This document shows, one piece after another, positions 1 through 64,000 of a stretch of 64,000 nucleotides of DNA; within the stretch, counting starts at the first letter, position 1, and each line of letters opens with the position of its first letter. The position numbers were made by a program, and so were the translations under genes. The stretch is from an uncultured Actinomycetes bacterium. Its GTDB lineage: Bacteria > Actinomycetota > Thermoleophilia > UBA2241. The notes beneath the pieces were generated by a model. That model was not told the origin of the DNA. It saw only the letters and a list, made by a program, of their open reading frames with translations, and ran no database searches. The stretch lies in assembly GCA_963833555.1 (NCBI GenBank), contig CAWHYB010000004.1, forward strand, positions 131,844-195,843, written 5' to 3'.

Positions 1-313
1 CGTCCTTCATGACCTGGGGGATCTGATCGCTGCGCACCACGACACGGTTCATGGCGCCGTACAGTTCAGCGATGCGGCGCCCGTTGCGGTCGTAGATGAC
101 GGTGTTCTGGCCAAGGTGGGTCTTGGTCATGTCGTCGAGCTTCGGCAGCGTGCGCGAGACCGCGACGATGGTGCCGGTAAGCCCGGCCACCAGCGACACG
201 ACAGCCACGGCGAGGACGATCAGGGCCAGGCGCCACCAGTGAAGGCGGGGCCTGCGGGCCGCACGCCGCCGACGGGCGCGGGAAAGGGGGCGAGTCTGAG
301 TGTCGTTGCTCAT
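1..313 (-). CDS. Penicillin-binding protein 1A-family (GT51 transglycosylase) N-terminal part; the gene runs off the left edge
   Basis: My own reverse translation from ATG (complement of 311-313) gives MSNDTQTRPLSRARRRRAARRPRLHWWRLALIVLAVAVVSLVAGLTGTIVAVSRTLPKLDDMTKTHLGQNTVIYDRNGRRIAELYGAMNRVVVRSDQIPQVMKD. This is a basic tail, one TM helix, then the IYDRNG..IAEL start typical of class A PBPs. It is absent from the ORF track because the window edge truncates it. Confidence 0.6.
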   Translation of the reverse strand, partial: MSNDTQTRPLSRARRRRAARRPRLHWWRLALIVLAVAVVSLVAGLTGTIVAVSRTLPKLDDMTKTHLGQNTVIYDRNGRRIAELYGAMNRVVVRSDQIPQVMKD

Positions 314-325
314 TGGGCGACCTCT

Positions 326-331
326 ATTGTA
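326..331 (-). promoter_or_regulatory. Candidate -10 box TACAAT, 12 nt upstream of the PBP start codon (near-leaderless mRNA)
   Basis: The minus strand reads gccgcTACAATagaggtcgcccaATG. The same hexamer recurs upstream of other genes in the window (16892, 29387, 32617). Confidence 0.3.
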
Positions 332-347
332 GCGGCTCCCGGGCCGG

Positions 348-388
348 GGCGGTGGGGCGCCGCCCGGGACGGGCGGCGCCCCACCGCC
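348..388 (-). terminator. GC-rich perfect 18-bp stem-loop immediately after the tatC stop
   Basis: GGCGGTGGGGCGCCGCCC (348-365), loop gggac, GGGCGGCGCCCCACCGCC (371-388); the arms are exact reverse complements. No U-tract follows, which is common in high-GC genomes. Confidence 0.45.
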
Positions 389-1186
389 TACTCGGCCGTG
401 GCCGGAGCGTTCGTCGACGGCGGAATCACCTTGTCGGACGGCCCTCGGGTGGCGGCGTTCCATGACGCGCGCCACCAGCAGCGCGAGTTCGTAGAGGATC
501 TCGAGCGGGATGAACATGGCGATGAACGAGAAGGCGTCCTGGCTCGGCGTGGCCACCATCGCGATCGATGGCGTTGATGACGATGGCGTAGCGCCAGTGG
601 TGGCGCAGGGTCTTCGTGCTCGACGATGCCCATGCGGGTCGCCGCGATGATCGCGACAGGCACCTCGAAGACGGCCCCGAAGGCGACCAGGAACCAGGCC
701 ACGAACGAGAAGTAGTCCGATGCCCGCGCCTGTGCGTTGAAGTACTGGCTGTTGAAGCCGAACAGCCACTGGAGGCCTTTGGGCAGACACGAGGAGGTAG
801 CCGAAGCACGACGCCGCCCGAGGAAGAGGAGCGCGCAGATCGTCACGACGAGCAAGACGGCGCGCCTGCTCGATGGAGCGAACGCAGGGCCGATGAAGGC
901 CCAGAACTGGTAGATGAGGATCGGGCGACGCCACGATGAGGCCGACGTACACCCAGACCTTGAGGCTCACCATGAACGGTTCGGCGGGGCTGAAGGTGAT
1001 GATGCGATGCGGCACGCCGGACCCGCTCAAGTGGTGGAGCGGGCGCAGCAGCGCGGCGAACACATAGTGGTTGAGGATGGCGGCGGCGATCACGCCGACG
1101 GCAAGCGCCGCGGCGGCCGTGATGAGGCGCCGCCGGAGCTCGCCGAGATGCTCGACGAGGGTCAGCCGTTCTTCGAACGCGACCAT
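388..1186 (-). pseudogene. tatC: Sec-independent translocase TatC, frameshifted as assembled
   Basis: Reverse translation from ATG (complement of 1184-1186) gives MVAFEERLTLVEHLGELRRRLI.... Later fragments (ORFs 388..855 and 426..809) read FNAQARASDYFSFVAWFLVAFGAVFEVPVAIIAATRMGIV and LRHHWRYAIVINAI. These typical TatC segments are spread over three frames. Confidence 0.8.
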
Positions 1187-1429
1187 GCCGCCGTCAGCCG
1201 GCCGTCGGCCCAGCCGTCGCGTCGCCGGGAGGCGCCGGGGTGCCGTCCGGCGGCGGGGCTGTGACCTTGCGGGGGCTCAACCTGCCGAAGGTCTCGACGG
1301 CTGTGTCGTCGGGCGCGGGGACGTCCGACGAGGGCGCCGTCGGAGGGCCTGACGGAGCCGCGGCGGCGGGGCCGGCGGCTGTCGCCGCCGGCTCGGCCGC
1401 CGCGGCTGTGTCGCCGCTCGCGGTCAGGC

Positions 1430-1627
1430 TCATGTCGGCTTGAGGCCGTTGACCGCGTCGGCAAGCTCGTCGAGGCCGACCTCGCGGCGGATGTCGGAGG
1501 TCGCCGCCCGGAATTCGCGGATTGCCTTGCCGACCTGGCGACCCATCTCGGGCAGCCGTTTGGGCCCGAACACGACGAGTGCGATGATGATCACCATGAT
1601 GATCTCAGGTAGGCCGATGTTGGGCAT
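1430..1627 (-). CDS. tatA: Twin-arginine translocase TatA/TatB-family protein
   Basis: MPNIGLPEIIMVIIIALVVFGPKRLPEMGRQVGKAIREFR is the canonical TatA N-terminal TM helix plus amphipathic helix (FGPK+LPE). An ATGA overlap leads into the Ala/Pro-rich ORF 1194..1433, which may be its C-terminal tail separated by an indel. Confidence 0.85.
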   Translation of the reverse strand: MPNIGLPEIIMVIIIALVVFGPKRLPEMGRQVGKAIREFRAATSDIRREVGLDELADAVNGLKPT

Positions 1628-1860
1628 CGCGATGAGGCTCCTGGGTGGTGGAAGTACTGGGTGAGGTCTTCATCAAGGGTAAGGACGAGGCCTGCGTGCG
1701 TCAACTGCACGGGCTGGCGGTCCGACCAACTACCTTCGACATGGTGAGAACCGGCTGTCTAATCTGGCCACACAGGGCTGGACATGTCGGCGGTCCCGGT
1801 AGTGAAATGCCTGCAAACCGTGCGTACATCAGCGATGGCCTGCTCGAGGCGCCGCCCGGC

Positions 1861-1890
1861 TTGCACGCTCCGAAGCGGCTTTGCTATAGT
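1861..1890 (+). promoter_or_regulatory. Candidate sigma70-type promoter of the nuo operon
   Basis: TTGCAC (1861-1866), 18-nt spacer, TATAGT (1885-1890). It lies about 60 nt upstream of the nuoA ATG (1950), which is preceded by GGAG. Confidence 0.4.
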
Positions 1891-1949
1891 CGGCCTCGTG
1901 ATCGGCCCGCAGGCGTGCCTGCTGTGCACCATCTCTACCGCCACGGAGT

Positions 1950-2319
1950 ATGACGACCGCATTCCTGACCAACTGGATCTACGTCGCCGTGTTCGTCGCG
2001 GCCGGCGCCGCGATGGTCGTGGGCATCCTGCTCATGTCGCGGCTCGTCTACCCGATCCACCCGTCGCGCGAGAAGTACTCGACCTACGAGTGCGGCATCG
2101 AGCCGGTGGGCGACTCGTGGCATCCGTTCGCGGTGCGCTACTACATCTTCGCGCTGCTGTTCCTGGTCTTCGATGTCGAGGCCGTCTTCCTGTTCCCCTG
2201 GGCGATCACGTTCCGCACGCTCGGCACCGCCGGGTTCGTCGAGGTGCTCGTGTTCATCGGCGTGCTCGGCGTCGGGCCTCGTCTACGCCTGGCGCAAGGG
2301 GGTCCTCGAGTGGGTCTGA
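1950..2319 (+). pseudogene. nuoA: NADH-quinone oxidoreductase subunit A, one +1 frameshift near 2275
   Basis: MTTAFLTNWIYVAVFV...REKYSTYECGIEPVGDSWHPFAVRYYIFALLFLVFDVEAVFLFPW matches NuoA/ND3. The conserved end LVYAWRKGVLEWV* (stop 2317-2319) is in the next frame. Confidence 0.9.
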
Positions 2320-2874
2320 ACGACGGGTTCGATCTGCAAGGCCTGGTCGGCAGGGTCCACGTACCCCAACATCAACCAGTTCGAGCAGCCCAACGTCGTC
2401 ACTACGACGGTCGACCTCGTCTTCAGCTGGGCGCGGTCGCACTCGGTGTTCCCGTTCACCTACGGTCTCGCCTGCTGCGCCATCGAGATGCTCAGCTCCG
2501 GCTTCGCGCGCTTCGACGTCGCCCGCTACGGCATGGAGGTCTTCCGGCCCACGCCGCGCCAGTCCGACCTCATGATCGTGGCCGGCACCGTCAACGAGAA
2601 GATGGCGCCGGTGCTCAAGCGCCTCTACGAGCAGATGTCCGAGCCCAAGTGGGTCATCGCCATGGGCGCCTGCGCCACCAGCGGCGGTCCGTTCTACGAC
2701 GGCTACAACGTGGTCAACGGCGTCGACAAGATCGTGCCGGTCGACGTCTACATCCCCGGCTGCCCGCCGCGCCCCGAAGCGCTCTTCCAGGGGCTGCTCG
2801 AGCTGCAGAAGAAGATCCAGGCGATGCGCATCGTACCGCCGGTGCCGGCCGGCGTCCGCGCCGAGGAGGACTGA
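2310..2874 (+). pseudogene. nuoB: NADH-quinone oxidoreductase subunit B, +1 frameshift near 2357
   Basis: GTG 2310 overlaps the nuoA stop. The protein reads [14 protein letters not shown]...[21 protein letters not shown]...[14 protein letters not shown], which contains the N2-cluster Cys motifs. Confidence 0.92.
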
Positions 2875-2875
2875 G

Positions 2876-3375
2876 GTGCTCCCGGCCATCGGGTCTGCCG
2901 GCCTGTCGATCGACGAGGTCGCGCGCGCGTCTGGCCACCGAGTTCGACGGCGAGCTCACCGACGTGCGCGTCCAAGAGGACCGACACCGTCGTGGCCGGC
3001 GTCGACCGCGGCGGCTTGCACGACCTGGCGCGGCGCCTGCGCGAGCTCGACGGCGCCGCTTACGAGTCGTGCAACTTCGTCGCCGCGGTCGACCATCGCA
3101 CGCGCTTCGAGACCGTCTACCACCTCTACTCGTTCGCCACGCAACACCTATCTCGAGCTGCACGTCGACGTGCCGCGCGGCCAAGCCCGTCGTCGACACC
3201 GTCACCGACGTGTGGCCCGCGGCCGAACTGGCACGAGCGCGAGGCCTGGGACATGATGGGCATCCGCTTCGAGGGTCATCCCGACCTGCGCCGCATCCTG
3301 CTCAAGGACGACTGGGTCGGTCACCCGCTGCGCAAGGACTACGTCGACCTCGTCGAGAACCACCCGCATGTCTGA
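2876..3375 (+). pseudogene. nuoC: NADH-quinone oxidoreductase subunit C, five +1 frameshifts
   Basis: The fragments [62 protein letters not shown] and [24 protein letters not shown] rotate through frames 2-0-1-2-0-1. Confidence 0.88.
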
Positions 3376-4589
3376 TCAGTTCGCGACACAGCGCCCCCGA
3401 CGAGGCCATGGCGCTCGCGCTGCGCCGCATCGCCGAATCCGAGGCGGCCGGTCACGGCAGCGACATGGAGGGCCTGGGCTTCAACCAGGTCGTCGTCAAC
3501 ATGGGCCCGCAGCACCCGTCGACCCACGGTGTGCTGCGCCTGGTCGTGACCCTCGACGGCGAGCTCGTCAAGGACGTCATCCCGGTGATCGGCTACCTGC
3601 ACCGCAGCAAGGAGAAGCTCGCCGAGAAGCGCACCTACTTCCAGTACATCCCGATCGTCGACCGCACCGAGTACCTCGCCGGCATGAACTGCGAGTGGGG
3701 CTACGTCATGACGGTCGAGAAGCTGGCCGGCATCGGGCCGACGCGCCGGGCCGAGTTCATCCGCGTCATCATGGCCGAGCTCAACCGCATCGCCAGCCAC
3801 CAGGTCGGCGTCGGCACCTTCGCCGCCGACCTCTCGCCGCTGGGCACGGCGATGGTCTTCTACGCGTTCCGCGACCGCGAGGAGATCCTCGACCTGTTCG
3901 AATCGGCCAGCGGCGCGCGCATGATGTTCAACTACTTCCGCTTCGGCGGGGTGCGCTACGACCTGCCCGACGGCTGGGTCGAGACGCTGTCGCGAGGCTC
4001 ATGCTCAAAGTCGCCCAAGCTGGTGCGACGAGTACGAAGCGCTCGTGAGCGACAACGCCGTGTTCCTGCAGCGCTGCATCGGCAAGGGCGTCATGACACC
4101 CGAGGACGTCGCCGACTACGCGATCACCGGGCCCAACGCGCGCGCCTCCGGGGTCGCCCACGACCTGCGCCGCACGCGGCCCTACTCGGTCTATCCCGAG
4201 CTCGACTTCGAGATCTGCCTGCGCGACGCACGGCGACGTCTACGACCGCTACCAGGTGCGCGTCGACGAGATGCGCGAGTCGGCGAAGATCGTGCTGCAG
4301 TGCCTCGACATGCTGCCCGACGGCCCGGTGCAGGTCGGCACGTCTGCGCCCGCCGTACGTGATCACGCCGCCGCCGGGCGCCTGCTACACGGGCCAGGAG
4401 AACCCGCGCGGCGAGTACGGCACCTACATCGTGAGCGACGGCTCGCGCTACCCGTACCGGCTCAAGTACCGCGACCCCTGCTTCGTGAACCTGCAGATCT
4501 TCCCCAAGCTGCTGCGCGGCAACAAGATCGCCGACGCGGTGGCCATCTCGGGCAGCATGGACCTCGTCCTCGGAGGCATCGACCGATGA
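3368..4589 (+). pseudogene. nuoD: NADH-quinone oxidoreductase subunit D, four +1 frameshifts
   Basis: VVVNMGPQHPSTHGVLRLVVTLDGE...[101 protein letters not shown]. Confidence 0.92.
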
Positions 4590-5713
4590 GCTGGGATCTC
4601 GTCTGGGCCATCGTGCGCGTCGTCGTCGCGATCGTCATCGCCTACGCGGTCGTGTTCGTCGCGGCGCTCGTGAACATCCTCTTCGAGCGCCGCATGCTGG
4701 CCTTCCTGCAGGACCGGCTCGGTCCCAACCGCACCGGCCCGCAGGGCATCCTGCAGAGCGTCGCCGACTCCTTCAAGATGATGGGCAAGGAAGACTTCGC
4801 GCCGGCGCGCGGCCGACAAGGCGATCTTCACGCTGGCGCCGATCATGGTCATGGTCGGCGCCGTCGCGGTGCAGCTCGTGATCCCCTACACCAAGGGCTG
4901 GACGGGCCAGGACCTCAACGTCGGCCTCATCTACATCGTCGCCATCACGAGCTTCACGGTGCTGGCGATCCTGCTCGGCGGCTGGGCCTCGCACAACAAG
5001 TACTCTCTGGTCGGCGCGCTGCGCTCGGCGGCCCAGATGGTCTCGTACGAGCTGCCCATGATCCTCGCGCTGCTCGTGGTGGCGATGACCGCCGGCTCGC
5101 TCAGCCTCAACGCACGTCGTCGCGGCGCAGTCGCACTACCAGTGGTTCGCCTTCACCATGCCGTTCACGTTCCTGCTCTTCTACATCGCCTCGATCGCCG
5201 AGCTGAACCGCGGCCCCTTCGACCTGCCCGAGTCCGAGTCCGAGCTCGTCGCCGGCTACGGCACCGAGTACTCCGGGCATGCGCTTCGGCATGTTCTTCC
5301 TCAACGAGTACGCCGGCATGACGATCATGTCGATGGTCACCGTCACGCTGTTCTTCGGCGGCTGGCAGGGTCCCTTCGCGGACGCCGTCGTCGATCCACG
5401 GCGTCGCCCTCGTGCCCATCGTCTGGTTCCTGGTCAAGACCTACGTGCTGGTCTTCGCGCTGGTGTGGATCCGCCTGTCGGTGCCGCGCCTGCAGGTCGA
5501 CCAGCTCATGGGCTTCGCCTGGAAGATCCTCATCCCGCTCGGGCTGGTCAACATCCTGGCGACCGCGGCCGTGCATGCTCTGGGCGCCGCACTGGAAGCT
5601 CGCCATGGCCGTCTTCAGCTGGATCTGCGCTGGTGCTGTTCGTCGGCCTGTTCGACACGGTGCTGCGCTGGCGGCTCGAGCGGCAGCGCGAGAGCGTGGC
5701 GGTGCTCGCCTGA
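4586..5713 (+). pseudogene. nuoH: NADH-quinone oxidoreductase subunit H, six +1 frameshifts
   Basis: ATGA overlap with nuo[109 protein letters not shown]. Confidence 0.92.
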
Positions 5714-5945
5714 TGCTCGGCATGCTCAAAGCCATGCGCACCACGCTCGCGCACCTGCCGCAGAGGAAGATCACCGTGCAGTACCCCGAGCAGCGCGAAG
5801 CAGCTGCCCGAGCGCAGCCGCGGCCTGTTCCGCGTCGTCATCGACCCGGCCACCGACGACCCGCGCTGCCGCTCGTGCACGCTGTGCGAGACCAACTGCC
5901 CGGTGCAGGTCATCCGCGTCAACTACGAGCTCCAAGTACGACGCT
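5713..5945 (+). pseudogene. nuoI: N-terminal half only of NADH-quinone oxidoreductase subunit I (TYKY), carrying the first 4Fe-4S motif; possibly fused to the downstream NuoE-like region
   Basis: TGATG overlap with nuoH. The protein reads [29 protein letters not shown], then after a +1 shift near 5790, [42 protein letters not shown]. No second CxxCxxCxxxCP motif follows in any frame before NuoE homology starts near 6000. Confidence 0.75.
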
Positions 5946-6481
5946 GCCGGCCGTCAACGAGGCGCGCATCGCAGCGCGCCCGCGTCGACGTCGCAGCCGA
6001 CGCCCGACCTGGCCCTGCTCGCGCCGGTCATCGACCACTACCGCGAGACCGGCACCGGCATGATGGCCGTGCTGCAGCACACGCAGGAGATCTACGGCTA
6101 TCTGCCGCGCCTGGCGCTTGCAGGAGATCGCCGTGCAGACCGGCATCTCGCTGTCGCAGCTCTACGGCGTGGCGAGCTTCTACAACCAGTTCCGCCTCGT
6201 CGCCGGTCGGGCAAGCTTCATCGTCACCGTCTGCCACGGCACCGCCTGCCACGTCGCCGGCGCGCCGCTGATCACCGACGCGTTCTCCGAGGAGCTCGGC
6301 ATCGAGGTCGGCAAGACCACCAAGGACCGCCTGTTCACGCTGCAGACCGTCAGCTGCGTCGGCGCCTGCGCGCTGGCGCCGGTGGTGCGCGTCGGCGACG
6401 ACGAGACGCACGGCCGCATGACGCCCGACAAGGCGCGCGAGCTCGTCAACGATCTCCGCGCCGGGCGAGGGCGACCGATGA
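5946..6481 (+). pseudogene. nuoE: NuoE/HoxE/HydC-type [2Fe-2S] subunit (24 kDa family); 5' boundary unclear, frameshifted
   Basis: [38 protein letters not shown] / QEIAVQTGISLSQLYGVASFYNQFRL...VCHGTACHVAG...TVSCVGACALAPVV (Cx4C...Cx3C). No ATG, GTG or TTG occurs in its frame between about 5945 and 6060. The 3' end is either an ATGA overlap at 6478-6481 or runs in frame into nuoF. Confidence 0.8.
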
Positions 6482-8390
6482 GCGTCGTCACCGACGACGG
6501 ACGCGCCATGTGCAGGCGGCCCTCGAGGCGCCTGCGTGGCCGACGCGTCGTCGCCCACGAAGGCGCCCGTCGAGGTGCGCATCTGCGCCGGCACCGCCTG
6601 CCACGCCTCGGGCCGTCCGGCCGTCACCGCGGCCTTCCGCGAAGAGCTCGCCGAGCAGGGCCTGACCGAGACGGTGCGCGTCGTCGAGACCGGCTGCCAC
6701 GGCTTCTGCGAGCAGGGTCCGATCGTCGTCGTGCAGCCCGAAGGGTTGTTCTACCCGCGCGTCCGTGCCGGACGACGTCGCCGACATCATCGAGGCGAGC
6801 ATCGTCGACGACGGCGATCGACGAGAAGCTCCTCTACAAGGACCCGGAGACCGGCGAGCCCATCGCCCACGAGACGGACATCCCCTTCTACAGCGGGCAG
6901 CGCCGCCTCGTGCTGGCGCTGAACGGCAAGGTCGACCCCTACTCGATCGACGACTATCTCGCCCACGGCGGCTACACGGCGCTGGCCAAGGTGCTGGCCG
7001 ACGACGACCCCGAGGACGTCATCGAGGCCGTCACCGAGTCGGGCCTGCGCGGCCGCGGCGGCGCCGGCTTCCCGACCGGCACCAAGTGGCGTCTCACGCC
7101 GCGCAGAGCCCCGGCGAGCTCAAGTACGTCATCTGCAACGCCGACGAGGGCGACCCCGGCGCGTTCATGGACCGCTCGGTGCTCGAGGGCAACCCGCACG
7201 TCGTGATCGAGGGCATGATGATCGCCGCCTTCGCGATCGGCGCCACCGAGGGCTACGTCTACGTGCGCGCCGAGTACCCGTTCGCCGTCGAGCGCCTCGC
7301 GCGCGGCGCTCGAGCAGGCGCGCGAGCGCGGCATCCTCGGCGACGACGTGCTCGGCACCGACTTCGCCTTCGACGTCCACATCAACGAGGGCGCGGGCGC
7401 GTTCGTCTGCGGCGAGGAGACGGCGCTGATGGCCAGCATCGAGGGCCGTCGCGGCATGCCGCGCACGCGCCCGCCGTACCCGGCCGTCGAGGGCCTGTTC
7501 GGCAAGCCGACCAACATCAACAACGTCGAGACCTACGCCAACGTGCCCTGGATCATCAACCACGGCGCCGCCGAGTTCGCCGCCATGGGCATGGGCCGTT
7601 CGCGCGGCACCAAGATCTTCTCGCTCACCGGCAAGGTCGCCAAACGGCGGCCTGGTCGAGGTGCCGATGGGCGCCACGCTGCGGCACGTCATCTTCGACA
7701 TCGGCGGCGGCATGCTGCCCGGCCGCGAGTTCAAGGCCGTGCAGCTCGGCGGCCCGTCCGGCGGCTGCCTGCCGGCCGACATGCTCGACACGCCGATCGA
7801 CTACGAGCGGCTGACCGCGACCGGCGCGATCGTCGGCTCCGGCGGCCTGGTCGTCGTCGACGACACGACCTGCATGGTCGACCTCGCGCGCTTCTTCCTG
7901 CAGTTCACGCAGGACGAGAGCTGCGGCAAGTGCGTGCCCTGCCGTCTCGGCACCAAGCGCATGCTCGAGATGCTCGAGCGCATCATCGCCGGCGAGGGCC
8001 GCGAGGGCGACATCGAGCTGCTCGAGGAGCTCTCGCAGCTACATCATCGACGGCACGCTCTGCGCGCTCGGCGGCACGGCCCCCAACCCCGTGCTCACCA
8101 CGCTCCGGTACTTCCGCGACGAGTACGAGGCGCACATCAACGACAAGTGCTGCCCGGCCGGCCGCTGCAAGGCGCTCATCACCTACTACATCGACGACAA
8201 CTGCACCGGCTGCACGCTGTGCGCCAAGAAGTGCCCGACGCAGCGCATCACCGGCGAGAAGAAGCAGCCGCACGTCATCGACGACGGCGCCTGCATCAAG
8301 TGCGACACCTGCCGCCAGGTCTGCAACTTCGACGCCGTCAAGGTCCGCTCCGGCATCGAGCAGCGCTCCGCGCCGGCAGAGGAAGCGTGA
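6478..8390 (+). pseudogene. nuoF: NuoF/HoxF/HydB-type FMN-NADH subunit with an N-terminal thioredoxin-like 2Fe-2S domain and a C-terminal 2x[4Fe-4S] ferredoxin domain; multiple frameshifts
   Basis: N-terminal VEVRICAGTACHASG...[16 protein letters not shown]. Core [84 protein letters not shown]-terminal [19 protein letters not shown]...[19 protein letters not shown]. Stop at 8388-8390. Confidence 0.88.
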
Positions 8391-8395
8391 CGGAC

Positions 8396-10903
8396 ATGGC
8401 GACGATCGAAGACAGGATCGACAGGCACCCCCGCAGCGTGAAGCCGCCGCCCGCGGGACGGGCGCGCGCTCCGCAGATCACCCTGACGATCGACGACCAG
8501 CAGGTGATCTGCGACGCGGGCGAGACGATCCTCGAGGCGGCCCAGCGCGTCGGCATCCACATCCCGACGCTGTGCTACGAGCCGCGCCTGCCGGCCTCGC
8601 CGCCTGCCGCGTCTGCATGGTCGAGGTCGAGGGCGCGCGCAAGATGGTGCCGAGCTGCGCCACGCCGCGGCCGACGGCATGGTCGTGCACACCGACACCG
8701 AGCAAGGTGCGCGAGATGCGCCACCTCTACCTCGAGCTGCTGCTCTCCGACCACAACTCGTTCTGCACGCCGCCCTGCCGCGACGCCTGCCCGACGCACA
8801 TCAAGATCCCGCAGTTCCTCGACTACATCGCCCACGGCGACTACAAGAACGGCGTGCGCAAGCTGCGCGAGGACCTGCCGTTCCCGGCCATCCTCGGCCG
8901 CGTCTGCCCGCGGCCCTGCGAGGGCCCGTGCCGCCGCCAGCTGGTCGAGCACCCCATCACCATCTGCTGGCTGCACCGCTTCATGGCCGACCAGTGCACT
9001 CGACGAGGAGCAGACCGGCGAGCTGCTGCTGCCGGTCGAACCCAAGCCCGACACCGGCAAGCGCATCGCCATCGTCGGCGCCGGTCCGGCCGGCCTGGCC
9101 TGCGCCTTCTACGCCCGGCTCGAAGGGCACGCGGTCAAGATCTTCGAGGCCCTGCCGCACGCCGGCGGCATGCTGCGCTACGGCATCCCCAGCTACCGCC
9201 TGCCGCGCGACCTCATCGACAAGGAGATCAACGTGCTCTGGCGCATGGGCGTCGAGCTCCAGTGCGACACGCGCCTCGGCGTCGACTTCCAGCTCGAGGA
9301 CCTCACAGCGCAACTACGACGCCGTGTTCCTCGCTCTCGGCGCCTTCGGTTCCAACGAGATGGGCGTCGACAACGAGGACGCCGACGGCGTCGTCTCGGC
9401 CGTCGACTTCCTCGGCGAGCTCGAGCTCAACGGCGACGTGCACGTCGGCGACAAGGTCACCGTCATCGGCGGCGGCTTCACCGCCATGGACGCCTGCCGC
9501 ACCTCGGTGCGCAACGGCGCCAAAGAGGTCACCTGCCTCTACCGCCGCTCGCGCAAGGAGATGCCGGCCCACCTCACCGAGGTCGACGAGGCCGAGGAAG
9601 AGGGCGTGAAGCTCGAGCTGCTCGTCGCCCCGGTGCGCATCCTCGTCGACGACGACCACAAGGTCACCGGCATCGAGATGCAGCGCATGGAGCTCGGCGA
9701 GCCCGACGCCTCCGGCCGTCGCCGGCCGGTGCCGATCGAGGGCTCCGAGTTCGTCGTCGAGTGCGACCAGGTGATCGCCGCCATCGGCCAGTTCCCGATG
9801 CTCGACGGCACGAGCGAGGAGCAGGGCGTCAAGCGCACGAAGTGGAAGACGATCGACGTCGACGAGTTCACCTTCCAGACCGACGATCCGCGCGTGTTCG
9901 CCGGCGGCGACGTGGTGCTCGGCGCGCAGACCGTGATCCAGGCGGTCGCCCAGGGCAAGAAGGCGGCCTGGAGCATCGACGCCTTCTTGCGCGGCGACGA
10001 CATGCGCGAGGTCTCGCGCGAGCTCGCCGAGCTCCGCGCGACGCCGTTCTTCAAGGCGCCTGAACGCAGAGAGCGATCTCGACCCGGCGATCGCGCGCAT
10101 GGCCGAGATCCCGCCGATGTTCATCGACATGACGACCGACGTCATCGCAGCCCGCGGCCGCCGGCCGAGATGCCCAAGCTCTCGCCCGAGCAGCGCAGCA
10201 CCAACTTCGAGCAGATCGAGCAGGGCTTCTCCGAAGCCGAGGCGCAGCGCGGCGCCGAGCTCTGCCTCGACTGCTACTGCCCGGCGAACGGCAGCTGCGA
10301 CCTGCAGCGCTACGGCATCGAGTACGAGGTCTTCAAGAACCGGTTCCACGGCCAGGCGGCGCACGACTACCCGGCCGACTTCCGCCACGACTTCATCATG
10401 CGCGAGCCCAACCGCTGCATCAACTGCCTGCGCTGCGTGCGCGTCTGTCGCATGGAGGTCGGCGCGAGCTGCTACGACGCCATGGGCCGCGGCTGGGACA
10501 CGATCGTCTCGACGCCCGACAACCTGCCGCTGCAGATGGTCGGCTGCGTCTCGTGCGGCAAGTGCGCCGAGACCTGCCCGACCGGCTCGATCGAGACCAA
10601 TCCGCGCCTGCTCGCCAGCTACGACCTCGACGAGAGCCGCTGCATCTTCTGCGGCGAGTGCGTCGAGGTCTGCCCCTACGACGCGCTCGAGCAGACCGAC
10701 TTCTTCGAGCTCGCCGACTACAGCCGCACGCAGCTGGCCGGCGAGTCGCTGTTCGTGCGCGGGCCGAAGCCCGTCGACGCCCTGCGCGAGACCGTCCCCG
10801 ACCTCGTGCCGCACGTGCGCGACGCGGTCGCGGGCGACGGCTGGCAGTGGTCGCCGCTCAAGGGCGACGGGGCCGGCCTCGACGAGATCGAGGAGGAGTG
10901 TGA
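8396..10903 (+). pseudogene. Fusion protein: NuoG-type 2Fe-2S domain + GltD/NfnB-type FAD/NAD(P)H oxidoreductase + NuoG/HydA-type 4Fe-4S clusters + C-terminal half of NuoI; several frameshifts
   Basis: [187 protein letters not shown]...GCVSCGKCAETCPTGSIE; SYDLDESRCIFCGECVEVCPYDALEQTDFFELADYSRTQL. It ends at a TGATG overlap with nuoJ. Confidence 0.8.
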
Positions 10904-11415
10904 TGCCGCACGGCGACTTCCACCCCGTGCCTTCATCGTCGTCGTCGCTCTGGGTGCTCGTCTGCGGCGTCGGCGTCGTGGCCTTCCGCAACATCGTGCA
11001 CTCGGCGGTGTCGATGGTCTTCTGCTTCCTCGGCGTCGCGGCGGTCTACGTGCTGCTCAACGCGGGGCTGCTGGCCGTCATCCAGATCCTGCTCTACGTC
11101 GGCGCGATCTCTGTGGTCGTCCTCTTCGCCATCATGCTGACCGACCAGCGCCTCGCCGGCCGTGGCTTCTTCTTCAACCGCCAGAGCATCTTCGCGCTGC
11201 CGCTCGCGGTCGCGGTCGCGGTGTTGCTCACCGTCGTTCTCGTGACCTCGAGCATGAGCCCCAACGGATCGGTCTCGCACAACGTCTCGTTGCCCGCCAT
11301 CGCCAGCGGGCTGTTCAACAGGTACGTCTTCCCGTTCGAGCTCGTCTCGTTCGTGCTGCTGGCGGCGATGATCGGCGCCATCGTGCTGGCCCGCAAGAGA
11401 GGACGCGTGCCGTGA
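10903..11415 (+). CDS. nuoJ: NADH-quinone oxidoreductase subunit J
   Basis: The ATG is preceded by GGAGGAG. FRNIVHSAVSMVFCFLGVAAVYVLLNAGLLAVIQILLYVGAISVVVLFAIMLT...FPFELVSFVLLAAMIGAIVLARK. It appears to be in a single frame. Confidence 0.88.
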   Translation: MPHGDFHPVPSSSSSLWVLVCGVGVVAFRNIVHSAVSMVFCFLGVAAVYVLLNAGLLAVIQILLYVGAISVVVLFAIMLTDQRLAGRGFFFNRQSIFALPLAVAVAVLLTVVLVTSSMSPNGSVSHNVSLPAIASGLFNRYVFPFELVSFVLLAAMIGAIVLARKRGRVP

Positions 11416-11722
11416 GCGCCATCGACTGGTATCTGACGCTCGCCACGGGGCTCTTCTCCATCGGCGCCTACGGCGTGCTCGCGCGGCGCAACGTGATCCT
11501 CGATCGTCATGAGCCTCGAGCTCATGCTGAACGCGGTCAACATCGCCCTGGTCGCCTTCTCCAACTTCATGCCGGCGGCCGCGGGGCGGGGCACGTTCTT
11601 CGTGCTCTTCGTCATCACGCTCGCCGCGGCCGAGGTGACGGTCGGTCTCGCCATCGTCATCGCCAACTACCGCAACCGCCGCACGCGTGCAGGCCGACGA
11701 GTTCAACGAGCTCAAGGGGTAG
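11412..11722 (+). pseudogene. nuoK: NADH-quinone oxidoreductase subunit K, frameshifted
   Basis: [29 protein letters not shown] / [18 protein letters not shown]...[30 protein letters not shown] / ..ADEFNELKG* (stop 11720-11722). Confidence 0.88.
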
Positions 11723-13641
11723 GTGGAGCCCGCCGTGAAGACAGTCGTCACGCTCATCCCGCTGCTGCCGCTCGCCGGGTTCGTCATCACGCTGCTGCTC
11801 GGCAAGCGCTTCCTCGGCACGCCGGCCCGACATCGTCTCGCTGGTGATGGTCACCGCGTCGTGGGTGCTCAGCATGTTCGTCTTCGTCCACGTCCTCGGA
11901 CATCGCGACGCAGCCCCTCGACTTCAACCTGTTCACCTGGGTCTCGGCCGGCAGCTTCCACGTCGCAGTGGGGCTACTTCGTCGACACGCTGACGCGCCG
12001 TCATGCTGGTCGTCGTGGGCACGATCGGCATGCTCGTGCACTACTACTCGATCGGCTACATGAAGGGCGACGACGGCTACTACCGCTTCTTCGCCTACCT
12101 CAACCTCTTCATGTTCGCGATGTTCATGCTCATCCTGGCCAACAACTACCTGCTGATGTTCCTCGGCTGGGAGGGCGTCGGTCTCTGCTCGTACCTGCTG
12201 ATCTCGTTCTGGTTCCACAAGAAGAGCGCCTCGCAGGCCGGCAAGAAGGCCTTCCTGGTCAACCGCGTCGGCGACTTCGGCTTCACGCTCGGCATCTTCC
12301 TCATCTTCACCGTCTTCGGCACGCTGCAGTTCAGCGGTGTGTTCGCGAAGGCGGTCGCCGGTGCAGCGGGCGGCACCCTCACCTGCGATCTGCCTGCTGC
12401 TCTTCGTCGGCGCGGTCGGCAAGAGCGCGCAGTTCCCGCTGCACGTCTGGCTGCCCGACGCCATGGAGGGTCCGACGCCGGTCAGCGCCCTGATCCACGC
12501 CGCGACGATGGTCAACGCCGGCGTCTACATGGTGGCGCGCTCGCTACCCGCTCTTCATCCACTCGCACACGGCCATGCTGGTGGTGATGATCATCGGCAC
12601 CTTCACGGCCATCTACGCGGCCTGTATCGCCCTCACGCAGAACGACATCAAGAGGGTGATCGCCTACTCGACGATCTCGTCGCTGGGCTTCATGTTCATG
12701 GCGCTCGGCGCCGGCGCCTGGGCGGCCGGCATCTTCTACCTGTTCGCGCACGGCTTCTTCAAGGGCCTGCTGTTCCTCGCCTCGGGCTCGGTGATCCACG
12801 CCATGTCGGGCGAGCAGGACATGCGCCTGATGGGCGGTCTGCGCAAGAAGCTGCCGCTCACCTTCTGGACGATGCTGGTCGGCGCGCTGGCCAACGCCGG
12901 GCTCTTCCCGTTCGCCGGCTTCTGGGCCAAGGACGAGATCCTGGGCGGCGCCTTCAAGGGCGGCTACTACGTCGTCTGGATCGTCGGCATCGTCACCGCG
13001 TTCGTCACCGCGCTGTTCATGTTCCGCCTGATCTTCCTGACCTTCTACGGCGAGAACCGCGCCTCGCAGGAGGTGCAGCACCACATCCACGAGTCGCCCG
13101 CCGTCATGACGGTGCCGCTCGTCATGCTGGCGATCCCGGCCGCGCTACTCGGTCTCGTCGTCGGCCTGCCGCCCGAGGGCGGCTGGATCCATCGCTTCCT
13201 CGAGCCCGTGTTCTTCAACGTCGAGACCGAGAAGTTCGCCTGGCTCGGCCAGGGCGGCCTGCTCATGCTCGTCTCGCTCGTCGTCGTCGTGGCCGGCATC
13301 TACACGGCCTACGTGACGTACCTGCGGCGGCCGGAGCTGCCTGCCCAGGCCGCCGCACGGGTTCCGTGGGCCTATGAGGCCTCGTTCAACAAGTTCTACA
13401 TGGACGAGTTCTACGACACGGCGGTCATCCGCCCCTTGCTGGCCGTCGCGACCTGGCTGTGGATCGTTCGTCGACACCAAGGTGATCGACGGCGCCGTCA
13501 ACGGCATCGCGACGGCTGTGGGGCCTCTTCGGCCGCACCATGCGGCCGCTGCAGACCGGGCGCGCCCAGAACTACGCGTTCGGCGTTTTCGGCGGTCTCT
13601 TCGTGCTCGTCATCGTTATCCGGTATGTCTGGGGGGCGTAA
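11723..13641 (+). pseudogene. nuoL: NADH-quinone oxidoreductase subunit L, frameshifted
   Basis: [112 protein letters not shown]...[19 protein letters not shown]; ends ..RYVWGA* (13639-13641). Confidence 0.9.
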
Positions 13642-15243
<1,602 letters not shown>

Positions 15244-16776
15244 ATGAACAACTCGCTCCACGTCATCCTGCCGGCGGTCGATCGTCGTCGCCGACGGCCG
15301 TGGTCGTGCTGCTCGTCGACGCGCTTCTGTCGAGCGCGCAAGCGCGCCCTCGCCTGGATCGCTGCCGGCGGCCTCGTGGCCGTCGCCGTGGTCGCCCTCG
15401 CGCAGTGGACCAGCTGGACGGGCGGCGCGGCGCTCTGGCGCGTGTTCTCCGGCGGGCTTGTCTGGAACACGCGCCAGGCCGAGTACGGCTTCAACGGCAT
15501 GGTCGAGCTCGACCAGTACGGCCTGTTCTTCACGGTCCTGTTCTGCGCCATCGGCGTGCTGACGATCATGCTGTCGGACGGCTACCTGTCGCGTCACGGC
15601 GTCAAGCCCGGCGAGTTCTACGCGCTGCTGCTGCTCGTCATCGCCGGCATGATCGGCATGGCGATCTCGACCGACCTGATCGCGCTGCTCGTCTCGTTCG
15701 AGCTCATGTCGCTGCCCACGCTACGTGCTCGCCGGCTTCCTGCGCCGCGACCGGCGCGTCCGGCGAGGCCGCGATCAAGTACTTCATCAACGGCGCCTTC
15801 GCCTCGGCGATGCTGGCCTTCGGCCTGGCGCTGGTCTACGGCGCCACGGGAGCGACCGGGCTACGACCGGCATCCACCGCCGGCCTGGCGCTGCACCGAC
15901 GCGCGAGCGGCGTCCTGATCGTGGCTCTGGTGCTGGTCGTCGACCGGGTTCGGCTTCAAGATCGCCGCCGTGCCGTTCCACGGCTGGGCGCCCGACGTCT
16001 ACGAGGGCGCCCCGACACCCGTCACGGCCTTCATGTCGGTCGGCATCAAGGCCGGGGCCTTCGCGGGCCTGCTGCGCCTCGTGGCGTTCGCGCTGATCCC
16101 GGCCGGCACGACCTGGTCCGACGTGCACTCATCGTCCTCGCGGTGCTCACGATGGTCGTCGGCAACGTGCTCGCCCTGCCGCAGCGCAACCTCAAGCGCA
16201 TGCTCGCCTACTCGAGCATCGCCCACGCCGGCTACCTGCTGCTCGGCCTCATCGCCATCGGCCGCAGCCACGGATCGGCCGGCGCCAGCGCGGTGCTGTT
16301 CTACCTCGCCGCCTACACCTTCATGAACCTCGGCGCGTTCGGCATCCTCGTGCTGCATCCGCAACCGGCGGCGCGTTCGCCTACACGCTCGACGAGCTGG
16401 CCGGGCTCGGGCGGACCATGCCGCTGACCGCGCTCGCCATGACGCTGTTCATGCTGTCGCTCACCGGCATCCCGCCGCTCGCCGGCTTCTGGGGCAAGTT
16501 CTACCTCTTCACGGCGATCGTCGACGCCCACCTCACCTGGCTGGCCGTCGTCGCCGTGCTCATGAGCGCGGTGTCGGCCTTCTACTACCTGCGGGTCGTG
16601 TGGTACCTCTTCTTCCGCGAGGCCGAGGGCGAGGCGCCCGAGCTGCAGGCGGTCGGGCGCCGGCGTCTCGGCCTCGCTGGCGGTGGCCGTGCTCGGCGTG
16701 CTCGCGGTCGGGCGTCTACCCGGCGCCGATCATCGCGGCGGCGCAGGGCGCCGTGCGACTGCTGGTCGGGTCCTAG
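15244..16776 (+). pseudogene. nuoN: NADH-quinone oxidoreductase subunit N, frameshifted
   Basis: MNNSLHVILPAV..; [107 protein letters not shown]; stop 16774-16776. Confidence 0.9.
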
Positions 16777-16833
16777 GCCGACCGGCTCGTGTCGGCCGGC
16801 GCCGCGGGCTTTGCGCCGGGCCGACAGTATCGA

Positions 16834-16872
16834 GCCCGTGCGGGCGACGGCTCCGCCGTCGCCCGCACGGGC
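16834..16872 (+). terminator. Strong stem-loop terminator after nuoN
   Basis: GCCCGTGCGGGCGACGGC, loop tcc, GCCGTCGCCCGCACGGGC; this is an 18-bp perfect stem about 58 nt after the nuoN stop. Confidence 0.6.
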
Positions 16873-16891
16873 ATGAGTTCCGTTCGCGGGG

Positions 16892-16897
16892 TACAAT
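16892..16897 (+). promoter_or_regulatory. Candidate -10 box TACAAT upstream of the YmdB-like gene
   Basis: gggGTACAATaccgcc lies 52 nt upstream of ATG 16950 and directly after the nuoN terminator. Confidence 0.3.
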
Positions 16898-16949
16898 ACC
16901 GCCACCTGCGGGCTGCGGGCGCGTGAGTACGAGGGGGTCAAGCCGCACA

Positions 16950-17731
16950 ATGAGGATCCTCTTCCTGGGCGACGTGTTCGGCCAGCCGGGTCGCGACGCC
17001 GTCGTGCGGGACGCTGCCCGGACTCGTCGACGAGCACGCCGTCGAGCTTCGTGATCGCCAACGGCGAGAACGCCGCGAACGGCGCCGGCATCACCTCGAA
17101 GATCGCCCAGAAGCTGCTCGACGCCGGCGTCGACGTGATCACGACCGGCAATCATGTGTGGCGCCAGCGCGAGGTCTATCCCTTCCTGACGTCGAGCGAC
17201 CGTATCGTGCGACCCGCCAACTTCCCGCGCGTCGAGCCCGGGGCGAGGACTGACCGTGCGCGCCACCGAGGCGGCGAGCAGGTCGCTGTGATCAACCTCA
17301 TGGGGCAGGTCTTCATGGACTCCGGCATCTCGCCGTTTCGCATCGTCGACGCGCTCGTCGACGAGGCCATGACCCTGGCCGAGACGATCGTCGTCGACAT
17401 CCACGCCGAGGCGACCAGCGAGAAGGTGGCCATGGCCCAGTACCTGGACGGTCGCGTCGACGGCCGTCATCGGGCACACACACCCACGTCCAGACCGCCG
17501 ACGAGCGGGTGAGTGCGAAGGGCACGGCGGCCATCACCGACGTCGGCATGTGCGGACCTACGAGCATCGGTGATCGGCGTGCGCAGCGAGATCATCCTGC
17601 GGCGGTTCCTTACCGAGTTGCCGGTGCAGTTCGAGGTCGCCGACGGCGACGTGCGCATCGACGGCGTCCTGGTCGACCAGCGGTGGCCGGTCGGGCGACC
17701 GCGATCGAGACGGATCGAGCTGCGCTGTTGA
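16950..17731 (+). pseudogene. ymdB: YmdB-family metallophosphoesterase (2',3'-cyclic-nucleotide phosphodiesterase-like), frameshifted
   Basis: MRILFLGDVFGQPGRDAV...; IANGENAANGAGITSKIAQKLLDAGVDVITTGNHVWRQREV; VAVINLMGQVFM; VVDIHAEATSEKVAMAQYLDGRV; ITDVGMCGP; VIGVRSEIILRRFLTELPVQFEVA. Confidence 0.8.
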
Positions 17732-17838
17732 TGCCGATGCTAGCCGGAAACAGTGTTGGCGGAGACCCGCACCCGGGTAGGCTGGCGCAATCATCCGCGC
17801 ATGCGGGCGACCCGCCGGACGAGGGGGTCCTGAAGGCT

Positions 17839-19378
17839 ATGGCCGACGGCATCGTGAAGAAGAGGACGTACGTTGCGCCGCCCCAGCAAGGCGGGGTCGG
17901 CGCGGCCGCCCTGTCGATTGACGAGTCGCTCAACCCCAGCGCCGGCGGCATCAGCAACCGGCGCGCCCTCGTCACTCTCGCGGCCGACGTGATCGCGCTC
18001 GCCATCACGATGCTTCTGGCGCTCATCCTGCTGCCTGTGATCCCGCACCTGCCGGTGTTCGGCCGTGCCTTGGCCGACTTCGCCGAGGTCCGTCCGCCGC
18101 TCCTGGCGATCCTGTGCTGATGGTGCCCTGGACGATCAGTGTGATGTACGGCTACGGCTTGTATCGCAGCTCGGCGCGCAACATCAACGGCTGGGTGTTC
18201 TCCGAGGGCCTGCGAGGCCTCACGGCACTGTCGGTCGCCTCGTGGAGCGTCCTGGTCTCATGCTTCTTCTGGCCGGCTCGACCGACGCCCTCGGCTTCAT
18301 AGCGGTGTTCTGGGGCATCTCGGCGGTGCTCGTCCCGGTGACTCGCTCGGCTGGGCGCGCGGCGTTCTGGCAGAGCTCCCGCCTGTCGGAGCGCACGCTC
18401 ATCGTCGGCGCCGGCGCCGTCGGTCATCTTCTGGCCGAGAAGATCGCCAAGCACTCCCGAGTACAACCTCAGGCTCGTCGGCTACCTCGACGATGGTGAG
18501 CCGTTCGGCGTAAGTCGCAGCCGCACTGTGCCCGTCGTGGGCCGCCTCGACGACCTGGACGACGTGATCGACGGCTACGAGGTCACCCGTGTCATCATCG
18601 CCTTCTCGCGGGCCCGTCACCAGCAGATCCTCGACGTCGTGCGCACCTGCGCCGATCACGGGGTGCGCGTCAATATCGTGCCGCGACTGTTCGAGATCCT
18701 TACGTCGCAGACCGCGATGGACGACGTCGAGGGCATCCCTCTGCTCGACGTCGCCCACGTCGAGCTGTCGCGCTTCAACGTGGTCGTCAAGCGGGTGTTC
18801 GACCTGGTGGTCGGCGGCTCGCTCGTCCTCCTCGCCGCGCCGCTCGTTGCGGCTGCTGGCGATCGCCGTCAAGCTCGACTCGCCGGGGCCGGTCTTCTTC
18901 CGGCAGGAGCGCATGGGGCGCGGCGGGCAGGTCTTCCGCATCTTCAAGTTGCGCTCGATGCACGTCGACGCCGAGCGCCTGCGCTACGAGCTCGCCGCGC
19001 GGAACGAGTACTCGGGACCCATGTTCAAGATGAAGCAGCGACCCCGCGCCGACCCGCGTGGGAAGGCTGCATGCGCAAGTGGAGCCTCGACGAGATGCCC
19101 CAGCTCTTCAACGTGCTGCGCGGCGAGATGAGCCTGGTCGGGCCGCGGCCGCTCTGGGTCGACGAGGCGGCGCGCTGCCGGGGCTGGACCAAGAAGCGGC
19201 TCGACATCACCCCCGGCATCACCGGCCTGTGGCAGGTCACCGGGCGCAACGACGTGCCCTTCGACGAGATGGTCAAGCTCGACTACATGTACGTCACGGG
19301 CTGGTAGCTCTCAGCTGGGACATCAAGCTGCTGATCGAGACCGTCCCGGCGGTGGTCGGCCGCCGGGGCGCCTACTGA
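17839..19378 (+). pseudogene. Polyprenyl-phosphate glycosylphosphotransferase (WbaP/EpsL-type priming sugar transferase), frameshifted
   Basis: N-terminal TM region, then TLIVGAGAVGHLLAEKIAKH, YNLRLVGYLDD, RVFDLVVGGSLVLLAAPL, KLDSPGPVFFRQERMGRGGQVFRIFKLRSM, RKWSLDEMPQLFNVLRGEMSLVGPRP, ITPGITGLWQVTGRN and WDIKLLIETVPAVV. Confidence 0.88.
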
Positions 19379-19380
19379 GA

Positions 19381-20429
19381 GTGGGTCAGCTGGGCCCCGG
19401 ACCGGGGCGGCAACGAGAGAGCGGAGGGGGCGTGGCCGACGGGGAGCCGACACGTCGCCGGATCGTCGTGACCGGCGCGGCCGGCTTCGTCGGCTCGCAC
19501 CTGGTCGACCGGCTGCTGGCGGACGGGTGCGAGGTTGTGGGCGTCGATTCGTTCGAAGACTACTACCCGCGTCGCTGGAAGGAGACCAATCTCGAAGCGG
19601 CCCGGTCGTCCGACCGGTTCACGCTGGTCGAAGACAACCTGCTGGCCCTGGCGCTCGGAAGAGGCCGACGGAGGCGGTCCGGACGGTCTCGCCCGGCTCT
19701 TCGAGGGCGCGAACTGCGTCGTGCACCTCGCCGCCCAGGCCGGCGTCCGCTCCAGCTGGGGCAGGAGCTTTCGCATCTACACCGAGAACAACGTGCTCGC
19801 CACGCAGCTCGTCCTCGAGACCTGCCGCGAGCTCGGTCGTGCCCAAGCTGGTCTACGCTTCGTCGTCGTCGGTCTATGGCGACACCGATCAGCTCCCCAT
19901 GCGCGAGGACGCCAACTGCCGGCCGGTGTCGCCGTATGGGGTCACGAAGCTGGCCGGCGAGCAGCTCTGCCGCCTTTACTGGCGCAATCACGGCGTCCCG
20001 GCGGTCTCCCTCCGCTTCTTCACGGTCTACGGTCCACGCCAGCGTCCCGACATGGCCTTCCACATCTTCCTGCGGGCGCTGTTCGAGGGCCGTCCGCTCG
20101 AGATCTACGGCGAGGGCAACCAGACCCGCGACTTCACCTTCGTGAGCGACATCGTCGACGGCATCGTGCTGGCGATGCACGGTCGTGACGGCGCCGTCTA
20201 CAACCTCGGCGGTGGCTCGCGAGTCACCCTGCTCGAGGCCATCGAGACGCTCGAGAGCGCGAGCGGGTGCAGGGCGCAGGTCAAAGGCGAGAGCGTGCAG
20301 GCCGGCGACGTCAAGCACACCTGGGCCGACCTCTCGCTGGCCACCGACGAGCTCGGCTACGCGCCGCAGGTACGACTCGACGAGGGTCTGCGGCGCGAAG
20401 CCGAGTGGCTACGGGAGCTGTCGGTCTGA
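19381..20429 (+). pseudogene. NAD-dependent epimerase/dehydratase (UDP-sugar/uronate 4-epimerase-like SDR), two +1 frameshifts
   Basis: RRIVVTGAAGFVGSHLVDRLLADGCEVVGVDSF; CVVHLAAQAGVRSSW; KLVYASSSSVYGD...VSPYGVTKLAGEQL...LRFFTVYGPRQRPDMA. Confidence 0.85.
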
Positions 20430-22193
20430 CGTTGACTGCGCCGCCTGAGCGTCCGGTCCTCGCCGGTCCAGCGCCTCGGCGTCGCGCCGGAACATCTCCA
20501 CTGTCTTGCTCGCGAGCGTCGCCCTGAACGCCAGCTTCGCGGCGGACAGGGGATTGGGTCCGGCGAAGCGGGGCGTCAGCCGATACGCAAGCCGGGACGG
20601 AAGGGCGACGCGTAGCGCCTTCATCGCGGAGACCACCAGACTGGCCACCGTGACGGGACTCTGGGAAGGCGAGGCCGCCGCGGTCAGCAGGCTGACCGCG
20701 GCGGCCTCGCCCATCACGCTCTCGATCGACGGCGAGGCAAGCGTCGCCACGACCTCCCGGACGATCTCCTGTTCGGCGAGGTAGGCCGCCGGCGCGGGCG
20801 TCGAGACGAACCGTGCGTGCGGGATGGGCCGCGTCTCGGGATCGACGATCGCCATCATCGCGCGACCGTACATGCGAAGCTCGTCCGGGAGGGACCGGAC
20901 CACACGGAAGAGGTCCCTCGCGAGCAGCGGGTTCGCGACCTCCAGGTAGCGGCACTTGATCTCGGTGAGGGGCGCGAGGCTGTTCGGGATGTAGCCCTGA
21001 TGATACATGCGGTCACGATACGCCTCGAGCCCTTCTCCGGGCCGCGGCCGCAGCCACTCCGGTACGTCTTGGTCGGCGAGGCCGAGCCGTCGTATGAGGT
21101 GCCCTTCGGGATAGTCCCGGACCATGACGGACGATCCCTGCCGGCGGGCGGCGTCCAGGGATACCGCCCGCCGCCTGCCCCCGAGGGGCTCGTCGCCCCG
21201 GATGACCCCGCTCACGCCCGCGTCGAAGAGGCCCGCCCACATGGCGCAGCCGTCGACGTAGGCGGCGAACTCGTCCGTCCTCCCCTCGCCGACCTCGACG
21301 AAGCGTTGCAGCGAGCCGGGGGCGACGGCTTGGCGGGAGTCGAGGAAGAGGTAGTCGTGGCGCGCATGGAACCGGCGGGCAAGCAGGCGGGCAACAACGG
21401 CGTCGGAGAGCGGATTCTTGGTCGACGCCCGGGTCGTCCAGGTGACGCATCGTGGCGAGCGGCCGTTCCTGACCATGAACACCAGGATCGTACGGCTGTC
21501 GAGACCGCCCGAGAGCGGCAGGAGCCAGCGCGAGGTGTCTATGTCGAGGTCCCCGCAGCTTCGCGCGACCGCGTCGCGCAGCAGTCCGAGATGCTCGTCG
21601 CGACTTCGGCGGACCGGCTCGAAGACGGCGGGTCGTTGGTCGAGGGTCGGCCTCCATGCTCGCCGGTCGAACGACAAGCAGGCGTCCGGCGGTACCCGGC
21701 GGATCCGGGAGTCCCACGAGCGATCGGGGCCGAGCGTGCCCGCCGAGAGCAACCACGCGACGGCGCTGCGGTCGAGATCGAAGCTGCCGAGGAGAGCCAC
21801 AACGGCTCGTTGTGACGTCGAGGCGATCAGCCGCTCCTCGTCCCAGGCATACCACAGTGTCCTGGAAGAGGGCACGTCCGACAGCAGTTCGACGCGATCG
21901 CTGGAGTACCTGACGAGAGCGTAGGCGCCGTCGGGGGGCTCCGCCCCGGTGATCCACCAACGCCCGGCATCCCCGAGCAGGCCGCCCAGCAGCACGCCGC
22001 CGTCGGCTTCGCGAATGCCGTCACCGGAGGGATTCACGATGGTGACGCAGAGGCCCTGAGCCTCGAGGATGCGGGGCGGGCGGGCTACGATGTTGCTCGG
22101 CGAGATGCGCCTCGCGACCATCGCCATCCGCTGCCGGGCGTCGTCGCGCGGTGCCCGCCCCGCCCGCCCGCACTCCAGAATGAGATCCGCCAC
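20409..22193 (-). CDS. Asparagine-synthetase-family (PP-loop ATP pyrophosphatase) protein lacking the N-terminal catalytic Cys
   Basis: Intact 594-aa ORF. The GTG start is preceded by GGAGG. The N-terminus is M-A-D-L-I-L-E rather than M-C-G-I. The PP-loop is WLLPLSGGLDSRTILV. It is a paralog of 24539..26254. Confidence 0.75.
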   Translation of the reverse strand: MADLILECGRAGRAPRDDARQRMAMVARRISPSNIVARPPRILEAQGLCVTIVNPSGDGIREADGGVLLGGLLGDAGRWWITGAEPPDGAYALVRYSSDRVELLSDVPSSRTLWYAWDEERLIASTSQRAVVALLGSFDLDRSAVAWLLSAGTLGPDRSWDSRIRRVPPDACLSFDRRAWRPTLDQRPAVFEPVRRSRDEHLGLLRDAVARSCGDLDIDTSRWLLPLSGGLDSRTILVFMVRNGRSPRCVTWTTRASTKNPLSDAVVARLLARRFHARHDYLFLDSRQAVAPGSLQRFVEVGEGRTDEFAAYVDGCAMWAGLFDAGVSGVIRGDEPLGGRRRAVSLDAARRQGSSVMVRDYPEGHLIRRLGLADQDVPEWLRPRPGEGLEAYRDRMYHQGYIPNSLAPLTEIKCRYLEVANPLLARDLFRVVRSLPDELRMYGRAMMAIVDPETRPIPHARFVSTPAPAAYLAEQEIVREVVATLASPSIESVMGEAAAVSLLTAAASPSQSPVTVASLVVSAMKALRVALPSRLAYRLTPRFAGPNPLSAAKLAFRATLASKTVEMFRRDAEALDRRGPDAQAAQSTSDRQLP

Positions 22194-22440
22194 TCAGCCT
22201 CCGATTGAGAGCCGCGGTATTCTTGCCCCGCCTCGACGGCGAGGTCAAGTGCGGCGTGCTTCTCGGCCAGTGCTCAGCCCGGACTCCGGACGTTCGTGGC
22301 GGCCCGATAACCGCGCGACCGGCACTACGGCCAATCAGACTGTCCCGCGCGTCGTGTCAGGTATCAAGCCGCCGCACGCCGTTGGCGTGGCCCCCGCGAC
22401 GCTTCTCGAGGCAAGCGGCAAGGGTCGCATCGAGCGGGAC

Positions 22441-23760
22441 TCACTCCCGGCGGCGCTTGACCTTGGCCAGCTCGTGACGGAGCTCCTGTCTGACGCCAGT
22501 CGAGAGCTCGCGGAGGGCGGGTGCGGGGTCGGCGAAGCTGACCACAGCGTCGACCCGCACGTTACGCAGCCCCGCGACGCAGGTCTCGAGACTCATCTGG
22601 CGGCGCACCAGCTCGAGCAGGCTGTCCCACGATTCGCGCGGCAGGTCGAGCCACCGTACGCCATCGGTCTGCCGGCCGACCTCGACCGGCCGGCCCAGGG
22701 CGTCCATGTAGGCGATCCACGAGAGGTTGACGCCCGCGGCGGTCGCCAGCGCGTGGTGCAGCCAGTGTCGGGCGTTGACCTCCATGAGCTTCAGCCGCCC
22801 GTCACGAGGGTCGCGCTTGAACTCGGTGCCGGAGACGCCGTGGAACGAGAGCTCGTTGAGCAGGCGCATGCTGACCTCGGCGACCTCGTCGACCCACAGG
22901 CTTTCGGCTATCCGCGATTCGCCCCACGACCGCGGGTGCTGCCGCACCTTCCGCGAGACGAACATCCCGAGCGGCCGTGAGGCTGCGTCCTGATAGGCGC
23001 CGAAGGTGTAGAAGTCCTGGTCGTCGCCCGGGATGACCTCCTGGAACATCAGCGGGCCGCAGACCTGGGCCTTCTCGTAGGCGGCGCCGACGTCGTCGGC
23101 CGTCGGCGCCAGCACCACCTTGACCCCGAATCGGCGGCGCATCTCCTGATGGCGGAGCGGCTTGAACAACGCCGGGAACGGCACCTCGGCGACGGCTCGC
23201 TCCAGATCATCGGGACCGTGCACAAAGGCAGTCTTCGGCGTGTCGACGCCCGCATCCCAGGCCGCCTGCATCTGCAGCTCTTTGTCGGCGAGGCGCTGCA
23301 TCACCGCCCAGCGCGCCAGCGGGATGATGTAGTAGCGCTCGAGGCGTTCGGCGTGCCGCGAGATCATCCAGACATGGTCGTCGAAGCCGGGGAAGAGGAC
23401 CGCCCGCTGCGGCAGGGCGGCGCCCAGCCGCTCGAGGTCCTCGATGAGGGCTTCTTCGTCGTAGCGGGGGTCGTGGCACGTCAGCGGGATCGCGTAGCGC
23501 GAGGCGAGGCCGATCGAGTTCGCCTCGCTGTCCATGGCGATCATCGGCACGCCGAGGCGGCCGAGGTCGCGCAGGACGCCGAGCCCGATGCCCGTTGAGA
23601 CGGGCACGACGACTGCGGGCGGGGTCACCGCCATGCGGCGCTGGACGTCGGGGTCACGGATCGATTCCAGCGACGGAGAGGTCCGCGCCCGGTATCTGGT
23701 GATCCACGACATCGGCGGTATCCCTTCGCTCGAGATCAGACTCTGCCGACAGGCTAGCAT
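22441..23760 (-). CDS. ATP-grasp carboxylate-amine ligase (COG3919 / D-aspartate-ligase-like); start uncertain
   Basis: Intact 439-aa ORF. ...LGVPMIAMDSEANSIGLASRYA...DKELQMQAAWDAGVDTPKTAF...FPALFKPLRH...MFQEVIPGDDQDFYTFGAY...FHGVSGTEFKRDPRDGRLKLMEVNARHW. Confidence 0.75.
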   Translation of the reverse strand: MLACRQSLISSEGIPPMSWITRYRARTSPSLESIRDPDVQRRMAVTPPAVVVPVSTGIGLGVLRDLGRLGVPMIAMDSEANSIGLASRYAIPLTCHDPRYDEEALIEDLERLGAALPQRAVLFPGFDDHVWMISRHAERLERYYIIPLARWAVMQRLADKELQMQAAWDAGVDTPKTAFVHGPDDLERAVAEVPFPALFKPLRHQEMRRRFGVKVVLAPTADDVGAAYEKAQVCGPLMFQEVIPGDDQDFYTFGAYQDAASRPLGMFVSRKVRQHPRSWGESRIAESLWVDEVAEVSMRLLNELSFHGVSGTEFKRDPRDGRLKLMEVNARHWLHHALATAAGVNLSWIAYMDALGRPVEVGRQTDGVRWLDLPRESWDSLLELVRRQMSLETCVAGLRNVRVDAVVSFADPAPALRELSTGVRQELRHELAKVKRRRE

Positions 23761-23829
23761 GTCGCTCCGGGGTTGCGGGACAGGCTCGCCTCCCGAGACA
23801 ACACTTCTGGAGCCGTCGCCCTGACTCTA

Positions 23830-23848
23830 TCTCGGTCGACGACCGAGA
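23830..23848. promoter_or_regulatory. Perfect 19-bp palindrome in a divergent promoter region (candidate operator)
   Basis: TCTCGGTCGaCGACCGAGA lies between the minus-strand ATP-grasp start (23760) and the plus-strand acetyltransferase start (23971). No gene ends here, so a terminator role is unlikely. Confidence 0.3.
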
Positions 23849-23970
23849 GTCGCCTTGGGATGCCCCCCGTCTCGTCGCACTGCCCGGTACCCCCTCGTCG
23901 TGCGATACTGGCCCAATCTCCGGCGAGCGCCGGCGAGGCGAAGGGTCACGGCCGACAGGGGGGACGTCGA

Positions 23971-24512
23971 ATGGGATGGCTGAGCGACTTCAAGTGCGAC
24001 CTGCAACGGTACCTGGACGACGGGCTGACCCCCGGCCGGGCCCTCCTGACGCAGCAGGGCCTCTGGGCAAGCCTCGAATACCGGCTCGCCCGTGAGGGAC
24101 GCAAGCTCCCGCTGATGGGACCGGTCTTCGTCGCCTCGCAGAAGCTCGTCGAGACGGTGACCGGCATCTCGATCGGCCACGGGGCCACCATCGGACCGGG
24201 GCTGTGGATCACCCACTTCGGCGGCATCATCGTCCACGACACCGCCGTGCTCGGCGGCGGCTGCCATCTGTGCCAGGGCGTCACCTTCGGCCGGGGGTAC
24301 GGCAGCGGCGGCTACGGCGCGCCGGTGATCGGCGACGACGTCTACGTGGACCGAACGCCGCCGTGTTGGGCAGGATCACGGTCGGCGACGGCGTCCGCAT
24401 AGGCGCGAACAGCGTGGTGACCAGAGATGTGCCCAGCAACGCGGAGGTCTGGCCGGCCCCGGTCGTCGTGAGCCCCAGCGGCGATGGGTCGGACGAGGGC
24501 GCCACGACGTGA
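23971..24512 (+). pseudogene. Left-handed beta-helix (hexapeptide) O-acetyltransferase, serine-acetyltransferase-like; one frameshift near 24350
   Basis: MGWLSDFKCDLQRYLDDG...ISIGHGATIGPGLWITHFGGIIVHDTAVLGGGCHLCQGVTFG..APVIGDDVYV, then the shift, then GPNAAVLGRITVGDGVRIGANSVVTRDVP. Confidence 0.75.
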
Positions 24513-24538
24513 CGACGGGCCTCTCGGCCGCGACCCGA

Positions 24539-26254
24539 TCACTTGATCGGCTCCGAGAGGATCGTGGCGTCGTCGCGCAGGATCGTCGCCATGCGCGACG
24601 CGATGTACATGCGGTAGGCCAGGGCCCTGGTCTCGAGATGCGGGAGCGGGGCCGGGCGCACGGCGCGTACCAGCCGGCGCGGCACGACCGCTCTGACCCG
24701 CTTGCGCAGGCGTCGTTTGGCCTCGCTCAGGGGCCGCTCGAGGTCGGCGACGACGGCTGCGAGCGCCGCCGACGAGAACACCCGTCGCCCGTCGTCGGAC
24801 GAGAGTTCCGTCAGGAGCTCGCTCCGCACGGCCTCTCTGGCGAGAAACCGGTCGAGCGGCTCGTCGGCGCCCCGGACGGCGAACGGCACCTCGGGCACCA
24901 GCCGGTCCACCATGCGTTCGAACCCGTACCGCATGTGGCGCAACCGGTCGGGCAGCTCCGAGGCCGCCGTCACGACCGCGCGTGCGAAGAGCGGGTTGAC
25001 CACCTCCGCGTAGGCGCATTTGACTTCGTTGAAGGCGGCCATGCAAGCGGGCAGTTCGAACGTGTTGTAGATCCGATCGCGATAGTGGTCGAGCGTCTCG
25101 CCGTCGCCCATGAACAGTGCCTCCGGCGGGTGCTGGGGAGCGGGTGAGAGGGCGTGGATGAGCTCGCTCTCCGGATAATCGCTCACCAGCGTCATCTCGT
25201 GGACGATGCTGCGCGTCACGAAGTCGTTGATCGGCTCGAACGGGAAGCCCCAACCCGGCGAGTCGCCGCGGATGATGACGGAGATGCCGGCGTCGAAGAT
25301 GTGACGCCAGGCGTCGAAGCCGTCGGTGTAGCCGCTGAAGTCCTCGACCCGACCCTCGCCGGCTCTCAGAAACCGTGAGAAGCCGTCGCGCACCGACCGG
25401 TCGCCGGGGTCGAGCAGCAGGTACTCGTGACGCAGACCGAAGCGCTCCGCCAGCCTCCGCGCGATGGCGGCGTCGTTGTCCGGTTCATCCAGGGACTTCC
25501 CCAGCCCCCACGTGAGGCAGGTGATGGGCGCGCCGGCGTCGGCGAGCCCTGCGAGCAGCGATCTGCTGTCGTGCCCCCCCGAGAGGGTGAGGGCCGCCTG
25601 CGCGCCGTTCAGGCGGAGCGACGCGCAGGCGGCGAAGATGCTCTCTCGAAGGCGGACGAGCTGCTCCTCTTCTGGCAGCGCCTGGGGTACGTACCGGAGC
25701 TCGCTGGACGCGATGCTGAGCGACCAGCTGCGGCGGTCGAGGCGTAGACACGTGGCGGCCGGCACGCGCCGCAGGCGCTCGTCCCATCCGTTCTGCGGCC
25801 CGAGATTGCCGGCCGCCACCAGCCAGGACACGGCCTCGGCGCACGGCTCGTACGAGCCGAGCAGGGCGACCAGTGCCCGCTGCGAGGTCGAGGCGAAGAA
25901 GGTGTGGTCGGTGTGCAGATACCAGACGGTGCGCGACGCGAATACGTCGGTCACCAGCTCGACGCGATCGTCGTCGTGGCGCACGATGGCGAAGGTGCCA
26001 TCGGGAGGCGGCGAGTCGAGTGCGGACCAGTCGGCGTCCTCGAAGAGGACGCCGAGCAGGATGCCGCGATCGTCCGCCTGGACGCTGGCTACCGGGTTGA
26101 CGACCACGCGGGCGAATCCCGGTTCATCGTAGACGTGCGGAGGATGCGGCTCGATGTTGTCGGGTGCAAGATGTCGCGCGAGGGTCGTCAGTCTCGCGCC
26201 GTCCGTCGAAGCGCGCGACTGATCGCGGCGCACGATCAGGATGAAGCCCGCCAA
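24539..26254 (-). CDS. Asparagine-synthetase-family protein lacking the N-terminal catalytic Cys (second paralog)
   Basis: Intact 571-aa ORF. The TTG start is preceded by GAGGAGGG. The N-terminus is M-A-G-F-I-L-I-V. The PP-loop is ALTLSGGHDSRSLL. It is collinear with 20409..22193, for example FASTSQRALVALLGS versus IASTSQRAVVALLGS. Confidence 0.75.
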   Translation of the reverse strand: MAGFILIVRRDQSRASTDGARLTTLARHLAPDNIEPHPPHVYDEPGFARVVVNPVASVQADDRGILLGVLFEDADWSALDSPPPDGTFAIVRHDDDRVELVTDVFASRTVWYLHTDHTFFASTSQRALVALLGSYEPCAEAVSWLVAAGNLGPQNGWDERLRRVPAATCLRLDRRSWSLSIASSELRYVPQALPEEEQLVRLRESIFAACASLRLNGAQAALTLSGGHDSRSLLAGLADAGAPITCLTWGLGKSLDEPDNDAAIARRLAERFGLRHEYLLLDPGDRSVRDGFSRFLRAGEGRVEDFSGYTDGFDAWRHIFDAGISVIIRGDSPGWGFPFEPINDFVTRSIVHEMTLVSDYPESELIHALSPAPQHPPEALFMGDGETLDHYRDRIYNTFELPACMAAFNEVKCAYAEVVNPLFARAVVTAASELPDRLRHMRYGFERMVDRLVPEVPFAVRGADEPLDRFLAREAVRSELLTELSSDDGRRVFSSAALAAVVADLERPLSEAKRRLRKRVRAVVPRRLVRAVRPAPLPHLETRALAYRMYIASRMATILRDDATILSEPIK

Positions 26255-26328
26255 GGGACCCTCCTCAGGCTAGTTCGACACGGACTCGTTCGACCAGCGA
26301 CCCGGCCTTCCTTGCGGGATCACGATGG

Positions 26329-26727
26329 TCAGCCATCGTCGGTCGCCCTCGTCGGCCCTCGGCGGGGGTAGAAGGACGCGAGCAGCACCGGCGCCGCCAG
26401 TGCGAACGGCAGGACGAGCCACGCGAGATCGTGGTGGTGCCGCTCGACGGCCAGCCGGTAGACGATCGCCATGGCCGACAGCGCCGTGAACAGGATCAGC
26501 ACCTCAACCACGAGCCGCTGCCCCCAGGGGTCCCGGGCTGCGCGCAGGGCGCCGATCCCCATCGCGAACAACGCCGCGGCGAGGATCTTGCCCGAGGTCG
26601 TCGCCGCCAGGTCACCCGAACGTCCCAGGTCGAGTAGCAGCGCCAGCGCGATCGCCACGCTGCCGAGGAAGTAGACGACGAGCAGCACCCTGATGACCCC
26701 GAACCGGTCGGCGGTACCGATCGTCAT
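26329..26727 (-). CDS. Small integral membrane protein of unknown function (about 4 TM helices)
   Basis: 132 aa: VIRVLLVVYFLGSVAIALALLL..ILAAALFAMGIGAL..VVEVLILFTALSAMAIVY..WLVLPFALAAPVLLASF. Its 4-nt overlap with the upstream SGNH gene suggests translational coupling. Confidence 0.55.
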   Translation of the reverse strand: MTIGTADRFGVIRVLLVVYFLGSVAIALALLLDLGRSGDLAATTSGKILAAALFAMGIGALRAARDPWGQRLVVEVLILFTALSAMAIVYRLAVERHHHDLAWLVLPFALAAPVLLASFYPRRGPTRATDDG

Positions 26728-27821
26728 GGCACTCGTGGCGGCACCAGTCCCAGCTGGAGCAGCCTCGCGTAGAGCGCGCGCGCCACGACTGCATCACCGT
26801 ACGCGCTCCAGTGGCCGCCGTCGAAGCCCTCGAACTTGCGGTGGTTGGCCTCGTACGCCTGCAGGAAGACCGGTTGCAGGTCCAGGAAGTGCACGTTCGG
26901 GAATGGGCGCGCGGCCTCGAGCAGCGCCTCGTATTCGGGGCGCGGGTCCGGCGAGGAGCTACCCGCGTAGATCCTCGTGCGGTCCGTGTCGACCACGAAG
27001 ACGAACGACCGACCGGGATGCTCGGCGACCAGTCTCGCGACCATCCAGCGCGCCGCTCTCCTGACCAACGGCGACGGCGTCGCCGGCTCGGTCGGAGCCG
27101 CGCCCCCGGGGTTGAGGTTGACGTCTGCGACCACCGCGTTCTTCTGGCCCCAGGTGATGCCCAGGTTCTCCCGCACGTAGCGTACGATCGCGCTCTGCCG
27201 CAGCAGGCGGCTCTTCTTGCCGAAGACGTAGTGGACGGGCGGCCGCAACTCACGGAATCCGGACCCATCTGCGACTATCTGCCAGGCGTACGCTGTCTTC
27301 ACCCCGTTCTCCTGCAGACTGTCTGCTATGTCGTGCCAGTCGATGAAGATGACGTAGGTGTCGGGAGCGAAGTGCGTCCCCACGTAGCGCGACAAGGCCA
27401 CGTACTGCTCCAGGTACCAGCCGGAGCCGCCGAAGGCGTAGACGTCGACCTGCTGATCGGCCAGTGCATGCAGGTCGACGTCGACATGTTGATTCACATT
27501 GACCGAGATCGCCTGGATGTAGGAGTCGCCCAGGATCGCGATGCGTGGCTTGTCGCCGGCACTCGGCGGCGCATAGTCGAACGGGCTGTTCCAGCCAGCC
27601 TTGTTGATGTGCCAAGTGGTCGGATGAAGGCCAAGCCGCCCGTGAGTGGCCACCCCCGATGCGACCCACGTTGGATCGAATCTGAAGATCATGCCGCCGG
27701 TGCTCATGTAGTTGGCGGGCAGCATGGTCGCCGGCACCACGGTGCGGAAGAAGACTTCGGCTACCACTGCCAGAATCACGATGAAGAGCGCGCAACGGGC
27801 GACGAACTTGACCATCGGCAT
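26724..27821 (-). CDS. SGNH/DltD/AlgJ-like membrane-anchored acyl-transfer protein (partner of the MBOAT)
   Basis: I prefer the ATG at 27821 (TGATG overlap with the MBOAT stop) over the longer ORF-track start at 27968. MPMVKFVARCALFIVILAVVAEVFF is a TM anchor, and ...PRIAILGDSYIQAI is a GDS-type motif. Confidence 0.6.
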   Translation of the reverse strand: MPMVKFVARCALFIVILAVVAEVFFRTVVPATMLPANYMSTGGMIFRFDPTWVASGVATHGRLGLHPTTWHINKAGWNSPFDYAPPSAGDKPRIAILGDSYIQAISVNVNQHVDVDLHALADQQVDVYAFGGSGWYLEQYVALSRYVGTHFAPDTYVIFIDWHDIADSLQENGVKTAYAWQIVADGSGFRELRPPVHYVFGKKSRLLRQSAIVRYVRENLGITWGQKNAVVADVNLNPGGAAPTEPATPSPLVRRAARWMVARLVAEHPGRSFVFVVDTDRTRIYAGSSSPDPRPEYEALLEAARPFPNVHFLDLQPVFLQAYEANHRKFEGFDGGHWSAYGDAVVARALYARLLQLGLVPPRVP

Positions 27822-29257
27822 CAGAACTGGACGTAGACGAACGGCCGTGCGCCGTGATTCCCGAGGACTAGCACGGCAAGGAGAATGGCGCAGTAGGCCG
27901 CCCAGCGAGCCGCGACCGGCAGGCGCGAGACGGCCCGGAGAGCGTACGTCTGCTCCCGCTGGAGCCATTCGACGAGCAGCAGGGCCGCACAGAGAGCGAG
28001 GTAGGGCAGATAACTGGTGTCGAAGCCGCCACGTGGGCCCGTGACGAACCGTGCGATGTAGCCAGCCGCCTGTGCCAGCGAGTCGGCCCTGAAGAACACC
28101 CAGGCCAAGATCGCCAGGAGGAACGTGCCCAGCACGGCTGCCGCCTCACGAGGGCTTGGCAGCAGACGGCCGTGTGCCACCGTGTCGCGCGGCGTCTTGT
28201 GCCCAAGCAGGATCCCCGGGACCTGGTAGAGGCCGTTCAGAAGGCCCCACACGATGAACGTCCAGTTCGCCCCGTGCCAGATGCCGATGATCAGGAAGCT
28301 GGCGAGGACGTTGAAGATACGCCGCGGCGTCTTGACCCTGCTGCCGCCCAGCGGGATGTAGACGTAGTCGCGGATCCAGAATGAGAGGGACATGTGCCAC
28401 CGTCGCCAGAACTCGGCGGTGCTGCGTGAGAAGTACGGGTTGGCGAAGTTCAGCGGCAGCTCCAGCCCGAACAACTTGCCGATGCCGATGGCCATGTCGG
28501 AGTAGCCCGAGAAGTCCGCATAGAGCTGGACGGCGAAGCAGACCGCCGCCACGAACAGGTTGATGCTCGACATGGTCTGGTAGGTGGCGAACGCGTGATT
28601 GACGAGCGGGGCGAGAGTGTCAGCGACCAGCACCTTCTTGGTGAAGCCCCAGAGCACCTGGCGCAATCCATCACGGGAACGGGCGTCGTCGAAAAGGCGC
28701 GTCGTCTCGTACTGAGGCAGCAGCAGCCTGGCCCTGCCGATTGGGCCGGCGGTCAACTGCGCGAAGAAGCTCGCAAAGGCGAGGTAGGCGAGGACATCGC
28801 GCGTCGCATGCATGTGCCGGCGGTAGATGTCGAGTGGGTAGGTCAGCATCTGGAACGTGTAGAAGCTGAGTCCCAGCGGCAGCAGGATCCGGAGGGCATA
28901 GGTCGGCGCGCCCATGCCGAGGCCGTTGAGCAGCGACGTCATTGAATCCAAGAAGAAGTTGGCGTATTTGAAGTAGCCGAGGATGCCGAGGGCGAGGACC
29001 AGGGTGGCCACCAGGACAGTCTTGCGCAGCCGCGGATCGTCGCTGCGCTCCAGGATCTGTCCGGACAGGTAGCCGATGACTGACACGGCCACGAGCAGCG
29101 CCAGGAGTCGCCAGTCCCAGTAGGCGTAGAAGGCATAGCTGGCCAGGATGAGCAGCAGGTTCTGGGCTGGCGCGCCGCGGCGGAGCTTGCCGACCAGCCA
29201 GTAGGCCACGAAGACGATCGGAAGAAAGACGACAAACGCGAACGAGACGAACTGCAT
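27821..29257 (-). CDS. MBOAT-family membrane O-acyltransferase (AlgI/DltB-like)
   Basis: Intact, polytopic 478 aa. FANPYFSRSTAEFWRRWHMSLSFWIRDYVYIPLGGSR..IFNVLASFLIIGIWHGANW contains the MBOAT His motif. Confidence 0.88.
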   Translation of the reverse strand: MQFVSFAFVVFLPIVFVAYWLVGKLRRGAPAQNLLLILASYAFYAYWDWRLLALLVAVSVIGYLSGQILERSDDPRLRKTVLVATLVLALGILGYFKYANFFLDSMTSLLNGLGMGAPTYALRILLPLGLSFYTFQMLTYPLDIYRRHMHATRDVLAYLAFASFFAQLTAGPIGRARLLLPQYETTRLFDDARSRDGLRQVLWGFTKKVLVADTLAPLVNHAFATYQTMSSINLFVAAVCFAVQLYADFSGYSDMAIGIGKLFGLELPLNFANPYFSRSTAEFWRRWHMSLSFWIRDYVYIPLGGSRVKTPRRIFNVLASFLIIGIWHGANWTFIVWGLLNGLYQVPGILLGHKTPRDTVAHGRLLPSPREAAAVLGTFLLAILAWVFFRADSLAQAAGYIARFVTGPRGGFDTSYLPYLALCAALLLVEWLQREQTYALRAVSRLPVAARWAAYCAILLAVLVLGNHGARPFVYVQF

Positions 29258-29386
29258 CAGTCAGCGGCCTCCTGCCGGTTCGTTCTCCAGAACATGCCTA
29301 TCGGGCCGTTCGTCAGCAGAAGTGCCGGTTCCTCCCTGAAGGTCGCAGCTTCTGCGACACCGATGCCTCCCAACGATTGGACTGTG

Positions 29387-29392
29387 ATTGTA
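29387..29392 (-). promoter_or_regulatory. Candidate -10 box TACAAT upstream of the MBOAT operon
   Basis: The minus strand reads gcgccTACAATcacag, about 125 nt upstream of the ATG at 29257, in a lower-GC intergenic region. Confidence 0.25.
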
Positions 29393-29569
29393 GGCGCGTC
29401 GCGCGAACCGCCGCCAGCCTAGTCCTTAGTCAGTTCGGGCAACGACCCGTGGATAGGCACGGCGGGCGGCGGAGGGTGGATTCGGTCACGAGCCCATTCA
29501 CTCTGCCGTGACGCATCATTCCGCATCAGGCGCTACAGAAGCGACTGCACGGCCTACACGGAGGGACCG

Positions 29570-29597
29570 GGGCGGTCAGGCCAGCTCCTGACCGCCC
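29570..29597 (-). terminator. Stem-loop after the 29617..30759 gene
   Basis: GGGCGGTCAGG, loop ccagct, CCTGACCGCCC; an 11-bp perfect stem 20 nt downstream of the stop on the minus strand. Confidence 0.45.
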
Positions 29598-29616
29598 TGT
29601 CCCACGCTGCCGGCCA

Positions 29617-39570: not shown

Positions 39571-40431
39571 GTGCCCGCTCAAGCCGAGCAGACACAGACG
39601 GCCAGCAGTTTCACGACGGTCATCCAGCCCTCGAAGGGCTGGGTGAGGCTGGGACTCCGCGAGCTCTGGCAGTACCGCGAGCTGCTCTACTTCCTCACCT
39701 GGAGGAACATCCTCGTCCGCTACAAGCAGGCCGTGCTCGGCGTGCTGTGGGCCGTGCTGAACCCGGTCATCACGATGGTCGTCTTCACGGTCGTCTTCAA
39801 CAAGCTGCTCGGCGTCAGCAGCGGCTCGTACGGCGTGCCCTACGCCGTGTTCACCTTCACCGGCCTGCTGCCCTGGAACCTCTTCGCCGGGTCGCTCTCG
39901 AGCGCCGGCACGAGCCTGGTGGGCAACGCCAACCTCATCACCAAGGTCTACTTCCCGCGCCTCGTGATACCGTCGAGCGCGGTCCTGGGCACGCTGCCCG
40001 ACTTCCTCATCGGCTTCGTCGTGCTGGTCGTGCTCATGGCCGTCTACCAGGTGGCCCCCACCTGGAACGTGGTCTTCCTGCCGTTCTTCGTGCTCCTCGC
40101 GCTGGTCACGGCGCTGGGCGTCTCCCTGTGGCTGAGCGCCCTCTACGTGCTCTACCGCGACGTGCAGTACATCATCCCGTTCCTGGTGCAGCTGTGGTTC
40201 TTCCTCACGCCGGTCATCTACCCGACGAGCAAGATCCCGTCCGGCTGGCCGAGCGTGATCTACAACCTCAACCCCATGACCGGGGTCGTCGGCGGCTTCC
40301 GCTGGGCGCTCCTCGGCCAGCAGGCCCCGGGCACGATGTTCTGGCTCTCCGCCGCGATGACCCTGGTCGTCTTCGTCGGCGGCCTCTTCTACTTCAGGCG
40401 CATGGAACGCGTCTTCGCGGACGTCGTATGA
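39571..40431 (+). CDS. wzm: ABC-2-type polysaccharide export permease (Wzm/TagG/RfbA-like)
   Basis: I prefer GTG 39571 (after GAGAAGGGG) to the longer ORF-track start. WQYRELLYFLTWRNILVRYKQAVLGVLWAVLNPVITMVVFTVVF...NLITKVYFPRLVIP; 6 TM segments. Confidence 0.85.
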   Translation: MPAQAEQTQTASSFTTVIQPSKGWVRLGLRELWQYRELLYFLTWRNILVRYKQAVLGVLWAVLNPVITMVVFTVVFNKLLGVSSGSYGVPYAVFTFTGLLPWNLFAGSLSSAGTSLVGNANLITKVYFPRLVIPSSAVLGTLPDFLIGFVVLVVLMAVYQVAPTWNVVFLPFFVLLALVTALGVSLWLSALYVLYRDVQYIIPFLVQLWFFLTPVIYPTSKIPSGWPSVIYNLNPMTGVVGGFRWALLGQQAPGTMFWLSAAMTLVVFVGGLFYFRRMERVFADVV

Positions 40432-41756
40432 GCACCGCGATCAGCATCTCCGGGCTCGGCAAGCGGTACATGATCGGCGCCGCGCAGCAGCGCGCGGGGA
40501 CCCTGCGCGACGCGATCACGAACGCCGCCACCGCGCCCGTCCGCCGGCTGCGTCACGCCGGCTCGTCGACGGGCCATGTGAGCGAGCTCTGGGCTCTGCG
40601 GGACGTGAGCTTCGACGTCGACGCCGGTCAGGTGATCGGCGTCATCGGCCGCAACGGCGCCGGCAAGAGCACCCTGCTCAAGATCCTCTCGCGCATCACC
40701 GAGCCGACGACGGGGCGCATCGCGCTCCACGGCCGCGTCGGCAGCCTGCTCGAGGTGGGCACCGGGTTCCACCAGGAGCTGAGCGGCCGCGAGAACATCT
40801 ACCTCAACGGCGCCATCCTGGGCATGACGCGGGCGGAGATCGGGCGCAAGTTCGACGACATCGTCGAGTTCTCCGAGATCGCCGAGTTCCTCGACACCCC
40901 GGTCAAGCGCTACTCCACCGGCATGTACGTGCGCCTCGCCTTCGCCGTCGCCGCCCACCTCGAGCCCGAGATCCTGCTCGTCGACGAGGTGCTGTCGGTC
41001 GGCGACCTCGGCTTCCAGCGCAAGTGCCTCGGGCAGATGGAGCAGATCGCCGGCTCGGGACGCACCGTCGTCTTCGTGAGCCACAACATGGGCGCCGTGC
41101 GCAGCCTGTGCACGCGCGTCGTCGAGATCGAGGCAGGCCACCTGGTCGCCGACGGCCCGTCCGACGAGATCGTGAACGAGCTACATCGCCAAGCAGCTGG
41201 CGACGTCGGGGTCGGTGCTCCATCTGCCGCGACCGCTGGGCAAGCCCGATGAGCTGCTCATCACTGCCGTCCGCGTGCGTCGATGAAGACGGCAGGACCG
41301 AGGGGCCGTTCCACAGCAGCCAGCCCGTCGCCGTCGAGATCGACATCGAGGTCGCGCGCGCAGAACGCCGCCTACCAGGTCGGCTTCGACCTGCTGTCTG
41401 GCGACGGTCTCGTCCTGCGCAGTTGGCACACGGACGGGCCGCCCGACGACTGGCCGCCGCTCAGCGTGGGCCGCAGCACGCTGCGATGCGTGATTCCCGC
41501 CGGCATGCTCAACGAGGGGAGCTACGCCGTGGCACCGCGGGCCGATGTGTACCGGAGCCACTGGATCGTCAACGGCGACGAGGCTGTCTGGTTCGACGTC
41601 GTGAAGGACCACCTCGAGTCGCCGTTCTCCTGGGTCAGGCACCCTGGTCCGATTTCACCTCTGCTGGACTGGCGCATGAGTGACGGTGGCGAGGAGGTTG
41701 CCGAGCCCAGGGTTGCGACTGGCGAAGACGTGACACCATCAACTCCACCCGTCTAA
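40428..41756 (+). pseudogene. wzt: Polysaccharide ABC exporter ATP-binding protein with a C-terminal substrate-binding-type extension (Wzt/TagH-like); frameshifts near 41190 and 41340
   Basis: ATGA overlap with the permease. IGVIGRNGAGKSTLLKIL (Walker A), YSTGMYVRLAFAVA (signature), EILLVDEVLSVGD (Walker B). About 190 aa follow after the NBD (ORF 41283..41756). Confidence 0.85.
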
Positions 41757-41760
41757 GGCC

Positions 41761-43167
41761 ATGGGCCTTCTGCGCCTAGCCCTGCCGGCCGCGCTCGCCC
41801 TGTGGTTCATATGGAAGGCGAGGGGCAACCCTCTCTTCCTCCTCGGAATCCCAGTGCTCATGGTTATGCGAGGCTCGGTCTTCTTCCAGAACGTCAAGCC
41901 GTTTTGGATGCCGGGGCGATTCGCGCCCGTCGCCCTGCTCATGGGCTGGCTCGTGCTCGTGTGGCTGGTGACCATTGTGCGTCGATGGCAGTTCGCGGGC
42001 GATCCATCGCTAGGCGTGTTTGGTGCTAGATGCGTCCTTCCTGAAGAGCTGCCTCTGGCCGGCATAGCCCTTCTGATCATCGTCCACACACTGGCATCAT
42101 TCACGGCGAGCAGGGACCTCGTGGACGCATTCTCTCTCGCGGCCGCCACGTCCTACTTCGTCCTTGGCTACCTCCTGGTCAGGGGCATCGTGAGCCGCGC
42201 GAGTCGTGTCGAGACCCAGGAGTTTCTCGCCGCAGTGGTCGTTGTCAACACGCTGGCGTGTGCGCTGTTTGTGCTGCACCAGGGGCTACACCTGCCGATC
42301 TATCTAGGCGCGGTAAACGCAAACTACGTCTACGCCGGGCAGAACGTCGGCCGGGCCACGACGTACGCTCCTGTCTTCAACCTGCTTGCACTCGGCTTCG
42401 TTCTCGCGAAGCGGCGCTGGAGTCCTGCGTGGATCGTGGTGCTGGCGATAACCCTGGCGGCGATCATGGTTTCCCTGACCCGGACCATGTTCATTGCCGC
42501 GCTGGTCGGGCTCGTGATTGCCATTTTCGCGCGCGAGCTGGCACGCCCCGATTTCGGACGAATGGCGCGCCGAACAGGGGCCACTATCCTGGCCTTCGCC
42601 GCGGTGGTCGTTGCGTTCAGTCGTGTCGCGCCCGTCTACTGGGCATTTCTGCTGAAGCGGCTCAGCGAGTTCACTGCCGGCGGCGGCGAAGTCCAGAACT
42701 GGCGTGTGCGAATGATCCACTGGGATGCGGTACAGCGCGTGGTGGCCCATACCGACCTGACTTTCGGCCTCGGCTTTCCACACCCGGCGTCCAACGCCGT
42801 CGATGCTCACGTTTGGCTGTGGTCCTCGGACATGGCTTGGCTGCCCATAATGTATCGGTTCGGCTACGTGGGCCTGGTGCTCTTCGCGCTGTTGATCGCG
42901 GGGTTCATGGTACGTGCCCTGTCGCTCTCCCGCAGACCGCCGGAGCTGCGACGCGAGCTCGCGCTCGCCTACTTCATCGTCCTCGCGCTAACCGTCATCA
43001 TGGGCTTCCAGACCTGGGTCTTCATGGACCCGGACGTCGCCCCGATGGGGTTCTGGATCTTCGCGTTGATTGCCGCTGAGGCTCTGCGGCCTTCTGAGGA
43101 ACTCGAGCCCGCTGTCGCTCCGGGGCGAGCGCTCGACGCCGTGGGTCGTCAACCTCGCTTGTCGTGA
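41761..43167 (+). CDS. O-antigen ligase/polymerase-family membrane protein (Wzy_C/WaaL-like)
   Basis: Intact, polytopic 468 aa (at least 10 TM). MVSLTRTMFIAALVGLVIAIFARE...RMIHWDAVQRVVAHTDLTFGLGFPHPAS is the typical periplasmic loop with H/R residues. Local GC is lower (about 60% on a 60-nt spot count). Confidence 0.65.
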   Translation: MGLLRLALPAALALWFIWKARGNPLFLLGIPVLMVMRGSVFFQNVKPFWMPGRFAPVALLMGWLVLVWLVTIVRRWQFAGDPSLGVFGARCVLPEELPLAGIALLIIVHTLASFTASRDLVDAFSLAAATSYFVLGYLLVRGIVSRASRVETQEFLAAVVVVNTLACALFVLHQGLHLPIYLGAVNANYVYAGQNVGRATTYAPVFNLLALGFVLAKRRWSPAWIVVLAITLAAIMVSLTRTMFIAALVGLVIAIFARELARPDFGRMARRTGATILAFAAVVVAFSRVAPVYWAFLLKRLSEFTAGGGEVQNWRVRMIHWDAVQRVVAHTDLTFGLGFPHPASNAVDAHVWLWSSDMAWLPIMYRFGYVGLVLFALLIAGFMVRALSLSRRPPELRRELALAYFIVLALTVIMGFQTWVFMDPDVAPMGFWIFALIAAEALRPSEELEPAVAPGRALDAVGRQPRLS

Positions 43168-44378
43168 CTGGCCACGCGGGCCCGCTACACGCGTCATCGT
43201 CGCCCTCCGGCGGCCGGCGGCCTGCTGTCCGTGGCGACCTGCCCGAAGCGGGAAGCTTCCGCATCGCGGGCCTCGAACCGCCTCGGGTCACGTTCGGCAT
43301 CATCGTCCTAAACGGCGAACCGTTCACTCGATACTGCCTCCGCTCTTTGTATCCGTACGCGCATCAGATCATCGTAGTCGAGGGGGGTCACGAGGACGCT
43401 CGGGCGGTGACCACGCCCGACGGCCACTCGACCGACGGCACTCTTGAGGCGTTGGAGCGGTTCAAGGCGGAGGAGGATCCTCTCGGCAAGGTGGAGATCG
43501 TCACGCGCGAAGGCTTCTGGCCGAAGACGGATGAAGCGGGGCGTCACAGGACGCATCAGTCGCGCGCGTACGCGGAACGGGCAACGGGCGACTACCTGTG
43601 GCAAGTGGACATAGACGAGTTCTACCTGCCGGCACAGATGGCGTCGGTCCTCGGCATGATCACCCACGATCCGACCATCTCGGCGGCGTCCTTCAACCTC
43701 CTGGCCTTCTGGGGCGGCCTCGACTACGTGCATGACGGCTGGTATTGGAAGCGCGGCGGCATCCAGTGTCACCGCCTGTTCAAGTGGGGCACGGGCTATC
43801 GCTACGTCACCCACGAACCTCCAATCGTTCATGACGATCGAGGGAGGGATCTCCGCACGCTGCACTGGGTCAGTGGCGCCCAGATGCAGGAGCGTGGCGT
43901 ACGCATGTACCACTACGACCACCTCTTCCCTCACCAGGTCAGGCAGAAGGCGGCGATCTACCGCTACGAGAAGCCCATAGCCTGCGCGGAGATCGAGAGG
44001 TGGGCCGAGCGAAACTACTTCAGGCTCGGCCATCCATTCCACGTGGAGCGCCACTATTGGCTGCCGAGCTGGATCGAGCGCTACCAGGGAGACCACCCAC
44101 CCGAGGTACTGCACATGATGGCCGACATTGAGGCCGGCAACCTGGCGGTCGAGCGACGTCGCATCGACGATATCGAGCGATTGCTGAGCTCGCCGGCCTA
44201 CAGACTCGGTCGCCGTGTCGTGAAGGCGGCAGACCGCCCCAACAGGGCGTGGCGATGGTCCAAGCTGCAGGCCGTTCGGGCCTCGCACGTCCCCCGCAAG
44301 TTGAGGGCTTGCGTGAGGTCAACCCTCCGGCGGCGGAGCGGGTCCGACGGCGAGACATCGAAGGAAGGCCGGACGTGA
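43164..44378 (+). CDS. GT2-like glycosyltransferase (start uncertain)
   Basis: 404-aa ORF. FGIIVLNGEPFTRYCLRSLYPYAHQIIVVEGG...STDGTLEAL...GDYLWQVDIDEFY carries a DxD-type motif. Confidence 0.6.
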   Translation: MTGHAGPLHASSSPSGGRRPAVRGDLPEAGSFRIAGLEPPRVTFGIIVLNGEPFTRYCLRSLYPYAHQIIVVEGGHEDARAVTTPDGHSTDGTLEALERFKAEEDPLGKVEIVTREGFWPKTDEAGRHRTHQSRAYAERATGDYLWQVDIDEFYLPAQMASVLGMITHDPTISAASFNLLAFWGGLDYVHDGWYWKRGGIQCHRLFKWGTGYRYVTHEPPIVHDDRGRDLRTLHWVSGAQMQERGVRMYHYDHLFPHQVRQKAAIYRYEKPIACAEIERWAERNYFRLGHPFHVERHYWLPSWIERYQGDHPPEVLHMMADIEAGNLAVERRRIDDIERLLSSPAYRLGRRVVKAADRPNRAWRWSKLQAVRASHVPRKLRACVRSTLRRRSGSDGETSKEGRT

Positions 44379-44388
44379 GGACGCGGCG

Positions 44389-45525
44389 ATGAGGGTCCTC
44401 ACAGTGCTGGGCACGCGACCCGAGGTGGTCCGCCTCAGCCGTGTCATCGCGAAGCTCGACGAGTCCTGCGACCACGTTCTCGTACACACCGGGCAGAACT
44501 ACGACAGCAGTCTGAAGGACGTCTTCTTCGAGGAGCTCGGTATGCGTGCGCCCGACCGGGAGCTCGGCATCAGGGGCGACAGCTTCGGTGAGCAGGTCGG
44601 CCGCCTGTTCGCCGCGATAGACGACGTTCTGCGCGATGAGCGCCCCGATGGGCTGCTCGTGCTCGGCGACACCAACAGCGGCCTGTGCGCCATCGTTGCT
44701 GCGCGCCTTGGCATCCCCGTCTTCCACATGGAGGCTGGCAATCGGTGCTACGACGATCGGGTGCCCGAGGAAGTCAATCGTCGCGTCATCGACCACTCCA
44801 GCACCGTGCTGATGCCGTACACGCACGCGCAGCAAGGAGAACCTGCTGCGCGAGGGCGTCGCCCGGCGAACGCATCTACGTGACCGGCAACCCCATCAAC
44901 GAGGTCCTCGAACACTACGCGCCAGCAGATCGACGCCGCGCCCGTCTTCGAGCGGCTCGGCGTCGAGCCGCAGCGCTACTTCCTGGTCACCATGCACCGC
45001 GCCGAGAACGTCGACGTCGACGAGCGCCTGCGGTCGCTGACGGTCGCGCTCGAGCGGGTGAGCCGCGAGTACGACCTGCCGGTGATCTGCAGCCTGCACC
45101 CGCGCACGCAGCAGAAGATGCGACAGTTCGGGGTCGAGGCGAGCGACGAGCGCGTCCGTTTCCTCGAGCCGCTCGGCCTGTTCGACTTCGTCGCCCTGGA
45201 GCGCGCAGCGTTCTGCGTGCTCTCCGACAGCGGGACGGTGCAGGAGGAGTGCTGCCTGTTCCGCGTGCCCACGGTGACGATGCGCGACGTGACCGAGCGA
45301 CCGGAGACGGTCGAGTGCGGCAGCAACATGCTGGCCGGCGTCGACCCCGAGACGGTGCTGCGCTGCGTGCGCGCCGTCACCGCCCTGCCGCAGGCCTGGT
45401 CGCCGCCGCCCGAGTACCTTGCCCACGACGTGTCGAGCACGGTGGTCAAGATCGTGCTCGGCTATCTCTGGGACGGGAGTCGACAGTTGGCACGCCACCG
45501 GTCCCAACGTCGTCATCGCGGGTGA
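44389..45525 (+). pseudogene. wecB: UDP-N-acetylglucosamine 2-epimerase (second WecB-type copy), three +1 frameshifts at 44830-44960
   Basis: MRVLTVLGTRPEVVRLSRVIAKL..VHTGQNYD..FHMEAGNRCYDDRVPEEVNRRVIDH; SKENLLREGV; ERIYVTGNPINEVL; FLVTMHRAENVD...SDSGTVQEECCLFRVPTVTMRDVTERPE. Confidence 0.88.
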
Positions 45526-46747
45526 CAGATTCGGCTTTCCGTACGGCTCGGGGGCGAGCTCACGCGTCCACGCCTATGCCAAGGGGCTGCTGGCCAACGG
45601 CGCGCGCGTCACGGTGTTGTGCGTCGAACCGAGCGAGTCGCGCTGGGAGCCGCTGAACACCGCGGCGCGCGGCACGTACGACGGCGTCCCGTTTGCATAC
45701 ACCTACGGCCGCACGACGAGACCGCCCGACCGCCGCCAGCGCCTCTGGCTCAAAGCGACGAAATGGGCTCGGTTCTGGTGGGCCGTCGAGACGAGCGCCG
45801 CACGCGGCGGCGGGCTCGACGCGATCATCGTCTACTCGCGCTCGCTAGCGTGGATGGCGATCTCGTGGCTGGCTTGCCACCGGCACGGCGCGCTGTTCAT
45901 CCACGAGGACTGCGAGCTGCCGTTCCCCTCCGGGTCCAGCGATGCGCGGACCCGGGTCCGCCGCTGGCTCTACGAGCGGGTCGCCTTCCGCTGGTTCGAC
46001 GGCTGTCTCGCGATCTCCGCGTTCCTCGAAGACTACTGCCGCTCGCACCTGCGGCCGACCGGCGGCGTGCTGACGGTCCCGATCCTGATCGACGTCCCGG
46101 CGTTCCAGCGGGCCGCCGGTACGCCTCCTGTGGGCGACGCGATCGTCTACTGTGGCTACTCCACGCATCGCGACGTGTTCGCTCTTGTCGATGCCTTCGC
46201 CGTCATCGCCGACGCGACGCCAGAGCTTCGCCTCAGGGTGATCGGGGGGACGCTCAAGCCCGAGTTGCTGCCCGACCTGCACGAACACGCCAGGCGTCTC
46301 GCGGTGGACGATCGACTGGAGCTGTTGGGCAAGGTCAAGCGCGACGAGTTGCCGCCCCTGCTCGCGGCGGCCCGCATCCTCGCCATGCCGCGGCCCGACG
46401 CGCCGTTCTCGCGCGCCGGCCTGCCGACGAAGCTGGGCGAGTACCTGGCCACCGGCCGTCCGGTCGTGGTCAGCGCGGTCGGCGACATCCCGCGCTACCT
46501 GAGCGACGGCGTCGATGCCTACCTCGTGCCACCCGACGACGCGCGGGCGTTCGCGGAGCGGCTGCGGCACGTGATCGGTCACGAAGACGAGGCGCGGCGG
46601 GTCGCAAGCGCAGGCCGCGAGACCGCCAGAGCCCGGTTCGATCCGGCCGTGCATGGCACGCGCATGATCGGGTTCATCGCCGACCTGCGGCGGGCACGGA
46701 GCCGGCCGGCCGGTCGCCCGGACGGCGACGGGGCCGGCCCGTCGTGA
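45419..46747 (+). CDS. GT4-family glycosyltransferase (start codon uncertain)
   Basis: NVVIAGDRFGFPYGSGASSRVHAYAKGLLANGARVTVL...FSRAGLPTKLGEYLATGRPVVVSAVGDIPRYLSDGVDAYLV. Confidence 0.75.
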   Translation: MPTTCRARWSRSCSAISGTGVDSWHATGPNVVIAGDRFGFPYGSGASSRVHAYAKGLLANGARVTVLCVEPSESRWEPLNTAARGTYDGVPFAYTYGRTTRPPDRRQRLWLKATKWARFWWAVETSAARGGGLDAIIVYSRSLAWMAISWLACHRHGALFIHEDCELPFPSGSSDARTRVRRWLYERVAFRWFDGCLAISAFLEDYCRSHLRPTGGVLTVPILIDVPAFQRAAGTPPVGDAIVYCGYSTHRDVFALVDAFAVIADATPELRLRVIGGTLKPELLPDLHEHARRLAVDDRLELLGKVKRDELPPLLAAARILAMPRPDAPFSRAGLPTKLGEYLATGRPVVVSAVGDIPRYLSDGVDAYLVPPDDARAFAERLRHVIGHEDEARRVASAGRETARARFDPAVHGTRMIGFIADLRRARSRPAGRPDGDGAGPS

Positions 46748-47893
46748 GGATCTGCTGCGTCGGGCACTCGGCCGCCGGTCTCACGTCGTCGTCTGCCGGC
46801 GGCTCAGAGCGCCAGTCGGCCCTGCTGGCCATGACACTGGCCGGGCGCGGGCACGACGTGACCTATGTGGTCACCGGACTCGCCGGCGTGCCGCGAACCG
46901 TGTCGGGTGTCGACCTTCGCTCGGGCTGGGACCCTCACCGTGGCCTGCGCTTCGTGCGCGCCTTCACCTATCGCTATCCCAACCTGTACAAGGTGCTTCG
47001 CGACCTCCGCGCGGACGTCTACTACGCCCGCGGCGCCGGCTTCTACACTCCCTTCGTGGTCAGGGCGGCGCGCGACGTCAAAGCGGTGAGCATCCTGGCC
47101 CTGGCGAGCGACCGCGACCTCTACCCCGACGCGCGCGCCGTCCTCTTCAGCCTCAAGGACTCGCCGCTCTCGCCGCCGGTGGCACGTCTCGCCCACAAGG
47201 TGTACAGGGACTGGGCGCTGCCGTCGGCGACCTGGGTGACGGTGCAGAACCGGGAGCAGGCCGAGGCCTGCTCCCGGTTCTGCCTGCCACCACGCCCTGC
47301 TGCCCAACATCGTCCTCGATCCGCCGGAGGCACTGGACCGGATCGAGCCCACGCGTGACGTGGTCTGGGCCGGCAACGTGTTCGAGGGCCGGCGGTCCAA
47401 GGGTCTCGAGGAGCTCGCGGCCCTTGCGGCCGCCCTGCCGGGCGTGACTTTCACCGTCGTGGGAGCGCTCGAGGGCGCCGATCACGCCGAGGCCATCGAC
47501 CACCTCAGGCGTCTGGCCAACGTCGACCTGCGCGGTCCGCTGTCGCACGACGAGACGCGGGCGGCCATCGTCTCGCACCGTCTCGTGCTGAACACGTCAC
47601 CGTCCGAGGGCTTCTCCAACGTGATGCTCGAGGGGTGGGCGTCGGGCAGGCCGTGCGTGACGTTCGCGGTGAATCCAAGCGGACTGCTGACGAACGACAG
47701 GCTCGGCATCTGCGCCGGGGGCGATCTGCAGACCCTGGCCGCGGCCGTGGTCGCCCTGCTCGAAGAAGACGAGGTCCGCCGCATCATCGGCGACCGTGGT
47801 CGCAGCTACGTCGCCGGGACCCATGCCGCGGCGACGGTCGGCGCGGCGTTCGAGCGCCTGGCCGCCGCCGCGCGGCCGTCGTTGTCCGTCTGA
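46744..47893 (+). pseudogene. GT4-family glycosyltransferase, frameshift near 47300
   Basis: GTGA overlap. VRICCVGHSAAG...ERQSALLAMTLAGRGHDVTYV, then VVWAGNVFEGRRSKGLEEL...SPSEGFSNVMLEGWASGRPCVTF. Confidence 0.78.
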
Positions 47894-48070
47894 ACAACGC
47901 GTGCCGGAGGCGTCCAACGCCGGCGGCGACCCTTGTCTGCTACCATTGCGTCAGCGCGGGCGGTCCAACAGCAGATCGTCGGCTCCCGCGCCGAGTGTGC
48001 AAGTCCGACATCGGCCGGCCCAGGCGGGCGGCGGGCACGCGGGCGGACGTCTCAGGCGGAGGAGGGTCCA

Positions 48071-48802
48071 ATGGAATCTTCGACAACCGTCCCCAACCGG
48101 CCGCAGTCGTCGGAGATCAACCCCGGCCCGGGATTCCGCATCAAGACGACCTTCGAGCGGCCGGCGGTCGAGCTCATGCACAAGCTCGGCGAGTTCCCGT
48201 CGCCCGAGATCTCGGACCAGCTCAACCGGTTATACGCCGTGACGCCGGACATCCGGTGCCTCACGGGGCCGGGTCACCGGCTGGTCGGACCGGCCTGTAC
48301 CGTGAAGGTGTATCCGGGCGACAACCTGATGGTCCACAAGTCGCTCGACATCGCCCAGCCGGGCGACGTGGTGGTCGTCGACGCCGGAGCATCGCGCATG
48401 AACGCGGCCCTCGGCGACCTGATCTCGACCAAAGCCAGGCACCGCCAGATCGCCGGTTTCGTCGTCGACGGGTACGTGCGCGACCTTCCCGACATCCTGG
48501 AGCTCGACTTCCCGGTCTTCGCCCGCGGCACCACCTCGATCGGTCCCCTGCACCGGGGCCCGGGCGAGATCAACTACCCCATCTGCTGCGGCGGGGTCGT
48601 GGTGAACCCCGGCGACGTGGTCGTCGCCGACGCCTTCGGGGTCGTCATGGTCCCGCGCGACAACGCCGAGGACGTCCTCGAGCGCCTCGTCGCCACCAAG
48701 GCCAGGCTCGCCGACTATCTCGCGGGCGTGAAGAAGGGCGTGTTCTCGAACAAGTGGGTCGACGACCTGCTGGCCGCCGGCGACTGCCCCATCGAAGACT
48801 AG
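48071..48802 (+). CDS. RraA-family protein (4-hydroxy-4-methyl-2-oxoglutarate aldolase / oxaloacetate decarboxylase-like)
   Basis: I chose ATG 48071 (after GGAGGAGGG). GPACTVKVYPGDNLMVHKSLDIAQPGDVVVVDAGASRMNAALGDLISTKARHRQIAGFVVDGYVRD...PVFARGTTSIGP. Confidence 0.8.
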   Translation: MESSTTVPNRPQSSEINPGPGFRIKTTFERPAVELMHKLGEFPSPEISDQLNRLYAVTPDIRCLTGPGHRLVGPACTVKVYPGDNLMVHKSLDIAQPGDVVVVDAGASRMNAALGDLISTKARHRQIAGFVVDGYVRDLPDILELDFPVFARGTTSIGPLHRGPGEINYPICCGGVVVNPGDVVVADAFGVVMVPRDNAEDVLERLVATKARLADYLAGVKKGVFSNKWVDDLLAAGDCPIED

Positions 48803-48820
48803 GTCGCGGCCATTTCCCCG

Positions 48821-49930
48821 TTGGACACGCTGCTCGATCGGACGGTTCGCTCGCGCGCGCTCTGGCACAAGCTGGAGAAGCACCTGCCGAAGCGCACCCG
48901 CGCCCGCGGCGACGGGCGGCGGGAACCGGACTTCCACAGGACGGCCTGGGGAGATGCCGCCGCTGCCGAGGGCGTGGCGGTGACCGACATCGGAGGAGGG
49001 TTCTTCGAGATCCAGTGTCCGACGTCGGTCCTGCGTGTGTACAGGAACATCACCTCTCTCGACGACGCCGTCACGGCCGCCATCGCCGCCGACAAGCCGC
49101 TCGTCCACGAGCTGCTCGCCCGGCACGGCTTGCCAGTCCCGTCACATTGCGTGTGCGGCTACCGGGAGGTAGCGACCGCCTGGGCCTTCGTCGGCCGGCG
49201 GGACCGGCCGTGCGTCGTGAAGCCCGCCCACGGCACGGGCGGGGGCACCGGCATCACCATGGACGTCTCGACCAGGAAGCGGCTTGTGGCCGCGATGGGA
49301 CGCGCCGGCAGTTACTGCGAGAAGCTCGTCATCGAGGACCAGCTCGCCGGCGACAACTACCGTCTGCTCTACCTCGACGGCAGGCTGATCGACGCTCTGC
49401 TCAGGCGCCCGCCGCAGATCATCGGCGACGGGGTCTCCACGGTCAGGGAGCTGGTCGAGGCGCGGGAGCCCGGGGCCTCGGCGCCACGCCCGGGGCCCTG
49501 GGTGGCACGCGGCGCCGCATGGCGGTTCGGAGGCCTGCTGAGGGAGACCGGCCGCGGGCCGGACGACGTCCCCGCGGCCGGCGAGTCCGTCCGGCTGCGG
49601 CGGGTCGTCAACATGCACGACCGCCAGGACAACGAGTCGGTCACCGGCACCATCTCCGCCGCGGTGGTCGAAGCGGGCGCCCAGGCCGCCGCGGCCGTCG
49701 GCGTCCGTCTGGCGGGGGTCGACATCATCACGCCCGACCGCTCTGTCCCGCTCGCCGAGGCCGGGGGCGCGATCATCGAGGTCAACACCGGGCCGGGGTT
49801 GCACTACCACTACATGACGTCCGGCGAGCCCACCCCGGTCGCGTCGCTCATCCTGCGGCAGCTGTGTGAGACGGACGTCCGTCAGGGCCGGCCGACGAAG
49901 GCCCGGAGTGGGCGTGGACCGACCACCTGA
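48821..49930 (+). CDS. ATP-grasp ligase resembling the N-terminal ATP-grasp module of cyanophycin synthetase / RimK
   Basis: DKPLVHELLARHGLPVP...RPCVVKPAHGTGGGTGIT...VIEDQLAGDNYRLLYLDGRLIDALLRRPPQIIGDGVSTVRELVEA...VGVRLAGVDIITPD...AIIEVNTGPGLHYH. Confidence 0.7.
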   Translation: MDTLLDRTVRSRALWHKLEKHLPKRTRARGDGRREPDFHRTAWGDAAAAEGVAVTDIGGGFFEIQCPTSVLRVYRNITSLDDAVTAAIAADKPLVHELLARHGLPVPSHCVCGYREVATAWAFVGRRDRPCVVKPAHGTGGGTGITMDVSTRKRLVAAMGRAGSYCEKLVIEDQLAGDNYRLLYLDGRLIDALLRRPPQIIGDGVSTVRELVEAREPGASAPRPGPWVARGAAWRFGGLLRETGRGPDDVPAAGESVRLRRVVNMHDRQDNESVTGTISAAVVEAGAQAAAAVGVRLAGVDIITPDRSVPLAEAGGAIIEVNTGPGLHYHYMTSGEPTPVASLILRQLCETDVRQGRPTKARSGRGPTT

Positions 49931-49931
49931 C

Positions 49932-51167
49932 ATGGTCAACAGAGAGAACGGTCTGCCGCCGGCGATCCTCGTCGGCGCGAGTTCTGCCAACGCCGTCTCC
50001 GTCTCGCGGAGTCTCGGGAGACACGGCATCACGGTGTATCTGCTCTGCGGATCCAACGGCGAGTCGCGTCACTCGCGCTATGCCACCCGGCTGGACGGCG
50101 GCGAGACGCCCGACGAGTGGGCCCGCTTCCTGCTCGACGTCCGGTCCGACTGGCTGCGCGGCGCCGTCCTGTTGACCTGTTCAGACGACGCCATCGAGAT
50201 GACCATCAGACAGAGGGAGGCGCTGACCGAGAAGTACGTCCTCGACATCGCGGAGCCGTCGGCGCAGAGCTGCTTCCTCAACAAGCTGTGCACCTACGAG
50301 GCCGCCGTCGAGGCCGGCGTGCTCACCCCGCTGTTCTGGCGGGCCGGCAACCTTGCCGAGGTCGAGGCCCATCGCGACGAGTACGTCTACCCCCTGATGG
50401 TCAAGCCGCTGTTCTCTCACCGGTTCAAGAAGATCTTCTCCGGCAAGTACTTCCTGGCGCACGACTACGGGGACCTGGTCGACGCGTTCCAGAAGGTGCA
50501 TGCCGAGGGCGTCGAGGTGCTGCTGCTCGAGGAGATCCCGGGCGACGACGATCGCCTCTGCAGCATGTACACCTACATCGACGAGGAGGGCACGCCGCTC
50601 TTCGAGTTCACCAAACGCATCCTTCGCCGCCACCCTGAGCGGCAGGGGTTCGGCTGCTACCACATCACCGACTGGAATCCCGAGGTGTTCGAGACCGGCC
50701 TGCGGCTGATCCGGCACGTCGGCCATCGCGGCATCGGCAACGTCGAGTTCAAGAGGGACGTGCGCGACGGCAAGCTCAAGGTCATCGAGTGCAACATCCG
50801 CTTCACGGCGGCCACCGAGATCTTGGTGGCGAGCGGGTACGACCTGCCCTTGTTCGTCTACAGCCGCCTGACCGGCAGGCCGTTCCGGCCACTTCGCGAG
50901 GCGACCTACCGGCGCGGAGTACGGCTGTGGTTCCCGCTGGCCGACGCGCTCGAGTTCGTCGAGCTGCGTCGCCAGGGGAGGCTGACGACCGCCGTCTGGC
51001 TGCGCAGCGTGGCACACCCGCAGGCCCTGCCGTACTTCGCCTGGGACGACCCCCTGCCGTCTCTGGTGATCACGTGGCGGGTCGCGCGGCGCCTGTCGCG
51101 GTCGGGTGCGCGCCGCCTGGCCGAGAAGGCGCGCGCCACCGCGGAGCGACGGGCGCGCGCCGTCTGA
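49932..51167 (+). CDS. ATP-grasp carboxylate-amine ligase (COG3919-like; paralog of 22441..23760)
   Basis: I chose ATG 49932, directly after the upstream stop. NKLCTYEAAVEAGVLTP..YPLMVKPLFSHRF...LLLEEIPGDDDRLCSMYTYI...HRGIGNVEFKRDVRDGKLKVIECNIRF. Confidence 0.75.
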   Translation: MVNRENGLPPAILVGASSANAVSVSRSLGRHGITVYLLCGSNGESRHSRYATRLDGGETPDEWARFLLDVRSDWLRGAVLLTCSDDAIEMTIRQREALTEKYVLDIAEPSAQSCFLNKLCTYEAAVEAGVLTPLFWRAGNLAEVEAHRDEYVYPLMVKPLFSHRFKKIFSGKYFLAHDYGDLVDAFQKVHAEGVEVLLLEEIPGDDDRLCSMYTYIDEEGTPLFEFTKRILRRHPERQGFGCYHITDWNPEVFETGLRLIRHVGHRGIGNVEFKRDVRDGKLKVIECNIRFTAATEILVASGYDLPLFVYSRLTGRPFRPLREATYRRGVRLWFPLADALEFVELRRQGRLTTAVWLRSVAHPQALPYFAWDDPLPSLVITWRVARRLSRSGARRLAEKARATAERRARAV

Positions 51168-51215
51168 CGGGCGGCGCGCGTTTGATGGAGCCGACGGCGC
51201 CGGCGAGGAGGGCCG

Positions 51216-52271
51216 ATGTCTGAGGACGAGATTCAGGTCGATGCGGCGGTCCTGAAGGCGTACGTCGCGGCCCTGTACGGGCGGGTCGGCATGGCCGCCG
51301 CCGACGCCGAGTACTGCGCCGAGTGTCTCGTGCAGACCGAACTGTGGGGCAAGAGCTCGCACGGCGTCATGCGCGTCCCTCACTACCTGGCCCGCATCAG
51401 GAGTGGTGCGGTCAACCCGCGTCCCGCGACGCGGCTCCTGCGCGGCAACGGGGCCTTCCAGGTGATGGACGGCGACAACGGCCAGGGTTTTCTCGTCGGT
51501 CGGGACGCCATGTCGCACGCGGTCGCACTGGCCGGCGAGCACGGCGCGGGCGTGGTGGGCGTCGTGCACAGCAGCCACTTCGGTGCGGCGGGGTTGTACG
51601 CGCGCCTGGCGGTCGACCGGGGCATGGCCGGCATCGTCATGACGAACACGGCGCCCAAGGTGGTCGCCCCCGGCGGCACCAGGCCGATCACCGGCAGCAA
51701 TCCCATCGCGATCGGGGTGCCGAGCTACGGGGAGTTTCCGTTTCTCCTCGACCTGTCCCTGTCCACCGTCGCCGGCGGCAAGCTCCTGCTCGCTCGCGAG
51801 AGGGGCGAGAAGATCCCCCTCGGCTGGGCGGTGGACGAGGACGGCGAGCCGACCGACGACCCGGCCACGGCTTTCGCCGGCTACTGGCTCCCCGCCGGAG
51901 GCGTCAAGGGTCTCGGCCTGTCCTACGCCGTCGACGTGCTCTGCGGCGTGATCACCGGGGCCGCCTTTGGGCTGGGCATGCACAGCCAATATGGACAGGC
52001 GGACGAGCCCAGTGGCACGGGCCACCTGATGATCGCCCTGCGTCTCGAGGCCATCATCGACCGCGACGAGCTCAGAGAGAGGATGGGTGCGTTCATCGCC
52101 GCCATTAAGACATCGCCGCTGCGCGACGACGCCGCCGAGATGTTGGTGCCGGGAGAGTCGGCCGACCGCTGCCGGCGGGCGCGCCTACGCGGGGGCATCC
52201 CGCTGCCCGCCGGTCTCCACCGCGAGCTGCTCGCCCTGGGGAGGGAGCTCGCGGTCGACGCTCGTCTGTGA
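51216..52271 (+). CDS. Ldh_2-family NAD(P)H oxidoreductase (malate/L-lactate/sulfolactate dehydrogenase type 2)
   Basis: WGKSSHGVMRVPHYLARIRSGAVNP...GDNGQGFLVG...VVHSSHFGAAGLYA...TNTAPKVVAPGGTRPITGSNPIAIGVP...STVAGGKLLLA. Confidence 0.82.
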   Translation: MSEDEIQVDAAVLKAYVAALYGRVGMAAADAEYCAECLVQTELWGKSSHGVMRVPHYLARIRSGAVNPRPATRLLRGNGAFQVMDGDNGQGFLVGRDAMSHAVALAGEHGAGVVGVVHSSHFGAAGLYARLAVDRGMAGIVMTNTAPKVVAPGGTRPITGSNPIAIGVPSYGEFPFLLDLSLSTVAGGKLLLARERGEKIPLGWAVDEDGEPTDDPATAFAGYWLPAGGVKGLGLSYAVDVLCGVITGAAFGLGMHSQYGQADEPSGTGHLMIALRLEAIIDRDELRERMGAFIAAIKTSPLRDDAAEMLVPGESADRCRRARLRGGIPLPAGLHRELLALGRELAVDARL

Positions 52272-52441
52272 CCCTGCGATGATGGCACTGGGCGCCGAGC
52301 CCAGCTGGTGGGCGGCGAAGCCGTAGCCGCCCGAGGCGACACTCGGCGGGCCGCACGGCGCGGCGTAGTACCATGCGCGGTACCATCCAGCCGCGACCGC
52401 GGCGCAGGCGTGGTCGGGCACCTGTAGTGGGGGAGGCTCAA

Positions 52442-53401
52442 GTGGGGGATTTGTACCTGGTCACCGGAGGCGCCGGCTTCATCGGCTCGCACGTGGTCGC
52501 CGAGCTGCTGCGCGCGCGGCCACGGCGTGCGCATCCTCGACAACTTCTCGACCGGTCGCCGCGGACAACCTGGCGCTCGTGGACGGCGACGTCGAGGTCT
52601 TCGAGGGCGACATGCGCAGCTACGAGCGCGCCCACAACGCCGTCAAAGGCGGCGGACATCGTGATCCACCTCGCGGCGCTGCCCTCGGTGCCGCGCTCGG
52701 TGCAGGATCCGCTGACCACCAACGAAGCCAACGTCACGGGCACGCTCAACGTGCTGCTCGCGGCGCGCGACAACGATGTGCGCCGCGTCGTCCTGGCCTC
52801 GTCGTCGTCGATCTACGGCGCCAACGACGCCATGCCCAAGACGCGAGGACCTGGTGCCGCAGCCCATCTCGCCGTACGCGGTGTCCAAGCTCGCGGCCGA
52901 GCAGTACGCGCGCGCCTTCGCCACCGTCTACGGCCTCGAGACCGTGTCGCTGCGCTACTTCAACGTGTTCGGTCCGCGCCAGGACCCGACCTCGCAGTAC
53001 AGCGGCGTGGTGCCGCGCTTCATGCGGCTCGCCCTCCAGGGCGGGCGGCCGGTCGTGTTCGGCGACGGCGTTGCAGTCGCGCGACTTCACCTACGTCGCC
53101 AACGTCGTCGACGCGACGCTCAGCGCGGCCACGGCGCCGAACGCCGCGGGCCGCATCTGCAACATCGGCTGCCGGCGATCCCAAGACGGTGCTCGATCTC
53201 ATCGCCGCGGTGAGCCGGGTGTCGGGCCGCGAGCTCGAGCCCGAGTTCGCGGCGCCGCGGCCCGGCGACGTGAAGCACTCGTACGCGGACATCTCCCTGG
53301 CCCGTCGGCTGCTTGGCTACGAGCCGGTGGTCGGCTTCGACGAGGGCATCGCGCGCACGTTCGAGTGGCTCGCGCAGGACTTGCCCGACCGGGCTGCCTG
53401 A
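52442..53401 (+). pseudogene. UDP-glucose/UDP-GlcNAc 4-epimerase-like SDR, multiple frameshifts
   Basis: [117 protein letters not shown]. Confidence 0.85.
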
Positions 53402-53422
53402 AGGCGCGGGACTGGCGGTCGC

Positions 53423-54439
53423 ATGCGCATCGTCGTCACCGTCGACACCGAAGCCGACGGCCAGTGGGAGCACGGGCGGCCGCTGACGACCGCCAACGTC
53501 GCCGGCCTGGCCGCCGTTCCAGGAGCTGTGCCGGCGACACGGGGCGCCGCCGACCTACCTCGTCACCAGCGAGATCGCGGTCGATCCGCGGGCCGTCTCG
53601 TTCCTGCGGCCGACTGGCGTTGGCCGATGAGGCCGAGGTCGGCGCCCACCTGCACCCGTGGACGACGCCGCCCTTCGCCGACGCTGCCGGGCTGCGCGAG
53701 AACGATCCGCGGCACGTCTATCCCTGCGACCTCGAGCCCGGACCTGCTGCGAGCGAAGCTGGAGACGCTCACAGCCCAGGTCACGCGTGGTCGCCGGCGT
53801 CCCGCCCGCGTCGTATCGGGCGGGCCGCTTCGGGGTGGACGCCGCCGGTGCGCGGCGTCCTGACCGAGCTCGGCTACGAAGTCGACTCGTCGGTCACTCC
53901 TTGCGTCAGCTGGGCTGCGCATCCGGGGCGCCCCGGTGGTGGTGGCGGCCCCGACTTCCGCCGGCACGACCGCGCACCCGTTCCGGATCGCTGGCACCGG
54001 CACGCCCGGTCTGATCGAGCTGCCGGTGACGATCATGCCGACGTACGCCTGCACCCGTCGCGTGCCCGGGCTGCGCGACCACTGGCAGGCGTGGCCGTTG
54101 CGCGGCGCGCGCGCCGGCTGTCGGGGATCTGGCCGCGGCCGCAGCCCCTCTGGCTGCGGCCGCGGCCGGAGTACGCGTCTCGGCGACCTGCAGGCGCTTC
54201 TCGTCGAGGCCGAGCGCGGCGGCTGCCGTGCGCGTCCTCATGTTCCACTCCAGCGAGCTTCTTGCCGGGCGCCAGCCCCTACCGGGCGACCAGCGAAGAC
54301 GTCGTCGACGCCCTCCTGGCGCTTGCTCGACGGCCTGTTCGCCTGGGCGCGGGACCGCGGTCACGGGTTCGCCACCTTGACCGACGGCCGGGCCGGGCTC
54401 TGGCCGCCGACGGACCGTCTTCCGGTGGCGGAGCTGTGA
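53423..54439 (+). pseudogene. Polysaccharide-deacetylase-like (WalW/CE4-like) protein, multiple frameshifts
   Basis: MRIVVTVDTEADGQWEHG; GAHLHPWTTPPF; YRAGRFGVDAAG..VLTELGYEVDSSVTP; LIELPVTIMP; MFHSSELLPGASPY. The family assignment is tentative. Confidence 0.5.
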
Positions 54440-55529
54440 ACGACGTGCGCCTCCTCATGCTCAAGGAAGCCCTGCCGACGGGCGGCGCCGAGCGCCAGCT
54501 CGCGCTCGATCGTCAAGTACCTTCCCGAGCGCTGGGAGACGCGGGTGTGGCTGATGGGCGGCGGACCGTTCGTCGACGTGATCGCCGCCGACGGCCACCG
54601 GGTCGACGTGCATGCCCGCCGGGCGCGCTTCGACGTGACGGCCGGCGGCGTCGCTGCAGCGTCTCCTGCTGTCGTGGCGCCCGCACCTGGTCCACTCATG
54701 GGACTGGATGTCGACGTTCGCGGCTCTTCCGGTCTGCCGTCTGTTGGGCATCCCCATCGTCGATGCGACCATCCGCAACGGCATCGTCGGGCGCAAGGGC
54801 GCGCGGCAACGGCGGCTCAGCCACGGCGGTGTCGAGGCTGGTCGTGGCAAACAGCCGCGCCGGGCTGCTCGCCTGGGGGGTCGACCCGCGCAAGGGACGC
54901 GTCGTCTACAACGCCTTCGATCCCGACCGGCTCGACGCGGCCGGCTCGTCCGAGCGGTCCGCTCGCGTCGACGGCGCGACGACCGTCGTCATGACGGGGC
55001 GCATGGTTGCCGACAAGGACTTCTCGACCGTGATCGCAGCCGCCCGGCTGCTCGACCGTGAGCGTCCGGGGCGTTGGCGCTTCGTGCTGCTCGGTCACGG
55101 TCCCGACCGGCGCCGTCTGGTCGACGAAGCCGGGCGAGCTCGGAACCCGCCAGGTCGTGACATTCGTCGGACCCAGAGCTCGAGGTGCTGCCGCTGGTCC
55201 GACAGGCTGACATCGGCGTTCTCATGACCAACGAGGCGCTCCATCGCGAGGGGTGCTCCAACGCCATCATGGAGTACATGAGCTGCGGCCTGCCCGTCGT
55301 GTGCAGTGTGGGCGGCGGCAACCCGGAGCTCGTGCTCGACGGCGAGACGGGCCACCTCGTCCCGTGGGGAGAAGCGGCGGCCCTCGCCGAAGCCCTTTCC
55401 TTCCTGGCCGATCACCCCGAGACCGCGCGCCGCTTCGGCGAGGCCGGCCGCCGCCGCGTACTCGCCGACTTCAGCGTCGAGCGGCTCGTGACAGAGACGG
55501 AAAGCGTGTACAGGGAAGCGCTGTCGTGA
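54436..55529 (+). pseudogene. GT4-family glycosyltransferase, frameshifted
   Basis: VNDVRLLMLKEALPTGGAERQL; VVMTGRMVADKDFSTVIAAARLL; LMTNEALHREGCSNAIMEYMSCGLPVVCSVGGGNPELVLDGETGHLV. Confidence 0.8.
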
Positions 55530-56856
55530 GGATCTGCGCTCGTCAACTACCGATACTTCGTCTCGAGCGGGCCCGAGCGCTACCTGTTCGACGTCAAGCG
55601 CCTGTTCGAGGCCCGCGGGCACGAGGTGGTCCCCTTCTCGGTGCGCTACCAGCGGAACGAGCCGTCTCCTTGGGAGCGCTACTTCGTGTCTCCGATCGCC
55701 GGCGACGACGAGGTCATGTTCCGGCAACACTCCTGGTCCGTCGCCGCGCTCCGGCGGGCGCTCGAGCGAGCCTTCTACTCGCGTGAGGTCTACCGTGCCC
55801 TGTCGGCGGAGCTCGACGACAGCCGGCCGGCGGTCGCCTACGTCCTCCACTACCTGCGCAAGCTCTCGCCGGCCGTGCTCGCCGCGCTGCACGATCGCGG
55901 GGTGCCGATCGTCGTGCGCCTGTCGGACTTCGCGATGGTCTGTCCTCAGCAGCACCTGTTCCGCGACGGACACGTGTGCGAGCTCTGCGTGGGCAGGCGG
56001 CCCTTGCCCAGCGTGCGCTATCGCTGCGTGCAGGACTCCTACGGCGCGTCGACCGTGAACTTCCTCGCCGTCGAATACCACCGACACAGACGCTTCTTCG
56101 ACCTCGTCGACGTCTTCGTCGCGCCCAGCGAGATCATGCGGCAGAAGATGGTCGAGGGCGGTCTGCCGGCCGCGAAGATCCGGCGTGCTCCCCACGTTCG
56201 TCAGGGCGCGTCCATCGCCCTCGTGCACGCGCCGGGCGCGGCGCATCTGCTACGTCGGCCGCATCGAGCGCATCAAGGGCGTCGACGTGCTGCTCGACGC
56301 CGTCGAGCTGCTGCGGCGCGGAGGCGTCGGCCACGACGTCGAGCTGGTGATCGCCGGCGACATGTCGACGCCGACGGGCGAGGCCATCCGCGCGCGGCTG
56401 CGGGAGCGACCGATCGCCGGCGTGACCCTGCGCGGCCAGCTCGACGAGGCCGCCGTCATCGAGCTCCTCCAGAGCTCGCTGGTCTCGGTCGTGCCGTCGC
56501 TCTGGTACGAGAACATGCCCAACTCCCTGCTCGAGAGCCTCGCCTGCGGCACGCCGGTGATCGCCTCGGACCTCGGCTCGATGCACGACACTCCTCCACG
56601 GGACCGGAGCCGGGCTGCTGTTCCGGGCCGGCGACCCGGTCGCCCTCGCCGATGCCCTGCGGACCGCGCTCGCCGAACCCTGCGCCGAGACCATGGGAGA
56701 GCGCGCGCTGACGCTCTCGAGGAGCGTCACGACCCCGACAGGCACGTCGACGCGCTCGTCGAGCTGCTCGGGTCGCGTGGCAAGTCCGTATCGAACGACG
56801 CCGTAGCCACAGGCGGCTTCGGAGCCTGCCGCCCGTTCGAGTCGTCCCTGGTGTAG
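55526..56856 (+). pseudogene. GT4-family glycosyltransferase, frameshifted; the 3' end is uncertain and overlaps the convergent kinase gene
   Basis: VNYRYFVSSGPERYLFDVKRLFEARGHEVVPFSV; ICYVGRIERIKGVDVLLDAVELL; SLWYENMPNSLLESLACGTPVIASDLGSM. Confidence 0.75.
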
Positions 56857-58436
56857 TAGTGGTAGCGCTCGGCCTTGCCGGCGGTCTGTCCATGACGGTG
56901 ACCACGCCGAGCTTGGTCGGGAGGCAGCGGCTCGAGAAAGTCGCGGGCCTCCTCGAGGGTCGGCTTGTTGATCATCTTCATGTTGACGAGCAGCACGATG
57001 GCGTCGACCACGCCGGCCAGCGCCGCCGCGTCGCCCGACCGCGAGGAAGGCGGGGGAGTCGACGAGCACGTAGTCGAAGCCCTTGCCGCGAGCTCGCGGA
57101 TGAGCGTGCGCGAACCGCCTCGAGGCGACCATCTCGCCGGGGTTGGGCGGGATCGGCCCGGAGGTCAGCAGCGTCAGTCGCGGCAGCGCTGTCTGCGTCG
57201 ACCGGCTGGGGCCCGTCGCCGTTGCCGCGGACGGTGACCACCTGGGGCCGCTGAGGTCGTAGGTCTGCAGCGCGTCGTCCAGGCTGCAAAAGCCGGCGAT
57301 CACCGACGACACGCCGCGCGTGTTGCGGATGCCGAAGATCGAGTGCACGCGCGGCCGCCGCAGGTCGGCGTCGACCAGCGCGACGTGCTTGCCGGCCAGC
57401 GCCAGCGAGGCGGCCAGGTTGGCCGTCACCAGGCTCTTGCCCTCGCCCTTCTGGGCGCTCATCACCATGAGCACGCGGTTCTCCTCGCCGAGCGAGGCGA
57501 ACTGCAGGTTGCTGCGCAGCACACGGATCGACTCGGCGGCGCGTCCGTCGGCCTCGCTCATGACCACGAGCGAGCCCTTGGCCAGCGCCTCGACGGGGAT
57601 GTGCGCCACGCGTCCGATCGACCGGCAGCCCATGATCTCGCCGACCTCGCGATGGTCGTGCAGGCGGGTGTCGAGCTTCTCGCGCAGGAACGCCAGGCCG
57701 ACCCCAAGCACGAGGCCCAGGATGACGCCGATGGCGGCCGACGGCGCGGCTTGGGCGAGAAGGGCGCACCCCGGCGGATACGCCGGCACGGCCAGCGCGA
57801 AGTCGCCCGGTCGAGGTGGCCGCCAGGATCTGCAGGTCGTTGAGACGCTCGGTGAGCAGGACGTAGTCGGACGAGGCCTTCTGCGCCGGGCGTCGACGTA
57901 CTGCTTGAGCTTCGCGGCGATGACCGCTTGGCGGCCGCAGTGAGCCGGGCGCGATCGCTCTGCATGCGGTAGTCGACGAACTCGGTCGCGTAGGCGTTGG
58001 CCAGGCGCGCCGCCCAGCGCGGGTCGGTGGAGTCGACGGTGACCGCGACGCCGTTGTCGATGGGGATGCTGGCCTGGGCGTCGGAGGTGGTGATGGCGGC
58101 CGACACCGAGTAGCCAGGCAATGCGGACGGGTTTCCCAGCTGAGTCATCACGCGCTGCTCGATCAGCGGGCCCGGTGATGATCGTGACCGCGCTCTGCAT
58201 CTGGAGCTCCTGGGCGTTGGGGTCGATGGAGCCCTGGTTCAGCGGGTTGTTGACGTCGAGCTGCGGGCACGTACAGCAGCTGGGCCGTGGCTTCGTACAT
58301 GGGCGTCTTGGAGGCAGAGTACGCGTAGGCGGCTCCGCCGAGGGCGATGCGTGAGCACGGCGATGAGCAGGATGTGCCGCCGTACCACCGTCAGGTAGCG
58401 CCGCACGTCGACTCCCGCTGGTCCCTGGTCTGCCAC
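56727..58436 (-). pseudogene. Polysaccharide co-polymerase (Wzz domain) fused to a BY-type tyrosine autokinase, frameshifted; the 3' end is uncertain
   Basis: RRYLTVVRRHILLIAVL is the N-terminal TM. VLMVMSAQKGEGKSLVTANLAASLALAGKHVALVDADLRRP carries Walker A and A'. FDYVLVDSPAFLAVGDA carries Walker B. The C-terminal Tyr cluster is ERYHYYT. Confidence 0.82.
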
Positions 58437-58560
58437 CCTTCGGCCTCCCGTTGACGTTCCGTCATCCTAACGTCGGCACCTACTTGCCCACAACCCAGTG
58501 AGAACCAACTATTGTCATCGCTTCCGCCCGCTACACCGACCTCGCCGCACTCCCAAATGC

Positions 58561-58590
58561 TTGTCAACGCGTCGCTGCAGCCATCACAAT
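58561..58590 (+). promoter_or_regulatory. Candidate promoter for the 58631 radical-SAM gene
   Basis: TTGTCA (58561-66), 18-nt spacer, CACAAT (58585-90). The RBS GAAGGAGGG lies just before GTG 58631. Confidence 0.35.
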
Positions 58591-58630
58591 CGAACGAGTC
58601 GGCCCGGAGCCCTGGACCGAAGGAGGGATT

Positions 58631-59660
58631 GTGGACGGTCTGATCGCGGTGACCTATCGGTGCAACGCGCACTGCGTGATGTGCAACACGTGGCAGCATC
58701 CGAGCGAGCCGGAAGACGAGATCACCGCCGCCGACCTCGCCTCGCTGCCCAGGCTCGAGTTCGCCAACATCACCGGCGGCGAGCCGTTCCTGCGCGACGA
58801 CATCGCCGACATCGTCGACGTCGTCGCGACGAAGGCCAAGCGCGTCGTCGTCAGCACGAACGGCTACTTCACCGACCGCGTCGTCGCTCTCGCGAAGCCG
58901 CTTCCCGCAGCTCGGGCGTCCGCGTCAGCCTCGAGGGCCTGCCGGCGGCGAACGACGAGCTGCGCGGGCTGCGCGACGGGTTCGACCACGGGCTGCGCAC
59001 GCTGCTGCAGCTGCGCGCTCGCGGCGTCAAGGACATCGGCTTCGGCATCACGCTCTGCGACCGCAACGCCGACGACCTCCTGCGAGCTCTACGAGCTGGC
59101 CGACGCCATGGGCGTGGAGTTCGCCACGGCAGCCGTCCACAACGCCTACTACTTCCACAAGTACGACAACGGGTTCGAGCGAGCCCGAACGCGTCGGCCG
59201 GCAAGCTCGAAGAGCTTGCCGGCCACCTGCTGCGCACGCGGACGACCCAAGAACTGGTTCCGCGCCTGGTTCAACATGGGGCTGGCCAACTACGTCCGCG
59301 GCGGCGACCGCCTGCTGCCGTGCGGCGTGGCAGACGATCTGTTCTTCGTCGACCCGTTCGGCGAGGTGCGGCCCTGCAACGCCATGGAGGAGACGATGGG
59401 CTCGCTGAAGCGAGCAGCCCTTCGAGGAGATCTGGGCGAGCCCGAAGCGCAGCGGGTCAGGGCCAGGTGTCCGCTCGTGCGACCGCAACTGCTGGATGAT
59501 CGGGTCGGTCGCGCCGGCGATGAAGCGCGACGTGCGGGTCCCGGCCGCGTGGGTCCTGCGCGCCAAGCTGACCGGGACGCTGCCGCCGGTGGGCCACGCC
59601 GCCGTCGGCCACAGTCGCCCCGCCGGCCGCGCGGCGGCGGCCGGCGACGGCAGCGAGTGA
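58631..59660 (+). pseudogene. Radical SAM enzyme with a Cys-rich SPASM/twitch-like C-terminus, frameshifted
   Basis: MDGLIAVTYRCNAHCVMCNTW (CX3CX2C), ITGGEPFLRDDI, VVVSTNGYF. The C-terminal part reads LLPCGVADDLFFVDPFGEVRPCNAM...CDRNCWM. Confidence 0.75.
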
Positions 59661-60773
59661 AGGTCGCCTACATCGGCCAGAAGGGCCTGCCCGCGACCTA
59701 CGGCGGCGTCGAACGCCACGTCGAAGAGCTGGCGGCGAGGGTCGCGGCCCGGGGGCACCACGTCCTCGTGTACAACCGGGCGCACTACAACCCGTCGGCC
59801 CCCAGGCGGTATCGGGGGGTCGAAGTCGTGACCCTCCCGTCGGTCGCGACCAAGCACCTCGATGCCATCACCCACGTAGTCGTTGTGCACCGCTCACGCC
59901 CTGCGCCAGCGGGCGGACGTCGTCCACTACCACGCCGTCGGTCCCGCGCTGCTGTCGTGGGTCCCGGCTCTCGCGGGCGTCTCCGCGGTGGCCACCGTGC
60001 ACGGTCGTGACTGGCAGCGGCCCAAGTGGGGCGGCGTCGCGACCCTGGCGCTCCGGGCGGGGGAGTGGGTGTCGATGCATGCGCCCGATGAGACGGTCGC
60101 GGTCTCGCGCTCGCTGGCCGACGAGCTGTCGAGCACGTACCGCCGCGCCGTCCACTACATCCCCAACGGCATCACCCTGGAGGCGGACGAGGACCTCGGC
60201 GTCCTGGCCGAGTTCAGTCTCGAACGAGGACGGTACGTCCTGTTCGCCTCGCGCCTCGTGCCCGAGAAGGGGGCGCACTACCTCGTCGAGGCGTGGGAGC
60301 GTCTCGAGACCGGCATGAAGCTGGTTTTGGCGGGCGATTCCAGCTTCAGCGCCGACTATGTGCGGTCCCTGCGGAAGGCGTGCCGGCGGGAGGACGTCAT
60401 CTTCGCCGGGTACATCTTCGGTCCCCGGCTGGCGACGCTGTACCGCGAGGCCGCGCTCTTCGTGCTGCCGTCGGACGTGGAGGGCCTGCCGATCGTGCTC
60501 CTCGAGGCCCTGGGATACGGCACCCCGGTGCTTGCCAGCGACATCGCCCCGAACCGCGAGGTGCTGGACGGCCGGGGGCGTACCTTCAGCGCCGGGGACG
60601 CGCGGGATCTGGGCCGGCAGCTCAAAGCTGCCCTCAATGAGCTGCCGGCGCTTCGCGACGAGGCGAGCGAGGCTGCGTCGGCGATCAGGAGGGTCTACGA
60701 TTGGGAGACCATCGCCGATCAGACGATCGCGCTTTACAAGGCGGCTCTCGACGACCGGGGGCGCCACGACTGA
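59657..60773 (+). pseudogene. GT4-family glycosyltransferase, one frameshift near 59880
   Basis: GTGA overlap. VKVAYIGQKGLPATYGGVERHVEELAARVAARGHHVLVY; VVHYHAVGPALL; FVLPSDVEGLPIVLLEALGYGTPVLASDIAPNREVL. Confidence 0.82.

Positions 60774-64000: not shown

Follow-up and report, generated by a model that had tools for sequence, protein, structure and literature searches.

Does the stretch between 8396 and 10903 on the forward strand hold one gene that joins pieces of several redox enzymes, and, if it does, how would its product fit into the complex I operon around it? The question arose in a window of 64,000 nucleotides, the whole stretch of DNA analysed here. The original prediction had read the gene as a NuoG-type 2Fe-2S domain followed by a GltD/NfnB-type module, a dicluster and half of NuoI. 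Pfam and TIGR01971 agree with that order, and every motif it listed was found, in sequence and in place. We show that the wider architecture is an 11-subunit-type nuoABCDHIJKLMN operon with an NfnABC/StnABC-type cassette (BfuC, BfuB and a GltD-bearing BfuA) set inside nuoI. The gene is laid out as follows.

8396..10903, + strand: the gene under study, an NfnA/StnC-type subunit with a NuoI C-terminal half in place of the Fdh-like domain
8474..8700, + strand: N-terminal NuoG/HydA-type [2Fe-2S] domain (Pfam Fer2_4, orthologue residues 25-100)
8749..10085, + strand: GltD/NfnB-type FAD/NADPH insert with Fe-S clusters (Pfam Fer4_20 and Pyr_redox_2; StnC/NfnA alignments)
10263..10298, + strand: CxxCxCx5C motif after the insert, 'CLDCYCPANGSCDLQ' (C619, C622, C624, C630), which completes the clusters at the insert boundary
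10392..10589, + strand: two-cluster ferredoxin-like domain, 2x[4Fe-4S] (Pfam Fer4_Nqo3 and Fer4 dicluster models)
10599..10903, + strand: NuoI C-terminal half and a conserved tail of ~50 aa (second CxxCxxCxxxCP motif from 10641; NuoI signature FELADYSRTQL)

The ATG at 8396 and the TGA at 10901-10903 both match intact orthologues, and between them the window carries about nine single-base indels in 2.5 kb. Ungapped per-frame HSPs trace the coding path through frame 2 (8396-8599), frame 1 (to 8664), frame 0 (8664-8705), frame 1 (to 8994), frame 2 (8999-9313), frame 0 (9315-~10057), frame 1 (10060-10143) and frame 0 (10152-10898); a gapped tblastn of a homologue against the window crossed wrong frames and was superseded by these HSPs and by nucleotide alignment. 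Aligned with the closest intact orthologue (locus L081, 88.6% nucleotide identity), the gene has eight single-base indels, at 8598, 8663, 8703, 8999, 9314, 10059, 10143 and 10156, together with two in-frame differences, and one further single-base indel is required immediately upstream of the stop. These positions are essentially those predicted originally. No in-frame stop occurs within the matched segments, whose protein identity is 82-92%, the two shortest excepted.

Such a number of frameshifts is what a misassembly that had produced an apparent fusion, or a gene truly decaying in its source organism, might be expected to leave. The indels are all single-base, however, and frame changes recur every few hundred bases in all nuo genes and across the window, at comparable density in the conserved core genes nuoD, nuoH and nuoL. 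Because the neighbouring genes are all broken at a comparable rate, the indels look like assembly noise. The identical single ORF, with the same synteny, is present in independent contigs (JGI, ENA, NCBI, Logan), and intact single-ORF orthologues of 807-880 aa form at least 120 clusters at 73-88% identity in Thermoleophilia metagenome-assembled genomes, with lengths of 824 aa at a clean genome locus (L001) and 831 aa at L081. Stop codons dividing the gene had been named beforehand as the sign that would speak against a fusion, and the intact orthologues are each one ORF. This confirmed that the region is one gene, not several. On the independent contigs, the window-wide indel density and the absence of in-frame stops we rejected the pseudogene or misassembly reading, to which we give next to no chance.

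On an orthologue, Pfam places Fer2_4 at residues 25-100, Fer4_20 at 122-202, Pyr_redox_2 at 221-517, Fer4_Nqo3 at 662-727 and the Fer4 dicluster at 713-760, and every Fe-S ligand of the protein is invariant in all 120 family members. The [2Fe-2S] domain is ligated by C58, C69, C72 and C86. The GltD-type insert begins within the His-ligated cluster motif (H118, C122) and supplies ligands for two [4Fe-4S] clusters (C126, C130, C169, C173, C177 and C189/H192). These two N-terminal sites, with the FAD motif GxGxxG, the NADPH motif GGGxxAxD and the YRR 2'-phosphate motif, mark a GltD/NfnB-type module of predicted NADPH specificity. Loss of the FAD- and NADPH-binding residues had also been proposed as grounds for doubt, and these motifs are invariant or nearly so. 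In the PDB this part matches NfnL (5jca_L, E 4.5e-88) and GltD (2vdc_G, E 4e-69). The four-cysteine motif after the insert is invariant in all family members and in ~143 of 145 diverse relatives, and aligns with its counterpart in StnC and NfnA. The ferredoxin-like domain contributes C670/673/676/680 and C713/716/719/723, a dicluster that, by sequence order, would correspond to clusters A2 and A4 of NfnA (names from PMC11829005).

Across ~725 residues (~25-750) the protein is collinear with StnC (8oh5_C, E 5e-161) and with the NfnA of Caldicellulosiruptor saccharolyticus (9bov_A, E 9e-185), so the resemblance to StnC that had been suggested originally holds. One detail of the original prediction fell away on these collinear alignments: its 'second GltD-like leader' is no second copy but the sole GltD N-terminal leader, which follows the Rossmann domains as in StnC/NfnA. 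The structure prediction that had been suggested served in part. AlphaFold2 (P0001, 52-sequence family alignment; mean pLDDT 66) modelled the GltD core well, at ~80-97 across most of residues ~190-545, whereas residues 622-800, the ferredoxin-like domain and NuoI half, fell below 50 and are unusable for cluster geometry.

What, then, is the C-terminal tail? NuoI is a core subunit of complex I and normally one small protein. In PDB searches the tail matches the C-terminal half of NuoI, and the N-terminus of the NuoE-like protein encoded upstream matches the complementary N-terminal half.

5713..6481, + strand: NuoI N-terminal half joined to a thioredoxin-like [2Fe-2S] protein of NuoE/BfuC type (its ATG overlaps the stop codon of nuoH)

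The upstream gene has its first CxxCxxCxxxCP motif at 5867-5902 and no stop, in any frame, between the NuoI half and the NuoE-like part. Its intact orthologue at L001 is 253 aa long, with Pfam 2Fe-2S_thioredx at 104-244 and the cysteine motifs present; the PDB matches to the N-terminal half of NuoI/TYKY reach E ~1e-10, and the fusion is a single continuous match at most of the long Thermoleophilia loci. Against TIGR01971, the NCBIfam model of NuoI, residues 8-74 of the N-half cover profile positions 2-66 and residues 731-777 of the C-half cover positions 69-115. Scored singly, the halves reach 54.6 and 56.6 bits; concatenated in silico they come to 112.1, where the cut-off is 113.05. The concatenated sequence can be aligned with intact NuoI proteins along its whole length, with all eight cysteines in place (C745/748/751/755 of the C-half are invariant across the family) and the cut in a variable loop. 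Thus the two CxxCxxCxxxCP motifs and the NuoI-specific segments lie on two proteins, while the eight cluster cysteines are all present between nuoH and nuoJ, and the operon contains no intact nuoI. Both cassette/NuoI junctions are in frame, the N-half leading into the NuoE-like N-terminus and the C-half following the NfnA-like C-terminus. Since the tail's motif fits many repeats of the polyferredoxins FwdF and MvhB, these multi-repeat proteins head its PDB matches. We rejected a generic polyferredoxin tail on three grounds, each pointing to NuoI: the operon position, the NuoI-specific segments and the complementarity of the profile positions. Judged by its sequence, the tail is a genuine NuoI C-half.

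The remaining genes complete a 13-gene operon of the order nuoA-B-C-D-H-[I_N::E]-F-[GltD::I_C]-J-K-L-M-N, where I_N and I_C are the NuoI halves. All were read as stitched translations; nuoA to nuoH are frameshifted by single-base indels, and the coordinates of nuoJ to nuoN are approximate because of frameshifts.

1963-2277, + strand: nuoA
2361-2872, + strand: nuoB
~2873-3372, + strand: nuoC
3373-4584, + strand: nuoD
4585-5713, + strand: nuoH
6478..8390, + strand: NuoF-like protein, bifurcating BfuB type (Pfam domains of its L001 orthologue)
10903-~11415, + strand: nuoJ (start overlapped by the TGA at 10901-10903)
~11412-11719, + strand: nuoK
11723-~13640, + strand: nuoL
13642-~15245, + strand: nuoM
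~15250-16690, + strand: nuoN

The genes nuoA-nuoH (1963..5713) represent the Q-module and first membrane subunits, and nuoJ-nuoN (10903..16690) the proton-pumping membrane arm. The same nuoA-H order is found at L001 (Pfam Oxidored_q4/q6, Complex1_30kDa/49kDa, NADHdh) and the same nuoJ-N order at L001 and L081 (Oxidored_q3/q2, Proton_antipo_M). Rfam and tRNA scans of the window returned no RNA genes. The original prediction did not include the NuoI N-half on the NuoE-like protein, the BfuB-type NuoF, the formate-dehydrogenase-type closest paralogue or the match at the A5 position, the last two of which are described below.

With NuoA, B, C, D, H, J, K, L, M and N all encoded, the operon is predicted to have complex I activity. 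In its stitched translation NuoB keeps the motifs that ligate N2 (CC...GACA...GCPP). NuoD at L001 has the quinone-site His and Tyr within QHPSTHG and IGYLHR, is closest to NdhH (6hum_H) and Nqo4, and has no NiFe cysteines. The NuoF-like protein consists of an N-terminal Trx-like [2Fe-2S] domain, an FMN/NADH domain, an N3-type [4Fe-4S] cluster and a C-terminal domain with a Zn site and 2x[4Fe-4S]. It aligns end to end, extra Cys/His motifs included, with HydB (7t2r_B and 7q4v_B), NfnB (9bov_B) and StnB (8oh5_B), at E 1e-231 to 1e-237. With this full BfuB layout beside a BfuC-type [2Fe-2S] protein, the Bfu core is predicted to be of bifurcating type. No NuoG is encoded in the usual sense: only the first ~100 residues of the gene's product match (TIGR01973, 115.8 bits against a cut-off of 470), the N5 motif is broken by the GltD insert and the pterin-like domain is absent from the Pfam results.

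Because the gene sits in a complex I operon with NuoD and NuoB of quinone-reducing type, transfer from NADPH (with NADH and possibly ferredoxin) to quinone, as originally suggested, would be the natural reading. We favour, with moderate confidence, a product that serves as a subunit of a rebuilt complex I acting as a proton-pumping NADH/NADPH (possibly also ferredoxin):menaquinone oxidoreductase. The two NuoI halves would reassemble into the 2x[4Fe-4S] ferredoxin fold that holds N6a and N6b, each cluster drawing three ligands from one polypeptide and the fourth from its partner, and this fold would tether the soluble module to NuoB, NuoD and NuoH. Electrons from NADPH would enter at the FAD of the GltD domain and those from NADH at the FMN of the NuoF-like subunit, and both Fe-S chains would converge at the ferredoxin-like domain. 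The A2-A4-A5 branch, a dead end in soluble NfnA/StnC, would here continue via A4 to N6a/N6b, N2 and menaquinone and so drive proton pumping. The extra clusters of Bfu type suggest that the module may trade electrons with ferredoxin as well. Canonical complex I passes electrons to N6a from the His-ligated cluster N5; since the N5 site here holds the GltD insert, docking must differ or the insert be accommodated.

Could the cassette instead be merely co-encoded, with E, F and A forming a soluble transhydrogenase of Nfn/Stn type, and a gene disruption having left the NuoI halves behind as non-functional remnants? Soluble E-F-A operons of the same gene order do occur in other phyla (L023, L024, L027-L029). 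Against this, the family keeps all eight NuoI cysteines, along with the flanking motifs specific to NuoI, unchanged at an overall identity of 73-88%, and the Fdh-like domain, which mediates Stn tetramerization (PMC10482914), is missing here. Since the operon has no other nuoI, complex I would also lack N6a and N6b, and we regard this alternative as very improbable.

A simple model with two donors does not explain why all bifurcation-type clusters are retained. Bfu-type modules are known from anaerobes and normally need ferredoxin for turnover (PMC9304861). One possibility is obligate confurcation, as proposed for 'Nuo-Bfu', in which ferredoxin is oxidized jointly with NADH and/or NADPH and the pooled electrons (~-400 mV) power full pumping by a menaquinone-dependent complex I. 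The NuoF-like subunit keeps every Bfu hallmark (N-terminal [2Fe-2S], Zn site, C-terminal 2x[4Fe-4S]), hallmarks absent from all non-bifurcating NuoF homologues (PMC9304861, PMC11829005), and Schut et al. proposed the same rationale for the menaquinone-linked Nuo-Bfu (PMC9304861). Nuo-Bfu is itself a prediction, however; a quinone exit of high potential on the A-chain would let NADPH and NADH each run downhill to quinone without ferredoxin; and no ferredoxin-generating genes were seen in the window. Obligate confurcation therefore strikes us as unlikely, if worth keeping in view.

A second possibility is a bifurcating transhydrogenase or ferredoxin reductase linked to quinone or the proton motive force, in which the exergonic passage of one electron from NADH to menaquinone, or reverse flow from menaquinol, drives a second electron uphill to NADP+ or ferredoxin. 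One assembly conserves all four redox sites (FMN, FAD, Bfu core and Q site), the soluble Stn and Nfn enzymes catalyse transhydrogenation reversibly (PMC10482914), and bifurcation of electrons from NADH to menaquinone plus ferredoxin is known from EtfABCX (PMC10734219). As to direction and coupling the argument is purely thermodynamic, and the FAD of StnC is non-bifurcating (PMC10482914); we consider such an enzyme quite improbable. It would make NADPH or reduced ferredoxin in an aerobe, by a logic like that of FixABCX/EtfABCX built on complex I. A broader and speculative version, which we hold to be doubtful, is a four-substrate redox hub with bifurcation coupled directly to a proton-pumping quinone reductase and N6a/N6b shared between two polypeptides. 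According to conditions, the NADH-to-menaquinone step or the proton motive force would drive NADP+/ferredoxin reduction, or NADH, NADPH and ferredoxin would confurcate into menaquinone. If true, soil actinobacteria would possess a bifurcating transhydrogenase integrated into the respiratory chain.

The operon order and its tight gene overlaps are conserved in ~25 Thermoleophilia species-level genomes or loci, and the split-NuoI arrangement is confined to a single 50%-identity cluster. The hosts belong to an uncultured group of soil actinobacteria (Thermoleophilia). A NuoI tail was considered for other lineages, where representative-search matches of ~810-850 aa end in NN(I/V)DHCARL, with one odd exception; these look like selenocysteine-truncated formate dehydrogenases rather than NuoI-tailed proteins. 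Public annotation gives the protein no name beyond 'FAD-dependent oxidoreductase' or 'formate dehydrogenase major subunit', and the arrangement is easily overlooked because of such generic labels. Searches of the open-access literature turned up neither a split NuoI nor a complex I N-module bearing GltD, and no account of complex I peculiarities in Thermoleophilia.

A deeply conserved complex I in which NuoI is split and each half joined to a subunit of a bifurcating Nfn/Stn transhydrogenase is a natural case of modular rewiring. If the favoured reading as a rebuilt complex I is correct, a proton-pumping quinone reductase has gained a point of entry for NADPH, and possibly one for ferredoxin, and the Fe-S branch regarded as a dead-end remnant in StnC/NfnA has become the main exit wire. 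The operon would then be a concrete, widely distributed candidate for the unproven membrane-bound proton-pumping Bfu enzyme ('Nuo-Bfu') and would show where a menaquinone-dependent complex I obtains extra driving force.

Among known systems, canonical NuoI/Nqo9/TYKY (NDUFS8) is spanned whole by the joined halves, with both CxxCxxCxxxCP motifs, the N- and C-terminal signature segments and the place between nuoH and nuoJ; here, in contrast, the halves are encoded ~4.7 kb apart, and each is joined to a different N-module subunit. The StnABC/NfnABC enzymes ('Nfn-Bfu': Sporomusa ovata 8OH5, Caldicellulosiruptor saccharolyticus 9BOV, archaeal 9N5U) have the same three subunits in the order E-like, F-like and GltD-bearing A. 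The A subunit shares the [2Fe-2S] domain, the GltD insert (FAD/NADPH, two clusters) within the His-cluster motif and the ferredoxin-like dicluster, at ~41% identity to soluble cassettes for A and ~43-54% for E and F. Unlike in those enzymes, the genes lie within a nuo operon, the E-like subunit bears the N-half of NuoI, and the Fdh-like C-terminal domain, which is inactive in StnC/NfnA (~470 aa, with the last cluster and the tetramer interface), is swapped for the NuoI C-half; the protein has no Pfam match to Molybdop_Fe4S4 or Molybdopterin and stops ~80 residues past the StnC/NfnA alignment. Its NuoI motif occupies the sequence position of the NfnA A5 (Molybdop_Fe4S4) motif, with which the 'dead-end' A2-A4-A5 branch finishes, a wire that is functional in formate dehydrogenases (PMC11829005). 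StnC K170, the essential Lys ligand of the FAD-proximal cluster, is reported to be strictly conserved (PMC10482914). This A7/C7 ligand is Lys in 141/145 diverse relatives and His in 120/120 family members, so the cluster may behave differently here.

The N-terminal ~740 residues have their closest relative in a GltD-bearing paralogue of selenocysteine formate-dehydrogenase type from Thermoleophilia (L013, L018), 66% identical over residues 19-742 at L013 and sharing the His/Cys feature 'ITIC(W/Q)LHRF'. It keeps the Molybdop_Fe4S4, molybdopterin and dinucleotide-binding domains and an in-frame TGA at the HCART-U-H site, and no E/F neighbours or nuo genes were detected within ±10 kb of it. Other arrangements were compared by description. 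Mbx-like operons, in which a GltD-related flavoprotein replaces NuoI (Degli Esposti 2015, PMC4758237), pair a complex-I-like membrane module with a flavin site that is extra or of GltD type; in the predicted 'Mbh-Bfu' of Dehalococcoides, a BfuABC cassette lies in the middle of a membrane-complex gene cluster. Both are hydrogenase- or sulfur-reductase-type modules, and their papers describe neither a NuoI-like split nor a StnC-type fusion.

The predicted 'Nuo-Bfu' of Geobacter, Deferribacteres, Planctomycetes and Nitrospirae (Schut et al. 2022, PMC9304861) likewise sets a Bfu-type E/F/A module on a complex I membrane/Q module, with menaquinone as presumed acceptor and the module genes within the nuo cluster. 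As described, it has 14 separate subunits A-N with BfuABC replacing NuoEFG, an ordinary NuoG-like BfuA without an FAD/NADPH domain, a separate intact NuoI and the order A-B-C-D-E-F-G-H-I, and the taxa listed include no Actinobacteria (PMC9304861). Here, by contrast, 13 genes run A-B-C-D-H-[I_N::E]-F-[A::I_C]-J, NuoI is split, the NuoG pterin-like domain is absent and BfuA bears an Nfn-type FAD domain that provides an NADPH arm. Finally, operons of the 11-subunit complex I/NDH-1 type (nuoABCDHIJKLMN) have an identical gene order once the cassette is removed, and NdhH is the closest solved relative of NuoD. Those complexes have no NADH/NADPH module and an intact NuoI/NdhI, whereas the present operon would offer a snapshot of an N-module being grafted onto the 11-subunit ancestor.

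The gene at window 8396-10903 lies in a 64-kb window of 63-72% G+C. Recognisable nuo genes switch frame every few hundred bases in the open reading frame (ORF) listing and in the three-frame reading. We reconstructed the operon with a GC3/stop-aware frame tracker and stitched translations. The 64 kb resolved into 184 frame segments, with single-base indels in nearly every gene at about one per 250-350 nt, a pattern that looks like an unpolished long-read assembly and not biology. The frame path of the gene itself was traced by ungapped per-frame mapping of its closest intact orthologue (P0001, 831 aa). Nucleotide alignment with the contig of that orthologue (L081; 88.6% identity) placed eight single-base indels at 8598, 8663, 8703, 8999, 9314, 10059, 10143 and 10156, essentially the sites listed in the original prediction, together with two further in-frame differences; one more indel is required for the frame to end at the TGA of 10901-10903, and this stop overlaps the start of nuoJ. 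As no stops occur inside the segments and adjoining genes are broken at a similar rate, these breaks look like assembly or read errors rather than gene decay.

The stitched product (840 aa) is matched at 73-88% identity by at least 120 intact single-ORF clusters of 807-880 aa drawn from JGI, ENA, NCBI and Logan, those named being Thermoleophilia or Actinobacteria MAGs. Pfam domains on the intact protein comprise Fer2_4 (residues 25-100), Fer4_20 (122-202), Pyr_redox_2 (221-517), Fer4_Nqo3 (662-727) and a Fer4 dicluster (713-760). The predicted fusion of these modules in one gene is confirmed. On the plus strand the order is nuoA, B, C, D and H, a gene for a NuoI-like N-terminal half joined to a NuoE-like part with no stop between them in any frame, a NuoF-like gene, the fusion gene, then nuoJ, K, L, M and N. 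The features of the window are as follows.

3373-4584, plus strand: nuoD (4969-6180 in L001, a related locus with intact genes)
5713-6481, plus strand: in-frame NuoI N-terminal half (TVQYPEQR...[12 protein letters not shown]) and NuoE/BfuC-type [2Fe-2S] protein
6478-8390, plus strand: NuoF-like gene of BfuB type, with additional [2Fe-2S] (N-terminal) and Zn/2x[4Fe-4S] (C-terminal) domains
8396-10903, plus strand: fusion gene ending in the NuoI C-terminal half
16951-17700: YmdB-like metallophosphoesterase, directly 3' of nuoN
20462-22178 and 24542-26115, minus strand: two paralogous asparagine-synthase-like genes
26361-29260, minus strand: MBOAT acyltransferase
39611-41643: ABC-2 exporter pair
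within 17805-58300: undecaprenyl-phosphate sugar transferase (Bac_transf)
within 17805-58300: NAD-dependent epimerase-like proteins
within 17805-58300: UDP-GlcNAc 2-epimerase-like proteins and several GT4 glycosyltransferases

The adjacency of nuoN and the YmdB-like gene is kept in most Thermoleophilia loci. Beyond it, 17805-58300 forms a large envelope/polysaccharide gene region, part of whose assignments come from stitched translations alone. Within this region, about 28000-38000 has a G+C content of 63-65% (68-72% elsewhere) and few genes were called by the frame tracker at 29.3-31.3, 31.7-33.0 and 34.7-37.7 kb; the stretch may be of acquired origin or poorly coding. At 58640-64000, radical-SAM/SPASM proteins and a PqqD-like domain adjoin a GT4 glycosyltransferase and may represent a peptide-maturation (RiPP-like) locus.

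The best PDB matches of the fusion protein were NfnA of Csac (9bov_A, E 9e-185), StnC of Sporomusa (8oh5_C, E 5e-161) and an archaeal NfnA (9n5u_A), all collinear with residues ~25-750. The resemblance to StnC put forward in the original prediction is thus correct. The shared layout consists of a [2Fe-2S] domain, a GltD insert within the His-cluster motif, a CxxCxCx5C motif and a ferredoxin-like dicluster. StnC and Csac NfnA then continue for ~470 residues as an inactive FdhF-like domain, whereas the fusion protein has only ~80. Every predicted Fe-S ligand, including four NuoI cysteines, is invariant in 120/120 family members among the matches listed. The Lys ligand of the FAD-proximal cluster, K170 of StnC, has been reported as strictly conserved and functionally important (PMC10482914) and is Lys in 141 of 145 diverse relatives, but this position is His in all 120 family members. 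This invariant residue (H192) lies in the motif ITICWLHRF (window ~8965-8976), three residues after an invariant Cys (C189), and His is also found here in a Thermoleophilia formate dehydrogenase (Fdh)-type paralogue (locus L013).

The last ~80 residues of the fusion protein match the C-terminal half of NuoI (e.g. 8qby_I 93-135 of 163; 2fug_9 88-172 of 182), while the upstream NuoE-like protein (253 aa in L001) starts with the N-terminal half (5lc5_I 30-99; 2fug_9 7-81). Matches to the NCBIfam NuoI profile TIGR01971 cover profile positions 2-66 in the upstream protein (54.6 bits) and 69-115 in the fusion protein (56.6 bits). With the halves joined in silico, the match extends over profile positions 2-117 and scores 112.1 bits, the cut-off being 113.05. 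When aligned with five intact NuoI proteins taken from canonical operons, the joined halves span NuoI end to end and keep all eight cysteines, and the split falls within the variable loop that separates the two ferredoxin half-domains. The NuoI half is followed by a conserved tail of ~50 residues (window ~10810-10898), in which L792, E794, DLVPHV 798-803, G809, G811, W812, W814 and P816 are invariant or nearly so; this tail may be the counterpart of the extensions at the C-terminus of NuoI in actinobacteria.

Over its full length the NuoF-like subunit (636 aa in L001) aligns with HydB (7t2r_B, 7q4v_B), NfnB (9bov_B) and StnB (8oh5_B), the B subunits of proven bifurcating enzymes, at E 1e-231 to 1e-237. 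The alignment takes in the N-terminal Trx-like [2Fe-2S] and C-terminal Zn/2x[4Fe-4S] domains, both absent from non-bifurcating NuoF, Fdh and Hox homologues (PMC9304861, PMC11829005), and the product of 6478-8390 is of the bifurcating BfuB type, not a canonical NuoF. NuoB retains the N2 motifs, and NuoD has the quinone-site motifs and none of the NiFe cysteines. Among solved structures, NuoD is closest to cyanobacterial NdhH (6hum_H, E 9e-105) from the 11-subunit NDH-1, followed by Thermus Nqo4, with mycobacterial NuoD well behind (8e9g_D, E 2e-87); this ranking is consistent with descent of the membrane and Q modules from an 11-subunit type.

The 13-gene order, with genes overlapping or nearly abutting, is identical in L001 (a 1.8 Mb contig) and L081. 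Searches by tblastn with the L001 operon proteins recovered nuoA-B-C-D-H-[I_N::E]-F-[A::I_C]-J-K-L-M-N-ymdB in every sufficiently long locus, from ~25 species and down to 60% identity, where [I_N::E] and [A::I_C] denote the two fusions; the former, the counterpart of the latter, is kept in the Thermoleophilia loci. When one genome per GTDB species was scanned, Thermoleophilia/Actinomycetota MAGs were the only ones with the full-length architecture. Outside Thermoleophilia, the E-F-A trio (BfuC-like, BfuB-like and GltD-bearing BfuA-like proteins) occurs alone, at ~41-54% identity, in Clostridia, Verrucomicrobia, Bryobacteraceae and Anaerolineales, with no adjacent nuo genes detected by the L001 proteins. 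Among 1.84 billion 50%-identity representatives, searched exhaustively, a single full-length cluster with the NuoI tail was found (P0121, 69% identity); the other hits share ~40-47% identity, are mostly 1000-1270 aa long and stop matching at ~730-760. Shorter representatives were rejected as NuoI-tailed proteins and look like selenocysteine-truncated formate dehydrogenases.

Without this cassette the operon has the 11-subunit order nuoABCDHIJKLMN, and the E-F-A order is that of soluble Nfn/Stn operons. The simplest history is that an Nfn/Stn-type cassette was inserted in frame into nuoI, in the part coding for the loop. Residues 19-742 are most closely related (66% identity) to the Thermoleophilia paralogue of loci L013 (9677-14230) and L018. 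This paralogue keeps Molybdop_Fe4S4, molybdopterin and dinucleotide-binding domains, and its selenocysteine site HCART-U-HAPTV carries a TGA in frame. These features indicate that it is likely a selenocysteine-containing, GltD-bearing formate dehydrogenase, possibly NADPH-linked; neither E/F neighbours nor nuo genes were detected within ±10 kb in L013.

The productive path of Csac NfnA runs FAD-A7-A6-A3-A2-A1-[B1-FMN-C1], with A2-A4-A5 branching off as a dead end into the inactive Fdh-like domain. In true formate dehydrogenases the three clusters of this branch do function (PMC11829005). C1 and C2 of Stn have been termed a non-functional remnant (PMC10482914). By sequence order the ferredoxin-like dicluster of the fusion protein corresponds to A2 and A4, and the NuoI motif occupies the A5-motif position, 21 residues past the A4 motif. 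From this correspondence we propose that the two NuoI halves would reassemble N6a and N6b where the two fusion proteins meet, and that the A2-A4 branch would feed N6a/N6b, then N2 and then quinone, presumably menaquinone as in other Actinobacteria. NADPH would enter at FAD and NADH at FMN, and the retained Bfu clusters suggest that ferredoxin may also take part. In canonical complex I electrons leave for N6a from the His-ligated N5 cluster. Here the GltD insert of 450 residues sits in that loop, and docking of the N-module is therefore probably different; the AlphaFold2 model of the fusion protein was unusable for residues 622-800. We are highly confident in the architecture of fusions, split NuoI and operon, and regard a simple NADH/NADPH(+/-Fd):quinone reaction by this path as the somewhat favoured reading. 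The collinearity with StnC/NfnA, the NuoI C-half tail and the location in a complex I operon with quinone-type NuoB and NuoD lend support to the original interpretation of NADPH coupling to quinone reduction.

Two related systems, both uncharacterised, have been predicted (Schut et al. 2022; PMC9304861): 'Nuo-Bfu', with 14 subunits, in Geobacter, Deferribacteres, Planctomycetes and Nitrospirae, and 'Mbh-Bfu' in Dehalococcoides. In contrast to the present system, neither Actinobacteria nor an FAD/NADPH-bearing BfuA on complex I nor a split NuoI is mentioned in those predictions. A GltD-related flavoprotein takes the place of NuoI in Mbx-like operons (Degli Esposti 2015; PMC4758237). In the open-access full text searched we found no precedent for the present arrangement, in which a core complex I subunit is split and fused to two N-module subunits. 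The system is a variant on both complex I and the Bfu/Nfn family.

What the first reader, a model, noticed from the sequence alone, without database searches (positions are those of the whole stretch)
20409..26254. Two paralogous Asn-synthetase-like enzymes without the glutaminase Cys, flanking an ATP-grasp ligase and an LbH acetyltransferase
Both AsnB-like proteins keep the PP-loop (SGGLDS / SGGHDS). Both begin M-A-D-L / M-A-G-F instead of M-C-G-I, so they cannot use glutamine through the Ntn cysteine.

Cys-less AsnB homologues elsewhere act as ATP-dependent amide- or lactam-forming enzymes, for example lasso cyclases and beta-lactam synthetase-type chemistry.

This locus also holds three ATP-grasp ligases, giving five ATP-dependent carboxylate-activating enzymes in total. 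That suggests extensive amide decoration of the glycan (amidated or aminoacylated uronic acids), or a peptide-like moiety of unknown structure.
Basis: partly seen in the sequence, partly recalled or inferred. Interest (0 to 1): 0.6.

Follow-up and report, generated by a model that had tools for sequence, protein, structure and literature searches.

The report
Cysteine-less AsnB-like enzymes in glycan locus
Two intact paralogous genes belong to a widespread, unnamed branch of the asparagine-synthetase family that has lost its glutamine-splitting cysteine and sits almost only in surface-polysaccharide gene clusters, so they are good untested candidates for enzymes that put amide-linked groups on bacterial glycans.

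Summary
A1 (20409-22193, minus strand, 594 aa) and A2 (24539-26254, minus strand, 571 aa) are intact and 37% identical over their full length. Both keep the PP-loop (SGGLDS, SGGHDS) and both start M-A. In-frame stops lie 0 and 5 codons upstream, so no upstream start can restore a cysteine.

The missing cysteine is a family trait. Residue 2 is Ser or Ala in members from at least 8 phyla, and never the canonical Met-Cys-Gly. A confident AF2 model (pLDDT 92) matches beta-lactam synthetase, TsnB9, AsnB and carbapenam synthetase over both domains. No curated model claims the family, although it has at least 738 clusters at 50% identity.

34 of 44 related loci carry polysaccharide-synthesis genes. 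None of the annotated loci has lasso or other RiPP partner genes. In Thermoleophilia the family has expanded to 2-4 clustered paralogues, with a conserved ATP-grasp partner. In locus L006 the RraA and ATP-grasp cassette, which lies 22 kb away in the window, directly abuts these genes.

My best reading is glutamine-independent, adenylate-forming amide synthetases that act on a glycan or its side chain. This is inferred; the substrates are unknown. The window encodes no uronic-acid dehydrogenase. It is an uncharacterised variant of a known enzyme kind, of moderate interest.

The parts
20409..22193 (-). A1: Cys-less AsnB-family paralogue (594 aa, GTG start, MADL..., PP-loop SGGLDS). It belongs to the Thermoleophilia 'A1-type' subclade.
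24539..26254 (-). A2: Cys-less AsnB-family paralogue (571 aa, TTG start, MAGF..., PP-loop SGGHDS). It belongs to the 'A2-type' subclade. The AF2 model has pLDDT 92.4.
22441..23760 (-). ATP-grasp ligase 1. The true start is probably near 23712. It is the conserved neighbour of A2-type genes in L001, L005, L006, L007, L009, L010 and L011.
23971..24509 (+). Hexapeptide (LbH) CysE/EpsC/WcaB-like acetyltransferase on the opposite strand, with one frameshift near 24355.
26329..26727 (-). Small 4-TM protein between the SGNH gene and A2, in the same transcription direction. A 60% identical homologue lies next to a family paralogue in L012.
26724..27968 (-). SGNH / AlgX / DltD-like protein (start uncertain). 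It is 57% identical to its counterpart in syntenic L005.
27821..29257 (-). MBOAT (DltB/AlgI-like) acyltransferase at the head of the MBOAT-SGNH-TM-A2 gene string. It is 77% identical to its L005 counterpart.
47933..48802 (+). RraA-like aldolase/decarboxylase. Its L006 orthologue (73% identity) lies directly beside the A2-type gene.
48821..49930 (+). ATP-grasp ligase 2.
49866..51167 (+). ATP-grasp ligase 3, a 28%-identical paralogue of ATP-grasp 1.
51216..52271 (+). Ldh_2-family 2-oxo-acid/imine reductase that closes the side-chain cassette.
18528..20429 (+). Initiating sugar transferase (Bac_transf) and SDR epimerase, both split by frameshifts and convergent on A1. The same order occurs in L002.
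22335..22430 (-). 31-codon ORF in the ATP-grasp/A1 gap. I considered it as a lasso precursor and rejected it, because it is not conserved in any related locus.

Best explanation
A1 and A2 are intact, anciently diverged paralogues of an unnamed clade of the asparagine-synthetase B / PP-loop ATP-pyrophosphatase superfamily.

Shown:
- The clade keeps the two-domain AsnB architecture and the ATP-binding PP-loop.
- Every member lacks the N-terminal nucleophile cysteine of class-II glutamine amidotransferases. Residue 2 is Ala or Ser.
- The clade occurs in surface-polysaccharide biosynthesis loci of many phyla.

Inferred:
- Each enzyme uses ATP to adenylate a carboxylate, releasing PPi. An amine nitrogen then attacks the acyl-AMP to give an amide.
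- The nitrogen comes from free ammonia or from an amine or amino-acid substrate, not from glutamine hydrolysed by the enzyme's own N-domain.
- The carboxylate or the amine belongs to a sugar nucleotide, a lipid-linked glycan or a small acid side chain.
- In Thermoleophilia, 2-4 specialised paralogues act in series with ATP-grasp ligases. ATP-grasp 1 is the fixed partner of the A2 type. A 2-oxo-acid aldolase/reductase cassette contributes as well. Together they build an amide-linked, possibly peptide-like or hydroxy-acid, substituent on a polymer exported by an ABC (Wzm/Wzt) transporter.
For: - Starts and stops.
- Paralogy: 37% identity, E = 3e-108.
- Family-wide N-terminus M-[AS]-x-hydrophobic(3)-x-C-x-R. 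Residue 2 is Ser in 22 and Ala in 21 of 47 full-length members. Among 117 of the best 145 representatives whose N-terminus fits this motif it is Ser in 55 and Ala in 54, and none of the 145 has a canonical Met-Cys-Gly start.
- SGGxD of the PP-loop and R231 are invariant. An acidic residue (D331) aligns with AsnB Glu348.
- The AF2 model has pLDDT 92.4 and pTM 0.92. Foldseek gives full-length matches to beta-lactam synthetase (E = 1e-17), TsnB9 (TMq 0.65), E. coli AsnB, carbapenam synthetase and human ASNS.
- Family size: 738 clusters at E <= 1e-30.
- Glycan hallmarks occur in 34 of 44 loci. Pfam-annotated examples come from Bacteroidota (NeuB, TupA-like ATP-grasp), a delta-proteobacterium and Bacillota, and Acidobacteriota and Latescibacterota.
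- ATP-grasp 1 is adjacent in 7 Thermoleophilia loci at 47-70% identity.
- In L006 the RraA, ATP-grasp 2 and ATP-grasp 3 genes are contiguous with A2-type and A1-type genes.
- A1-type and A2-type are separate clades with 100/100 support.
- Established knowledge: E. coli AsnB Cys1 mutants lose glutaminase activity but keep ammonia-dependent synthesis. The Cys-less relatives beta-lactam synthetase, carbapenam synthetase and lasso cyclases are adenylate-forming amide or lactam synthetases.
Against: - No enzyme of this clade has been assayed, so substrate and nitrogen donor are unknown.
- Sequence similarity to characterised relatives is confined to the PP-loop region: Pfam Asn_synthase 27-29 bits over about 70-80 residues, and profile against PDB sequences best E = 3e-5.
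- Alignment of the N-domain to AsnB is not statistically significant.
- The window holds no Ugd/WecC-type dehydrogenase or NeuB, so no sugar carboxylate is made within the locus.
- The strong conservation of the N-domain (15 of 28 invariant residues) could mean a second, unknown activity rather than a relic.
- 10 of 44 loci showed no glycan hallmark. These include short contigs and contig ends, but also full-length flanks that lack my reference families.
Confidence: 0.6

Rival explanations
1. Lasso-peptide or other RiPP macrolactam cyclases. The 31-codon ORF at 22335-22430 would be the precursor.
For: The best NCBIfam hit is NF033561, the albusnodin/ikarugamycin-family macrolactam cyclase. Lasso cyclases also lack the Cys. 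A small co-oriented ORF exists in the gap.
Against: - The NF033561 score is 48-52 bits against a cut-off of 300.
- No leader peptidase (transglutaminase-like B protein) or PqqD/RRE appeared in any of the loci I annotated.
- The small ORF has no counterpart in 44 related loci.
- In L001 the ATP-grasp and the A1-type gene are convergent, so no equivalent gap exists.
- The context is glycan synthesis in 34 of 44 loci.
Confidence: 0.03
2. Donor-activating enzyme for the adjacent MBOAT-SGNH membrane acyl-transfer module. A2 would adenylate an acyl or aminoacyl donor that the MBOAT passes across the membrane to the polymer. This would be a Dlt-like system with an AsnB-type rather than a DltA-type adenylating enzyme.
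For: MBOAT, SGNH, the small TM gene and A2 form one co-directional, tightly packed string. Start/stop overlaps occur, and only 74 nt separate the TM gene from A2. The MBOAT-SGNH-A2 order is kept in L005 at 77%, 57% and 62% identity. The MBOAT's best family hit is DltB at 156 bits. An MBOAT also lies 4.7 kb from the family gene in delta-proteobacterial L024.
Against: - The MBOAT is present in only 2 of 44 related loci.
- Other A2-type genes (L004, L006, L007) have no MBOAT nearby. Their constant partner is ATP-grasp 1.
- No carrier protein gene was seen.
- The DltB score is far below the 375-bit cut-off, and AlgI- or PatA-type O-acetylation explains the MBOAT/SGNH pair without A2.
Confidence: 0.1
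3. Amidine-forming rather than amide-forming enzyme: conversion of an N-acetyl group of an amino sugar or nonulosonic acid to an acetamidino group, as proposed for the PP-loop proteins PseA, WbuX and AglX.
For: PP-loop chemistry fits activation of an acetamido oxygen. The two Autumnicola paralogues sit in a NeuB/CMP-transferase nonulosonic-acid locus. No glutaminase is needed if ammonia is supplied from elsewhere.
Against: No hit to the WbuX/PseA-type NCBIfam model was returned. No HisH/HisF-like ammonia-supplying partner genes were seen in the annotated loci. The window has no NeuB. The fold matches are to two-domain AsnB-type enzymes, not to single-domain WbuX-type proteins.
Confidence: 0.1
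4. Ordinary glutamine-dependent uronic-acid amidotransferases (WbpS- or EPS-locus AsnB type) with mis-called starts.
For: The setting is a glycan locus, and automated pipelines name some homologues 'asparagine synthetase B (glutamine-hydrolysing)'.
Against: - In-frame stops lie directly upstream of both starts.
- Ala or Ser at residue 2 is conserved in independent assemblies from at least 8 phyla.
- No GATase_6/7 domain is hit.
- True MCG-type AsnB genes coexist with a family member in the same Latescibacterota locus and match A2 only at the PP-loop.
Confidence: 0.02
5. Catalytically dead scaffold or regulator that only binds nucleotide or glycan.
For: No activity is known. The N-domain is unusually conserved.
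Against: The PP-loop, the acidic residue at the AsnB Glu348 position and further C-domain residues (D261, D311, R329, E386, R394) are invariant across phyla. This is the pattern expected of an active adenylating site.
Confidence: 0.05

Closest known systems
Beta-lactam synthetase (1JGT/1MBZ) and carbapenam synthetase CarA (1Q15/1Q19)
   Same: Two-domain AsnB fold with no N-terminal Cys and an intact PP-loop. These are the best Foldseek matches (E = 1e-17 to 1e-15). The mechanism is acyl-adenylation followed by N-attack.
   Different: Only 12-17% identity. The known enzymes close an intramolecular lactam in antibiotic pathways. Here the setting is a glycan locus, the N-domain is strongly conserved, and there is a roughly 130-residue helical C-terminal extension.
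TsnB9 hydroxyamidotransferase (7YLZ)
   Same: Highest structural coverage (TMq 0.65) and the only PDB sequence reached by the family profile (E = 3e-5). It is an AsnB-type enzyme that amidates a non-amino-acid carboxylate.
   Different: TsnB9 keeps the glutaminase-type N-domain chemistry (from my own knowledge; not tested here). It acts in trichostatin biosynthesis. Identity is 11%.
Asparagine synthetase B and EPS/O-antigen AsnB paralogues (WbpS-type, exosortase-linked amidotransferases)
   Same: Same superfamily and fold, the same PP-loop, and a frequent place in polysaccharide loci.
   Different: Those proteins start Met-Cys-Gly and have GATase_6/7 domains. A1 and A2 do not. Both kinds coexist as separate genes in L046.
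Lasso peptide cyclases (McjC type; NF033561)
   Same: Cys-less AsnB relatives, and the best NCBIfam hit.
   Different: The score is one sixth of the cut-off. There is no B protease, no RRE and no conserved precursor.
NAGGN pathway (AsnO amidotransferase with Ngg acetyltransferase/ATP-grasp ligase)
   Same: The same three enzyme types sit side by side: an acetyltransferase, an ATP-grasp ligase and an AsnB-type enzyme. This suggests 'ligate, then amidate' logic. There is a weak TIGR03104 hit.
   Different: The score is 16.5 bits against a cut-off of 570. AsnO is glutamine-dependent. The acetyltransferase here is an LbH protein, not a GNAT. The product there is a free dipeptide osmolyte, not a glycan substituent.
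Cj1438 ATP-grasp amidoligase of the Campylobacter jejuni HS:2 capsule, and TupA-type teichuronopeptide ATP-grasps
   Same: They offer a precedent that glycan carboxylates are amidated with amines by ATP-dependent ligases encoded in the glycan locus (PMC11800379). A TupA-like ATP-grasp lies in the Autumnicola locus.
   Different: A different fold and mechanism: acyl-phosphate in an ATP-grasp, rather than acyl-AMP in a PP-loop enzyme.

Membership tests
Asparagine synthetase B, glutamine-hydrolysing (TIGR01536; Pfam GATase_6/7 + Asn_synthase) | N-terminal nucleophile Cys (Met-Cys-Gly start) | tested here: not met
   The starts are MADL and MAGF, with stops directly upstream. Ala or Ser occupies this position family-wide.
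Asparagine synthetase B, glutamine-hydrolysing (TIGR01536; Pfam GATase_6/7 + Asn_synthase) | Class-II glutaminase domain recognised by GATase_6/7, with glutamine-binding Arg49, Asn74-Gly-Glu76 and Asp98 | tested here: not met
   No GATase hit at E <= 0.01. In a collinear but non-significant hhalign, the NGE segment falls in a gap of the family.
Asparagine synthetase B, glutamine-hydrolysing (TIGR01536; Pfam GATase_6/7 + Asn_synthase) | PP-loop SGGxDS and the synthetase-domain fold | tested here: met
   SGGLDS and SGGHDS are present. Pfam Asn_synthase scores 27.5-28.8 bits (cut-off 21) over the PP-loop region only. Foldseek matches 1CT9 at E = 1e-15.
Asparagine synthetase B, glutamine-hydrolysing (TIGR01536; Pfam GATase_6/7 + Asn_synthase) | Equivalog score above the curated cut-off | tested here: not met
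   21.6 and 33.6 bits against a cut-off of 267.
Lasso-peptide / macrolactam cyclase (NF033561) | Model score above the cut-off | tested here: not met
   47.8 and 51.9 bits against a cut-off of 300.
Lasso-peptide / macrolactam cyclase (NF033561) | Neighbouring leader peptidase (B), RRE/PqqD and a conserved precursor gene | tested here: not met
   None appears in the annotated loci. The candidate 31-codon ORF is not conserved.
Beta-lactam / carbapenam synthetase | Cys-less two-domain AsnB fold | tested here: met
   Foldseek E = 1e-17 to 1e-15 over 540-577 alignment columns.
Beta-lactam / carbapenam synthetase | Sequence-level orthology and a beta-lactam pathway context | tested here: not met
   12-17% identity. 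The profile against 1JGT gives E = 0.014, at the PP-loop only. The neighbours are glycan genes.
EPS/O-antigen glutamine-dependent amidotransferases (WbpS-like, exosortase-associated AsnB) | MCG start and GATase domain. Placement in a glycan locus is the only shared feature. | tested here: not met
   No NCBIfam hit to such models was returned. The canonical L046 genes start MCGI and align to A2 only over 53 residues at the PP-loop. The glycan-locus setting itself is met.
N-acetylglutaminylglutamine amidotransferase AsnO (TIGR03104) | Equivalog score above the cut-off | tested here: not met
   16.5 bits against a cut-off of 570.1.
ATP-grasp superfamily (for the gene at 22441-23760) | Three-domain ATP-grasp fold | tested here: met
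   AF2 pLDDT 87. Foldseek matches PurK, biotin carboxylase, PurT and L-amino-acid ligase 3VOT at E = 6e-18 to 5e-16.
Adenylate-forming amide synthetase activity (function, not family) | ATP to AMP + PPi turnover dependent on a carboxylate and an amine | not testable with these tools
   This needs enzyme assays.

The most novel reading that the evidence does not exclude
The Cys-less AsnB paralogues, three ATP-grasp ligases, a 2-oxo-acid aldolase (RraA or HpcH) and an Ldh_2 reductase form one ribosome-independent assembly line. It would build an oligo-amide (peptide-like or hydroxy-acid) side chain on a Thermoleophilia surface glycan, using alternating acyl-phosphate and acyl-AMP ligations. More generally, the family would be the missing enzyme class that joins amino acids or amines to glycan carboxylates, or acids to de-N-acetylated amino sugars, in many phyla. 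A sub-variant is that A2 feeds the adjacent MBOAT/SGNH module as a Dlt-like donor-activating enzyme.
Probability: 0.2. Interest if true: 0.7.

Novelty: new variant of a known kind. Interest (0 to 1): 0.45.

Why it matters
Many bacterial and archaeal glycans carry amino acids or amines amide-linked to sugar acids (examples: PMC11407970, PMC12993940). The enzymes that make these links are known in very few cases, such as the ATP-grasp Cj1438 of C. jejuni.

This family is compact and easy to recognise: an M-[AS]-x start, a PP-loop, about 575 aa and at least 738 sequence clusters. It is tied to polysaccharide loci in at least 8 phyla and has no curated model or assigned function. That makes it a concrete candidate class to test. 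Cultured carriers exist for genetics (five Geothrix species and Autumnicola musiva).

It also corrects database names that call these proteins glutamine-hydrolysing asparagine synthetases.

Tried and rejected
- The genome search and the fetch from genomes were shut. I could not look for a canonical asnB or a UDP-sugar dehydrogenase elsewhere in this genome (notice).
- A single-sequence search of A2 against PDB sequences found nothing.
- The family profile against PDB sequences reached only TsnB9 and PP-loop fragments.
- hhalign of the family against E. coli AsnB aligned only the PP-loop-to-SGEG stretch (probability 16%). The N-domain-only comparison was not significant (probability 0.3%). Residue equivalences in the N-domain are therefore tentative.
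I rejected it.
- An Rfam scan of 20000-30000 gave only sub-threshold noise.
- The promoter/terminator scan was no better than shuffles.
- The ORFs at 29617-30789 and 31550-32608 are not ATP-grasps. They are secreted beta-helix-type proteins.
- An exact-sequence look-up of the Geothrix campi protein found no record.
Full report
**Observation.** The window has about 68-70% G+C. On the minus strand lie two long ORFs with coding-type GC3: 20409-22193 (A1, 594 aa) and 24539-26254 (A2, 571 aa).
- A1 begins at a GTG immediately preceded by an in-frame TGA, with a GGAGG 5 nt upstream.
- A2 begins at a TTG with an in-frame TAG five codons upstream and a GAGGAGG. No upstream start can supply a cysteine.
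- The products start MADLILECGR and MAGFILIVRR and contain SGGLDS and SGGHDS.
- They are 37% identical over their whole length (E = 3e-108).
- Between them lie an ATP-grasp gene (22441-23760, minus) and, on the plus strand, a CysE/EpsC-like hexapeptide acetyltransferase (about 23971-24509). The acetyltransferase is broken by one frameshift near 24355.
- This assembly is indel-prone. nuoL/M/N, ymdB, the initiating sugar transferase, an SDR epimerase, both UDP-GlcNAc 2-epimerases and the Wzt ATPase are also split. A1 and A2 are intact and align end to end with homologues.

**What the proteins are.** Curated libraries barely recognise them.
- Pfam Asn_synthase scores 27-29 bits on about 70-80 residues around the PP-loop, with no GATase domain.
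- The best NCBIfam hit is the albusnodin/ikarugamycin macrolactam-cyclase model at 48-52 bits (cut-off 300). AsnB TIGR01536 scores 22-34 bits (cut-off 267).
- A2 alone finds no PDB sequence. A family profile reaches only TsnB9 (E = 3e-5) and PP-loop fragments.
- An AF2 model built on 21 homologues is confident (pLDDT 92.4, pTM 0.92). Foldseek matches whole two-domain AsnB-type enzymes: beta-lactam synthetase (E = 1e-17), TsnB9 (TMq 0.65), E. coli AsnB, carbapenam synthetase and human ASNS.
- hhalign places the family's R329-G330-D331 on the AsnB S-G-E348-G motif (low probability).
- An N-domain comparison is collinear. M-A-G falls on M-C-S, TD..ASR..WY on RD..G..PLY, and ASTSQRAL on ASEMKAL, with the AsnB N74-G-E76 segment in a gap. 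It is not statistically significant.

**The family.**
- A word-seeded search found 117 clusters, mostly from metagenomes and Thermoleophilia MAGs. A few carry the pipeline name 'asparagine synthetase B (glutamine-hydrolysing)'.
- An exhaustive profile search found 738 representatives at E <= 1e-30, nearly all matched end to end at about 575 aa.
- A scan of species-representative genomes gave 41 loci. They come from Thermoleophilia, Holophagaceae (including five cultured Geothrix species), Solibacteraceae, Latescibacterota, a Chromatiales MAG, delta-proteobacteria, an Eubacteriales MAG, Cloacimonadota, Fimbriimonadaceae and the cultured flavobacterium Autumnicola musiva.
- In 47 full-length members, residue 2 is Ser (22) or Ala (21). 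Residue 8 is Cys in 36 and residue 10 is Arg in 40.
- Among 117 of the best 145 representatives whose N-terminus fits the family motif, residue 2 is Ser in 55 and Ala in 54. None of the 145 has a canonical MCG start.
- Twenty-eight residues are invariant. They include SGG-D of the PP-loop, R231, D261, D311, R329-G330, E386 and R394. Fifteen lie in the N-domain.

The loss of the Ntn cysteine is therefore ancient and fixed. The adenylating site looks preserved, and the N-domain is under strong constraint.

**Phylogeny.** A maximum-likelihood tree separates three groups:
- a mixed-phylum clade;
- a single-copy Acidobacteriota clade;
- a Thermoleophilia radiation with several well-supported subclades.

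A1 and A2 fall in different subclades with 100/100 support. Thermoleophilia loci carry 2-4 clustered paralogues. The A1/A2 pair is an old functional split, not a recent duplication.

**Context.** The window locus encodes an ABC-transporter-dependent glycan pathway:
- Bac_transf, SDR epimerases, two WecB-like 2-epimerases, GT4 and GT2 transferases, and Wzm/Wzt;
- secreted beta-helix proteins;
- an MBOAT-SGNH-small-TM string that runs directly into A2.

By homology to annotated reference proteins, 34 of 44 related loci carry glycan hallmarks: GT4 in 22, polysaccharide deacetylase in 14, SDR epimerase in 13, Wzx in 10, Wzy in 10 and PGA_cap in 9. Pfam annotation of individual loci confirms this:
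- Autumnicola: two paralogues among NeuB, CMP-transferase, deacetylase, GNAT and a TupA-like ATP-grasp.
- A delta-proteobacterium and an Eubacteriales MAG: GT4, Wzy, hexapeptide transferases, deacetylases and Wzz.
- Geothrix: GT4, DUF2334, Wzx, PGA_cap and Wzy.
- Latescibacterota: GT4, glucuronyl C5-epimerase, methyltransferases, and two canonical MCG-type AsnB genes in the same locus. These resemble A2 only at the PP-loop.

No locus I annotated showed a lasso B-peptidase or an RRE.

**Links to the other ATP-dependent ligases.**
- ATP-grasp 1 has orthologues (47-70% identity) next to family genes in seven Thermoleophilia loci. In L007 its start overlaps the stop of the A2-type gene.
- L005 repeats the window's order MBOAT-SGNH-A2-x-ATP-grasp 1, with a PGA_cap gene in place of the acetyltransferase and an HpcH-type aldolase upstream.
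- In L006, orthologues of ATP-grasp 3 (59%), ATP-grasp 2 (41%) and RraA (73%) lie immediately beside the A2-type gene. Then follow ATP-grasp 1, another ATP-grasp 2-like gene, an epimerase and two A1-type genes.

The cassette at 47933-52271 in the window therefore belongs functionally with the AsnB-like genes. ATP-grasp 1 has a confident ATP-grasp fold resembling PurK, biotin carboxylase, PurT and an L-amino-acid ligase.

**Mechanism.**
- Shown: PP-loop ATP-pyrophosphatase architecture, absence of the glutaminase nucleophile, polysaccharide-locus residence, and conserved partnership with ATP-grasp ligases.
- Inferred from AsnB, beta-lactam synthetase, carbapenam synthetase, TsnB9 and lasso cyclases (established knowledge): a carboxylate is adenylated and the acyl-AMP is captured by nitrogen to form an amide.
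- Because Cys1 is essential for glutamine hydrolysis in class-II amidotransferases, the nitrogen must be free ammonia or a substrate amine.
- Which partner is the sugar remains open. Geothrix and Solibacteraceae loci encode a WecC-like UDP-ManNAc dehydrogenase, so a sugar acid is available there. The window encodes no Ugd/WecC or NeuB. Here the acid may come from elsewhere in the genome or from the RraA/Ldh_2 small-acid cassette.
- The frequent deacetylases raise the reverse polarity: an acid joined to a de-N-acetylated amino sugar.

**Rivals.**
- Lasso or RiPP cyclase: rejected. The score is far below the cut-off, partner genes are absent, and the 31-codon ORF is not conserved.
- Mis-started glutamine-dependent amidotransferase: refuted.
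- A Dlt-like role feeding the MBOAT module: possible, but the MBOAT is present in only 2 of 44 related loci.
- Acetamidino formation: not excluded.
- A dead scaffold: unlikely, given the invariant catalytic-site residues.

The proteins are members of a sizeable, unnamed, Cys-less clade of the AsnB superfamily dedicated to glycan loci. I class it as a new variant of a known enzyme kind, with unknown substrate. Interest is moderate. The result is not startling to a specialist, but it offers a testable candidate class for amide-linked glycan decoration and corrects misleading automated names.

Noticed in passing
window 20668-20711: A perfect 44-nt palindrome (21-nt arms, 2-nt spacer) lies inside the variable C-terminal part of the A1 coding sequence, encoding GEAAAVSLLTAAAS. 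Similar perfect short-loop palindromes occur at 348-388, 16834-16872 and 47244-47283. Their origin is unknown: mobile hairpin, binding site or assembly artefact.
   Followed up: partly
window 23971-24509, 33902-35088, 40431-41756, 44389-45525, 12003-20429: Many genes are split by single frameshifts: the LbH acetyltransferase, both WecB-like 2-epimerases, Wzt, nuoL/M/N, ymdB, Bac_transf and an SDR epimerase. A1, A2, the ATP-grasps and the MBOAT are intact. This looks like an indel-prone long-read assembly.
   Followed up: partly
L046 15849-17717 and 18729-20615: A Latescibacterota EPS locus holds one Cys-less family member and two canonical MCG-start AsnB genes (GATase_6/7 + Asn_synthase), with a glucuronyl C5-epimerase and a carbamoyltransferase. 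The two AsnB kinds are not redundant.
   Followed up: partly
L005 10126-11391; L022 11306-12478: A PGA_cap (CapA-like, poly-gamma-glutamate capsule family) gene accompanies the family in 9 of 44 loci, in both Thermoleophilia and Geothrix. In L005 it sits exactly where the window has the LbH acetyltransferase.
   Followed up: no
window 26329-26727; L012 7338-7958: The small 4-TM protein between SGNH and A2 has a 60% identical homologue downstream of a family paralogue in another Thermoleophilia MAG that shows no MBOAT in the part of the contig held.
   Followed up: no
window 47933-52271; L005 4003-4797: Two unrelated pyruvate-aldolase folds (RraA-like in the window and L006, HpcH/HpaI in L005) occur in these loci, together with an Ldh_2 reductase in the window. 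This hints at a 4-hydroxy-2-oxo-acid-derived substituent.
   Followed up: no
window 22219-22248 (minus): A sigma-70-like TTGACC-18-AAGAAT site lies 26 nt upstream of the A1 start, in the 247-nt gap. The scan found no more sites than shuffled sequence gives.
   Followed up: no

What the first reader, a model, noticed from the sequence alone, without database searches (positions are those of the whole stretch)
48071..52271. RraA-like aldolase/decarboxylase + two different ATP-grasp ligases + Ldh_2 dehydrogenase: a small-molecule side-chain cassette inside the glycan locus
Four intact, co-oriented and tightly packed genes interrupt the run of glycosyltransferases.

RraA-family enzymes cleave or decarboxylate 4-hydroxy-2-oxo-acids and oxaloacetate. 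Ldh_2 enzymes reduce 2-oxo-acids or cyclic imines. One ATP-grasp resembles the cyanophycin-synthetase/RimK module, which elongates amino-acid polymers. The other is COG3919-like.

Together this looks like synthesis of a 2-hydroxy or 2-oxo acid, or an amino-acid-derived unit, followed by its ATP-dependent ligation (possibly oligomerisation) onto a sugar or peptide. I know of no characterised pathway with this combination.
Basis: partly seen in the sequence, partly recalled or inferred. Interest (0 to 1): 0.6.

Follow-up and report, generated by a model that had tools for sequence, protein, structure and literature searches.

The report
Conserved two-ligase glycan-decorating gene cassette
Four intact genes (an aldolase-like enzyme, two ATP-dependent ligases and a reductase) are one lineage's version of an uncharacterised cassette found in surface-polysaccharide gene clusters of many bacterial phyla; it probably makes a small acidic side group and links it to a sugar polymer.

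Summary
RraA-like (48071-48802), a cyanophycin-synthetase-G-domain-like ATP-grasp (AG1, 48821-49930), a COG3919-type ATP-grasp (AG2, 49932-51167) and Ldh_2 (51216-52271) are intact, co-oriented and tightly packed among glycosyltransferases.

- Of 51 AG2 loci with enough flank, 41 carry the RraA gene, 40 carry AG1 and 41 carry a reductase. 34 have all four roles within 6 kb.
- Carriers include Thermoleophilia, Planctomycetota, Acidobacteriota, Myxococcota, Pseudomonadota and Chloroflexota.
- 42 of 48 large loci also hold polysaccharide genes.

Ldh_2 is not a fixed member. Elsewhere the reductase is a NAD_binding_2/DUF1932 enzyme. Inside the Thermoleophilia clade the two types alternate at least three times.

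AG1 and AG2 occur fused in both orders. AG2 also occurs fused between two GT4 glycosyltransferases and to FemAB-like domains. The RraA protein keeps the catalytic Arg-Asp and Asp of HMG/CHA aldolase.

No gene reaches any characterised family's cut-off, and I found no paper on this combination. The product and the acceptor remain inferred.

The broken neighbouring genes are most likely sequencing artefacts, because core nuo genes are broken in the same way.

Verdict: a real, widespread, uncharacterised glycan-tailoring cassette, and a new variant of ATP-grasp glycan decoration.

The parts
47894..48070 (+). 177-nt intergenic region before the cassette, with a Shine-Dalgarno sequence (GGAGGAGGG) 5 nt before the ATG at 48071
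   Evidence: Sequence read. The consensus scan found no sigma-70-like promoter, so the transcription start is unknown.
48071..48802 (+). RraA-like class II (metal-dependent) pyruvate aldolase / oxaloacetate decarboxylase homologue, 243 aa
   Evidence: PF03737 E 4.9e-47. NCBIfam PRK06201 scores 226.9 bits against a cut-off of 231; the LigK equivalogs are far below their cut-offs. The best solved structure is 3NOJ, HMG/CHA aldolase (E 2e-30), with Asp102, Arg123 and Asp124 aligned and conserved. It is 87-88% identical in L015, L101 and L102, making it the most conserved cassette gene.
48821..49930 (+). AG1: stand-alone ATP-grasp ligase resembling the G domain of cyanophycin synthetase, the ATP-grasp of GshAB and that of N-acetylglutaminylglutamine synthetase
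   Evidence: NF010623 E 3e-49 and TIGR03103 E 5e-38, both far below their cut-offs. 7LGN residues 186-476, E 4e-30. The E-x-N Mg-site motif (IEVN) is present. It is the most divergent cassette gene: 53% identity in L015, where the flanking genes are 78-88%.
49932..51167 (+). AG2: COG3919-type three-domain ATP-grasp ligase. JGI names its homologues 'D-aspartate ligase'.
   Evidence: P0001, 411 aa. Homologues are listed. No solved structure matches by sequence. The AlphaFold model has pLDDT 88; the best folds are biotin carboxylase, PurK and L-amino-acid ligase 3VOT, TM about 0.6. E272, K274, E286, N288 and R290 are invariant in 23 homologues. 468 clusters at 50% identity match at E<=1e-30.
51216..52271 (+). 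Ldh_2-family NAD(P)H oxidoreductase: the lineage-specific occupant of the cassette's reductase slot
   Evidence: PF02615 E 3e-108. The best NCBIfam is sulfolactate dehydrogenase, 236 bits against a cut-off of 500. Closest structures are 1VBI (5e-64), ComC 2X06 (1e-60) and 1V9N; DpkA 1WTJ reaches only 8e-30. Orthologues sit in the cassettes of L015, L021, L101, L102, L018/L024 and L029.
20409..26269 (-). Probably allied block in the same locus: Asn-synthetase-like, AG2 paralogue (22441-23826, 31% identical to AG2), Asn-synthetase-like
   Evidence: In the relative L017/L022 the homologous block directly abuts the RraA-AG1-AG2 cassette, transcribed divergently.

Best explanation
This is an accessory glycan-tailoring cassette.

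Shown here:
- The four genes are one version of a conserved module with four roles: an RraA-like enzyme, ligase AG1, ligase AG2 and a reductase.
- The module recurs in polysaccharide gene clusters of many phyla.
- The two ligases act as a unit, because they occur fused.
- AG2 is physically tied to glycosyltransferases in some organisms.

Inferred mechanism:
1. The RraA-like enzyme is a metal-dependent pyruvate aldolase / beta-keto-acid decarboxylase. It makes or trims a small 2-oxo-(di)carboxylic acid.
2. The reductase converts the oxo group to a hydroxy group. Reduction of an imine is also possible. Ldh_2 does this here; a DUF1932 dehydrogenase does it elsewhere.
3. AG2 activates a carboxylate as an acyl phosphate and joins the acid, probably by an amide bond, to an amino sugar or sugar acid of the repeat unit.
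4. AG1 is the most variable gene and resembles amino-acid-adding ligases. It extends the side group with an amino acid, or uses the second carboxylate.

The result would be a strain-variable acidic or peptide-like side chain on a surface polysaccharide.
For: Synteny:
- The same RraA-AG1-AG2-Ldh_2 order occurs in L015, L021, L101 and L102, inside otherwise different glycan loci.
- Of 51 AG2 loci with enough flank, 41 have RraA, 40 have AG1, 38 have the DUF1932 reductase and 4 have Ldh_2. 34 have all four roles within 6 kb.
- AG1 and AG2 overlap by 4 nt in L017 and L019, and are 1 nt apart in this window.

Glycan link:
- 42 of 48 loci of at least 15 kb carry Bac_transf, GT4, Wzx, Wzz, UDP-sugar dehydrogenase or similar genes.
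- A CE4 deacetylase lies within 10 kb in 19 of 80 loci.
- In L019 the cassette sits between the initiating transferase and GT4 genes.

Fusions:
- P0253 is AG1-AG2 and P0289 is AG2-AG1.
- P0247 is GT4-AG2-AG2-GT4.
- P0245, P0282 and P0284 are AG2 fused to a FemAB-like Acetyltransf_6 domain.

Catalytic competence:
- The Arg-Asp and Asp of HMG/CHA aldolase are kept.
- The ATP-grasp Mg-site motifs are kept.

Reductase slot: Ldh_2 and DUF1932 types alternate at least 3 times within one well-supported actinobacterial AG2 clade. This points to one role filled by unrelated enzymes.

Accessory character: AG2 is present in only 10 of 201 genomes of the class. Identity is mosaic: RraA 87-88%, against AG1 53-63% and AG2 50-80%.

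Precedents:
- Cj1438C is an ATP-grasp that amidates glucuronate in a capsule (PMC11800379).
Against: - No substrate, product or acceptor is known; every chemical step is inferred from family membership.
- No sugar aminotransferase or deacetylase lies next to the cassette in this window, so the acceptor amine or carboxylate is unidentified.
- The alternation of unrelated reductases could reflect different chemistries rather than one shared role.
- Some loci have AG2 alone, or AG1+AG2 without RraA or a reductase. The ligases can therefore work with ordinary metabolites.
- The FemAB-like fusions would fit a peptide product as well as a glycan-bound one.
- The window's assembly is indel-rich.
Confidence: 0.55

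Rival explanations
1. The cassette makes a free, soluble small molecule that is not attached to the polysaccharide: a pseudopeptide, or a compatible solute like N-acetylglutaminylglutamine amide. It would only tend to sit near glycan genes.
For: AG1 resembles the ATP-grasp of N-acetylglutaminylglutamine synthetase (TIGR03103, E 5e-38). Asn-synthetase-like genes recur nearby, as in that solute's pathway. AG2's fold neighbours include the L-amino-acid ligase 3VOT. Six of 48 large loci show no glycan gene cluster within 10 kb.
Against: 42 of 48 large loci are glycan loci, and the cassette often sits co-directionally between the initiating transferase and glycosyltransferases. AG2 occurs fused between two GT4 domains. 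No exporter or GNAT specific to a soluble product is conserved with the cassette.
Confidence: 0.17
2. The ligases modify peptidoglycan stem peptides or cross-bridges, as the D-aspartate ligase of Enterococcus faecium does, rather than a secondary polysaccharide.
For: JGI names AG2 homologues 'D-aspartate ligase'. AG2 is fused to FemAB-like Acetyltransf_6 domains, a family used in cross-bridge synthesis.
Against: No mur, fts or racemase genes occur in the cassette's neighbourhoods. The context is Wzx/Wzy, ABC-2, Bac_transf and GT4 genes. AG2 reaches no curated family cut-off. The distribution is patchy, 10 of 201 genomes of the class, which is unlike a wall-core function.
Confidence: 0.08
3. 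AG1 polymerises amino acids into a cyanophycin-like or RimK-like poly-amino-acid chain; this is the oligomerisation idea of the first reader.
For: AG1's best hits are cyanophycin synthetases.
Against: Only the ATP-grasp G domain (residues about 186-476 of CphA1) is matched. The N domain and the Mur-ligase-like M domain are absent. The score of 168 bits is far below the cut-off of 877. The same domain also matches non-polymerising GshAB and Ngg.
Confidence: 0.05
4. The four genes have unrelated housekeeping or catabolic roles (LigK-type aromatic catabolism, a type-2 malate dehydrogenase) and are adjacent by chance.
For: The family names alone.
Against: The order is conserved across phyla. The ligases are translationally coupled and occur fused. 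No lig or pca genes are nearby. The genome has a separate RraA paralogue elsewhere (C3, 36% identity).
Confidence: 0.02

Closest known systems
Cj1438 C-terminal domain (TupA-like ATP-grasp amidoligase) of the Campylobacter jejuni HS:2 capsule (PMC11800379; Riegert et al. 2022, cited there)
   Same: An ATP-grasp enzyme encoded in a polysaccharide locus forms an amide bond on a sugar of the repeat unit. It is fused to a glycosyltransferase, as AG2 is in P0247.
   Different: It belongs to a different ATP-grasp family: AG1 and AG2 give no TupA-family hit. It is a single ligase with no aldolase or reductase partner, and its amine donors are serinol or ethanolamine.
Pyl, the ATP-grasp of the Bacillus cereus UDP-yelosamine pathway (Hwang et al. 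2014 J Biol Chem 289:35620, as cited in PMC11257628)
   Same: An ATP-grasp ligates a 2-oxo-dicarboxylic acid (2-oxoglutarate) to the amine of a nucleotide amino sugar, in an operon with the initiating transferase. This is the kind of acid that RraA-like and Ldh_2 enzymes handle.
   Different: Pyl uses a central metabolite directly. It has no dedicated aldolase or reductase and no second ligase. I could not test its sequence relationship to AG1 or AG2, because the paper and the sequence are not held here.
Cyanophycin synthetase G domain, GshAB ATP-grasp domain and N-acetylglutaminylglutamine synthetase
   Same: AG1 shares their ATP-grasp domain (E 1e-18 to 4e-30). It probably activates a carboxylate and adds an amino-acid amine.
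   Different: AG1 is a stand-alone 369-aa protein without the N and M domains, the GshA domain or the GNAT domain. Its scores are far below every family cut-off.
HMG/CHA aldolase / oxaloacetate decarboxylase (LigK, GalC; PDB 3NOJ)
   Same: Same fold, and the catalytic Asp102, Arg123 and Asp124 are conserved.
   Different: Scores are below the equivalog cut-offs (140 against 179; 136 against 304.5). The context is biosynthetic glycan genes, not aromatic catabolism. The closest NCBIfam is the unnamed PRK06201 subfamily.
ComC (sulfolactate dehydrogenase), MdhII and the Thermus type-2 malate/lactate dehydrogenase (Ldh_2 family; 2X06, 1VBI, 1V9N)
   Same: Full-length Ldh_2 fold. These are its nearest solved relatives.
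   Different: 236 bits against a cut-off of 500 for sulfolactate dehydrogenase. In this cassette the gene is interchangeable with an unrelated DUF1932 dehydrogenase.
D-aspartate ligase of Enterococcus faecium (Aslfm, COG3919)
   Same: AG2 belongs to the same broad COG, and JGI annotates its homologues with this name.
   Different: There is no racemase partner and no peptidoglycan context. No curated model was matched. Orthology was not tested.

Membership tests
HMG/CHA aldolase / oxaloacetate decarboxylase (LigK/PcmE equivalog) | Score at or above the curated equivalog cut-off (TIGR02798 304.5 bits; NF006731 179 bits) | tested here: not met
   136.2 and 140.5 bits
HMG/CHA aldolase / oxaloacetate decarboxylase (LigK/PcmE equivalog) | Catalytic Arg123-Asp124 and Asp102 (3NOJ numbering) | tested here: met
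   GYVRDLPD and LGDLIS align with VRD (123-124) and GD (102) of 3NOJ
HMG/CHA aldolase / oxaloacetate decarboxylase (LigK/PcmE equivalog) | Aldolase or decarboxylase activity on 2-oxo acids | not testable with these tools
   Needs an enzyme assay
RraA (RNase E regulator) | Equivalog score (NF006875 136 bits; TIGR02998 241 bits) and a length of about 160 aa | tested here: not met
   83.6 and 44.8 bits. The protein is 243 aa with N- and C-terminal extensions, like the aldolases
Cyanophycin synthetase | N domain + ATP-grasp G domain + Mur-ligase-like M domain; score at or above 850-877 bits | tested here: not met
   Only profile positions 199-475 of 871 are matched; 157-168 bits
ATP-grasp superfamily (AG1 and AG2) | ATP-grasp fold with the E-x-N Mg2+/ATP site | tested here: met
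   AG1 has IEVN and matches solved ATP-grasp domains. AG2 has an invariant E286-x-N288-x-R290; its AlphaFold model (pLDDT 88) matches biotin carboxylase, PurK and 3VOT
TupA-like ATP-grasp amidoligases (Cj1438C type) | Match to the TupA-like ATP-grasp family | tested here: not met
   Neither ligase gives a TupA-family hit in Pfam at E<=0.01
D-aspartate ligase (Aslfm) | Orthology to the E. faecium enzyme, an aspartate racemase partner and peptidoglycan context | tested here: inconclusive
   The name comes only from JGI annotation. No racemase or mur genes occur in any locus examined. No reference sequence was available for a direct comparison
Sulfolactate dehydrogenase ComC, ureidoglycolate dehydrogenase AllD, DlgD (Ldh_2 equivalogs) | Score at or above the curated cut-off | tested here: not met
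   236 against 500, 181 against 496, 149 against 316. It is a member of Pfam Ldh_2 only (362 bits against 38.8)
The conserved 'RraA + two ATP-grasp + reductase' cassette (unnamed) | RraA-like, AG1-type and AG2-type genes plus a reductase within about 6 kb, mostly co-oriented, in a polysaccharide locus | tested here: met
   Window. Comparison set:

The most novel reading that the evidence does not exclude
The RraA-like enzyme and the reductase make a hydroxy-dicarboxylic acid, and each of the two different ATP-grasp ligases activates one of its two carboxylates. The acid would then become a bis-amide bridge between an amino sugar and an amino acid or a second glycan strand. With the FemAB-like and Asn-synthetase-like partners, this would give a peptidoglycan-independent, cross-linkable 'glycopeptide' wall polymer. 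It would be present in Thermoleophilia, Planctomycetota, Acidobacteriota and other phyla.
Probability: 0.1. Interest if true: 0.85.

Novelty: new variant of a known kind. Interest (0 to 1): 0.55.

Why it matters
Non-sugar substituents on bacterial surface glycans (amide-linked amino acids, hydroxy acids, opine-like groups) shape phage and immune recognition. The genes that make most of them are unknown.

This cassette is modular and widespread. AG2 has 468 protein clusters (at 50% identity) matching at E<=1e-30, and carriers span at least eight phyla. It is clearly tied to glycan assembly.

It offers a defined four-enzyme target for finding a new glycan substituent and its biosynthesis. The alternation of unrelated reductases and the ligase fusions give ready-made comparative handles. 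Three cultured carriers make it testable.

Tried and rejected
- An exact look-up of the window's Ldh_2 in the public contig index found nothing.
- Literature searches on RraA, ATP-grasp, DUF1932, D-aspartate ligase and demethylmenaquinone methyltransferase found no description of the cassette. A Xanthobacter slime preprint mentions an unrelated ATP-grasp.
- AG2 has no solved relative by sequence. The fold search gave only generic ATP-grasp neighbours and no clue to the substrate.
- The closest solved structures to the DUF1932 reductase are uncharacterised structural-genomics proteins, so they say nothing about the reductase's substrate.
- Reads: the single public run holding the region covers it too thinly to test the frameshifts.
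- An HpcH/HpaI aldolase near the RraA-less cassette of L018/L024 looked like a replacement for RraA. However, L023 has both that aldolase and RraA, so I do not claim replacement.
- A PIG-L de-N-acetylase fused to AG2 (P0331) scored just below the Pfam cut-off and has no solved relative. I treat it only as a faint hint.
- My first count of CE4 deacetylases (23 loci) came from a mixed cluster. A direct tblastn recount gave 19 of 80.
Full report
**What is in the sequence**

The window has about 69% GC. Third-codon-position GC plots and ORF lists show four co-oriented + strand genes.

- **RraA-like, 48071-48802.** 243 aa; PF03737 E 4.9e-47. The closest NCBIfam is the unnamed PRK06201 subfamily, 226.9 bits against a cut-off of 231.
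- **AG1, 48821-49930.** 369 aa. It matches only the ATP-grasp part of cyanophycin synthetase (NF010623 positions 199-475, E 3e-49), of N-acetylglutaminylglutamine synthetase (E 5e-38) and of GshAB (E 3e-32).
- **AG2, 49932-51167.** 411 aa, identical to P0001. Hits to ATPgrasp_Ter and CPSase_L_D2 are weak.
- **Ldh_2, 51216-52271.** 351 aa; PF02615 E 3e-108. The best equivalog is sulfolactate dehydrogenase, 236 bits against a cut-off of 500.

The gaps between the genes are 18, 1 and 48 nt. A 177-nt gap and a strong Shine-Dalgarno sequence precede the first gene. The consensus scan found no convincing promoter or terminator inside the block.

**Surroundings**

The window is one very large glycan locus, in this order:
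1. nuo genes, a YmdB-like gene and the initiating sugar transferase (18.1-19.4 kb);
2. an NAD-epimerase;
3. an Asn-synthetase-like / AG2-paralogue / Asn-synthetase-like block (20.4-26.3 kb);
4. MBOAT and SGNH genes, beta-helix proteins and epimerases;
5. an ABC-2 transporter (39.4-41.3 kb) and two ORFs without family hits;
6. GT2, UDP-GlcNAc 2-epimerase and two GT4;
7. the cassette;
8. an NAD-epimerase, several GT1/GT4 and a Wzz/BY-kinase-like gene.

The anchor nuo - YmdB - Bac_transf is shared with the relative L019. There the cassette follows the transferase directly.

**Assembly quality**

Several neighbours look broken. One GT4 is split at about 47285, where L015 has an intact 398-aa homologue. 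The 2-epimerase carries an in-frame stop.

However, nuoL, nuoM, nuoN and the initiating transferase align to their intact L019 orthologues only in 3-6 pieces in different frames. The genome is 2.49 Mb in 9 contigs yet scores only 51.6% complete. Related assemblies carry Flye-style contig names and 'MFD' labels.

I conclude that the breaks are mostly indel errors of a long-read MAG. The contrast between 'intact' and 'broken' genes therefore has no biological meaning. Public short-read contigs were too sparse to test this directly.

**Synteny**

The organism is an uncultured Thermoleophilia bacterium (Actinomycetota), judged from the names of the nearest records.

Exact RraA-AG1-AG2-Ldh_2 cassettes occur in L015/L016, L021, L101 and L102, within otherwise different glycan loci. 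I searched with an alignment of AG2 homologues (A1) and fetched 80 loci from named genomes. I then scored them by tblastn.

Of the 51 loci with enough flank:

| Feature within 6 kb of AG2 | Loci |
|---|---|
| RraA gene | 41 |
| AG1 | 40 |
| NAD_binding_2/DUF1932 dehydrogenase | 38 |
| Ldh_2 | 4 |
| All four roles | 34 |

Carriers include Thermoleophilia, Planctomycetota, Acidobacteriota, Myxococcota, Pseudomonadota (Thiocapsa marina 5811, Kiloniellaceae, Alcaligenaceae), Pseudonocardia, Chloroflexota, Dormiibacterota and Spirochaetota.

42 of 48 loci of at least 15 kb carry recognisable polysaccharide genes within 10 kb: Bac_transf, GT4, Wzx-type Polysacc_synt, Wzz/BY-kinase, UDP-sugar dehydrogenase, NAD-epimerase or ABC transporter. 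A CE4 deacetylase lies within 10 kb in 19 of 80 loci.

Two optional genes occur inside the cassette. One is a roughly 355-aa protein with no Pfam or NCBIfam hit, lying between AG1 and AG2 in 13 loci; its family occurs in 19 of the 80 loci. The other is a FemAB-like Acetyltransf_6 protein, confirmed by Pfam in L068; similarly long gaps between AG1 and AG2 in L086, L092, L096 and L100 were not scanned.

The cassette is accessory. Only 10 of 201 genomes of the class carry an AG2 orthologue at E<=1e-60, and only 3 of 25 genomes of the family carry a close AG1.

**The reductase slot**

In an AG2 tree, all Ldh_2-type cassettes fall inside one actinobacterial clade (18 rows, SH-aLRT 99). There they interleave with DUF1932-type cassettes, which requires at least three switches. 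L072 has both types.

I read this as non-orthologous displacement in one functional slot. It could instead reflect chemical diversification. Ldh_2's nearest solved relatives are the 2-oxo-acid reductases 1VBI, ComC 2X06 and 1V9N, not the imine reductase DpkA. The DUF1932 enzyme's nearest solved relatives are uncharacterised proteins.

**The ligases**

AG1 and AG2 overlap by 4 nt in L017 and L019. A search of 1.84 billion representative proteins gave 468 clusters at E<=1e-30 and several fusion proteins:

| Protein(s) | Architecture |
|---|---|
| P0253 | AG1-AG2 |
| P0289, and probably P0291, P0338, P0346 | AG2-AG1 |
| P0248, P0272 | Tandem AG2 |
| P0247 | GT4-AG2-AG2-GT4 |
| P0245, P0282, P0284 | AG2 with FemAB-like Acetyltransf_6 |

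The two ligases therefore work together, and AG2 is physically coupled to glycosyltransferases in some organisms.

AG2's AlphaFold model (pLDDT 88) is a three-domain ATP-grasp. It is closest to biotin carboxylase, PurK and the L-amino-acid ligase 3VOT, at TM about 0.6.

Identity to the window is mosaic:

| Locus | RraA | AG1 | AG2 | Ldh_2 |
|---|---|---|---|---|
| L015 | 88% | 53% | 80% | 78% |
| L101 / L102 | 87% | 62-63% | 50-51% | 58% |

The enzyme that would make the acid is thus held constant while the ligases are exchanged. That pattern is expected if the ligases set a variable acceptor or added residue.

**The RraA-like enzyme**

It aligns with HMG/CHA aldolase 3NOJ (E 2e-30), and Asp102, Arg123 and Asp124 are conserved. 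It is longer than the RNase E regulator RraA and fails that family's cut-offs. The genome has a separate, distant RraA paralogue. It is therefore probably a working metal-dependent pyruvate aldolase or oxaloacetate-type decarboxylase.

**Model**

The steps below are inferred, not shown.
1. The RraA-like enzyme and the reductase produce a small oxo- or hydroxy-(di)carboxylic acid.
2. AG2 ligates it to a sugar of the repeat unit. AG2 is the core ligase and is present even in minimal loci such as Thiocapsa and Singulisphaera.
3. AG1, the optional and variable ligase of an amino-acid-adding type, extends it.
4. Asn-synthetase-like enzymes, which abut the cassette in L017 and lie 22 kb away in this window, may amidate the remaining carboxylates.

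Two precedents exist. Cj1438C amidates glucuronate in the Campylobacter capsule (PMC11800379). [quoted passage not shown] 2014, as cited in PMC11257628; the paper itself is not held here).

**Earlier notes of this scan**

AI notes on other genomes describe the same or similar cassettes. They agree with this reading and supplied the Pyl lead. They are not independent evidence.

**Verdict**

It needs correction as to Ldh_2 being a fixed member, and it remains untested as to chemistry. I found no published description. It is a new variant of ATP-grasp-mediated glycan decoration, of moderate to good interest, and testable in three cultured carriers.

Noticed in passing
window 12039-19375: nuoL, nuoM, nuoN and the initiating sugar transferase align to the intact orthologues of L019 only in 3-6 pieces in different reading frames, about one frame change per 300-400 bp. 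By contrast, 20.4-29.3 kb and 47.9-52.3 kb are free of breaks. The assembly is probably indel-rich, which would also explain the 51.6% completeness at 2.49 Mb.
   Followed up: partly
window 44389-45525 and 33842-34450: There are two UDP-GlcNAc 2-epimerase genes. The first has an in-frame stop at 44881-44883. The second matches only profile positions 9-143 of 347. The close relative L015 also has only a 137-aa fragment at the corresponding place.
   Followed up: no
window 20409-26269 (- strand): An Asn-synthetase-like / AG2 paralogue (31% identity) / Asn-synthetase-like block. The homologous block in L017/L022 (857-7920) also holds an AG1-like gene and abuts the RraA cassette divergently.
   Followed up: partly
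window 41283-41756 and 41761-43167: Two + strand ORFs (157 and 468 aa) lie between the ABC transporter and the GT2 gene. They have coding-type GC3 but no Pfam or NCBIfam hit.
   Followed up: no
L036:10846-11919; L037:8865-9920 and others: A conserved protein of about 355 aa occurs in 19 of the 80 AG2 loci and lies between AG1 and AG2 in 13 of them (mostly Planctomycetota and Acidobacteriota). It has no Pfam or NCBIfam hit. It contains an HKDR...H pattern reminiscent of Fe(II)/2-oxoglutarate oxygenases.
   Followed up: partly
P0247 (1589 aa, metagenomic representative): A single protein with the architecture GT4 - AG2-like - AG2-like - GT4. A further fusion, P0251, joins two alpha/beta-hydrolase domains to AG2.
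   Followed up: partly
window 26724-29260 (- strand): An MBOAT membrane O-acyltransferase lies next to an SGNH-domain protein (an AlgI/DltB-like pair) within the same glycan locus. The two ORFs overlap as called, possibly because of a frame error.
   Followed up: no
L018/L024 6158-9606 and L023 5044-5835: HpcH/HpaI-family aldolase, SIS, 2-Hacid_dh_C and GFO_IDH_MocA genes lie next to a rearranged AG2/Ldh_2/AG1 set that lacks RraA. This may be a second acid-making module.
   Followed up: partly
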